The position numbers and the translations under genes were made by a program. A DNA stretch of 63,839 bases, counting the filler, from Platydemus manokwari (lineage: Eukaryota), in NCBI GenBank assembly GCA_037951405.1. It is 6 parts of 6 records of this genome, joined end to end, with 100 filler letters (N's around TTAATTAATTAA, not from the genome) between each part and the next. Parts side by side here need not be neighbours in the genome. Positions count along the whole stretch, not along the records: positions 1 to 11,404 come from JBBMOY010696652.1; 5 more parts are not named here. The stretch is one strand, 5' to 3'. The notes beneath the pieces are model-generated. The model was not told where the DNA came from. It saw only the letters and a list, made by a program, of their open reading frames with translations, and did not search any database. This document shows, in pieces, positions 1-63,839 of this stretch. Position 1 is the first letter of the stretch; every line of letters begins with the position of its first letter.

Positions 1-3000
1 ACAATATGATTGTTAAAAGATATAACCGAAAATTGAGAACACACAAGTGTCAACATGAATTATAATTAAATAATATTCCCAATCCTAATAGAAAATTTTA
101 ATCATGATATAAATTTATTTTCTTATTCATCGATTGCTCGATAATTTCTCTATATAAATAAAATAATCCATTTCCTAAACTAGAACCAACTAAATGAACA
201 ATTTCAGGACATAAAAAGCACTTAGTCAATTGATAAGAGCATCGAGATGAGAGAATTTATAATCTGATCTCCAGATAGAAAAGCGAAATTTAGCTCATCC
301 ACAAAATTTGTCAACAAAATAACACAAAAATCACTTCATTAAGATTTGAAAAAAAAATCATTCATCACATGTCACCCAATTGGATATCCACAAGAAAAAT
401 CAGTTCCAAAGAAAATTAATAGATTGTTGAAAGTTGTGAAAGAAATTACGTTTACGAAAATGAAATTATCAAACTCAATCAATAAAATTAATGTCGACAT
501 GAAAGTAAATACTGTCGTTGCTATGTAACGAAATGTATCAAGCTGTTAGCAACAAATCGTTTTTTGGTTTTTCTGATAATCGGTATTTTTTTTATTAAAG
601 CAAATAATCGCCATTTGGTTTTATACCGGGCATAAATCTCCACATTATTATTCATTGTTTCTCACGAATTATTTTCATATCGTGGTACTGAATTTGTTGT
701 CATAGAAGGACTTATTGAAACAAAGCATTGGAAAATTTTTGTTTATTAAATAATGATTTCTATTATAAGATTTATTAACACAATATATGGCCCATGTTAG
801 GTAATAATCTAAATAATTATTAAATAAATCATTTAGATTGTAAAAAGTAGTTTTTTTAATGATTAAGTGATTTTTTGTTTTATAATCGAATTTTGGAACT
901 ACTCATCCATTAATTGATAAGATGTTTATTCGAATTGGTTAAAAGTATATTTTTATCGGTGAAAAGTAAATGTCACAATAATAAATTACTTTGATTAGCA
1001 TTTAATTAATGAATGAAGCTTTATTTTCGATTTTTGTTCAATGTTAATGATTGTGGGTTGAAATTATTTTCAATTCTAAATAACCAATTTATTTCTGTTT
1101 TGATAAGATTTAGTTTTGTTGTTAATACTATAAATTATTTTATCACCCATTGGTTTATAAAAAATACACCAGCTTACGAGAATTTCTATTGCATGTTTAT
1201 AATTTTTTAAAATTTGATAGCAATAATCTAACTATGGATCGAGTAAATTAAAAATAAAATGATCAGATTCTTGTCTCAAATTTAATTGGTACTTAACAGA
1301 AAAACTGTACCATATTTCTTGTCATCATCTCTGATCAAATTTCGTTCCTTTGATAGTCACGCGGCCTTTATTGATTCTAAAAAATATCATAATTTTCGGT
1401 ATTTTATTCCATATTTTTTTCTTAAAAATTGAAATGTTATTATTAATAATTTTTCAGACTGTTCAGTCTGTGATTATATATAACAAACTCTTAATCGAAT
1501 CACAATATCCAAATCATTTTGTAATTTTCAAATGTGACTCGCGCTGATGTGGAATAAAAATAAAAAATTCAATCGAGCTGTGCCAATAATCCCAGTGATA
1601 AGTTAGAGTAAATTTGAGTGAAGTAGCTGTAACATCGAGCCAACCAAAGACAGAATAATGAAATACCGGGTTTCTATCCGTTATCGATGATTAGAAAAGA
1701 CTATAAAATCGGTATAATTGTGGACTACCTGATTCATAAATTTCAGTTGCATGGGTGGGAATAGTGGGTGCACTTGGATTTCTTTATAGTGATTTTTACT
1801 AGCAACTGATTTTAAAATTAATGTGATCAACTATTAATAAATGGTTTACTTACCCTTATTTTTTGTGAAATTGGCATATAAAATAATAAGGTAGAGTGGC
1901 AATAATAATTTTGTTTGAGGTTTTTTGAACTTTTTAATAAATGGGATTTCATTATCAGTTGTTGATAAAGACAGGGTTTTTAATTATCCCAAAATCTTAC
2001 TCTGTGCTACAATTGATCAATATTGATAAAGTACCGATTGATCGAAACATAAAATTATTTATTGATTTATTAAATACGTTATATCACCATTAACTCAAAC
2101 TTTATAACATATTTTTATTACTCTCTTCTCTTAATCTCTTTTGATTTTGGTAGTCGGAATAAAAATAAGATGTAGTTTTTAATATTTTTACAAAATTGAT
2201 TTGAAGAATTCCTTTTATTAAGTTTTATCGAGACGAGATTTGGCAAAAATCATTTTAATGATATAATGTTAAATATAATACCACTGACAATTATAATAAT
2301 TATCGCCAATAATAAGTGAGGCCTATATTCGTATTTAATAATGTCGTCATCATCGAAATGTCAAACTATTAGTTCACAATTTTTTGGTAAAGCATATTAA
2401 GAAAACAAAATCATTACAGTATAATATAAATACAATAAAGATATTTATTACAAAATAGTATTTATTTACTTTATGTATCCCTTTCATACAAATTCTTTCT
2501 ACGATGTTCCTTCCTGATTCTAATGTCTTTATCAATTTTGTATTTTATTGACTCCAGATTTTATCTTTTGGCGAGTAACCTCATTTTGCTTATCAGCACT
2601 GTAAATCGATAGTTGTTATCAATTCATTAGGATTTCCCGTCTAGACTGTCTCGATCTTTGTTATTTTTACTTTGTTTCTTTCGTCTATTTCTGATTCAGA
2701 ATATCAGTGAATTTCGGATAAAAATATACTTAATTTAGTCGCTGCTTTAATAGAACAAGATGTAGAATAATAAATCTGAATTAGGAGATAACTTGTAATT
2801 AATCTATCTTGACTGTAAATGTCAAATCATGATAACTCAGTTTCATACTCGGAATTTATTTTCATATAATTGTTTAAGTACTTTGATCCTTTTCAGTAGC
2901 CGCTTTTTTCTATATTGTATTTACATTGAGCATTTTAAAAATAAAGATTATGAATTATTAATTTATATAATGATAAATTTAAAGAAGAAATATATTTTTA

Positions 3001-3225
3001 TTATAAACTAGCAGTTATCAAAAATATTTTTTTCGTAATTAATTCAACTATTGTGGCAAAATATATTCTTAGTATGAATTATAAGCCTTATTTAAATTAT
3101 CTTTGATATATGGAAAGTCCACATAAGAAGATCTGGGAAAGTTAGAAGAGCTTCGAATTAGCATCAAGAGAGTAAGACTCATTTAGAAATTCGAGCTATA
3201 CACCTTCATCGTAGGAGTATTTGAA

Positions 3226-3397
3226 GCATGGTCTCTGTAAGCAGCTTCTTTTTTTATAAAGAACTCATTGAAAACGAACTGGAAACTCATGACACCAAAT
3301 TATCAATTTAGGAACAATTATTTAAACAAATTAATATCTTTTGATATTAATTTATATAACTTTTTGAATTTAAAATTTCAAATCGGCAGTCTCCACA
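3226..3397 (-). mobile_element. Diverged LTR of the TRIM family with degenerate PBS
   Basis: Plus strand reads gcatggtctc|TGTAAGCAGC...gaaaacgaactggaa...gacaccaaattat...aacaattatttaaacaaatt...ctccACA, matching the LTRs at 7983-8156 and 8383-8510. Confidence 0.6.
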
Positions 3398-5399
3398 AAA
3401 TAATATTATCATAAACAATCTAGGATTTCACAATAAAAAAGTAAAGTAAACTTTATTTGAATGCACAGGGCGAACATGAAGACAAGCTGCAAAAATGACA
3501 ATACCACTAATATTACTAAAGCTTTAAAAATACGTTACGCTTATAAAAGGAAAAACAAAGCATACAAATAAATGAGTATCAAAAGAATTTTCCTACAATG
3601 AAATTAGCCTGGCAAATGATTGGTACCGGTCCAAAGTGAACTGAATAATTGAAACACAGTAGATGACCTTCACAGAATAAAGAATAAAATAAATAAGAAA
3701 ACAATCAAAGCTAAGAATCTGTGTTAATGGTTACATTGAGACCTAACCAAACGACTCAACCTTGATTGGTATCGATTACTTGGATATTATTTTCTTAAAA
3801 TAATTACTGCAAAATTTATGTCACATGCACTGATTTCAATGATATAGGTTTATCGAACATGGTTTAAAAATAAAAAAAATAATTTTAAAGTAAAACTCTT
3901 AAGAAAATTATTATCAAATCCAAAGAATCAGTTCGAAAATTAATTTTTTCATTAATAATTACATGTTTGTCTAAATAAAAAAGTTTTTGAAAGATTAATT
4001 AAAAATCTTTCTCTCTTAACTTGTTTTGTTCAAAATCATTTGAGGTAAGAAATCATTTTCGATTTTTTAATCAGTCATGTATTAATCTTTACATTTGTTG
4101 TTTTCGAGCCCTATTTCTAAATATCAATTATAATTTTTAGTGATCACTTTATTCTGGATCAGTTTAAAATTCATGGATATTATCTTTGCTACTTAATTCG
4201 TTGCTATTATGACCAGTGACAATTTATGACACTTAATCAATTAATAATCAATGACTCAAATACAAAATTTTATTCTTAAATGACACCGATACAGTTTAAA
4301 CACCAAATAAAACAACTAAAATTGCAATGGATTTTGTTATTATACTGTACACCGAACTTTATGACGAACCTTATAATAACTGGATGAAACTTGATAGACT
4401 CCCCTTATTGGACCAAAATCGATTACCTTGAAGATTTTTGAGGTAAACCTCGATAGTAAGATTTACAGCGACGTATAGTATTGATCAGTATTTTAAATGA
4501 ATGTATCTTCATGATGGATCTTAGTAAAATACTGGATACATACAGAGTTTTTATTAGTAACACGAAATAATCTTCATTCTGCTGGAATGTAATTCTGTTG
4601 CGTTGTAATATTCGTATATTCACTGTAACTGTATCTGTAATTTCTGCTTTAGAAATATCTGTTAATGCGTATGTAATAATCGTGTCTGCTACCTTATATA
4701 GGTAACGACGAATCATTCATAGATATTCTCTACAATTAAAATTTAATGTCTCGCAAGTTTATTTTATTTCCATAAATTTATTATGGCAGAGAAATATTTT
4801 CTGCAATTAAATGTATTATATTTAGAAATATTCAATGTGATTTAATTTATTTAACGTAATTATTTTTTCGACAGCTAGAATTTATTAACCATGATAACTA
4901 ATAGTTTGACTAGCTATTTTATTTTACTAGACTGTTTTTTAATTGATAGGTTTATTATAGAGTAAACTTAATTGATTTTATTGATTAATAGAAATGCGGG
5001 AGGTGATGATTTATAATTGATATTATTTTGGATTAAATTTATATCATATTTTATAATTTTCATAAAAATATTATTTTCATGCCTACTCTAGAAAGAAATA
5101 ATGATAAATAAATATTTTTCAAACAATATACCATAAAATAAAAATAGTATTAATAAAATACTAAAATAAAAAGATGAAAAATAAAACACTAAAATTAATA
5201 ACGCAAAAGATAAAACATGATAATAGAATAAATTTAATTATTAAATTAAAGATAGCAACAAAGAAAGAAAGAAGAGAATAATATAAATAGGACCATAAGT
5301 GGCAGTTGCCTGTACGAATATTAAGAAAAAATTTATTTTTATTTACACTGAGATAGTTCAACATTAGACAAAGCCCACAATTCTAATTCAATATCAAAC

Positions 5400-5820
5400 G
5401 TTCAATGTTATTCTACGCCAGCAATTAAACCTGATATTACAATTCGTTGTTATACCATATCACTCAACGAAATTCAGGCAGAGCAGTTACTCGTACACAG
5501 ACTTTTATATGAAAATCCTTTTTAGCAGAAGAGATCGATTATTAGTGGTATTCAAACTACTCAAGTTTACTGTTAGGCAAAATTTTTTGAACATTACTTA
5601 TATTAGTCTTAACTTATTTATAATAAATTTACATGATAATTCCTTGAATTTAAATGGATTGGACCCAGTCCAACCATTCTATAAAATACATAAAACTGTA
5701 TAATCCACGCTCAAACTCACTTTGAATCGAGTGATTGCTGGAACTTATAGGTCAAATCCTGAGCACGCCACTCGATAAACAGGACCCTTGCGACGAAATC
5801 ATAGGAGACATTGAACTATC
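5400..5820 (+). mobile_element. Possible decayed Ty3/gypsy integrase C-terminal remnant
   Basis: Short translated islands ILFSRR and TGPLRRNHRRH resemble the gypsy integrase tail motifs LFGR and RRNxxH; heavily disrupted. Confidence 0.25.
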
Positions 5821-6798
5821 TTTACAGAACAGTCTTCTACATAATTCATAGTCTAACACCTGGTTATTGTTTTAAATATTTGTTTGTTTATTGTTATATC
5901 TATCAATTCCGTATAATATATTTCAGTTATATATTTGCAAAGGTATTCATGGTTATCCTTGGAGTTAAATAACGACGTACATTTTTGATTATTTATATTT
6001 TATATTTACCTTTAAAAGTCATTAATATAATTAACATTTTATTGAACTCCTTACGAAACCAACACAAAAATATTTTATACATCTAATAGTATTGTTTTGA
6101 TTACATCACAAATCGATACACAGCTATTGTCAGATTATTGTCTTTTAAATTGTTAATAGCCCCAAACAGATGCACAATAATCTTTATTCTCAACTTATTA
6201 AAAGGCTAAAATTAGCTTGAAAATATATTTTAGAAAATTAGAATTTTTCTGGACAAGAGGAAATTGAGTTAGAAAATACAAAAACAAATTTCATAAAAGT
6301 TAATTATTTTCCTGTATTCTCCAAGAGACCAGTAGAAAGCTTATTTAAACAAAGATGTTATTGTTTCTTAAAAAAGGAAAAGTTTTAATTTTGGTATAAT
6401 TATAGTTGATAATTAGATATCGTCCAACTTGGTAAATTAAACAAATAATTTAAATACAGATTTTTCTCTCTATTTTTAATAACGAAATTTTAGAAAAAAC
6501 CTTATTATTTAAACAATAAATTATTACAAGTTATTCAAATTATGAAATTATTAGAAAATGAAAGTGTCACACATAGCAATTTTACCCCAATCAATTCAAT
6601 TTAGATGTATAAAATGTAGCATATTTATATACTTCTTTATCGACTGATTCAATTTTGATTATCTGACATCTGGGGTTGGGTCTTTCTGATGAGATGAGTT
6701 TCAAAACTTAAAACAACGATGTGGGTGTGCACTAAGCTAAATGATTTGTAGAAAAATATCAGTTAAATTATGATTCAAATCCAAGAATAAAATCACAC

Positions 6799-7077
6799 TG
6801 TAAACCGCTACTGTTTTATAAAAAACGCATCGAAAACGAACTGAAAAGACTCGACATTCAATTCTATTTTAAAGACAATTATTTAAACAAATAAAGAAAA
6901 TTTAATACCAAATTAAATTCAATATAAAATTCAATTCAATTTAATAACAAATTCAAAATAAAATCAAATTCAATTTAAAATCAAATTCAATACAACATTA
7001 AATTAAATATAAAGCTTAATTCAATATAAATCAAATTCTATACTAATTCAAATTGAATTCAATTTGATATTCTCACA
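6799..7077 (-). mobile_element. Solo LTR of the TRIM family with expanded AAATTCAAT-like internal repeats
   Basis: Plus strand starts TGTAAACCGCTA, contains the core acgcatcgaaaacgaactgaaaagac and ends TTCTCACA; no TSD seen. Confidence 0.65.
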
Positions 7078-7818
7078 CTAATAATTCGAAAATAATATAA
7101 ATAATTAAAAATAATGTATAATTAATTACAGACATTATTAAAACAAAACCGATATCACAAACATTTACCAATTCAACGAATACTTACATGTTTCAAACGA
7201 TACAGAAAATCTGAAAGGAAAATCAATGAAAATTTAACGCTGATAATAAACAGTCACCATTCAACGTAATTGAGATAATGCAAAGTGTCACATTTCAAGG
7301 CTTCGATTAAAATGAATAACAACGACAAATCCATCGACAATTTGATGGATGGAATAATTAATTGTAAAAATTTCATATCTGCAATTTCGACTGTCACAGT
7401 CAGAGAAATATCGAGAAATGATATCACACAGGTTATCATTAAATCAACTCGATAATATTTAATTTTAATAACCACGAAATTTGTATGAAGAATTAATGAT
7501 TGGGTTTTGTTGAATTGGATTCAATTATAAAATTTATAAATTCTATTTCACCAGATCCAGCTGACAAAATTAAAATCAACCTATAAATAATAAATATTAG
7601 CTGCTGTCGTGACTTTTAAGGTGTATCTCGCGATTTGCAAATTTTAAGAAGACATTTTTCTGAACAAAATCGATAGTCGTATATTTATTTGAATTGAATT
7701 TGCAAAGTATTTTATACAAATCAAATACCAACAATAGATGACATGTTGGATTGGATATTCAGATTAGAAATAATTAAATGAGGATTAAACAAAATATAGT
7801 TTTTGACAATTAATGATC

Positions 7819-8919
7819 TGAGCTATTATTACTTTATGAGGCACGCATTTGAAACGAACTGAATAGTCAGGACACTAAATTATATATTAAAATGCAATAA
7901 TTTAAACAAATTAATTTAATTTTATACAAAATTTGAATTAAATATTAGAAATTTAATTCATTTAGAAATTCTCACATCCCCTGGTAAGCCGCTATTATTT
8001 TATAAAACACGCATCGAAAACGAAATGAAAAAGACACGACACCAAATTATGTAATTAAATACAATTATATAAACAAATTATTATCATTTTATATAAATCT
8101 AAATTCGATATAAAATTAATTCTTCAAAAAATTAATTCAGTTCTAAAATTCTCACATCGCCCTTTCTTTAAAATATTTTATTTACTTTTTATTCTCAAAT
8201 GACATTGTATCCAATACTATACATGTTTATCTCTTTAATTATCTCTAATTCTTCTATCTTATTTACATCTAATCTACACCTTCTTTATAACTTTTTCTTT
8301 TAGTCCCAACATCTTCCTCCTTCTTCTCCATAATTTACAGGCACTGGACTTCTCAGAATCGGATCCAGATGCGTGGTCGCCATGTAAGGCGCAATTATTT
8401 TTTTAAAAAAGACGCATCAAAAACAAACTGAAATATAAATTTATATAATTTTATATGAAATTAAATTTTACATCAAAAAAATTTACATCAAAAATTTTAA
8501 TATTCTCACATCTCTATTTACTTAAAATCTTTGATGTACTTTGAAGTCTTAATTGACATTGTATCGAATACTCTACATACTTATCAGCGTAAAATTCTCT
8601 AATTCTTCTATCTTCTTTAAATTGTTTTGTATCTCCTTTATAATTTCTCTACGGCTTGTTTATATCCTTTTTATACATTCTCAATATCTCAATCCTTCTC
8701 TTTGATTATTATCAGTCATTGACTATCTCAAAATCCAATCTAGATGCGTAGTTGCCATATAAGCTACTATTGCTACTAGGTAGCTCTCATTTAAAACGAA
8801 CTGAAAAGTCAGTACACTAAATTATTTATTTAAATACCGTTATATAAACAAATTAATATAATTTTATATAAAATTTGAATTATATTTATAAAATGTTTAT
8901 TCATTTAACAATACTCACA
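7819..8919 (-). mobile_element. Tandem array of a TRIM (terminal-repeat retrotransposon in miniature)
   Basis: Four LTRs (~7819-7976, 7983-8156, 8383-8510, 8758-8919) and two homologous internal regions (8157-8382, 8511-8757). On the minus strand, LTR ...TTACA is followed by PBS TGGCGACCACG, and PPT AAAGAAAGGGCGA precedes TGTGAGAA. Confidence 0.8.
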
Positions 8920-9228
8920 AATTTAATATTTTATTTACAAAGTAGAATCGATGTCGACACAAACAGAGTCATTTATTATTGGAGGTTATTGATAAGGGTT
9001 TAGTGATTGGTTAAATACCAATAATATAAATAATCAATAAATTATTTAATATCTAATACAGATAAATAAAATTTTGATTCCCATTTCGAATGAATCAAGT
9101 CATCCAAGTTTAATAATATGTCTAAGAGTTCATCTTTGGAATAAAGATCCGGAATTGTTTTTGTTCAAAGTGGAAAAGAAATAAACACAAACAAAATCTG
9201 ATTTCGATCAGATTTTATCAAAAATAAC

Positions 9229-9500
9229 CTTCGGAATCATTTTTAGATTCATTTCTTATCAATCTTTCGTCTTCTAAACGCAAAATATTTGCGACTTGTC
9301 TTCTCAATAAATCCGGTTCCGTGAAATAATTCATAAAAAACCAATCCATGCACCAAATAACACATCTTTATTTCTTTGTCAGCCGTACATAGAAACAGGA
9401 AGAATTAATCATTCTATTTCCGTCAATTCAACTTTTCTTCTCGTTCAACCAGAGACTTCCATTTTTCTTCTTGAATTTGCTTTTCGTCTCTACAGACGTG
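9229..9500 (-). CDS. Two putative exons (9433-9500, 9229-9365), weakly similar to C2orf50/C20orf85-type ciliary proteins
   Basis: A phase-compatible GT-AG join gives HVCRDEKQIQEEKWKSLVEREEKCVIWCMDWFFMNYFTEPDLLRRQVANILRLEDE; the QxxxW...E...WxxxWxF pattern is recalled from that family. No start exon found. Confidence 0.3.
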
Positions 9501-10577
9501 CTGAAATATTCTATCTGACTTCAGTAGTTTTTTAAAAAGTCATTCTATTACATTATTGATAAAAATGTAAAAAGCACACGCGGTTTTATTAATTTCTACC
9601 AAGCATCTTCAAAATCCTTGTATTTGTCTATAGAGAGTGTGTTTTGAGGGGACACAATTGATTTATATAATGATAATATATACATAAATAATATACACAC
9701 CTACAATTTAAATACATCAATACTACTTGAAATACGTTATTGATTTATTTTCATTATATAACGTCAATAAGAACTGCGAATATTCTTTAAAAGAATAAAA
9801 ATAGCTAGTATTCCTATAGAAAAGCTAGTATTTTTAAAAGATGGATTTAAATTAACCAGGAAGTTCCGTTGAATTATAATGTTAGATATAAGTATTGTCA
9901 TGTATTGATCTCAGAATAAAGATTTGTGATTCTATTAGTGAATTCTATTAGTGATTCTATTGTGAACCTATTAGTCAAATACAAAGACTAATATTAATTG
10001 TAGGATTGATACATTCACCGAATTCTGGATTGATTTACTGCAAATAGAAGGTTCCTCTCGCTCCCTTTTCTATCTCTTCCACTTCCATCACCCCTCTCTC
10101 CCTTTACCTCTAGATTTTGAATTTACGATTAATTTTTATATAATTAATTTTGTTTTATGAAATTTTCTTAAGTTTTATAATTTTAAAAGTTCATGAGAAT
10201 TAATCATAGTTAATAAAATACAAACTAATTGACTGAAAATCAATACAATTTCATAATTGATCTCTGAATTATCGAATCAATCTAATAAATAACTAATTGA
10301 AGAATGTAAAAATCGAAAAAAAATAAAATAACAAAGGAATATTAAATATCTAAAATCACTTTAACGGAACAACTATTAGAGAAAATTAGTACTCTGTTCG
10401 ATTAAAAATCCATCCAAGAATTTTAGTTAACAAAGCTTTCAAAGAGAAATTCAAAAATTATCTAAAATTTTTAATTAATGTCGTTGATTTTGTAACTCAT
10501 AATTAATTCATTTTCCTTTTCGCATGACTGAATTATGTTCATGGTTGATTAAGAAATCAATGGAAATAAATTCATAC

Positions 10578-11081
10578 CAATAAATGGTTGTCTCGATGAT
10601 GAAGAAACTTGGTTTGGATGCCATCGTGTAGAAGATAAAATTATTCTTGGAGATTTTTCCACGCTTTCAATTCGAAGACAATTATTACTGTAAAATATGG
10701 TCATTATACATTCTGCTGTATCGGTGTCATTCTTACATTGCAGAAAAATCATGTTTGACAAATGCAGGTGATTTAAATTGTCTTTGTCGTGGTGATGTTT
10801 GCGAGGTGGAGGGGGCTTTCTTCACTCGAATCTATAGGAAATATATACAATGACTTCGAACCCTCCATACATACAGTATATATACATCATATTCTTCATT
10901 CAATTCAATTGAATTGACAGTGGCATTTGGAGTGATATTGTCATCATCATTATCAGGATCCACAGATAAATTGTCATCACAGATATTGATTTTAGAGACA
11001 TCTATGAGGGTCCTTTTATTTGATAGTTCTCGTGTATTATCGCCTAAATTACTGGTTTGTCCTCTAGTTGAAAGGAATACC
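10578..11081 (-). CDS. Three consecutive exons of an unidentified gene
   Basis: Open, phase-consistent exons VFLSTRGQ...NEEYD / IRVKKAPSTSQTSPRQRQFKSPAFVKHDFSAI / NNCLRIESVEKSPR...QPFI, separated by ~50-nt GT-AG introns. Confidence 0.5.
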
Positions 11082-11099
11082 CTGAAAGGATAAAAACAC

Positions 11100-11331
11100 T
11101 GAGAGATATTTTATATGAATTAAATTTTAAATTCAGATTTAATTCAAAACAATTTTTAATTCACATTTGAATTCAAATTTGATTCAGATGTAATTCTAAT
11201 TTTATGAAAAAAATATATTAATAAAACAATTAGATTTATTTGTTAAAATATTTGTATTTAAATAGATTTGTTGTGTATTGACTTTTCAGTGCGTTTTTAA
11301 TGTGTGGTTTTTAAAATAGTAGCGGCTAACA
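11100..11331 (+). mobile_element. Solo LTR of the TRIM family with 5-bp target-site duplication
   Basis: TGAGAG...cttttcagtgcgttttt...tagtagcggctaaCA, flanked on both sides by AACAC (11095-11099 and 11332-11336). Confidence 0.8.
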
Positions 11332-11404
11332 AACACGATTAACATAAAATTGAAAGATCATAGGTTATTGTATTATGGTTTCAAATTAGCACACCTCTAA
11401 CATG

Positions 11405-11504
11405 NNNNNNNNNNNNNNNNNNNNNNNNNNNNNNNNNNNNNNNNNNNNTTAATTAATTAANNNNNNNNNNNNNNNNNNNNNNNNNNNNNNNNNNNNNNNN
11501 NNNN
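11405..11504. other. Artificial contig spacer
   Basis: N44-TTAATTAATTAA-N44, with stops in all six frames. Confidence 0.97.
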
Positions 11505-11863
11505 GTCGACTTAGTGTCAACATGATCAATGAGAAATTATTTGTATTGATTTGGTTTGGATTAGTTGTAATGTTATTGAGTCATGTGATTAGTTTATTGG
11601 TGTGGATAACAAGAGTAGTGATTCCTTATAGACGATTGAGAATCATTAAAAAAGTTTTCAAAATCAAAGATGTTGACATTCGTGATAGAAATACATTGAA
11701 GAAATTCGTTTTCGATTTCTTGAAAATCGATGGAATATTTCTCATCAATATGTTGGAAAGAAATGCCGGAGATTTGATTTCATCAGATGTTGTTCATGAA
11801 TTGTGGATGTCATACTGTTCAGATTTATCGATTGATTCATGCGATGCGATTAGCAATCAATGA
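11505..11863 (+). CDS. inx: Innexin (gap-junction protein), 3' part; 5' end lost at contig edge
   Basis: RLSVNMINEKLFVLIWFG (innexin CxLxxNxxNEK motif plus TM4), then FLKIDGIFLINMLERNAGDLISSDVVHELW, the conserved innexin C-terminal motif. Confidence 0.92.
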
Positions 11864-12989
11864 GTGACTGATATGATATCAAATAATGGTTGATTATTGA
11901 TTATAGTGATGGTTGAGTGAATATTTATTGATTAATTATTGATTATAAGATTTAGTTGTTATGGGAAACTAAATAAATTCGTCGACCTTTATAGCAGTAA
12001 AATTTTGTTACTTTAAACTGACAGTCACTTGGGAATTTTATTATTTTTCGGTATTTAGTACCGTTATTCTTCTAAATTTTTAAATTATTCGCCTAATTAC
12101 AATTTTGACCTTTAAAAGTTTGGATTTAATAAAATTAATCGATTTTTACTCATTTTCATCAATTCTCTTTAATTTTTATAAATAATAATATATTTCAGAA
12201 ACGTATTTATGCACATAGAGTAATAATTGGATCAATAATAAATGTCAAATTATCAATAAATACCAATAATCGGTGAAAATGGAAGCAGGGATATCAGGAT
12301 AAATATTGACTAATGTCAAGATAAAGATCAAAAGATGTCATATCATAAATATAGATCTTCATTTAATATTTGAATTGGATTGGATTGGGATTAGGAATTT
12401 GAAGATTGGATTTATTTATTCTGCATTTATCTTCTTACACTGTTCATATGGGCTAACAATCATGAGGTCCACTTTCAAAACTTGAGTATAACATTAATTA
12501 GCACATATTCTCTGGCTCTTCTCAACAATATATAACAGATAATCTAGTATAAACATAATTTTGGAATATTTTATTAAATTTCAAAACATGAATTATAATG
12601 ATTACTGCATAATAAGTGAAGACGGTCGTTTATGTGTATACAGTATTGTATTTGTGTTGTAATATTAAAATCAATTGCTTGCTTATTGTATAATTTTGTA
12701 TTGGTGTTTTCCAACATACTAAAACTTACTGTAGTTAAAGGTTGTTTTGATATTTCGTCGTTTGACAAATTATATAGGATAATTTAATTTGAGACTGATT
12801 GCTTAGAATAAAATTGGACCATTGTTGCCAATCATACTATCATCGTATAGTATTGATTGCGAGGTCAAAATAGGTATTCTAAGGTTTTATATTTTGTACG
12901 TTGGGTTTGATTAGGGCCCACAGAGACTGAAAAAGACAACAGTGATCCACAATAGCAATTTTATTGAGACTGGTAGGAATTAGAAATAA

Positions 12990-13240
12990 ACAAAACCAAT
13001 ACAAGCCCCAAACACAAAAAAGCTTCTTAGGAATTTGTGGTTACTACAGTTGTATTGGAGAAAATTCGTGACTTTAGACGAATAATGAGGGAAGAATAAC
13101 AATAAACTCATATGGAACGAAGTATGTTATGAGGCATTCCAAGAAATGGAAAAAGCGTTGCAGAATCACCAATTTTTACATTACCAGCTTCAATAACGCA
13201 TTGATTTTGACGCCAACATTTCATGCTACAGGCATTATCA
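12990..13240 (+). mobile_element. Decayed Ty3/gypsy pol (RT thumb/connection)
   Basis: SFLGICGYY (13021), LIWNEVCYEAFQEMEKAL and SPIFTLP match the SFLGxxGYY, WxxxxxxAFxxLKxxL and PxLxxP motifs; frameshifted. Confidence 0.75.
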
Positions 13241-13365
13241 TAATCGGATTCAAATGCGTTATCTTGTAAATATCTAAATTATCGGTTACAGCTTTTGATA
13301 AACTGTTCAATATAGTCTCCTCGTTTGTATTTTTCTTGCACAACTCTGCTTAAAATCGCATCCCC

Positions 13366-13491
13366 TACTTTTTTTATAAAGCACGCTTTAAAAAAGATGC
13401 TCAATTATTTTTCTAAGACAATTATTCGAGCAAATTGATGTGTTATAAAAATCTGATTTTCAAATTTTTCAATTTATTATAAATCCTCACA
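13366..13491 (-). mobile_element. Truncated TRIM LTR remnant
   Basis: tttttataaagcacgc...acaattattcgagcaaatt...cctCACA, similar to the other LTR copies. Confidence 0.45.
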
Positions 13492-14149
13492 ATCTGTGCG
13501 ATAAACAATTCAGACTTACAACGGATTACAAAGCAATTATATTCATGCTAAAAACAAAAAATCCGATAACACCACTATTTCAGACATGGTTTAATTATCT
13601 AGTTTGGCATATAAATTATCTTTAGAAAGGGTGTTAATCACACAACTGCAGATAGCTCTCATAAATACATGTGATACTTGTTCCTTGTGGGGAAAATTTA
13701 AAGAAATTTTGATAATTTTAATAATAATTTTAAAATTTCATTAAATTATTTAAAATTTAATATGAAGTGATTTTTAAATATTTCTATTTATATGCCTGAT
13801 TAAGATTGACAGTTAAAACTCCTGGAAGAGATTTTAATTGGTTTTAAAAAATGTGTAATTCGTTTGATAATAATAAATAATTTACGAAAACCATCGAAAT
13901 AAATATTTCCATTGAATTTTCAACTTAAAACGAGGTAGACACTACTAACATTCACAATGCTCGATTAATAATGAGAATCCAGGCAAAGGGGAAATGGAAA
14001 TCAAAATACTAACCATAATGACTGAGAATAAATGGGAAGAATGTAGATAAACAATGAAGGAATTGAAATTATTAAAAACTGAATAGGAAGTACAGGAATT
14101 GTTTAATATATGTTCCAAAAAGACATAATAAATTTAAAAGAGTACAAAA

Positions 14150-14280
14150 TTTGAATACCATCAATTAAAAGAAAAGTAATGATAGAATATGCTTACAAGC
14201 TGTTGTATCATGAAGGAACTGAGAAGGTTATGCGATATATAAGAAATAATTTCGAAATGAAAGTATTGATAAAGGTATTT
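14150..14280 (+). mobile_element. Decayed LTR-retrotransposon integrase zinc-binding region
   Basis: IPSIKRKVMIEYAYKLLYHEGTEKVMRYIRNNF resembles the integrase HHCC region (HxGxxK...F). Confidence 0.55.
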
Positions 14281-16399
14281 GGAGTACCACCTAGCTGTCA
14301 CCTGGCCCCACCTACCTGTCAATATTACCTATTATTACCTATCTGTTAAAACGGGCCAATGCACATAATCCAAGTCTCGAAAACAGCATAACGCTTCGAA
14401 ATTCAAAATCGCTATTAATCATGACCCAATGTATATAATCCCAAATTTCGAGAGCAGCAAAACGCTTCGAATACACATAATAAATATCCCGTTTTATTGA
14501 CCCTGCACAGGCATTAGAAAATACTCTGCAATAAATAACACCCCACTTCATAACAAAAAAAATGTAACACCTTGATTATAGACGAAGGAAAGCCTTTTTG
14601 AGTCAAATTGGTGTCGGTGGCCAATATCTGATGAACTCAATGTGTAGCTGACATATTACAACACAATATTTGACTGTCGCACTCATTGTGTTACTGATAT
14701 GTTACTGATATAACTGATATATTACAATGCAATATTTAGTAACTGTTGTATTCGATGTGCATAAATTATTATTATATTTTCTGTCTTATTTTAAACTGTA
14801 TGTATAAAGCAGATTGGAGATGATTTATCGGCAATAGGACTTAATAGAGAAAAATCCGCAATAACAAACTTAGTTAACAATTAATAATCGTAATTATTAA
14901 TTAATCGTAATAAATTGAATAAAAAATTTAGGAACGATAATAATAAAGAAATACATTAAAATACATTGAGAAAAGTAATAAAAATAAATCATCGAATAAA
15001 TAAATTACGGTGCGAAAAAATTGGGTTCTAAGAAACATGAGAAAATAATGACACATAGACTATAAAATAAAATCCGAATAAAATGACTGAGAAAATACAG
15101 TGACGAACAAATAAATAAAATCAATGAGCGAGAAAATTTATCATTTATGACAACGGAAATCAGACTTAGGATAAATACGGTATCAGTAAATAGAATACCA
15201 CCAAAATTAATTACTGAGTTGTGAATAAACGATATATGACTAATTCGCAGTTCTAGCATAAAAAAGTATCAAATAAAAACATAATCAGCTTTCAGTGGAC
15301 ATTCATCTGGATTACAACCGGACAATTGCTTGGCTGAAGCATTATTTATATTACACCAGGAATATCGGCTGTAGGAGAAAGAACATTTGCTAGCTGGAAT
15401 AATAATCAGCTTAAGTAAGGATTTGGTCACTGTTCATTTAGTAAATATCATTCCATCACAAAATTTATATCATTTGAGCATAAATATTTTGTTGTCGATA
15501 AATCACTTTACCAAGTCATTAACATCTGCTTCATTCATCTTACGTATTCGTCAGTTAATTACTGAAGCAAGGTACAGACTATTTGCTATACTTTTTTGTT
15601 CACTCATAATTAATTATTGTATGTTGTTTATTTCTAAATAAACCTTAACGAACCATCCATTGAGCTATTGAGATTCTATAAAAGTGATTTTGCTGAGTAT
15701 CAATAACCATCATTTTTAAAATTAATATTGGGGGTTAATAACCAGGAGAATTATCGAGTCAATTCAAAGTGTTTATTAATCGCACACAAGCGTAAGCCTT
15801 TAATTAAGTTACTCAGAGAAATAATTGCCATAATTTTGACGTAAACTGCACAATTCCAACTAGTAATTGACTTCTACTCTTATTCAGGGCAAGCGGCAAC
15901 ACCAGTTTTGCTGTTGAGACCTTTTTAAGAATAATGGATTGTTCGAGTATTTTGTCGATCCAAACCTTCGACGAAATCTTTCAAATAAGAGAAATTAATA
16001 AATAAAAAGTGGTCCGGCAAACCTTTCTTTAAAGGGGATGAGGAGCAAGTCATTGCTACCTGGATTCTAATATTCTAATATAAATAAATTGAATTATTTC
16101 AAATAAATTATTTTATATATTATAGTATTATGTAATGCATTATATTTTTGTACTATTGTATAAAAATTATAATTCAAACTGTAGAGAAAAAGGTCAACCG
16201 TAAGTGAAACGTCAGAGATAATCAATAGCGCTCGAGTCTCTAGAATAGTAACTAGAAGTCTATCAATAAATCAATCTTTACTAAATAAAAATATAAATAG
16301 TGAGTCAATACCCAGTTTTAACAAAACCGAACGACAAATAGATTGCGAAATAAGTGAATAAACAGTACAGTCAGAAAGAAGTAATTCAAATTTGAAAGA

Positions 16400-16915
16400 A
16401 ACTGCAATAAATAATGAAAACATGAATACAACAATAGATGAGTTTGATCGCATAGCGACAGCTCACGGTTGGGATGATAATAAAAAAATGATGTAATTGC
16501 CACTATATTTAAGAGGATATGCTCTACAAAAGCATCAACAAATGATACAAACGGATAATAATTTATAGGGAGACAATTTAACTTTTACCGATATAATCAA
16601 AGCATTGAGAAAGCGAACGAGGGTAAATATAACATTATTCAGTTCTAATCACTACAATACGAATGGATTAAGTGAGTGACAATTTAAAACGATAACAGAT
16701 CACAGAAATGCAACAGTAAAAGATACACAACACACAAAACGGGTTTTAATATTACCAAAGATTCAATACTCCGGTGTAAAGAACTACTGAAAAATCAAAA
16801 AAGAGAAACGGTAGAGATAACAAAACGGAAATTCAAGATAGGTGACAAGGTATTAGTAAAAAAGAAGTACTGGACAAAGAGCAAGAAAGACATAATAACC
16901 ATTATGAAGTGTTAG
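16400..16915 (+). mobile_element. Internally deleted Ty3/gypsy remnant (gag N-terminus plus integrase tail)
   Basis: EFDRIATAHGWDD..LPLYLRGYA (gag) and RKFKIGDKVLV (integrase FxVGDxVLV motif). Confidence 0.7.
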
Positions 16916-17844
16916 GAAAGAGCACTGAAAGACGTTATGAATAAGGATTGTGAAGAAAATAAAACAATCTGCAAGTGAGAATGCAAGGAATATTTAAAAG
17001 TATTAAATTGAAATTATTTTAAAAAAATGTAATATATATATATATGTCTGTGTGTCTGTATTTGTTTATATCTTAATATATTTGCAGATACTTTCTAATA
17101 AATGAATTTTATTATTACCACAATCTTACATTGTGCCACCAACAGCCACAATCTCAGCAATGGAATACTCCAATTATATCTCCACTTGTCTACGATTGAC
17201 TGATAAACAAGTGGTCAACAGTGGTCGACACCCAAAGAGCGAATAAGTATATTATGTTTATCTTTGATAATCAATACAGAGCAACAACTCACCGACAATA
17301 TCCGATAATACTCATGGAATACCTGATCTCCCTATTTGAAATTGAAGCTTGGCAACTGCCAACTTCTGATCTATCCAAGACCTGTTACTCCACCCTTCAC
17401 CAGTACACACTTCCTGTTCAATAAGCTAACTCTAATTTCAACAATCGGATCTAGTGAACCAAGAATTTATTCAACAAAATGTAACTATACAATGACGTCC
17501 GGTCTACTTGGACTTACGAAGAAGAACCCTCCAAATCTGCTCACAATATCAACTAGTTAACTGCCACAATCAAGATCTGCCTACTCGATTCCCGCATCAG
17601 TCCAACGATCAACTCTTCAAATAAAATTCAGAAAACCAAAACAAATCGAAGGGGAGTACTATTATTTGGTGCTACAGACTAAGGAAAACCATGAAAAGTA
17701 GGTAGTTATCCGATAAATTTCAAGAAAATCAGTGTAGATCGAAATATATTATAGAAAGAAAATAAAATTGATGTGAGGTCTTGTGCCACCGCATCGCGAA
17801 GTATTATATGTTTATAAGAAATAAATATTAGTTTTTTAGCAGGA

Positions 17845-18165
17845 ATGCCACGATTCATTTGTAAGGAACCGGCTATTTTTAATGATGAAGATGTAAAAGA
17901 ATTTCTTTCATCAGTTGACGATTACACCGAAGTCATGCAAATTCCGGAAAATTTGAAAAGCAAGTTTTTATATAATTACAGATTCTAGTGTAAAGAATGA
18001 GATATAATTCGATTTAAATTACACAGGTGATTTAGATATCATTATGAAAATTCTTGTAGATGTGTAATGGAAGAAAGGTCGGTAATTACACCACATATGG
18101 TTGTCGGAACACTGCAACAACTGCCGTACGAGTCCATCAAAAACATTTCAAGAAGAGTCAAAATT
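17845..18165 (+). mobile_element. Decayed retrotransposon gag
   Basis: MPRFICKEPAIFNDEDVKEFLSSVDDY... and LQQLPYESI (QxxxES gag motif); contains stops and frameshifts. Confidence 0.5.
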
Positions 18166-20242
18166 TGATCAAATAATCTGATCAGTAATCCTAACTGGAA
18201 ATTACTATTATCAAAACAGTGTGATTTAAATAAAATTCCATAGATTTAAAATGGTTTCAAGTTGAGACCAACTTTTGATTAACTGAATTTCTAATTTAGT
18301 TAAAATTAATAATCCTAAAATTTCCCTAATAAATCAATAAAGACTCAACTTCTGATAATAATAAAGTAAACATAAAACTTTTAATTCTCATACAAGAGAC
18401 TCAAATTAACTTTTATAAAAATAATACAAAATCATTAACCTTATCATGGTAATATCAATACACGCTTTCATAATACCTAGAAAAGCACCAAAGAGAAATT
18501 ATTCCTAAAATACGAAAATCCATAATTTACTTCTCATAATTTACTATGTATTTCATGATAAACAACTCTATAATTTGAATCATCTTAAATACTTCAGCAC
18601 CAAATACTAATTAGCAACAAGCTAGTAGTATTCCATCACAATCAATAGTTCATGTTGCTTATATGGTGACATGTAAAAACCAAGTTGTTAGAGAAAAAGA
18701 AATTGAGTCACTCAAAATTACAACATAATCAATGGCCATGGATCTACTCATGAAAAGGTATTCCTTTGGTTAAATTCACATATAAGAGGAACAGACAGAA
18801 GCAACACACGGAGGGATAATATAAGAGAAGTCATTAATCATGTGACCAAAGTGCTTAGAACTACTATCAGTTTCGTTATATCAAATGATAAAATATCATT
18901 TAAAGCATTTTCAAATATTTTCTTTGGGGTTAAATTATTTTTGAGAAATGTTATTGTCAGAAACCTGGATATCAAATTGATAAGATATTATTAAGACCAT
19001 ATTTTATAGAGATTTATCAGAAAAATTAGTTAATGCAGATACGAACTGGAACATTCGTTCATTAATCTCCAGCATCCAGTCTAATGTAATGTACAATAGT
19101 GTTTTATGGCGAATTACCGATTCGAGAGATCCATTTTCTTAATCAAGCAAGAACAGATAGATTACACAGCCTCGACAAAAAATTTATAATGTTTAAGCTG
19201 TCGGAAATACCTGTATGAAATTCGAATTCCAAGTCAAGTCCTCACCGTGCGAATGCCTTTACTCGTCTTAATTTACTGTTATTAATACATTAACTTTAAT
19301 TAATACTCGCAACCTACACTCCGAGATAACTAAAAATAAGATATTGGTGGAATTGTTCAACCATACCTTAACCCTAGCAGCTAATAATTTATTATAAACA
19401 TCGAATTTCATCAGTATAAGTAATATTTAATTTATTCACAAATATTTTTAGAATTATTTACCAAAATACTGCATGTTTAAAAGGTTCTAGAATTGATTAT
19501 TACCACTGGATATGTTTGCTATTTGTGAATCCTGTTACATTGAATTCTAACTCACCATTTCGTTTCTTTATTGATTAATTTAATTCTTACATTTTTATTC
19601 TAACAAAGTGAGCAAATGTTTCGAATTAGTTCCTATTGCTGCTTCTGTGCTAGTGTAGATGATTATAGATGCATAGTATTGTATGAAGAGCAAAAGAGGA
19701 ATGACCGTTCTTCATTATTGAGTGTTGTAACAGCTAAAACAGTATTCTTCCTTGGTCTCATCAGAATTACATTTGTACTTATTTTTATTTTGTTGACAAA
19801 TTAAACAGTCACACTTGATAATAACTTTATTTAATGATTCAACCCTCGTACGGCGTCATTTAAATTCATTTATTCATTACTTATTTACATGTTTTTTTGT
19901 GTTTGTAATAAACTCCTAGAATGTGATATTTAAATGTCACTTAATGGAATGTCAATGAAATGAAATTTAAAATAATAGATTCGCTGTTGTTACCAGTAGT
20001 GTGCATGACACTATAAATATGGCTATTAAAACCAGAAAAATCAGAAAGAAAAATTAAATTATTATTAAATTCAAGACAAATTGTTAAGACGCAAAATTGA
20101 TGAACATCGAAAATTAATGTGCAAATTTTTAATTTCATAAGCTAATCTTCATAATAAATTTATAATAAAGGAGTTCATCAAGGAATAAACACATGTGGAA
20201 TCTTGCGAAAAAGTTTAACGACACCCCTACAAATGAGATCTT

Positions 20243-20584
20243 TTGTGTTGGGAAAGCGCCTCCGACGCTCCAAGTACATCTTACCATATACCCTCTAACG
20301 CCCCAAGCACATCTTACCATATACCATCCAGTGCTCCAGGTACATCTAACATAACAGCCACAAATGCCGATGAAAAGATTGAGCTCGATCAAGAAGGCAA
20401 CTGGGATGGAACGGTCTATCGTGGGGATAAGCCCGAGAAGGTTGGCCGAAGAGAACCCCAGGAAGAAGTAAAGGCGGAACCAATGATCCCGACAGATCCA
20501 AGAGAAGAGAATTCCCGATGGTGGGGCATGCACAAGCGCGTGGATCTAGACGAGCAGTATGATCTGGGATTTTCAAACATTTGA
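20243..20584 (+). CDS. Unidentified ORF fragment with 11-aa tandem repeat (SxAPSTSYHIP)
   Basis: Relatively GC-rich open frame whose 33-bp repeat units differ mainly at synonymous sites; upstream sequence looks frameshifted. Confidence 0.45.
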   Translation: MCWESASDAPSTSYHIPSNAPSTSYHIPSSAPGTSNITATNADEKIELDQEGNWDGTVYRGDKPEKVGRREPQEEVKAEPMIPTDPREENSRWWGMHKRVDLDEQYDLGFSNI

Positions 20585-20895
20585 TCCTTACATTTGATTT
20601 ATTACATTTGATCCTTACATTGTCTCTAATCTGTACCTTATTTTATGTAATCCCAAAGTCCTTCATTTTAAATGTATACTCTATTCAAATATTTGTATAA
20701 TGTATTGTCACAAATTATATTTTAATGGTGGAAATTTTAACGATAATAAACTTTAAAATAAATCGGACAAAAAAATAAAAAATAGCGTGCCTAAAATAAC
20801 AATAATAGAAAAATAAAGTTAATTTATATAGAATTTTAGAAATGTGTTTAAGTGAGCTAATAATATATAGAAATTCCAAAATTAATTCATTGGAA

Positions 20896-20995
20896 NNNNN
20901 NNNNNNNNNNNNNNNNNNNNNNNNNNNNNNNNNNNNNNNTTAATTAATTAANNNNNNNNNNNNNNNNNNNNNNNNNNNNNNNNNNNNNNNNNNNN
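20896..20995. other. Artificial contig spacer
   Basis: N44-TTAATTAATTAA-N44. Confidence 0.97.
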
Positions 20996-21831
20996 TGTTC
21001 CAATCATCCTCACTATAGCTACTTGCAACGATAGTGTTGGAGATGAAACAGGAGTTCAAATGGAAGATTATTCCCATAATCCTATTCGTCGGATCTGGCA
21101 TTTCAAGAATGCTTTTTATTTTTCGATCAGTTTGAGCTAGTTGAATTAAGTTTATAGCTCCAAGATCCCAGATCATATCCGGTACTGCTATGTTTGAATC
21201 TGAATTACTCGAATCATTCTTTGCGAGAAATTCTGAGTTAATATATACAATTCCATCTGAGAAACCTTTATCTCTCTTTAGATTCTCAAGGAAATTATTC
21301 ATATCTGAATCGACTGCAGCTGGGTTTAAGAAGCAGAACTCCTCAAGTTCAGGGTGACGTTCCATTAGTTTACTAAGTTCCTGAGTATTCAGGGCTTTTA
21401 GTTCATTAGCAGGTTCATCAACGGATTCCCTTAATTTCAGTTTACAATCAATAAACTCAGCCTGTTTATCGATCAAACACTTTGGAATCCGATTATCTCT
21501 TTTAAGGTCTTTGAGTACGCGGTTAAAGTACTCATTTCGAGTGGTAAAGTTTGTGTTCGAAACACCTCTACTAAACTCTGTAAAGTTCTCAAACAGAAAT
21601 TTACTAACGGATTCAGGCGCGTCTATCAGATTTTTTCCTAAATGAGGTTTCGGTAAAAATCCATCCTCATATACCGAGATCATTGATTTTATGCAGCCAG
21701 GTATCATGTCACTCTTTAATTCTATGTATAACTTTGACAGTTTCATAAAAACTTTTATGCACTGTGGAGTTATACATCTGATAGTACTGCTGATGTTATC
21801 ATCATTCAGCCATTTTGTGACGCGTTCGGAT
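20996..21831 (-). CDS. Endogenous viral element: nairovirus-like nucleoprotein, C-terminal half; 3' end cut by contig edge
   Basis: Collinear matches to CCHFV N as recalled: KVFMKLSKLY/KHIAKAQELY, SMISVYEDGFLP/SYYWLYxAGVTP, VSKFLFE...RG/VSQFLFE...RG, DKGFSDGIVYINSEFL/DDSFQQNRIYMHPAVL, DMIWDLGAI/EMGVCFGTI, LAQTDRKIKSILEM/AAQGSGHTKSILNL, TIVAS/DIVAS. No stop in about 278 codons. Confidence 0.72.
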
Positions 21832-23287
21832 CTGGATATATATATAATTCAATTTATCCCTGAATTATGATTTAATCTCATGGAGAATTTTTCTCCTCGA
21901 CAAATAAACTCCAGCGTGAAAATGATAAATGTATGGCATTAGATTATAATAGTAGGGGATTTCTAAGAGTGACTCAATTATCAAACAGATTTAAATGTCT
22001 AATTTGTAATGGATCGGAATTTTATTTATTTTTCGGTACCTTGTATAGTTAATCGTATTTTCTTTATTAATCATTTTCTAAATTTAAATTATTTTTGGTA
22101 TTTTGTACCATCTTTTAATTTAATTCAAGTAAGTTTTTTATACCAGTTTTATTTTAAAGTGCATTCTAATTAACTTATTTTATAAATAATCAATATTTAT
22201 TTTTTGCCAAAACTTGTTTTGACTTCCAAAAATAATCAAACTATATAAGAATATAATTATTACTGTACAAATCATAATTCACAAAATCAATTATTAGTTA
22301 AAATAGTCAGATCAATTATCAAATGAAATACTAAAATAGTCAGATTTGAGGCTTTTGAATTGAAGATTCGATTGAAGTTTGAAATTCTTTCTGAATTGAG
22401 ATTCAGAACCTATGTTATTCAACTTTTATAAGATTCATGACTTTTCATTCTCTTGTCATATTTACTCATCTTAGCTTCTTTACTCTTATATTTTACATTA
22501 TAATTTAATTTTAGATCATATTTATTGAATGTTGTAGCGTATCTTGTCGTTTGTGATTCGGCTTTCCTCTTCTTCCATTGTTCTTATGAGGTAACAGTTA
22601 TGGGCATCTTTTTGTCTTCCTCCGTATACCACAAATCTGAACACTGTTAGTTCTTTTGAATCTCTTGGATTTTTTCTTTATGTCCTAACAATATATTTGT
22701 TTTTATAATTTCATTTTATATAATTATATTTTTCGTGTAAACATGGATATTTAATTTTAGGACTTTCTCAATTCCACTCATATAAAAATAGATACTATCG
22801 ATAGTTCATTATAAATAAATATCTATATAATAAATCATCAAAATCAAGCTCTAAACAAGATTAAGCTTTGTATTGAGATACAAACGGGTTCTATATAGTC
22901 GCTAAATAATTTGATCGTATATCAGTTGAGCGTTTAAAAGTGAAAACAATGAGGTTAAATATATGATCACAAAAGTGATGATGAACTCTCACATTCGGTT
23001 AGAAGTGACCAAAAGATGACTTTTGGAACTTCCGTGCAATTAATCAATTTATGTCTTCATCAAATCAACTGAATTCTCGTTTTAGTTTTATGAAATATTC
23101 TGAATTATCAAAACTACAAAAATTATTTGGGCTCAGCAGTGATTCCCACCCCGTGTATATTTATTCGATTTAATTATAAATAGTAATTTAAAATTATTAA
23201 AGATAAGAGTACAATGATGATATTGTTTTAATATTCTTTACCATTTGAAATTGTTTGTATATGTCTTCGTAAATTGAAATTGTAAAA

Positions 23288-26200
23288 ATGAGTAGAGTAA
23301 AATTAGATAAAGATAAAATTCTTAAAAAATTTAAAACCCTTTCTATGACGGCTTTATGTATACAAAAAACATCTAAATATATGTATCAATTCTTTAAATC
23401 ATCCGATTCAATAGTTTCTATTTGGCATCAAGCTCTTTTGTCAGGTTTTAAGAATCTAAATAATTAACTTAATTTAAAAATATTATTTCAGCATCCGAGC
23501 AATCAAAAATAGCCTTATTCTATATCGCAAACGAGATGTTACAGTCAAGAAATTACGGATCGAGTAATTTTAAACAGTCTTGGAAGCCGCAGCTATTACA
23601 ATCCGTTGAACTAATTAAGTAAAATACATTGATGAACATTTTATAATAAAAATTTATAATTAAGAAATTCGTCTACTATAGATAAAATTATTCGGATGTT
23701 TAATATTTGGATTGAAAGACATGTTTATGATCAAGCATTTATCGAAGATTTAATTAGCAAATTATGTAGGCATATTTAGATGAATTTTATTGATAGATTT
23801 TTATTGGGTTTTGTTGATTAAGCTTCAGCAAGAAGCCCAGTTGTTAATGAAGAAGAAGCGAAAAATATTATATTAAATTTCGAAGTGAGTAGATTATTGA
23901 TTTTGTTTGTTTGTTTTTAAAATTAAATGAAATATGATATTTATCCATCTTTGTAAATAATTAAATAATATGTATTAGCCGGAAGATTCAATGGATAAGC
24001 TTAGAAATTTGATCAAAATAGAATCAGAAGTAAATGAAACCATGAAACGTATCGATGTCGTTGCATTGAACTTTGATGAGAAATCATGCAAAGAAGCAAT
24101 AAAGAAATTGAAAGACAAGGTTCATTGTAATGAATTCAGCAATCAACTAGATGGAACTATCAATCAACTGTTTCAAATTTGTTCGTTAATGGAAGAAGAA
24201 TTGAAAGTGAGAAAGAGCACTTTGAAAATGATGGAAAATGCTGAAATATATTATCAAACTCAACTGAGTGAAACGTTGATTGTTGAAGATGCTTACAAGA
24301 GATATGGAAATCTAATATCGAAAACCAAGGATGCATTAGAAGAACATTTGGATTTCCTCATTGACGATTCCGGACCCATCGATATCGACGATGCTCCATC
24401 TCCTGGTAAAACACCGCCTTATTTATATGAGGATACCGTAAAAAATGTTTCCAAATTAAAGGGCTCTCCAATGTCGTTTCAGGATGTTATTAGTCCCACA
24501 CAATCGATGGATATGTCAGAAGATGATACGCCGATGGATTCGACGACATATTTGGATAAACCGTATTCACCATCAAACGAAGTCGAATCGAAATCTGAAA
24601 CCAATATCAATACGACCACTTCCAATGAAGACACGAAAACATCTTTATCTTGCAGTGATGCTTTGAAAATATTGACATCCGTATTTACACAATCGTTGAC
24701 GAAAAAAGTTACAACGGAACCGGAAGTGAGAGTCCATTTGCAGCCAGATATTTTTCGCAATACTCTTTCAACGGCAAGCATTAACAATGAAATCGCCGAT
24801 ACCAATACCAACAATACGTCGGAAAATTCTGATTCCGTCGTTGCGGATGCCTTTCGTTTGATTTCCAATCTAACTGGAATCAAAAATATTAGTGAAAGGT
24901 TTGTTTTTAATATTTATTTTAATTTTTATATTAAAAATTATTTTTATTAATTTTAATTTAATTATTTTTTTAATTAATTTATTATTTTTAATTATTATTT
25001 ATTTAGTTTTTTCATTTTTTATAATTGATTTTGAATTTATTGTTCTTTCTTGATTTTACATTTTAAATAATATTTAATAATTATTATTTGATTATAATTA
25101 TTATTGCCGTATTTTCTGGACTGTAAGGCTCACCTTCAAACGGATTTTTAGCATTTATTAAGGCTGAAATATTAAAAATAATTATGATAGGCAGAAAAAA
25201 TTTCGTTTTTCTACGTCGATGAAATCTTATGAAAATCTAAAAAGAATACAATTTAAAACATTGATTTGTGAAAATCACATGTGCAATTATATTAAAAGTG
25301 CTAGCAAACCATAACAGAGCATAAATATACTCTCCATCAGCTTCAATGACATTCTGGAGGTGACGGGTCAAATATTTCTTCAGATATTTTCTTTCTGATT
25401 AAAACGAAATTTTCTTGCTGGCCCTTATTTATTAACCAGTCAACTCATAGTTTGGGTGCGCCTTACAGTATTTATAATTATTTTAATTTTCCAATTTTAT
25501 ACAATATTTATTAATTATAATTTTTTAATAATTATTATTTATAATTTTTTTTATTTTCTATAATTAATATTTATTAATTAAAATGTGTTTATAATAATTA
25601 TTATTTTATTTATATATTATGGCTTTTGTTCTGAATTAAGCTTATCACATTCAAATTTTGTGTATCCCATATAAAAATTGGTTTTTCCCTTCATTTCATC
25701 TCTATCATTTTGGGCTGTTTTATTTATCTTTATTATTTCCAGTGGACAAGTTTTCGTTTATTTTTGTCTCGAGATCTCATTCATAGTTTTGCTGTTCATG
25801 ATCTTGATATAAAATTAGAATGTGTTCCGGATCGTTTAAAATTATATTTTATTTTGCTTTGTAATGTTGGTAAATTTTGTGATCAATTTCTTAATTATGT
25901 GGTTTTTTATTATTATTTCATATTTTGATATTTATTTTATCCCTAATTATTTTTTATTTATAATATTATTGACACAAAATAGTATTGCTCTCATATGGAA
26001 ATATGGCTGTAAATATAATTTATTATTAATAATAATTAAAAATAACTTTTTAATAATGTCCATAGATATTTTTTAGTAATCATCAGAGATTTGTTAATAT
26101 ATATTTGATGATGAAAGATTTGTTTTTTGGAAACATTAGCATTTGTTCCATTATATGAAAACTTCATTTTTTCTTGCTAATTTCAATTTAAAAATATCTT

Positions 26201-29200
26201 CAACCTCATAAAATCATCTATTATAGATGATATGATCTGTTTATATTATATGTATATATAATGATTATTAATATAAGGATTATAATGTATATCCATTGAA
26301 TGTTTGGTATGGAAATATTTAGATAAATTATATGTTATATAAGTTTGAGATGTATTTCCAAGATAATCTATAATCTGGTTCCTTTATAATAATGATATTA
26401 TTCTTTTTGTATGTGATTTACAACCAGATGATACACAAATAATTATTCAATCATTTAGTAAATAATTTATTAATAAATTGCAAAATGCCATTGAATAATT
26501 GATTATGTAAAATTGTTTTAAAAAATTGTTTTTGTACTTTTTATTAATGGTTATTTTCATATTTTTATGAACTAGATTCGCTCGATAATTGAATTAGATT
26601 CCTTGCAATTAATGGAAAGAATTTGGCCTTATAATTTATATTAATTGTATATCATTTGTTATTTAAAATTCTGCCACAAATATCCTATATAATAATATAT
26701 TTATACTTTGCCATATTTATTTATTATTAAAAGGTTTTTTTGATATGTTTGTTGAGTACACATCTTATTTATTACTCCATATTAACATTGTTTATATATA
26801 TATATCATGTTTAATATAACACAGAAATTACAAGACTGAAACAACAACATCATCTGGTACAACAATACCCATTCTAACCAGTAAGAATTCATACAGAAAT
26901 ATTTCCAACGATTCTGACAAATTAAAATCGAATATATTCCCATATAATCAAACAAATTACCCTTCAGTTAATATTTCAACAAAATGTGATACAATTTCTC
27001 ATTCGCTTTTTACTGATGTTCAAAACTCATTTCCACCAACTATGTATAACCCTCATCCAGTCAGTAACAACCAAATGTTTCCACTACTCACTAATCATTC
27101 AGGACTAACAACCCAACCACCGCCACCGTTGTTTAATCCTATTCCAAATAATCATCTAGCATTCAATATTGGTGTTATTAACAAAGACAATAATCAATCT
27201 GCCAGGAAAAGTCCTGGAAGTTGTACAGAAGATGAAGATGAAGGTGGAGCCACTCCAACACAAGATGAACCTATTATTCATCAAAATATTTTCAGTAAAT
27301 ATTTTTTATATTTTAAATATAAATTGATTCTTCATTATGATCTGGTTTTAAAATCATTTATATTTCTCCTTTAAAATATCTTTGAAAACAAAACATAAAA
27401 TAAGCGGCAAATGAATATTCAATAATTATTGTTATGATATCAATAAAGAATACTTTTCTATTTATGTAGGTTTCGACATTGTTTAAAACTGTGATATTAA
27501 CGCGCAATATCAATTTAAACATTATTTAATAATCAATTAGATATCACTCTGTGGGGGGGTCGTGTCTTGTGTCTTCCAACAATAATAGTTTTCGATTATT
27601 TATAAATAGTTTTATGATTCTTTAAATGAAAAATCATTGTCAAATAATATAGCAAATATATTCCTTTGTAAAATATCTCTGCTTGTGCCATTGAAATTAA
27701 AGTGGTTTTCATGAAATTTATAATTAATAGCATACAATTACATTTTATTATAAATTGCTATATTTATATTGATATCATTATAATAAATTTCAATTCAAAA
27801 ACTATAATCCATCATGAGTGTCACATAATTCTATAAGATCATATTTTAATATAAATTGTTCCTTGTATGAAAAAGTATAATAATTATGAATAATTATATA
27901 AACAATCAGAAAATTATAAGCTTTTATTATTATTATTTCAAATAGTTTAACATCATATCCTACAAAACCATTTATTTTGATTTTTTAAATTGTTTTTGTA
28001 TCACTAATTTGTAAAAAGATTCTTATTTTCTGTCAAATGTTTTGAATTTTGATTTCCTCATACTATTTAATTGTCAATGCCAGAATTCCATTTGTGTATA
28101 ATCTTCCGTTGAATGATTGTCTTAAATCTCTCATACGATTTCGAAATATTAAGCATTTTTTGAATTATTCATTCTTTGTCTTTCTTTGACTTCTAAGTGA
28201 TCTTTAATTCGTGAAATCCTTAAATGTTTTGTTATTTTATAAAATTATAGGATAAAGTTATCAATATATTTATATTTATAACATTTAATAATTAGGTATT
28301 TGATATTTATTATATGATTTTATTATCAATATTTTCTTTATTATTTTGTACTTAAACAATGAAAAACATTATTAAATTTCCAAAAGATTTGTTGGGACAC
28401 TTTCGGATATATAGGAATTTGATATGTACTTAGATATTTCTTATGAAAAAGCAATAATAGAAATATGAGCTTATTCGGAGATTTCTCATTTGATTTAGAT
28501 TTTTACTCATTTGATTATTAATTTATATGATTATAATAACTTTATTTCATCTGATAAAGTCAGGCTTTATTTTATGGAATAAAATTATATTTTCTAAAAT
28601 AATTATTATATTGATATACTCTTCTTTTGATAATTGCATGTCATTTTTTCATTTATTTGCCATTTTATTATATTTTGATATCGTTTTCTTTACGGAAATT
28701 TCTGGCACAAAACAACTGGGTCATACTTGGGAATTATGTACAAAAATGAGAAAGATATTGTGTGATATCCATTTCTCATTTGAACTTATCATTATTGAAT
28801 AAATAATATTTCAAATAAATAGAAGTGCCAGTTATTAGCAATATTTTACAATATATCTGATATTTTTGTTGATGTTTTCCCATAAATTATAGTTGGTGAT
28901 GTGAATAACCTGTAAATAATTTTTTCATTTTATCTACTTTTGATTCTTTTAATCTGTTTTCAATTACTTAAAGGAAATGCTTTTTACAAATGGTTCTTCT
29001 AAGCGATAAAGAAATAAGATTAGATTAATCATTTTAAGTTTTCATATTAACACTTTCCCTTCAAAGCGTCATATTTGGTTCATTAATAACAACATAGTAG
29101 TGTTTGACATTATTATTCATTTTTGAAGTAGTGAAACCATTTTAAATACTGATTGTGGATGATGAGTTGACATTGAACCAAAGTGAAATTACAACAGTCG

Positions 29201-30912
29201 GGAAATGATAATGAAGTTGAATCCACCAGTAAATGAGTTTTGAAAAATATTGATGAATAGTAGAATGGTTACGAGCCTGGCATATTTATGAAATGTTTAT
29301 GGCATATTCTAATAATGAGATAGTCTTACCAAATAATGAGATTCAAAACGAAATCAGGATTATTTAATATAAATCTTTATGAACAAACTTGATGATTGCT
29401 AATCACTTTCCTAACATAGAAATCAAAATATATTTCATTTTGTAGATCAAAATGTTATTCCAGTTCTTCACTCAAGTGCAGAAGAAATCAATAAACAAAT
29501 TCAAAACGTAATGAATGCTTCTGCAAATCCTTTTGGCTTACCAAACATGCTCAGTGGAACAAATGACACATCTTCCAATAATCCTATTCAACAATCCCAG
29601 TGGAATCTGGCTAATCCGTTTCCATTTAATTTAAACAATTCTAATGTTCAGCCACCCATGAATATGCCATTTAATTTAATGAATCAAAACAACCCAATCC
29701 AACCGAGTTTCAGTCCTGTAAATAATACTAAAACCGCTTTTAATTATGGTCCACCGAGAGCCATTCGCACCAAAAGACCTTTACCGGAAACTTGTATAAA
29801 TCAGAATAATAATAATAATGATATGTATAATCTTGCTGGTTCCATTGATTATAGCCTTACTCCTCCCCCACCACCCCCACCGAAATCTGATAATGAAGTA
29901 GTAAATGTTAATCAAGTCGATGATCAGTCTACAAACCAAACCGAGAATGATGTGAAAAATAATGAAAAAGGTATTATTTTTAAGTTAAATTGATAATATT
30001 TGATGAAATATATTATTTATTAAAAATTAATCAAAAATTCGCTTATAACACATAAAAGTCATCATAAGTTGTGATGTGTTCGGCTATATAATGGTTTTTC
30101 TTTTTTAATTTTGTTTTGATGGTGGAATGATTAAATTTTTAATTATATCTCTAGCCCTTCTCATATCAATTATTTTGTGAAATTTCATTATCAATATTTT
30201 GGAATTAATAATTATTGATTTTCAATTTATCATATGATTGTAAAATATATTTTATTCTCACCAATATCGATTATTTTATTATATATTATAAATCGTTTGA
30301 TCAATATATTTGGATTAATAAATAATTATTGATTTTCAATTTATTATATGATTGTAAAATATATTTTATTCTCACCCATCATGCAAAATAAAAATATTTT
30401 TGGCGATGATTAATGATGTCCCTTGGTCTATATAGAAGATTTATTGATTTTTTTAAAATTATTTTTACGTAAAATATTAACTTTAAAATATTTGAAACTA
30501 CGATCTTCATTCTTTTGGATTCGATAAGTTTAGTTTTAATGTCTAAGTGATACAAAAATGACAATTTTATAAATATTATAAATTGTTATTATTTTCATAA
30601 TAATTCGTGTGTGACAGGATGTGTGTTGAATTATCGGTTCATTTATTTAAGGTTGTAAAGTTATTTTATTGGTTTAATTAAAAATTATTTTTTTTAGTTT
30701 AAATTAAGAAATGCTACAAAATTTTGTCTTAATATTTTACAGATCGTATTAAAGTATATTGCAATTCAATATTTCCATCCAAAAATTTGCAAGTATCAAG
30801 TAAATTAAATCTTATTCCTTTGGATCAACATCATGGTGTATATCGTACTAGAAAAAGACAAAATAAGTATTTATGCAAAAGCAGTCCTAAAATTTTTAAT
30901 TATTATTACTAG
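23288..30912 (+). CDS. RPRD2: Regulation of nuclear pre-mRNA domain protein 2-like (RNAPII CTD-interacting domain + CREPT), 8 exons
   Basis: Exons 23288-23444, 23492-23618, 23665-23765, 23823-23884, 23979-24898, 26825-27294, 29446-29970 and 30743-30912, all GT-AG and phase-consistent. CID motifs IVSIW, LFYIANEMLQ and IIRMFNIWIERHVY; CREPT motifs LKDK...MENAEIYYQTQ...AYKRYGN; DAPSP and TPTQDE as in RPRD2. Last exon least certain. Confidence 0.9.
25107..25469. mobile_element. Tc2/pogo-type MITE in RPRD2 intron 5
   Basis: Left end CCGTATTTTCTGGACTGTAAGGCTCACC; inverted partial copy GGTGCGCCTTACAGT at 25455-25469. Confidence 0.6.
30191..30376. repeat. Local direct duplication (~72-76 bp x2) in RPRD2 intron 7
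   Basis: 30191-30262 and 30301-30376 are near-identical (…aataattattgattttcaattta…atatgattgtaaaatatattttattctcacc). Confidence 0.85.
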
Positions 30913-31841
30913 TTTTAAAGAATTTCTAATCACGCTTTGTCTTTTTGACAAGGTTGATTAGTGGTAGTAATATCCTTTTATTGGTGATTGAATTAGCGAC
31001 ACACTGAAATTTATATTAAAGAAAAAAACTCTTCCACAGATAAATTAATATAAATGGTACAAATGGTAGCTACTTGGTACATAAATTTGATTAAAACAAT
31101 GCTAAAAGCGGCTAGCAAAATTTTGTTATCTAAAAACTATTTTCTTTTGTTATTTCACTGATCTATATTTATCGATAATAAACTCTTCACTTTTATTTTA
31201 TATATGCATCAAATACCTCAATTCCAAGAAATAACTCTGCGGTTTTATAAACTGAAAAATCTCAGTAAAAACATAATCAAAAATTTATTTTTCGCACTAC
31301 CATAATATTTGAATTATCTAGATTTTCAAGAAATTTTCTCAATTTGAACCAAGGTTTTATTTATAAGAAATCCTTAGTCAACTTGAAGTTTAAAGTAAAC
31401 GTGATTCTTTCTATAAGGAATCTTTTCAGATTGACATCTAATTTAGGTATTCTAGTTCTTTTACTTCTCTGGCTAAGATTATCATTAGACAGATTGAAGG
31501 AATATCATTTGATCCAATTTTTTTTCGTTTTCATTCATTACTTATAGAATTTTAATCGGAGTATTTATATGTTTATCGAATCTGACTAGCATAACTGAAA
31601 ATTTCGTCGAAGTAATTATTTTTATTATTTTATTTTTTATTATCAAATTTAAGAAATTTGAATTATCATTTATATAACAGCAGTTTACAAATTCATTCGA
31701 AGTAATTTAAAATAATCGTTTAATGACTCTTTTCTTTACCAAATATTCAATCAAATAGAAGTGCAATGAAGAAATCTCAATTTTTATTCAAATGTTACAT
31801 ATATTACATAATGATATGCATGCAATCATATAAAGAATCGT

Positions 31842-31993
31842 TTATGAATCTGCACAATCACAAATGACATTATATGCTTCTAAATCATTACTACTGCCAG
31901 ATGAGAAACTATTTTTATCTTTATCAAAAGTAAGTACCAGTGCATAAGCGAACCAGAACTTTTTGAAAGGCCATTCGTATCTTTGCCGAATCA
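31842..31993 (-). CDS. Probable terminal exon of an unidentified gene convergent with RPRD2
   Basis: TTTAG acceptor, then IRQRYEWPFKKFWFAYALVLTFDKDKNSFSSGSSNDLEAYNVICDCADS-stop. Confidence 0.35.
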
Positions 31994-31996
31994 CTA

Positions 31997-32021
31997 AATA
32001 ATAATAATAATAATAATAATG

Positions 32022-32052
<31 letters not shown>

Positions 32053-32073
32053 TAATAATAATAATAATAATAA
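31997..32073. repeat. (TAA)n microsatellite at contig end
   Basis: Direct reading; two TGA interruptions. Confidence 0.95.
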
Positions 32074-32173
32074 NNNNNNNNNNNNNNNNNNNNNNNNNNN
32101 NNNNNNNNNNNNNNNNNTTAATTAATTAANNNNNNNNNNNNNNNNNNNNNNNNNNNNNNNNNNNNNNNNNNNN
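32074..32173. other. Artificial contig spacer
   Basis: N44-TTAATTAATTAA-N44. Confidence 0.97.
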
Positions 32174-32820
32174 GAATGGATGATAGATTTTAAAAATAAT
32201 CAATAAAATCATCATAATTAATAATTACTTAGATTTTTAATTAATTCAAAAATATGTGATCGATTTTCAAAATAATCAATAATTAATTAGAAAATCAATA
32301 ATTTCAAATAACAATAACTAGTAGTGGAATCGAACTGTTTTACAAAATGTTAAAATTGAATATATAATAAGAGAATAATTTTCTTTCATTTCAATAAATA
32401 TAAAAATCATCCACAAAAATATTGAATATCAGTGAAAATATAGCCAAAACAAGAGATTTAACAATAAAGGTCTGAAACTGAAATTGTTCTCCATGTATAA
32501 AATAGTTCAACACACATACTCGCGCACACACTCTCACACACTTTAATAAGATCCATGTCTATGATTTCCACCTGTCTACAGTGTAGAATCGATGAAATGT
32601 GATCAATAAATAGTATTTGTAAAACATAATGGATTTTCTATTTCCTATAACAAGACCAAACACAAGTGATTCTATTTACTTTGAGACAAATGGTTTCTGT
32701 TGTCCGGTGAAACAAAAATGGTCAATATTAACGTCTTGATCGAATTTTAATAAGAGTAGTGTTATATCGGTACAAAAAAAATCAATGACAAAATTGAAAC
32801 ATCGGCTACAAAAAGTTTAC

Positions 32821-33456
32821 CTGAAGTTTGGTATGTGTATCAATTATTAGACTGGTTGAATTCCTGGCGGCGGTGGGAGTAGTGTTGAATAGAACATTGC
32901 AATCACCATCGAATGCGCCAGACTGAGTAACGTAATTAGCATAATTATGATATTGCATTTCTTTGGTCATGAACACAGCTTTGGCTTGTAAACATAAATA
33001 ATAGATAAGATGCTTCCATTTGCGAACGATCATCACATCACTGTTGGGTTGACTGCTTTGAAAATTGATTTTCCTTTTAAATAGATCATCGATCACACCA
33101 ATCCCATACCGAGCACGCTTCAAACTAAAGGAATATTCATCTCTGACCTTTTTCTAGAAAGTTTTCGAAAATTTCCAATTTTAACAACATAGAGAAAAGA
33201 AATCAATAAACATCAAATTACATATTCTGTGAATTGAGTAGGATCCAGTCGATTATTGGGCGATGACTGTAAGCTCATCATTTCTTTCAGAGTTCTTTTC
33301 TCCAATCCAAAACAATGAAGTGCTCGATGGAATATCTCGGCAATAAATTCACAAGGCACTAAATGCAGTTGGCTCAAATCGTTTTTATAAGATTCCCAAT
33401 TCAAGGCGTGATTCTGTGCCAGATATTTCATGGCATTAGGTTGGCTAAGACAGTAC
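32821..33456 (-). CDS. Two well-supported exons (33222-33456, 32821-33153) of an unidentified multi-exon gene; upstream exons probably near 35.3, 35.8 and 35.9-36.1 kb
   Basis: Long open frames joined in phase by a 68-nt GT-AG intron, with a CAG|GTAAAC donor at 32821. A 56-nt exon near 35303-35358 ending AC|GTGAGT joins in phase. Confidence 0.6.
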
Positions 33457-33959
33457 CTATAATCAATAAAAAAAAGAGATTTAAATAATATTTTTGATAT
33501 TGTTTGCTTAAATTTCTTATCATGATCAATGGGTTTTTGTATGACTTTTTCTCCTTTGAAATTTCAATGTCAACCCTATCAATCAATCCCCATATCAATC
33601 GTTTATTTAAAGAGGAAATCTTGATGAGAAAAGATTATTTGAAGACTGAAGGCTGGGGTTTTTGAAGTGAAATAAATAATAATAAATTTATTATAATAAT
33701 GATTTTAATCATAATCACCATGACAACATGGTTCTCACCAAAAAAATTGAGCCACAAATAGACTGTTTTGTACAAAATTTTTTAAAAAATATTATTATAG
33801 TTAATAATAATATTAAATATAGTTTAATTTTCAGAAATCAAAGGTCAATAACAAACTTAATTACAATAACAATAAATAAGAAAATCGATAATAAATTACA
33901 AATAATAAATTACTAATTTCTTTAATAAAGATATTACAAAAAAAGTTTTGATATTGATA

Positions 33960-34430
33960 TTATCATTAATTCAAAATTTTTAGGTGGATTATCATTAAAA
34001 ATCAGATCTCTATTTCTATAACAATTAATATTCGGCCTCTCCGTCTTTAAACAAACATAGTTTTGTGTTCCCCACCTTTTTAAATCGTTAATAATAGATT
34101 CACCAATTTTTAACATTTGCCGTCTTTTTACGATGATTACCAAAAGCTCATCATTTCTTTCAGAGTTCTTTTCTCCAATCCAAAACAATGATATGATGAA
34201 TTACCAATTACGATGATTACCAAAATGTGTGCAGCAAGAGCTGCATTAAAAATCTTAATACATTGATCTAATGTTTTATCTAATGTCTTACAATGTTCCC
34301 CCTGATCACCCTATTGTTTCTTCATCATTTCTACAAATTCTGCATCCGTTTTTTTTTCTATGAACTTCAAATTTTCCAATTTTTCAGAAATTAATTTCAT
34401 TTCTGCTTCATTAATTTTTGTTATGATCAA
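33960..34430 (-). mobile_element. Decayed retrotransposon gag-like remnant in an intron, interrupted by a templated insertion
   Basis: ...IVKRRQMLKIGESIINDLKRW...C...RDLIF resembles the gag RxQxxGES...C...RD motif. Confidence 0.45.
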
Positions 34431-34718
34431 TTATCATGGAAGTTATTGATTTACACAATTTTTAATTTTTTATCATTATATCAATAATAATAATAATAGC
34501 AGAATTATTATTAAATAAAAAATAATATAACTCAACCTTTAAAATAGACCACTAAGAAGTTAAAAAAAAGAAATAACAAATCGTCCTATGAAATTTAATC
34601 TTATCTCAGTCATTTACAAAAAAACATGTTCTTGATATTGATTTTTTATATCGTAAACTTTCTCAAGTTCAATTTATTCAATTACTTTCAACAACGGTTT
34701 CTGTTCGTAAACAACCCG

Positions 34719-34732
34719 GTTGTCATGACAAC
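34719..34732. promoter_or_regulatory. RFX X-box (perfect palindrome)
   Basis: GTTGTCATGACAAC fits GTHNYY-AT-RRNAAC. Confidence 0.55.
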
Positions 34733-37700
34733 GGAACATGAGAAAATTATTTTTATTAATTATACAATTTATTTCAACAGTTTCACTAAATACACCATGT
34801 GCTCTATCGACTAATATAAATATATAGCCTGGTATTGTTTATGTTTTTTTGCACAAAACTAAATGAGATCTTGCAAAAAACATATTTACCGTTTTGTGTG
34901 AATAGTAATAAAAGTAAAGGTTAGTCAAACATGTTACCAGATGGCATTTACCAATCAAGACCGATGATTTTCCTTTCATTATAAATCTTTCGTGTAGTTT
35001 TCACAATGACAACAAAAAATCGAAACTAAAAACGTCAAAGAATTATTAAAAAAAGTCCGAACTCATTTGATTTGCTGTTAACATCAATCGTGTAAGTGAA
35101 ATAATATTGTTTCATAAAATCAGAATTACTTGATCAAAAAGTGATATCTGTAGTGTAAATAAATATATCGATAATTTAAACCAATGAAAATATATTTAGT
35201 CGAGACAATTTCTAGTTATTACAGTTTCTCCTAATAAAGAGATTATAGCGTAATTTCAATAAGTGTCATTTTAGAGATAGAAAGAGGGAAAGAAATACTC
35301 ACGTGGAGCACGATTGGCACAAAATATCGACCATAATGAATTGAATTGATAGAGAAAGCTAAATGGTTATTGTAGAAAACCAATTGTCATTTATAGATAA
35401 ACATTGATTGAATCTATTAGATAGATTAACCAATCAATTTCATTCCATCGATTTCACTCGTAAATAGAATCTGTACTATTAAATATATTATTTAATATCT
35501 AACATAATGACGTACTGGGTCGCATGTGACGTCAGTAAAGTGCTATTTCAACTATTATGTCACTATATCATTTCATCCTCAACTCAAATCAATTAATCAA
35601 TCTCACATATTAATCCATAACTCCACAGTAAACAATAAAATATTGCCAAAGCTAAAACAGAAACTGCCTGGCAAAAAAATTGTTTTTCGATAAAAATATT
35701 TTTAAATATTTTGTTATACTGTATAAATAATTGTCAGTTGATGCGCGCGTGCGTGTGTGTCTATATATGTGTGTGTGTTACTCTAGACGGCACCAGTACT
35801 GAAGTGCTGCCGAAAATGAACATCTGCAAAAATCTGTCTACAAATAATTGAAATTATTGTTCAGTGATGAATTGGAAAAAAAATAGCGAAATACTGACTT
35901 TTGGTATTACCAGATAACAATCTGATGAAGTTTAATGAACGATAAAATCGACCAATAACAACACAGCTTGTTCGATGACCTCAAAAATCTGGAACGAAAA
36001 ATGTGAAGAACCAATGATACCATTGGTTGAAATAGATTTCAAGTTCATTTCGTGGGTTTGTGAAGTTTTTATTGGAGTTGAATTGAGAATGATAATGAAA
36101 TAAATAAAGATCACATTTCCCATTGGTAACAGCGATAATCGAATAAATTGTCTTCAATACAAGGCCAAACACAATAAACACATGCGTAGGTGTCTCAAAC
36201 TGAAAATTATGAAGTTGGCGATATGGCATAAATATTAGCGCAAGAGTATTCATTAATTGATTATATGTATTACGTTATTTAATATGAGATCGATTACACA
36301 ATCGATTATTATTATTATTTTGCTATAAAACACGATAATAAACAATAATTAATTATAGACTGTTTTATTTATGCTATGCATGATGGTCGAAATTTATCAA
36401 AACGATCAATAATAAGTCCCTGATAGATCATTTGTAGCACTTATACAAAATCCCAACATCATATCATATAATGACAAGATTCAAATTTGCAGTCACATCA
36501 CAATAAGTCACTACATGCTCTCAGACTCTTGTCACGAGGGCTTATTAGTACTTGATCACTTAATCTCATCCAGACACATGAAAACATGGAATTCACCGAT
36601 CAATATGTTTCCAGATTTCACCTTCAAATTTTAATCACATTGTTTCTCTCAGGGTTTAAGACAACAACAACAGAATTATTAAAGAAAATTTAAATTGACA
36701 ATATCGACAGGAAAAATCGATATATTGTTTCATGAAAAATTCCTCAATATTCGCAATCAATAAATTTTATGAACAACACCCCGCAGATCTGATCAATTAG
36801 ATCTCAATTGGGCCTAACATTAAGTAAAAATGTGGGCTCAATCTAAAAAAATGATATTTCTCATATCAAAATGCTGGAACGATTTCCATATTAAAAGTTT
36901 TAATTTTAAATTCATATTTGATTAACCTCTTTACAGCACAAATTTTATGTTATAATAAATGGCAATATTATCTCGGCTTTGTTGTTCAATCCTTACCTCC
37001 ATGAAAGCGAAATAATATCGACCACATATGTTGCCATGTCACTCATAAACGGATGGGATTTTCTGATTGTTTTGATTGGGAATATTTATTTTAAAGGCAA
37101 CGCGTTAAGATGAATAGTAAAAGACGATACTAAACTCATATTTTAAGAGCACATAATAACAACATTGAATAGGACTCGAACCAAATGACCAATGAAGTTC
37201 AAAGGGATATTTTTACAATCCACTGAATTAGAACCGAATCTACTGAATTATAAAGGAAAGTGTAACGAATTTTCAAAATTGCACTAGTAGAGGTTTGATT
37301 AATTATATCGGATCAAACAATATTTGATAAAAACTCCTCAAAAATTCCCTTCTCTTTCACACCACATGTTTTTAATTGCTTTCGAATATAGACGTAATTA
37401 AATCTCACTAAGGTATGCTGCGGACAATTTGGACCTCCCGTAAAAATATCGGTGTGCCATAATCGCCAATAATCACCTCATTTACCGCCAAAATATGTCA
37501 ACCGATTCGATTATCAATATATCCTGATATTCAAACCGATATTTTCCCATTCTCCCCCATTTATTTGACGAACATGAACATTTACGAAGTGAAATGACTT
37601 GAATCTGTATCATGTAAAGTGTTACTATTAATCTGTTATCGAGCGGCTTTACAAATTATCTTGTAGTTCAGGTTTCGTTAAAGAAAATCAAATTGTAATC

Positions 37701-37811
37701 TGTTCTCAACTGTCTGTCTTTAAGACAAAGTGCGACATTATAGTTGATAAAATCCGAAAACCTAGAGATTGAAGTAAACTCATGGACATTATTATTAAAA
37801 ATCGCGTGATA

Positions 37812-37845
37812 ATACTACTACTACTACTACTATTAATAATAATAC

Positions 37846-37889
<44 letters not shown>

Positions 37890-37890
37890 T
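37812..37890. repeat. (TAC)n and (TTA)n microsatellites
   Basis: Direct reading. Confidence 0.9.
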
Positions 37891-38831
37891 ATTGATTTCT
37901 TCTAGTCATTTTGAAGTATTATTGACAACGTAGGTCATCACATGATCTACAAAGTCGACCACAATCAAGTTTAATTTAGGAAAAATAAGAATAGGCAACG
38001 ACTTGCTATAGCAATCACATGATTTCCATTTTTATAGAAAGCCCCTACATCGGTTGTAAAAAATGTCTAACAAATAATTGATATATCGACTCAAAAAATT
38101 AAACAAAAAAAATTAAAAATAAATTTCTATTCATAGCGAATAACGGGAAATATATTGTATTTTGTTGGAAATGATTAACGTTTCCTAATTGATTTAAATC
38201 GAAAGAGAGAACACAGAGAAAAAGAAAATTGCTCTGGTATTAAAAATAGAAAAATCGTTGGGAATTATTATCAGAAAGATGGCATGCGAGAATTATTCGC
38301 TCATTAAATTGTCAAGTGGTTGAATTTGTTGTTTGTTTTTTCAATTTTTCAATGAAAATCAAATATATACATCAGAAAAAATTGCATATTTGGTCACAAA
38401 ATGGGGCGAATTAAATTGGGAAATTAGTTTCGTGAGTTTCAATACAAAGGAACAGAATTCATCAAATGCAACGGAGGTCATCCAAATCATCCGCGAAATA
38501 TTTAATGACTAAAACTAATCGAATGATTCCATTATAAGATTTTCACACATTTCCATCAGACTGAATTGCTCATCATAGCCCGTAATTCTCCACATAAGAA
38601 GGCATAAATTTTGATCGATATCTGCACCGATATCATTCCAGGATTATGAATTTACTATTTTCCCTCCGAAAACCCATTGTCGGTTCGTTTTTGTTTAACC
38701 AATAAATAATTTCCCAAAGAAAGACCTTGGTGACGATTCATTTCGTCTAGAGACTCTGTAATCCTCGAAATGTCGCAAATGGTAGTTTTTGTATTTTATA
38801 CTGATACAATTCAAAGTTTCTAGAATTACTC

Positions 38832-38845
38832 GTCGCCATGACAAC
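38832..38845. promoter_or_regulatory. RFX X-box
   Basis: GTCGCCATGACAAC fits GTHNYY-AT-RRNAAC and lies just upstream of exon-like minus-strand segments at ~38.4-38.75 kb. Confidence 0.5.
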
Positions 38846-39639
38846 ATCATTGGATCGTTAAAATGACTGTGTGATATTATGTGCTATATCATTTTGCTAT
38901 GTGCTGTCCTATAATATTAGATACTCCAACCCCGTTCAGAAAAATTCCAAACATAAAAGACAAAAGAAAAGCACTTCAAAATCTGTTAAAATAAATAAAA
39001 GGAAATCGACGAAGATTTTTTAAAGAGATTGCTGAAAGAAGGCGAAAACTTGACATCTAAAGACTGGGATTTAAATAAAGCATCTTCGAATTATTATTGT
39101 TGTGGGGAGTATAGAATTATTATAGGCAATTTAATAATTATTATTTTGATTATACCTTTTATTATAATTAGTAATATCATTTGCAGTAGTATTATAACCA
39201 GAGAGATTACAATGCTATACGTTAAATAATAATAATTCGTACCACATTTTATATTATAATTAACAAAACATTAACAAGGATTGGTTGAAAAAAGGTAGTA
39301 ACTTAATTTTCATTGATCAGACCGATAATGTAAAAATCATTGAAATCGTAACAATCAACAATCAATAATCAAACCAATAAAAAAGCAATATTAGCTGCTT
39401 TTATTAACGGTCTTCATTGCAGAATATTTAGAGTATGAAAAATAATCGATAGATGACGGTATTTGAATCATCATTAATTATATCTGATAAATCTGGAGAT
39501 GTAAGAATGAATTTGACAGTAGCTGTATAAAAATGAGAATAATGTGCCGAAAAATCCATGCGACTAGCCATGGACGGAGGAAAAGTAAATTTATATGGAA
39601 TAAATACATAGAAATAATAAAGAAAAATCGATGGAAAAT

Positions 39640-40370
39640 TCAATAAATTGGCGTCATATAAATTTGCCGCAAACAGCTCCCAGATGATAAAGCATAAATA
39701 ATTTTTGTCTCCAAGACTATATTACAAGAATTGATATGAGGTCACTTAAAATTAATGTATCTGAACCAATAAATATCATAGGTATAATGAGATTGAAATA
39801 ATTCGTCAATAATATTTGATATATTGTGAATTTTGGGGTCAAGGTCATAATTTTTTCCATCAAATAAATCAATATTAAAAATATTTTTCTTATATTCTTA
39901 TCCTAAAAATATTCATTTCGTATTTAGAGTTGGTTTTAGTAAAATTAAAATGGTATTTAAACGATATATTTTTAATCACCACTTCCATATTACGACAAAA
40001 AACATGCAAATCCAACTGGAATATATTCCAGCAATTCGATGACAATAATCAAGAACTCACTTTTCATGTACCATTTCTTCGAAATATCTCATTCTAGTCG
40101 ACAGTAATTTAACATATTTTGCGGCACTAGGATAAGTTGGTAATTTCAGATCTTCTAAATCCGGATTGAAATTAGAAGATTCTAACGCTTTCTTTTTCGT
40201 CGCCACCTCAGAATCCAAGTCAGACTCAAAGGTTTCATTGAGGATTCGTTTTCGACTGTTTGCAGGCGTTAGATAGGTAAAGGATCTGAATGAAAATAAT
40301 GGTCCAAATCGATTACCATAATAGTTCAATATAACATAAAAATTTGAACAAAAACACTTTCTGACATTTC
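39640..40370 (-). CDS. Possible multi-exon gene of unknown function
   Basis: Protein-like open frame (NYYGNRFGPLF...DLKLPTYPSAAKYVKLLSTRMRYFEEMVHE) ending at an AA|GTGAGT donor, with a 45-nt intron at 40016-40060. Downstream exon frames are ambiguous. Confidence 0.4.
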
Positions 40371-41502
40371 TTCATTTCCCTCGACATATGGTACAGATCT
40401 CTTAGATAATATTTCACATTAAATCAAGATCCATTATGGAAAAATGTTGTCTTCCATAACAATGTGAATATGATTGTACTAATATATTTGTATGATGTTC
40501 TGTACACTGGAACTTTTTCGAATGACAATAAATAGAGAATGCTGAACTCTAACCACAATCTATTGTACTGGCATAGTTTGGCGTGCAAGATCAAAACTAA
40601 TCTGAGACCGTTTCTAAATAATAATCATTCATCGCATTGTTTGCATTCCAACTCGACCGGAATAAAAACGATGTAGAATTTGCGATAATGATATCCAATC
40701 GCCGACAATGTAACGTTTTGAAGAGATTAACGGAATTATTTGCAAAATCAATGGGATTCGATGCTATTACTGTTTGTACACCGCGCTACTTGCCACCAGT
40801 AATTCATGGACATTTTTCTATTTGGTGCTGCTCAGGTCAAATGTTTTTCATTGTGCACCAGATGATATCGATTATTCCATTAATTATAAGTATCCTATGT
40901 GCTATATTATTTATATAAATGAAATAATTTTCTCTGATTTATAAAAAGATCGATCAATCAATAATAAAATGGATGCACAAATATGTTTTTATCACTTCAT
41001 TGACAAAACCATTGATTCTTATTATTATTTATAGATTTTAATTGCAAATATTAAAATGCCTTGACAAATGTAGTCTACAAATCAGATGGAATATATAAAT
41101 ATATTCAAGCAATCATCAAATGATAGCCCAATCAAATCGTTTTAACTTTTCTTTGTAAACCTATGACATTTAAATATTGATTGTTTCATTATCAAGACGC
41201 AATATCAAGACACTGAAAATATTAATAAAATATGCAGTCTTTTATTCAATAATATTATAATAATATCGATTGTTAAAAAAAATTGTAATCAATCAATAAG
41301 TTTTTTTTAATAATTATTTTTAAGACTTTTTATTGATAAAGATATTTGACAGCAAGTTAAAATGAGAAGATTCTAAAATAATGCCGAACGAAAAAAATAG
41401 AAATTCAAGTGTACGAAAACTCAATAAGGAGGTATTGGAACAATAAATTATAGTCACGATGGATTTCAGACTAACGAAGGAATGGATCAAGTATCAGTTA
41501 AA

Positions 41503-41602
41503 NNNNNNNNNNNNNNNNNNNNNNNNNNNNNNNNNNNNNNNNNNNNTTAATTAATTAANNNNNNNNNNNNNNNNNNNNNNNNNNNNNNNNNNNNNNNNNN
41601 NN
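41503..41602. other. Artificial contig spacer
   Basis: N44-TTAATTAATTAA-N44. Confidence 0.97.
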
Positions 41603-44600
41603 CTTCAAATTTTGCAGTCAATATTCGAAACCATAGCGAAAGATGAAAATCTAAATTGTTATACTCATTTCACACATTATGATTTTAAGAAAATGAACCG
41701 ACTCTTTCTATCATTTTCTGTTCATTAATGCAATTTCATTCGATAGATTATCTGTGATTTGAGTTTGATTTACGAAATTTTATTTGACCAAAACTTTGAG
41801 CTACTATAATACATTTTTTCATTTTAGGAAGCTTCAATATATATTGTAATTGTTTTCAATCTTATTACTTTTATTTTTATTTTTATTTAACGAACATCAT
41901 AGTTTTCTTGTTCAGTTCATTCAAACAGCCAGTATTGAAAAAATAAATAAAAGTCCTTTCTGTGAATATTTTCAATCTCATTCGACTCGACTATAAAATA
42001 ATGTGTATATTTTAGCGTAATAAATCAAGGTAAGACCATAGCGGAACAAACATGTTTTATTCTACTTATTTAAAGAAGAACATCAAAGTTTGTTTTATGA
42101 AATCATTTTCTCATTAATAGTTTTATTCATTAACAATTTGATCTGTTGGAAACAAATCTGAGAACAAAAAAGGGAAAAAGAATTATCTAAATGATTGGAA
42201 ATTAAATTATTATAACTGTTCGAATAACTGAATATTATTTGGTATGGCAGAAATGAATGCACCAAACTCAAATCTTTTCTAGAAGAAACTCAATTTACTG
42301 TGGTAATTTAATTTAAAATAGTTTTTCCAGTTAATTCTTTTATCGTTGTTGAATGGGTGGGGTGGAGTGATTTGTTTTTAATTCTCTTGGCGATTCCAAT
42401 CACTGCATAATTATCAATATTTTATTTTCTTTGATTTAACTATTTACCGCAAAATCTAAATATTAATCCACAGAAACTCTTTCCAAGTGCTGTTAAAGCC
42501 GTGTATTGAAATAAATGATCATTTGATTTGGACTGAAATTATCATATATTATGCTATTAATATTTTTATAATTATATTATTTTATAAGCTATCGAACTAG
42601 GCTTATAATATAATCAGTGAAGTGTACTATTACCAGTATCATTATGATCATTATTATAACTATTGTTATATTTGGTCTAAATTATTCCTTAACATTCCTT
42701 AACAATTGTTATTTTATTTAAAGGTTTTATTAGATTTAAATCTAAAAGAATATATTATTTTATTTAGAAAAACCACACATATAAGAATTAGAAAATTTTA
42801 AAATATAATCGATTATAAATTCCATAAATTTAAATATCTTTAATCAAAGTCTTACTTTATATACCTTCAGAATTTTTATAATCTCAAATTTTTTAAGTTA
42901 ATCTTGTTAATATTTCTCACGTGTTAATAATTGTCATTATATTAAAAAATATCTGTTATAAAGATTTAAATCAAGGATCAAAGTAAAATTGTTAATACCA
43001 ATTCTTCAATGGCAAGCGCCATAGCAACTTTAAATAACTTGATTTTAAATACCGTGCTAAAATTAATGAAAAGTCATAAAATCATAAAGCAGCAACGAAA
43101 ACTCTTACATACAATCAAATAAGACTGACTTTGATATGAACTCTTATACGAGAATGAAATTCTGAAAGAAGTGCTTCTACTAGGATAAATTAAAGTGTGT
43201 TATGAAAATTTCGAATGCTTCAAACCCAATGTATATCGTAAAATCCTAATTAACTCGCCAATTAATTAAATTGTTCTATCGCTTACGTTTAGTGACGAAT
43301 TACTTAAAAGCAGATTTGTTATAAATGATGTTGAATATTCTTGTTATGACTGGGAATGCATGCTTCATAATGTGATCAACAATTTCCTCAACCCGTCTCA
43401 GATGTAGATTATGCGATTATGTTTTAAACAAATTATAATTTTCAACATCCTTTGGTCGTTACTATAGCTAGTTTCTCTGAAATGACTCGCTTACCGAATA
43501 AAAACTCAACTTTGGTTTTGGAAATTATTATTTATAATTAGATTATTCAATGTCAGAGAAATATAAGAGAAATATAACAGTATGTATATAATGGAAGAAT
43601 TTATAATATGAAATTAATCGATAATTTTCATATCTATCAGGATATTGGACAACTTATTATTTCGAATCTATTATCAACAGCATCATTGTTATCTATAAAA
43701 TATACAATTTAAATTATTATATTGGTTAATATATTTTATTATAATTTAACAGGCCAGTCAAAGTCGATATATTTCCAAATTATTTTTGAATTCACAATAA
43801 CCTACTGTTACAGTTAAAAGCTGTTATTAATACCATTTTACACATTTTATATTATGCTGTGGGTGTGTATTATCATATTAAGGCATTTTATACTTTTCTG
43901 TTACACGCTACAGTAATTGGATTCAATCAACAATAATAATGTATTCCCTGCCTTCAATATAACTGTCATGGACTTCAAGAAACGCAATGATGCGTGACCT
44001 TTTCGTGGAAAGTCAAATACTATTTTATTAAAAGGGCTGGGAAGATCGAAGGTTATCAATATCGATTCGTTTAAACTAAAATTGCAAAATTCAGATTATT
44101 TACATAATAAAAAATCAAATCAAATAATAATTGCCTTTTAAAAGTTTCGGAGCTGCCAGCTGCAAACTTATTTTAGTCCTTCATAAACCCCATCAATGGC
44201 CTGGTTCTGAGACATTTCTCAGAATGAAGATGTTTGTAAAAATAGCTGTTTATACAGCCCATCTAATAACAATCAGCCAGCAATAATTCAAATAACTCAA
44301 AATCCGAAATTAATATATTGTGATTAGATTTACTAAAAATTTTCAAACTAATTTTGTGATATTCATTTTAGGCTAGAGCTACTAACAAAAAGATTCTGGT
44401 TGCATTGGAAATTTAGCTGAAGATTTGATTAATGGTCACATATCGGTGAGATAACATCTAATTTTAATTAATAATATTATAATTACCTATTTTATGTATA
44501 GTACGTGTTTACGTGTTATTTACAAATACCGATAAAATATTAATTTTAATTTTCGTTAAAATTCGACCATCATCAAGAGACCAACATTCTCTTATTGGGC

Positions 44601-45454
44601 TGTCAAGAGTTTGGACATACGTACACACTAGGTTAATATTTTTAAGTAATAATAATTTTAATTAATAATTGCTTTGCATTGTTTGGTAATATAATCTTTA
44701 TTTAATAATTTTATATTTCATTTGAATATCGTAGAGAACCGGGTTGAAAACTATCAACTTTATTGATACTTTTATATTGAAATAAGTTCGGAATTGCTCT
44801 AACTTAGCGGCTTTAATACTCTAAATTTTACTTCTTTTTTGTCTTGGATTGCACTTAGTTGAAATAAACGCTTCAGTATTTATAATACACATTTCAGGTA
44901 GTAATTAAAATTACCACGCGGTACAAACCCCTTTAATAATTGTCAACAGTTGATAATCGAGGACTTGGTCCTGATATTTTCAATGAAAATACTAGCTGAA
45001 AATCTATTTCCAGATACAATCACTAATTAATCTGATTAGAATAAAGTTCGTTCTAAACTAACAAATAACACCTTTCACAATAATACCAATATTGGCTCTA
45101 CAAGTTCACTAGTTGCAAAGTGCAAAGATTAAAACAATAATTCATTTTCCAATGCTTTAATAATTTGGTTGAATGACGGCTTCAAAGAGTTTTTTCCATT
45201 CTTCACATAATAATTTTCATCGCACTTTCTTTCGGTTTTCAGATTCGACATGAACATTTCTATTTGCAAAGCCAAACATAATATAATTAACATTGATCTT
45301 ATAAATCATTAAATTATTAATTAGCTTTTTATTTCATTTTAATCAATTATTAAATTTTATTTTATTGATATTCATAATCATGCCTTTTACTGCTTACATA
45401 CCGATTAAAATATTATTCTGATTCCCGTACGTATTAATTATGAAATATATAAAT

Positions 45455-46235
45455 CGTCATTTCCTTTAAATTTCAGTTTTGCAACCATACTTCTCCCAGA
45501 ACCCGTAGACTCAGGTTTCCCGGGGACTTATAGCAATGATAAATTATATTACTATAACTAACTGTCAGTTGGCATAGTTTATGGTTAGAATTAGGACGGT
45601 ATCAAATCGTCTTCGATCCTCTGACCTTCGTTCTTGATTAATGAAAAAATTCTTGGCAAATGCTTTCGTAGTAGTTTGTCTGCGGATGATCTAAGAATTT
45701 CACCTCTAACGCCACCATAGAAATACCCTGCAGTCTCTTTTATTCATTACTACAGTTTAGAAAGCCAACAAAATCAAACCAAAGTCCTGTTCCATCATTC
45801 CATGCAGCAATATACAAGTAAACACCTGCTTAAAGCACTCCAACTTTTTCAAAGTAAATTGGTCGGTTATTATCGAGATACAATAAAGCACCCCGACAAT
45901 ATACGCGACAGTGTATGACACGACGAAATGATTATCAATCATAGATTTCTGATGATTTTGTATCCTCGATTTCAACTACGAGCATTTTGACTGCAACAAC
46001 TTTAACATACGCTATTGGGGCTGGAATTATCGCAGCTGCTGGTAATTACCAGACTTGCCCTCCAATTGATACTTGATAAAGTATTTAAAATGTTCTCATT
46101 GAAATTATGAAACCCCTAGGGACCATGTTGTTATTTTTCGTCACTACCTCACCGAACCGATATTGGGTAATTTGCGCGATTGTTGCCTTCGGTGAGTGTA
46201 GTAGCCGTTTCTCAGGCTTCCTCTCCGGAGTCGAA
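45455..46235 (-). pseudogene. 18S rRNA pseudogene fragment (central part including V4)
   Basis: The reverse complement contains GCCTGAGAAACGGCTAC, GAGGTAGTGACG, TTGGAGGGCAAGTCTGG, AAAGTTGTTGCAGT, GAGGTGAAATTCTTAGA, CATTAATCAAGAACGAA and GTATGGTTGCAAAACTGAAA. The universal GTGCCAGCAGCCGCGGTAA motif is mutated and carries an insertion; both ends are truncated. Confidence 0.93.
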
Positions 46236-47569
46236 TTATGAACAATTTATTATTGAATAATAGTAAATATCAATAATTGGAAACGATTAATCTAAATAGA
46301 AGTACCATCACAAGATTTGATGAGAGCCATTTTAAGAATGGATCTCGGATAAGTCAGATGGACCAAAATACAATCTTTAGTGAGAGAATTAAAAAATCAT
46401 TATGTATCATTCATGAAAACTTTTTTGGGATGATTTCAAGGACTGAAACATGAATGAGTATTATATTCAACAACATACAGTAATGGATTATTTTTATTTT
46501 ACTGTGAATCCTATTTTCTTTTTGATAAAAACACAACAAGCATTGTAATTTACTGTCGAGATAAAAAATTGGTGATTATAAATTTTTTATTAGCCTATTA
46601 TATTCAAAATAGTCGTTCTGTTTTATTCGAGAGATATTAGTTAATTATTTAGTAACATTTAAACAAAACGTTACACTTTTTGTCATAAAACCGTGATACT
46701 CACGGAGTTCAAATAGATCTTCAACGAAATTAATGTGACACATAATATGACAAAATACAGCATTGTTCTTTAACTTATTAATATTTTTAACATTTCTTGA
46801 GCGAAGAATTAATGAAATGAAGCACATTAATCTTCATTGCAAATTTTGTATCTCAATTCAGAAAGTTGTAGGCCTGAAAAATTAACAAAATCTAATTTAA
46901 TCATTCGCTCTGCATTGGGAGTCATTTCGTAAAGCTAACAAAAAGGGTTTCGTAATTGTTGACTTAATAATGTACTTTAGTAAAAATACAGGTCCCTTAA
47001 CAATTTCAGTTATTATTTCGGATGCTATAGTTTCACAATATTATGAAATTTATCTACAGCAGACCAAAGATAACATGAAATTTATTGAAATATAATAATA
47101 ATTATAGTAATAATAAATATAATAATAATTCAATAATAAAATTTAATTTCGATGTAACGTTGTTGATTTTAAATGTTGTAGATTTTAGTGCTATTGTGGC
47201 TGTAGAAAATATACTAGCTCCCAGATAATGGTACCAACTTTAATCTAAATAAAGAACGAATATGAGAGATTTTTTGGTATGGACAACTTGTTTCCACCTA
47301 ATACTATACTCCACACGTGTGATGATTTGACACGCATAAATTTAAATTGTTATCACTAAAACGAATCTATAAATTGCGATGAAAATTAAAATAACAATTT
47401 TTTCTTTTTCTGAAATAAAATGTTTTTAAAAATTTTATTTGTTGTCTGACTCTTATTTTTTACTGCCAATTTTTATTTATTTTTGAGCACTATTAGCTGT
47501 ATAAGGCCAAATTTCAGGTATAATACTACTCGCGATTTACATTAACATTTGAGTTTTTTATTGGGCAGC

Positions 47570-48250
47570 ATTGAAATTTTATCATACATTTGCATATGCA
47601 GACGGAATTATCGTAATTCGAACCACAGGGAAGAACTCCAACATAGCTCTTGAATGGTTGTCTACCTTTTGGACAGAAGATTATCCAAGGTCAGACATAC
47701 TATTCGGCGACGTCGTAGCTTTGACATACATATGAAAAAGCATGACGAATAAAAATTCTCATTACTATTTTGCTAAATCAGCCCATAATTATTCTTCAAT
47801 AAGCTCAGAAATTGTTTATCTTTTAAAAGCTTACAACTTATCGATTTGCCAACTCAACACAAAATTCTACACGCGTATAGTTCAATTAAAAAAAATCGAG
47901 AGATAGAAGCTATTGTCTCAACTACTCATGTGTGGAATTATCGATCGGGAAACTATGTTGGTATATAATCTTCCCATTAGAAGCAGCAAAATCAGAAACA
48001 AGCGAAAGAAAAACTAAATACTTGCAACGTGACCAAAGTAACAATTACTTCCTAATTTTTCTAGAAGCTTATAATGCATTTAAAAATGATTACCATTGCT
48101 ATCGTCAGTGTCTTGGGCTAAGCCCAACCATTATTTAATTAAATTTGAAACATATCAAAGTAATCTTCCTCTCTCTGTGCAGTTGCCGGACTATTATGTC
48201 CCAACTATCATCAATAAATTTTAGGACCTTGCAACTTTCCGCACAGGGGA
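47570..48250 (+). mobile_element. Possible decayed non-LTR (LINE) reverse transcriptase remnant
   Basis: HTFAYADGIIVI resembles the LxYADD catalytic motif; the rest is disrupted and the boundaries are approximate. Confidence 0.35.
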
Positions 48251-50798
48251 CTTGTAATCTTATAACAAGAAAATAGCAGCTAATTAATTGGATCTTAAAT
48301 ACTACCTCTGGTTATTTGTTAGTCGTTATTGAGTCAATTAAATATTGTATATCATTCTTAATAGTAATCAATAATTTTATTTTATTTTAGAGCAATTATA
48401 TATTGTCATATTTATTGTTTTATTTTTTCTATTTATATATAAATAAAATTATCATTTATATACACTGTCTTCTGTAGTCAGGCATATAAGTGCTTATACA
48501 TTTATCAAATAAAAACCTTCTGAAGTTTGGATCTAATGAAAACCAAACACTTTATATGTGTTCTACAATCAAGTCTATTTTGACTGTACATTAAATGTCA
48601 TTTTTTATCTTAATTAAAACGCGTGTAAGAGTTCTAAAATTTCAAGATTGAAGCATTGTAAATTCCAAAAGATAGTCAAGTGATTTTCGGAATTCGTAGT
48701 TCTTTATGATCATCAATTTCGAATAGAACATTGAATTTCCCATGGATAATTGGTTTAATAGTTGAATCGAACCCACAACTATTTTACTCAAATTTATTGC
48801 CACGATCATCATTAACCTTGGTCTACTTTTATAATTCCCTTTGGTTCTTCATAATAGCATATAACCGATCGGTAGTAAGAGTTAAAAAATAAAAATTCAT
48901 TTGAGATACACATATTGTCAATACTAAATATCTTCTGCTTATTTAAAGTTGAAAATGAGTTTATCCACGAATATACTTACAGAGCAACCTTTCAAAACCA
49001 TAAAGATAATATCGGTACATAGAATAAATTTCAAATGATATTTAAAAACCTAGCGACAAAAAATCAAATTTATTTTGAAATAATTTCCCACAATCGTTAT
49101 TGAATTAAGTTATAAAATATATGAAAATGTGGTTGTTACAGATCAATTAATACATCTCAGTTTTTCATTCCTAATTCTTTTGAACGCTATTCGAATTTGA
49201 ATATCGACAAATGGTTACAATATTTCATCGAAATTTCTTCCGTAATGCTACAAAGATCAAAAATTAATCCAACTGTTTTCGCAAAGTTTGTAGTCAATGT
49301 TTTCGAGAAATGGGATTTATCTGCTTATTTTGTTAGGATTATTATTATTAAAACTCAGAAATTGTTGGTTTAAAATTAAATTAAATTACCGAACATTTGA
49401 ATCGAATATATGTACAAATAAGTTTTACAGTTTCACTTCATTGTTTATAAAATACGAAAATCGGGATATTATTGACTAATGAGAAATAAATTAAATATCT
49501 TACGAATCAGTTATTAACGAAAAAGAAGTAATCAATTTATCAAAGCCAAGAAATGTGAAAAAATTCATCTTCGCTAATTTTAATCGACAGGTTATGATTT
49601 TACGCTTTTTGGGAATTTTATCATTAATTAAAATATAATGGCGATGATACAATTAAAAGCATTTCGTCATAAAGTTATACATTTCATATAAGGTTAGAAT
49701 TAATAAATTCATTTAACTCCAAAATAAAAAATCATTTGACATTGATTAAATCATTTTCCTTTAAAACCGGATTTTTATGGAATTACTTACAATAATAAGT
49801 AACGAAATGGATAACATTTAGTTGTCGTTGTAATGAAAATATTCGGCTTATATTTAGATTTTGATCTTTTCGGTTAGAAATTTTTTAATAAAGCTTCATA
49901 ATTATATTTAAGTAATCAAAAGCATTCACGTAATGATGTTGTTACACAAATATTTCGTTAAGCATTTTATAAATTACCAAAATTATTAATACTTTGAAAA
50001 CACGACTCAAATTGATATTTGCACTTTAAAACAATTTTAAATCAGAAATATTTTTACTAAACTAACTATAACAATCATTAAGTTAAAAATTAAAATAATA
50101 TTTTTATATAAACTTTAAGTTTCGATTTTATAATATTAACTTCAAAATTAAATTTTTCAAAATTGAAAACATACCGAATTGCATTATCTTTATTTCGAAA
50201 CTAAATTTTTTATGATGAATTTTATTTATTCTTAAATTAAATTTATAATTTTAAAGATTGTCATGTCAACCAAATTAATAAAATTTTTAAATTAAGGGAG
50301 TTTAAAAAAATAAAAAATAATTAAGGACAAAGTAATAAAACATTTTTAAAATTTACAAAAGTGATGGGAAATCGTAGATACAAAGTACCGAATTTCAGCA
50401 TCTATATAAGCTGATGGATTTTCATCACAATTCACTCTTAAAAACTTCGAGCTGAAATTTCTTGTTGAAAAATCTTAGATTATAGTAAACAGGGAAATCA
50501 CGACAAACGGTAAATCAACAATAATATAATATCTTTAATAGTTATAATACTAAATATTAATGTAAATTCTTTTGAATTCTTTTATAATAAACTTTTTAAA
50601 GCAAAACCATAAATTATCAGGTTCCTGGTGAGATCATTTGACCTTCTTGTTTCATAAAATTCTTGGTTTGACTTAAACGTTTGTTTTGAGTTAATGTTAT
50701 TAATCAATTTGTATCATCATAAGTAAGTGTAATTTAATTGTTTGTTATTTGATTTGAGTGATAATTTTAAAATCATATTGAAGAACTTACGCTGTTAA

Positions 50799-50898
50799 NN
50801 NNNNNNNNNNNNNNNNNNNNNNNNNNNNNNNNNNNNNNNNNNTTAATTAATTAANNNNNNNNNNNNNNNNNNNNNNNNNNNNNNNNNNNNNNNNNNNN
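50799..50898. other. Artificial contig spacer
   Basis: N44-TTAATTAATTAA-N44. Confidence 0.97.
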
Positions 50899-51301
50899 TT
50901 TATTTTAAAATCAATTATCAAATTTTATTGATTTTCTTAAATTTAAATAATTCTGGTAAAGTTTTTTAATTTTAATTGTATTGAATTATTTATTTTTTAC
51001 AAATAAAATCATATTGATTTAATTATAAAATTATAATTAAAATTCAGCTCATTGATCGATTAAAACAAATCGATATATTGATTATTTTAAACAAACAGAT
51101 TTTGTTTTTGAAATATAATAAGCATTTTCATTTGTATTTAATATTGAATTAAATCAAATATAAACTGTTTTGTTATTGATTATTTATTGATTTTTTTTAA
51201 CATTTTGATATTATGAGAAAAATAAATGAAAAATAAATGAAAAATTATTGAAAAAATTGATATGAAAAGAGCTGGTTTTTATCGAAAATAATCCAAAACA
51301 G

Positions 51302-54300
51302 GATCGAACAATTCAAAATTGGATTCAAGAACGATTGCCATTGAAATTATTGATCGAATTCAAGATCAAATGTGATTGTGGTTATAATTTCACACCACAA
51401 CTCCAATCAGATTTAGCTCTCCATCTTTCAGTTCCCTTTCGCATTTATTCCGGTTGGGATTCTTGTTTTGTTTTTCTTTTATGTTTATCTCGACAATTGA
51501 TTGGTCTCGATTATTTGCCATTTCAGATAACACCGTGTTTTCCATTGAAAAATTATTGGACAATTATTTTGTACCGGAAAATATCAACGATTTTCCTTGT
51601 CTCAACCCCATCTGTAGTGGCTGTAAAATCACAAAATGCATCATTCTCCAACGCCCGCTTCCCAATACGCTTTGTTTGCATATCCAACGATCGTTTTGGA
51701 ATCCACAAACCAATATGATGGAGAAAAACAATGAGAAAATTCATTTTGAAGAGAAATTGATTTTAAAAAGCGATTTCTTTCATGATGATAGAAATTATTG
51801 TCAAGGACCGATTATTTCTGCCGTTTCTACAATGCTTTCTATCACTGATTCCCTTGACGACATGATTAATGGCAAATCTGATGACTTGCCAATTTGTGAT
51901 AACCCACTCGTTAACATGGGTGACCATGGTAACAACTCAATTATTGACCACCAAGACGATGAAATTGACAATGATAATGATGATAAAAATATTGATTCAC
52001 CCAATATTGAACATTTTCACGGCGGAGTCGGAGGTGATGGTAATGATATGACAAATAGTAATTGCTCCATCCTTAACAATTCCGATGTCAATCACGACAT
52101 TATTGACAACCCGGACAACAAAATAAATATCGATTCTTTCAAAAATGACCACCGATGTGATGGAATTACCAATGGTGATGGCATTATTAATGCCAATATT
52201 CCAATTGGTGACGTTATCGATCTAAAAAATGATGATTCATTCAATAATCATTGCTCAAAAGATGAGACAAAAAATATTGACAACCTGGATGATCGGTTTG
52301 GTGATATTAATCGGATCAATGATTCAGCTGGCAATGTTATTGATTCAAATAGTGCTGAGATTGTAGCAGATTCTAAAACAGTTGCATCCGAAATAACCAA
52401 TGGTGATGACCAATCAAATCAATTGGAACTGAAAGATGAAATATTATCGAGTAGTGATGATCATTTATATCAACATAATCGATATCAAGCTGATGAAATC
52501 GATGAAAAAGAGATTCCACTTGATGATGAAGTGTAAAATATTTTTTTTATTTTAATATTTTGAAATAATCCATACATTTTCAATTTATTGATTTATTTAA
52601 ACAAATTGTATTGATTATCAATATTTAAATTAGTATGTGTCTATGTGACATCAGTAATATTATTATATTGATTAATAATAATATTTATATTTGATGATGC
52701 TTCATTAAACCGATGTTATTTCAATGACATTTAAATATCCAATAAATGCCTTTTAATATCATCATAACCAAACATCCATTCAGCATTTACAGAATTTGAT
52801 TGAATTTGATTGGCTGAATTAAGTGCTAGTTATTATGCATATATATTATAAAGTATTTATATTTTTAAATATGTTATTGACTATTAGAACTTGAAATTTT
52901 TCTCACATATCAACATAGATTATGTAAACATCAATCGACTTTATTAATGAATTGCATCGATAATCACATTCAATACATTTTTATACGTAATGTTTATTTT
53001 GTTTTGATTAAATTATCAAGTTATATTGTCGAAATACGTTGTTGGCGATTCGTATTATTTAGATTGATCATTATTAATTTATTATTGATATATAAGGACT
53101 GATTCTAAAATACTCATGGCTCACTCGGTTTACTTAAATTATTTATTCAATATCTCTAATAATCTTCCTAAACCCAATATATATTTTTCTTATATTTTTT
53201 TCATATCGATCCTTTATTTTCCTTTATTTACTGTTGTTTATTGTTCTATCTTCAATTTTAAAGCTTGGCTAATAGAAATGTTTCCGTTGGATTTATGTAT
53301 TTATTGCTTGGCTGCACTATTATCATCACGATGATGTGATAGCGATTGTGTGTGAAATATCCTTGAGTATGAATTGATTATTCTCCCAATAATGAAATGA
53401 AAAGACTGCAATGCTGGAATAACAATGAATCTCCCGTCGAGACGATCAATAGTTAAATCAGTCACAATACACTCAATATAAGAATATTTTATAAAGAATT
53501 ATAAATCGTGTTATAAATACGTGTTATGGTACCTAATTCTCTATGACAGACAAATAAACTTACAGATCTCCTTATCTTAGTGATGCAGTTATAATTATAG
53601 AAATAACCAATTAAATGTTTACTTTTTCTTTATTAAAATTTATTAAAATTATGTTATGGTTTTTAATTATTTGATAAATGATTAAATTACGCTCCGGCAA
53701 TTATTACCCCCTCGGAGCAGGAGAAATAGTAATTTGGGGGGGGGGTTATTTTATTTCATTATTTCGCTTATTCCATTATCTCATCAATATTTCTACTTTA
53801 AATGTCCATCAATTCTCGCTGCGTAACTCTTTACAGAAACAATATTCTACATTTTATCATCAACACTTGAAATGGCTTTAAAATTAAATTCGTAAAGAAA
53901 TTAACGAATTATTTCTGATAAAATTATCTATCGATATTGCCGATCGAGTGGAATTTGGCTTTCTGTCATTGGCCAATATATTCCTAATAATATGATTAAA
54001 CCAATATTGCTTTTATATTCGGTAAAATTAGCCATTTATCTTTTGTTTGTGCTATTTTTACATATTGTTTCGTTCATACTGAAAATATGACCAGTGTGAT
54101 CATAAAAAAGATAGATAGAAATCTTATCATATTTAAATATGTACATATAAAGATCCAACCCCGGAACAAATGGATATAATTATATATTATTGATGCGTGA
54201 AATCTGATTATTTAACGGAAGTGGATGCTTTGTTGTTGCACATCATTAATTATAATTGATATTGTTCGGCTGTCAACATCGATTAATAATGAGATATTTT

Positions 54301-55616
54301 CCCCCTTGTCGTATCTTGTTTTATCATGAGAATATTAAATGAATTGGTAATGCGAATGTTTTCCTAGAAACGTTAAGGATATTTCAAATACTGAAAACGT
54401 TTCATTGAACAAACCTGTCATTGCCCAATCGACAACCGATAGAACGACAGACTGTACCAACAATCTGGATGTTGTTAATAATGTCGTAAATAATGAATCA
54501 GAAACTATAGAGAATAAAAATACATTTTTTGAATCAATTAATGGACTAATTGGCGAGCATGTGGATGACAGTTCAGATAATCTGGGAACCAGAAAACCCA
54601 TAATCGATAATTATCAGGAATTAGTAAAACCTTCCTCTCTTTCTAAGGATGTCGATCAGATAAATGAAGACAAGAATGGATCAATATTGATAAACATGCT
54701 TTCTCAGACAAGTTTGGACACTGATAATAAAGGTACATCTGTTACTATGAAGCCAGATCAACCTTTGAAACCTTCGGATGATATTGAAAAGTTTGATTTC
54801 ACCATTTATATTAAATAATTTTATTTTTTTTAATATTATATTTAGTTAAAAATCATTTTATTTAATTTTTTAGATTTTATAATTATTATTTATTATTATT
54901 AATTTTATATTTTTAATAATTACTTTATAATAACATGGTGTGTGCCAAATATTGGAAAATAAATTAGAAAAGAAATTGATTTTAATTCTTGCCAAGACCT
55001 TGTGTTTATGATAGACACTGTTGGTTTATCATTTACTATTGTTGACAAACAAATTGATTTCAGTTGTTTCCGTATTGTTAAAAATCATGAAAGAAATCAA
55101 TAAATTAAAAATAAAATACCATTTCGAGAAAAAAATCATTTTTCGAAATGGAATCTTAAGAAAAATTCAGCTGGTGGAAAATATTCCAACTTTAAAGATT
55201 GAAACGAATTTCTTATATCTTGTCATGAATGACTGGGTCATATGAATCTATTTAAATGTCACCGATAAATTATACCTGAGATTTCATAATATCCATGACA
55301 ACAAGTTTGGCGAACAAATCACGATTGAATGAGAAATTATCGAAATAAGAACTGGTGTGCTGATTTCAAAATAAACGCTCTTACAATAACAACCAGTATT
55401 ATCATGTGATTATAAAATATTACTTTATTCAGAAACGAATATATTCTCAAATCCGTTATTGTTCATTTCGGGCGAGCGGAATCAGGCCATTATATTTGCT
55501 ATAGAAAATGTGCTGAAAAATGGTTTTGTACCAATGATAACTTTATCACTGAAGTAACGTTTAATGAAGTTCAAAGCTCACAGGCCTATATTTTGATGTA
55601 TGAAAAATCTAGTTGA
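51302..55616 (+). CDS. Ubiquitin-specific protease (peptidase C19), USP30-like; last 4 exons, Cys box absent from this contig
   Basis: Exons 51302-51452, 51527-52532, 54368-54790 and 55433-55616 join in phase. Motifs CDCG, PNTLCLHIQRSFW...KIHFEEKL and the His box YILKSVIVHFGRAESGHYICYR...WFCTND...AYILMYEK-stop. Confidence 0.88.
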
Positions 55617-57052
55617 ATATATTATATCTCATTCATTATGGTTTCATTCAAATAATAATATATATTTTTCTGATTGTTGTTTATCTTGGATGTTATTTAG
55701 TGATTTATTGATATATTTTTCATATAATTTGATAATTTGTGTTGTTATTTTGTAGTTATATTCTATTAGTTTTTGTCAATTTTTCCAATTATTATCGACT
55801 GATGTGTACGATTGATATATGGCACTGTGCCATTGTGTGCTTGTTAGTTTCTTGACAATAAATCATTTATGTATAGGTATACATTGTATGTGTGTATTGA
55901 TATTATATCCAACATCTCTACATCCGTTATCTTCTTATGAATCAATTGGTGGTCGAAACAGTGATTTTATAAATATATTCTATCATAACGCCATTGATTG
56001 TGTGAGTGGGTTGTAAACAGAGACACATTAATGTCAATCAAAATTTCAGCTATCTCTAAGGATTTCTTTACCCGATTAGATTATTCTCTCATATTGTCTA
56101 ATAATTTACTTTGATGAATTAATATAATTATTTTATTGTTTTTCTTATTCATTGTTTTGTTTGGAGCTTAATATTTTTTTAATTGGGCTGAACCAGTCAT
56201 ATGATATGCTTAAATATTGATTATCCCCTCTGAAATCCAAGTGGTAACTTGTTCGAGTAACTAGCATGGGTTATGTTTGAGAATATTTTTATGTTTCTTT
56301 TACGATAATTTTGTTTTATTCGTTATCTTTGGTTCCAAAAATCCACATATAATGGACATCTCGGACAGATTAGGAATGAAAGAATTTTCGCTAAGAATGA
56401 ATTATTGATTAGTTTATTTTATACTGGAAGAAAATTGTAAAAAGTTCTAGTAATATGTCATGTGGCTAAAATTGACGAGAGTTATAATGACGGTCTGTGT
56501 TGAAATCCTCCCAAACTCTTTCACTTATCTAAGTCTATTGTATTCGATTTAAGATCCTTGAATTTAATGTCCAGATATTCCTATAACAATGGGATCTAAT
56601 TTCATTTGTGAAATCTTAAATTTCAACTTCATAGCAACTTCTTATGTTTACGCATGACATTAATATAGATATATTCATATTGTAGTTATTATTATTATTC
56701 AATAATCTGATATCAAGTGCATACTTGATTATCTATTGATTTCACTTAATAAAATCGTGGACGATTAATAGATTTAATATTTAATAGAATATAAATGTTG
56801 AGATAAATGAAGCAAGTAAATAAATATATTTCAATAAAAATTACTACAAATTTGAATAATAAACCATTGATTTATTATTAAGGTATTTGTAGAAGTGCAG
56901 GTTGCCAAGGTTAACTGATTTCAACTTGAATTCTAAAGTGTACGATAAATCAATGAAATTATTAACTAATACAAATTTATGCTTGCTGTATGTCGTAATT
57001 TATTGATTGTTTAAACTCTAAATATTTGATTTTGTGAATTATTAATATAAAT

Positions 57053-57367
57053 CATTGATTCCCAAAATAGGCGCTGCAAGGATCTAGAGGGTCGGTGGTG
57101 AATATAAACTCATTTAGGGCCATTATACTATAAGAATGTAAGAAAAATGATTATTAAAAATTTTGATGTATCTCGTTTGCTCTAAACGCTTTAAAGAACG
57201 TACTGTATTAAATATATAAGATTTAATGGAAAAGATAGTAACATTAAGATTTTTGTATAAATTGCTACTAAAAATTGTTAAAAAATTGGTGTGAGTTAGT
57301 TTGGAGCCACTAACTAATATTTATTCTGAAAAGGAGGCGGTACGCCCGAAAAGTTTGGGAATCACTG
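57053..57367. mobile_element. hAT (Charlie-type) MITE
   Basis: TIRs CATTGATTCCCAAA / TTTGGGAATCACTG; 8-bp TSD ATATAAAT / GTATAAAT. Confidence 0.85.
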
Positions 57368-60300
57368 GTATAAATGATTATCATAATCCATTATTGAAGT
57401 GAAATGTAGTTTTATTTATTCCCCTTTTTCTCTAGAAATAAAAGTCTTCCATAGAGCTGATATAAGCATGATCCGATTTTGCTGATTGTCCACGCTGTTT
57501 TCTTCTTTTTCTAATTTTTGTTTGCAATAGAGTCAATACAGTGGGAATTTTTTTTGTGTGTTTGTGTATATAATGTTAATGATTGGTGGTCGATCTCGTG
57601 ATCACTTTATTGTCAGATACTACTCACTAATAAATTTTTCTACTGTGTATTGGTGTTTACGTCATAAATTTATGCGATAGATAAATTCATCGTCATTGGT
57701 ATTTTATTATAGTTTTATATTGCATATATCTCATGATAAAAATCATTTTAGTGTTAGTTGTTTCTTCTTTCTGAGATTCAAAATTGATTTTGGATTTTTC
57801 TTCGGCATTTCAAGCTTCCTGCTTTTCGTTCAAATTTTTATGTGTATTGCTGTGATTTGAAAAATGTTTTATTTCGTATTTGATTTTTTCTTTAATGTTT
57901 TTACGTTTTAATGGCTCAGTACTCAAAATGGATCTCTCCAGACATCATTTAGAGAGATTTAAATGAAGATAAACATGTTATCCAATTACTATTTAAGTTA
58001 CCAGTCGTTACATCTATATTAGAGAGATAATTTCAATGATCTCATATAGTAATGATCATTCTTGTGATCTTGGTTATTATTGATTTATAGGTTTAATGAC
58101 AGAAGTTTAAATTCATATGAAATAACTTGCGATCAGCCAAAGATTTCTTCTCAATATAGTCATTAATATTTTTATTTATCTACTAAAAAATATTCCCAAT
58201 TTCTTTTCAATATGTGAATACCTATTTTCTTAGTTTTTTCCATATCTAGCATCTCAAAAAATGAAAACAATTTATCATTCCGTAATTTCATTGCTGTGTA
58301 TTAAAGAATATGGTAAAATTATGAACATTTCAATTCAACAAAACACATTCTCATCTCATTGCGCAATCTCAGTCAATTAAATTTACGAAACCAAAATATT
58401 TCCTGCAATTCATATGAGTCCGAATATACATATCTCATTCAAACCCACATTATGATTTTTGCAATGACCATGAGTTTTTGTCAAGCTAAGTGCGGTGTAA
58501 TCCCATTAAATATTAATATAAAAAAATGGAACAACAATGAGTAAATTAATTTCTGCAGTGCTATTATCAATAAACAATTTCACGAAAATAATTTTCACTT
58601 TTTATACTCCCATCAAATTGAAAACTTAAATCTGAATTCCACGAATAAAATTTTATGATAATCACTTCATAATGTTCCCTTGCCATTATCTGAAAGATCT
58701 TTTCAACAAAAGAAACATTAGTATCTTTGATCTACAGTCGTTTAGTGAAAACAATTATAATTATAAACGTAATTATACCTACTACAGTAGCGGTGTCTGC
58801 TAATAAATTTGAAATTATATGTTGCATATATTTAGCCGCTACAAGTTGTATAAAGTGTTTTATGTACCTTAGATTCCTTAAATTTAATAGCATTGCTTTT
58901 ATTCATTGTTTGTTTTTGCCGCTATTTTAATTTTGTTTGCACATTTTCTGTCATTGTTTTCAATTAATTTTACACTTTAAGAAACTCAATTTATATTTTA
59001 TTCCAAATATTGATAAGATTTTGGATTGGATTTCATACAAGCTTCAGATTTAATTTCTTTAAAAGACATAAGTATCGAACTTTGGTCATATATTAAGTAA
59101 AGTTTAAAATTTATTATTATTATTAATTTTTTAATATTATTATTATTAACATTAGAATGCATCTTAATTTAAATTTTTAGATTTCAAGCTCCGCTTCAAT
59201 ACCTGATTATCAATTGAAGGTTTTGATATATTAATTAAGCAGTGGAATTTATCGATTTTTATTATATTTTTAACCATCTATTACTATTATTTTATTTTAC
59301 ATATTTAACATTAAATTTTAATTTCAAAATACGATATATTGAAAATATGGAGAATTTCTGCAGTTATTAACTCCAAAACTTTACATAAAATATCTTCTAA
59401 CCAGTTACAAAATATTTAATTTCACCAAGAACAAGGGTACAAGTTTTTCCACATCCCTCCACACCAATAATCTGGAGAATTAAAGACATAAAAATATATA
59501 AGTTCAAAGGTTAGTCACCTCCTTAAATGATCACAAAGCAAAGTTCAGATAAGCATAAGGAGTAGATTTAGGTGTATCCAATATTAAATCACTAATTCCA
59601 GCGTCGATGACATACATATTATTGAATGAGAAGAAATTCTACAAAAAGAAAAACGGATTTGCACTTTAGCACTCTTGTTTAAGCACTTTAAACATTTGTA
59701 TGCCTACACAACCATACAGGCATAGCAATCAACTAATAAATGCGGAGTTAGATGGTAAACGACAAATGGAAAAAGTGGCATTACCATACAACAACAAACA
59801 TATCGAGATTGGCCAATCCCCCGCATGCAAAAACTTAAAAGCTCAACAGGAACACGAAAAAGCAAAGATCGAATCAAAATGTGATACAACATAACACAAA
59901 ATGTTACACACAGATGTCGAATATAAATATCGATGTAAAGATGGCCAACTGTAAGTTGGAAGTATGCCAGGTGTAATTACTTATAAGTCGTACTGAGCCA
60001 TACGTGATTGAAGTACATCTTTTGCCTTCTATTTTTTGGGTCAGAGTTTAGTTAATTGTTCCAGGAGGATCCAAAAATATGAATATTCCCGTTGTTTCAA
60101 TTCATCACGATTTTATCAAGGAAAAAATAATTTAAATTTATATTTTCATTCATAATCATTCATAATTATGCCTATTTATGATAATATGGGTTTCAGCAGG
60201 GTTGGCTTGAAGAAAAACTGTGCATAAAATGTACTTATGTGAGCACCTTGATTTACTTATGTGATTACAAATTAATAGAATTATGAATGATTGATTATTG

Positions 60301-61273
60301 ATTAATAATTAAGAATGAAAAAAAAATTGTATTCATTTTGTTTGGGTTACAAATTGGTCTTATGGAATACTAGTTCTGTATTCGCCGCACCGTAGTATGT
60401 AGTGGAATTTGAAATAAACGGCCCTCAAAATTTACGATTTTCTATCACGTAGGAAATCGTGTTTTATAATTATAATTACAATATAGTAACAAAATTAAAT
60501 TTCTTTAATATTTCTCATCCAATTTTTCCTATCTGTCAAATAAATGAATGACAAATACAGGATGTAAATAATTCTTGGATCAAGGCTAGCATTCATTCTT
60601 GTCTGTTCACTCAATGTTACATTTGAGTCGAACGATCAGAATCAGTTTCACTTGAAATGCCTACAAATCATTTACGTCTCAATTCAATCTAAAATCTTTA
60701 AAAATATCATATCCTATTTCATAAATTTAAATTTTATGTTATCTTTAAATAAAATTTTTCTGAAAAATTATTTTCGCTGCAGTGCTTAAAAATTCCGCAC
60801 GCTTTCTTTTAAATATTTTCTACTCATTGAAGTTAAGCCTTATTGATTGATTCCAGATGTTTTGTTTATGAATGAAATAGTCACCTAGAACACTAACGAG
60901 CACATACATGAGTGGTAGCGTATTTTTATAAATGGTTACGTGGCAATATTATTATGAAACTCATTGCTACAATATTTCTAGTAGTTCTGTAAGACTAACA
61001 AAGCTAAAACATAATTATGACCGAAATAAATATATCATTTGATTTGGAAGAATATTGTAAATTATTAAGTGATTGTCTCGTTGACTTCATGATTCCTCTT
61101 TTTCTCATAGTGTATGGCGTAAAGAAATTTTTAAAATTGAGAAAAAGTAATTTATTATGACTTGCATTATGTGATATCGATCTTATTTGAAAGGACTTGA
61201 AATGATTAAAAGGTCTTTATCTTATCTTTAACACCTAACTGTTATCTTTAAATCTTTTGTAGGCTCATAGACC

Positions 61274-61361
61274 TTCTCAGTTTCAAATCCAAATATATGG
61301 TCACCATGTAAGCCACTACTATTTAATAAAGCACATATTGGAAATGAACTGAAAAGTCACA
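61274..61361 (-). mobile_element. Partial TRIM (LTR end + PBS + start of internal region)
   Basis: ttctcag...atggtcacca|TGTAAGCCACTACT...gaactgaaaagtc matches the junction at 8351-8430. Confidence 0.65.
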
Positions 61362-61609
61362 GTAAAACTTTTGTTTGCTTGCATCAAAATTTATTGTTTC
61401 AAAAATAACACGTCTTTTTTTGAATATTTAAACAAATCTCCTGTTGTTTTTGAGATCATTTTTAGCCACTCAATTCTTCAAGGTTTTGGCTGTCCCTGGA
61501 AATCAAGAAGCACTTGATGTGGGCATAAAAATTTCAAAATCATCTGAGGACCGTCATAACGATATCCGTTCTTCTTTGCCTTGTTTGGTTCTTTCTTCAG
61601 AAAACATCT

Positions 61610-61890
61610 TCTTCATTCTTCGTTCAAACAATATTTCAAAAGGAGAATGCAGAATTGAGCTCAGATATGTTGCGTTGATAATAAATTAATTAAATCTTAA
61701 TTTATCCCAAGTTCGTTTGTCTTATGTCAGCGTACTCATCACAATGTCTCGGACCGCCTTTTACCTGGTGTTGGTATGGGGTGATAAATTCTTGCTTTAT
61801 TTCAAAAGATATTGCTAATTCTTTCCATTCATTTACCTTGAAAATTCTATCTCGATCATTGATTTTGGAGCACCATAAATATAGATTTAA
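61610..61890 (-). mobile_element. Decayed Ty3/gypsy integrase core
   Basis: YGAPKSM..., EWKELAISFEIKQEFITPYQHQVKG and HSPFEILFERR match the GxPxxIxSD, TPYxPQxNG and SPFxxxFGR motifs. Confidence 0.75.
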
Positions 61891-63839
61891 TTAAGCTTAC
61901 TAATTTGCTGAATCTATCTTATAACTTCCGCACAGTGCACAACATCAACAATGATCTGTTTCGAAGGACCAAATTTTTATTCAAATTAAATATCTTAGAT
62001 TTACCTAACTGTCACAATTATTTAACGAAATTAAATATGATTTAAAAATCTATTAAATCGATTTCTAAAAATCATCCTTATTTCAAAAATTTTAACAATT
62101 CACTCCCCCATTCCTATTTTCAATGACTTCATTAAGACGCCTTCATATTGACAGATGTTGAAGAAAAATACAGCGATCGTTAATTTCATGATTGACTATT
62201 GCGCAGGTGTGCCCAATGTATAGTTATCACGGTGTATAACAGGATTATGAATGAAGTTTCTAAATAAAAATAACTCTCTTTATACAGTATTCATATTTAA
62301 GTTAGTAAGTGTATCAGCTATTTTTTACCAAACATAATTTTCTATAGTATTCAGAAATCGATACTAAGTCTGTTTAATATGATTTCGTGATTAAAGTTAT
62401 TTTTAAAAATAATGAGATTCATTTGTAATCCATGATACTTCACTATTAGGATGTTACATTTAAATCAAGAATATAAATTTCAAATAAGGAAATGTTTATT
62501 TCTTTTCAAATATTCTACTCGAATTCCTGTGGCTGTTTGAGGTTAAAAGTTGGTGCATATAATTATCAAATTATAATCAAATCATAACATGAAAAGTAAT
62601 CTATTATTAAATAAATTATCTGAGTTAATAATGGAATCCTTGGACCTAGTTTCATTATAATGAATTTTCACTTGTGAAGTAATTTTATTATTTATTTTAC
62701 TATAGTTAGTTGCTAACACTTCTTCGTTTTTTTATGTTGGATTCAAAAGTCATAATTCTCAACGTGCAAAAAATATATTTTATATTACATATTTTCCAAA
62801 CAAATATTCTTTTATTTTTAACCTTCTTTAATAATTCAAATATTACAAATTATTTTTTAAAATTTCTGAGAGATTACAGTAATTATTTGAGAAAGATAAT
62901 ATTAGATATTTTTAATATAATCAAATAAAAATATTTTTTATAATTATTAATCGTCATTTAAATTTTAAACCTCACATGGACATTAAATTAATTCAGCCCT
63001 ACTGTAAAACTATCAGGGAGATCAATGACTCTAATGCACTAGGGGTTTTATACCCCTGGTCTAAACAAATTGACTCTTAAATGGCAAAAGTATACATATA
63101 ATTTGGATACATATTGTGGTGAATCAAATCATTCGTTATATTTGTTATCAACAAACCACACCTTTTTATTGATCATTTAATATTAACAATAATAGTAAAA
63201 ATCATAAAATATATTCATTATATACATATAAGAATTAATAAAAATATAATTTAAATTTGAATAAAATAGTTTTAATATAGTTTTGATATATAGTGTTTTG
63301 ATAAAGACATACCATTAATTATCGAGTTTATTATAACACAAATAAAAAATGATCCAAAACTGATAATAAAAAATTTGTAAACTAAAGCCAAGAGAACATT
63401 TTGCATTTGCAAACGACAAAAAGTTGATTTTATTATTAGACCCTGCTAGTGGATCTAGAACACTCAATCAAGCTCGATTTGTTGGTTGTAAATTATAGTA
63501 AGATTTTGATAATTTAAATTATATTCTTATTCCATTCATCAAGCCCCACATTTTCAAAGAATAATATTAAAGGTATATATTAAGAATATATTAAGAATAA
63601 TAATATTACATAAATATTGATATTTATCGAGATGATATGAATAATAATTCATGATGAATAAATTTTATATCAAGTGACATTAATCTAGTTTTGTTGTGCT
63701 TATAATATGATTATTGATGGTTTTAGCCATGTTCAAATAATAATATTTTGTATTATTGTTATAATATACTGGTCATCATAATTTTTGACACACCTTATAG
63801 CTTTTGAGGTGGTTGTTTTTTTTGTGTGGGGTTTTGATG

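What the first reader, a model, noticed from the sequence alone, without database searches (positions are those of the whole stretch)
7819..8919. Tandem-array TRIM: miniature non-coding LTR retrotransposon with a tRNA-Arg primer site
Seen on the minus strand: LTR-internal-LTR-internal-LTR-(PPT only)-LTR, with LTRs of ~130-175 bp bounded by TG...CA (some ends mutated) and internal regions of 226 and 247 bp lacking an intact ORF. PBS TGGCGACCACG abuts the LTR and a purine tract precedes the next LTR. Knowledge: this PBS is complementary to the 3' end (CGTGGTCG-CCA) of animal tRNA-Arg(TCG). TRIMs and shared-LTR tandem arrays are well known in plants but reported in few animals (ants, taeniid tapeworms, bivalves). 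Inference: a probably undescribed animal TRIM family. The units are clearly diverged from each other, which suggests recombination between different copies rather than recent slippage.
Basis: partly seen in the sequence, partly recalled or inferred. Interest (0 to 1): 0.7.

Follow-up and report, generated by a model that had tools for sequence, protein, structure and literature searches.

The report
Nested miniature LTR retrotransposons in animal
Two copies of a small, gene-less, much-repeated jumping element of an invertebrate sit here, most likely one inside the other rather than side by side; the kind of element is already known, and only the exact spot of the nesting is unusual.

Summary
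The structure is real: on the minus strand four LTRs (162, 128, 174, 160 bp), two non-coding internal regions (247, 226 bp; 168 of 225 aligned bases identical), a tRNA-Arg-type primer site and purine tracts. Four more LTR copies lie in the window, two with perfect 5-bp target duplications; one sequencing run lays 9,311 contigs here, up to ~4,000 times flank depth. It is a high-copy TRIM-type retrotransposon of an AT-rich invertebrate. 'Tandem array' is probably wrong: the outer LTRs L1 and L4 are sisters (6 informative sites to 0 and 0; tree support 85/90) and L2's best partner is L3. Best reading: a 528-bp copy (L2-I2-L3) landed at the PPT/3'-LTR border of a 569-bp copy, leaving the 5-6-nt PPT tail twice, either as an integrase target duplication or by PPT-guided, integrase-independent insertion as in Tf1. 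Not shown: short interior genome-wide, host tRNA, autonomous partner, absence from Repbase/Dfam, independent support for the L3/L4 junction. Animal TRIMs are known from several phyla. New member of a known kind.

The parts
8758..8919 (-). L1: 5' LTR of the outer copy (subtype A)
   Evidence: 129 of 160 aligned bases identical to L4, best pair of all; starts TGTGAG, ends TTATA
8747..8757 (-). decayed PBS of the outer copy (9 of 11 match)
8511..8757 (-). I1: non-coding interior of the outer copy, 247 bp, ending in a purine tract
8383..8510 (-). L2: 5' LTR of the inner copy (subtype B), TG...CA, about 40 bp deleted, 15-bp local duplication
   Evidence: best partner is L3, score 101 vs 54 (L1) and 65 (L4); TRF period 15; bridged to I1 by an error-free contig of run X1
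8372..8382 (-). intact PBS, 11 nt, tRNA-Arg type, abutting L2
   Evidence: equals the first 11 letters of the primer site that PMC11905727 assigns to tRNA-Arg; 14 of 15 called tRNAs with that 3' end are Arg
8157..8382 (-). I2: non-coding interior of the inner copy, 226 bp, ending in the PPT AAAGAAAGGGCGA
7983..8156 (-). L3: 3' LTR of the inner copy (subtype B)
   Evidence: 336 loose ends of other copies diverge at 7984
7977..7982 (-). 5-6-nt PPT tail between L3 and L4: candidate target-site duplication or cDNA-borne PPT remnant
   Evidence: matches the 5 nt before L2 at 3 of 5 and before L3 at 4 of 5 positions (read from the sequence)
7817..7976 (-). L4: 3' LTR of the outer copy (subtype A); right end decayed
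   Evidence: sister of L1; joined to the unique flank by an error-free 874-nt contig
6799..7077 (-). solo LTR of the same family, lengthened to 279 bp by a 17-bp subrepeat; no clean TSD
3236..3388 (-). solo LTR, TG...CA, perfect 5-bp TSD GAGAC
11100..11331 (+). solo LTR, TG...CA, perfect 5-bp TSD AACAC
61245..61362 (-). truncated copy: 3' end of an LTR, PBS variant and start of the same interior; no second LTR within 1.7 kb
   Evidence: score 30 against shuffle maximum 6 in 2000; downstream LTR score 21, within background 19-33

Best explanation
The unit is a TRIM-type non-autonomous LTR retrotransposon of about 530-570 bp. Inferred life cycle (from established LTR-element biology, not shown here): transcription from the LTR, packaging by the Gag/Pol of an unidentified autonomous element, minus-strand priming by host tRNA-Arg at the PBS, plus-strand priming at the PPT, integrase insertion with a 5-bp target duplication, later decay to solo LTRs by LTR-LTR recombination. 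The locus is a nest, not a serial array: an older copy L1-I1-L4 (subtype A) received a second copy L2-I2-L3 (subtype B), same orientation, exactly at its PPT/3'-LTR border, so that the last 5-6 nt of the PPT stand both before L2 and before L4. Shown: anatomy, 5-bp TSDs of two solo LTRs, high abundance, L1+L4 kinship. Inferred: order of events and the route. Two routes split about evenly: (a) integrase insertion in which the PPT tail is the target duplication; (b) integrase-independent insertion guided by single-stranded PPT at the cDNA end (as shown for Tf1), or recombination of a 2-LTR circle with a PPT remnant at its junction, with end-joining on the far side.
For: 3' block of the LTRs: 6 informative sites, all L1+L4 | L2+L3, 0 and 0 for the other two splits (0.004 if sites were independent). 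L1/L4 global score 184, the highest of 21 pairs; L2's best partner is L3. L1 and L4 both lack a ~12-bp segment of L3. ML tree of 7 LTRs: the only supported fork is L1+L4, 85/90. Spacer length equals the 5-bp TSD seen at 2 of the 3 complete solo LTRs (chance of each 0.0003-0.0009). I1 and I2 are only 75% identical yet colinear from PBS to PPT, so the short interior was copied at least twice. Run X1: flanks depth 3-23 (one bin 75), LTR blocks ~64,000, PBS bin 44,346, interior ends 4,300-8,100, interior middles 113-788; 78 contigs continue from the PBS leader into an I1/I2-like sequence; 336 contigs leave at the LTR end into unrelated flanks. PMC11042837 (passages): about 20% of Tf1 cDNA keeps at least four single-stranded PPT bases, and integrase-independent insertions go to PPT/PBS homology and to resident copies.
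Against: L2+L3 is not a supported clade in the tree; most of their shared states are the family's common states. Informative sites are few and two are adjacent. The two putative TSD copies match at only 3 of 5 bases (chance of at least 3 of 5 is 0.16) and are purines by definition. No clean TSD flanks the whole structure (3 of 5 at the aligned end; 5 of 6 only if L4 is extended to 7814, one of 15 ends tried). No listed contig of run X1 bridges the L3/L4 or, by the 31-letter rule, the L2/I2 and I2/L3 junctions (8 of 10,419 pieces were shown). PBS-side depth is roughly 6-10 times the PPT-side depth and the middles are far lower, so many relatives may have other or longer interiors; summed contig depth is not a copy number. 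Tf1-type events mostly give tandems with one shared LTR, not this form.
Confidence: 0.62

Rival explanations
1. One reading: a shared-LTR tandem array (L4I3) built by ectopic recombination between diverged copies, whose third interior was later deleted down to the PPT tail.
For: Such arrays are common in TRIMs (PMC4717578, passages; PMC7215508, passages) and most LTR tandems in Drosophila arise by LTR recombination (PMC5932611, passages). Each interior abuts the next LTR in the normal register.
Against: It does not predict that the two outermost LTRs are sisters; a shared middle LTR should be an A/B chimera, whereas L2 scores 101 with L3 and 54/65 with L1/L4; the deletion would have to start exactly at an LTR end and stop 5-6 nt before the next.
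Confidence: 0.18
2. The LTR and PBS belong to a larger (autonomous or LARD-type) family, and the short interiors are a minor deletion derivative rather than the family's main form.
For: Depth at the PBS leader (66,089 at 8362) is about ten times that at the PPT-side interior (5,000-7,000), and interior middles are only 7-48 times flank depth. No contig of another copy spanning PBS to PPT was listed.
Against: Two interiors 25% apart share one colinear short structure; both interior ends are hundreds of times flank depth; the 80% likeness cut-off loses fast-evolving A-rich middles; none of 180 ORFs of 55 aa or more in the window hits a Gag/RT/IN Pfam family.
Confidence: 0.13
3. Assembly artefact: copies from different loci or haplotypes were joined in a short-read scaffold.
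For: The window is a gapped scaffold (10 N runs); the family is highly repeated; the L3/L4 junction is not bridged in the listed pieces.
Against: The copies are 17-25% apart, so their words are unique; error-free contigs at single-copy depth (15-23) cover 7600-7924, 8149-8336 and 8359-8568, the last bridging I1/L2. Run X1 may be the source of the assembly, so this is not independent.
Confidence: 0.06

Closest known systems
[quoted passage not shown]
   Same: Under 1000 bp, two direct repeats of 100-250 bp, PBS and PPT at the interior's ends, no coding capacity, TSDs, solo LTRs.
   Different: Arginine-type PBS (plant TRIMs use Met according to PMC3532108); LTR length varies 128-279 bp through a ~17-bp subrepeat.
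PbTRIM of the harvester ant (PMC3532108, passages)
   Same: Animal TRIM of 480-781 bp, LTRs 152-184 bp, many solo LTRs, local clusters.
   Different: PbTRIM has a tRNA-Leu PBS and 4-bp TSDs; here Arg-type and 5 bp. Sequences not compared.
ta-TRIM of taeniid tapeworms (PMC4558846, passages)
   Same: Invertebrate TRIM, many decayed copies and solo LTRs, 5-bp TSDs in Taenia, a few tandems.
   Different: tRNA-Leu PBS of eight bases; its tandem copies are highly similar, these are 17-25% apart. Sequences not compared.
Tandemly arrayed TRIMs, L3I2 etc. (PMC4717578, passages; Cassandra arrays PMC7215508, passages; zebrafish LTR-11_DR in PMC10886601)
   Same: LTR-interior-LTR-interior-LTR appearance in one orientation.
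   Different: Four LTRs with two interiors, an LTR-PPT tail-LTR junction, outer LTRs sisters; Cassandra arrays are described as almost identical units.
Integrase-independent, PPT/PBS-guided insertion of Tf1 (PMC11042837, abstract and passages)
   Same: New copy joined to a resident copy exactly at a reverse-transcription primer site.
   Different: Tf1 events mostly leave one shared LTR; here two separate LTRs with a PPT tail. Works-like comparison only; no activity tested.
Helenus / Ajax / Cassandra (TRIMp3; PMC10886601)
   Same: Short non-autonomous LTR elements, found in several animal phyla, some with tRNA-Arg PBS.
   Different: No tRNA- or 5S-like sequence in these LTRs.

Membership tests
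TRIM | Total length under 1000 bp | tested here: met
   Inner copy 528 bp; outer copy without the insert 569 bp
TRIM | Two terminal direct repeats of 100-250 bp with TG...CA ends | tested here: met
   128-174 bp; TG at all four starts; CA end intact in L2 and in 4 of 4 other copies, decayed in L1, L3, L4
TRIM | PBS complementary to a tRNA 3' end next to the 5' LTR | tested here: met
   11 nt equal to the start of a tRNA-Arg primer site in PMC11905727; 14 of 15 called tRNAs with that end are Arg, 8 of 23 loci had no tRNA call over the match
TRIM | PBS matches the host's own tRNA-Arg (isoacceptor) | not testable with these tools
   No genome held; no tRNA in the window
TRIM | PPT before the 3' LTR | tested here: met
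   11 and 12 purines in the 15 nt before L2 and L3
TRIM | No coding capacity | tested here: met
   Longest stop-free stretch 50 codons; 0 of 6 read-through sense frames hit Pfam
TRIM | Target-site duplications | tested here: met
   Perfect 5-bp TSDs at 2 of 3 complete solo LTRs; none clean around the nest itself
TRIM | Short interior is the family-wide, dispersed form | tested here: inconclusive
   Both interior ends at hundreds of times flank depth, middles 7-48 times; no other copy seen whole
TRIM | Autonomous partner with the same PBS, LTR ends and TSD length | not testable with these tools
   None among 180 ORFs of the window; genome not held
Tandemly arrayed TRIM (TA-TRIM) | Strict alternation of LTR and interior with shared LTRs | tested here: not met
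   L3 and L4 are separated by 5-6 nt only; L1+L4 are sisters
Tandemly arrayed TRIM (TA-TRIM) | One TSD pair flanking the whole array | tested here: inconclusive
   3 of 5 at the aligned end; 5 of 6 at one of 15 alternative ends
Helenus / Ajax / Cassandra (TRIMp3) | tRNA- or 5S-derived sequence with Pol III boxes in the LTR | tested here: not met
   ARAGORN 0 genes; Rfam no match in the LTRs up to E 5; no B-box motif in 7 of 7 LTRs
ta-TRIM / PbTRIM | tRNA-Leu PBS | tested here: not met
   PBS is Arg-type versus Leu
Any family catalogued in Repbase or Dfam | Sequence match to a catalogued entry | not testable with these tools
   No such library; no match among this scan's earlier findings, metagenome contigs or viral contigs

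The most novel reading that the evidence does not exclude
This family homes onto its own copies: new cDNAs are placed preferentially at the PPT/U3 border of resident elements (by PPT-guided, integrase-independent annealing or by integrase recognising the border), so that LTR-PPT tail-LTR junctions recur genome-wide. It would be a natural animal record of the primer-guided insertion route shown in the laboratory for Tf1, and a way to seed TRIM arrays without unequal crossing-over.
Probability: 0.15. Interest if true: 0.62.

Novelty: new member of a known kind. Interest (0 to 1): 0.32.

Why it matters
As a family it is one more animal TRIM, apparently abundant, with an arginine primer and 5-bp TSDs that point to its helper element; useful for repeat annotation of this host and for the distribution of TRIMs. 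The junction matters more: a random insertion into a 570-bp copy would hit this register and orientation about once in 600-1,100 events (arithmetic; the locus was picked because it looks like a tandem, so this is not a test). If the junction recurs, it gives a countable natural signature for how tandem and nested LTR structures form, which PMC11899658 (abstract and passages) leaves open.

Tried and rejected
Whole-genome search: no genome is held. Sequencing runs: one holder, no RNA holder listed, so expression is untested. A 26-letter LTR-end/PBS pattern found 0 matches in metagenome contigs and 0 in viral contigs. Rfam over 2500-12000: 2 weak matches (E 1.6, 2.9), neither in the element; no ribozyme, so not a retrozyme. 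Pfam on all 180 stop-free frames of 55 aa or more: no Gag, RT or integrase; Gag-, integrase- and SH3-like peptides seen by eye at about 14.2, 16.4 and 16.8 kb got no retroelement hit and remain unidentified. Host identification: innexin relatives at 65-69% are unnamed; named ones among 5 looked up are Schistosoma/Trichobilharzia (40%) and Lottia (39%); the CREPT-like protein gave no usable relatives. A flatworm-like spiralian is a guess only. CpG observed/expected is 1.00, so CG-to-TG/CA changes in the PBS copies are not evidence of methylation. Chimerism of L2 or L4 (expected from a crossover inside the LTR) was looked for and not seen. Local duplication by slippage rejected: units 17-25% apart. 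Papers: 9 searches; none listed a TRIM of free-living flatworms or an insertion at the PPT/LTR border of an animal element, judged from titles and abstract starts; one search was swamped by regeneration papers. Supplements were not read and may hold family sequences (PMC10886601, PMC4558846).

Full report
Observation. The window is AT-rich animal DNA (GC 23-33% per 2 kb; innexin at 11.5 kb, E 5e-19) in a gapped scaffold; no genome is held. On the minus strand I find L1 8919-8758, I1 8757-8511, L2 8510-8383, I2 8382-8157, L3 8156-7983, a 5-6-nt purine spacer and L4 7976-7817. All 6 LTR pairs and the I1/I2 pair score above the maximum of 200 shuffles. L2 has the clean ends TGTGAG...CTTACA, an imperfect 6-bp inverted repeat (read from the sequence). 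The intact 11-nt primer site follows L2; after L1 it has two changes. The interiors have no stop-free stretch over 50 codons and no Pfam hit when read through.

The family. Four more copies lie in the window: solo LTRs at 3388-3236 (-) and 11100-11331 (+), each TG...CA between perfect 5-bp duplications (GAGAC, AACAC); a solo LTR at 7077-6799 (-) without a clean duplication, stretched to 279 bp by a 17-bp subrepeat; and a truncated copy at 61362-61245 (-) with LTR end, primer-site variant and interior start (score 30, shuffle maximum 6 of 2000). The one public run that holds the stretch (possibly the assembly's own source) lays 9,311 contigs on 7600-9200: flank bins 3-23 (one 75), LTR blocks about 64,000, the PBS bin 44,346, interior ends 4,300-8,100, interior middles 113-788. 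Against a mean of 16 from four flank bins this is about 3,900, 2,700, up to 400-500 and 7-48 times. The tool warns that this is no copy number; I take it only as 'hundreds to thousands'. 336 contigs leave the LTR end at 7984 into unlike flanks (agreement 0.44), and 78 continue from the PBS leader into sequence like I1 and I2. Against a purely short family: PBS-side depth far exceeds PPT-side depth, and no other copy was seen whole.

Primer. PMC11905727 (passages) quotes a primer site that GtRNAdb assigns to tRNA-Arg (formerly taken for Trp); its first 11 letters equal this PBS. A scan of viral contigs for tRNA-like ends complementary to the PBS gave 23 loci; ARAGORN called a tRNA over the match in 15: 13 Arg(TCT), 1 Arg(CCT), 1 Asp. 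These are not animal tRNAs, so arginine is supported and the anticodon is open.

Arrangement. The four LTRs do not behave like a serial array. In the conserved 3' block 6 sites are informative and all group L1+L4 against L2+L3. L1/L4 is the best of 21 pairs (129 of 160 identical, score 184), both lack a ~12-bp segment of L3, and L2's best partner is L3. In a tree of 7 LTRs (last 118 nt; last 80 of L2; the truncated 61-kb copy left out) the only supported fork is L1+L4, 85/90, below the starred level; L2+L3 is unresolved. The spacer between L3 and L4 is the tail of the PPT and is as long as the family's TSD. The simplest history is therefore an outer copy L1-I1-L4 (569 bp) and an inner copy L2-I2-L3 (528 bp) placed at the PPT/3'-LTR border. 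L2/L3 divergence (102 of 123; 40 of 48 in the 3' block) is no greater than L1/L4 (129 of 160; 36 of 48), as nesting requires, although the L2 alignment has many gaps. Weak points: the two tail copies match at 3 of 5 bases (chance 0.16), no clean TSD flanks the outer copy, and the L3/L4 junction is not bridged among the 8 pieces listed of 10,419.

Mechanism. Trans-mobilisation by an autonomous LTR element is inferred from the anatomy and from PMC10886601 and PMC4558846 (passages); no helper was found among 180 frames of the window. For the nest, route (a) is integrase insertion with the PPT tail as target duplication: it explains the length, needs one extra base at the L3 end, and does not explain the exact register unless the border is favoured. 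Route (b) is primer-guided insertion: in Tf1 about a fifth of cDNAs keep single-stranded PPT bases and, without integrase, insert at PPT/PBS homology and at resident copies (PMC11042837); a cDNA or 2-LTR circle carrying a PPT remnant would explain the register and the imprecise L3 end, but Tf1 products mostly share one LTR. That 2-LTR junctions can keep PPT bases is recalled, not checked. I rate the two about equal. Rivals: shared-LTR tandem plus deletion (0.18), deletion derivative of a larger family (0.13), misassembly (0.06).

Comparison. It meets the TRIM criteria that could be tested; it fails the defining features of TRIMp3, of ta-TRIM and PbTRIM (Leu primer) and of strict tandem arrays. 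TRIMs are reported from ants, wasps, tapeworms, bivalves, nemerteans and vertebrates, with tandems in bivalves, tapeworms and zebrafish. Direct LTR-LTR tandem junctions are known at low frequency in Drosophila (PMC5932611, passages). I could not test whether the family is catalogued. The host is unidentified: nearest innexins are unnamed, and named ones are spiralian at about 40%; there is no CpG depletion.

Verdict. A real, ordinary-in-kind, probably uncatalogued animal TRIM family; the locus is more likely a nest at the PPT/LTR border than a tandem array. Interest 0.32. The bold reading, family-wide self-homing at the PPT border, has probability about 0.15 and is testable by one genome-wide junction count.

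Noticed in passing
window 14100-14280 (+), 16380-16640 (+), 16760-16960 (+): Broken frames that by eye resemble an integrase zinc-finger start, a Gag capsid-like motif and an integrase C-terminal motif of a Ty3/gypsy element (resemblance recalled); no retroelement Pfam hit. Possible remnant of an autonomous element; no link to this LTR seen.
   Followed up: partly
window 6898-7058, 7929-7970, 8463-8499, 11123-11202: The 5' part of the LTR is made of a 11-17-bp AT-rich subrepeat with a different number of units in each copy, so LTR length runs from 128 to 279 bp.
   Followed up: partly
window 11507-11860 (+): C-terminal exon of an innexin right after a scaffold gap; closest relatives (65-69%) are unnamed.
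   Followed up: partly
window 10835-11110 (-): A 92-codon open frame with a possible splice acceptor near 11085, about 15 bp from the solo LTR at 11100; may be a host exon. Not verified.
   Followed up: no
window 51388-52533 (+) and 55416-55613 (+): Exons of a ubiquitin C-terminal hydrolase (UCH, E 0.0016 and 5e-16), with a long Asp/Asn-rich insert.
   Followed up: no
window 23979-24947 (+): CREPT/RPRD-like open frame (E 3.6e-6) with no close relative found.
   Followed up: partly
window 25635-25925 (+): Weak COX2 Pfam hit (E 0.0003); possibly a mitochondrial insert or chance.
   Followed up: no
window 33271-33318 and 34144-34191: An identical 48-bp direct repeat 873 bp apart inside a probable gene region.
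   Followed up: no
window 11405-11504, 20896-20995, 32074-32173, 41503-41602, 50799-50898: Five 100-bp scaffold gaps, each written as 44 N, 12 letters, 44 N.
   Followed up: no
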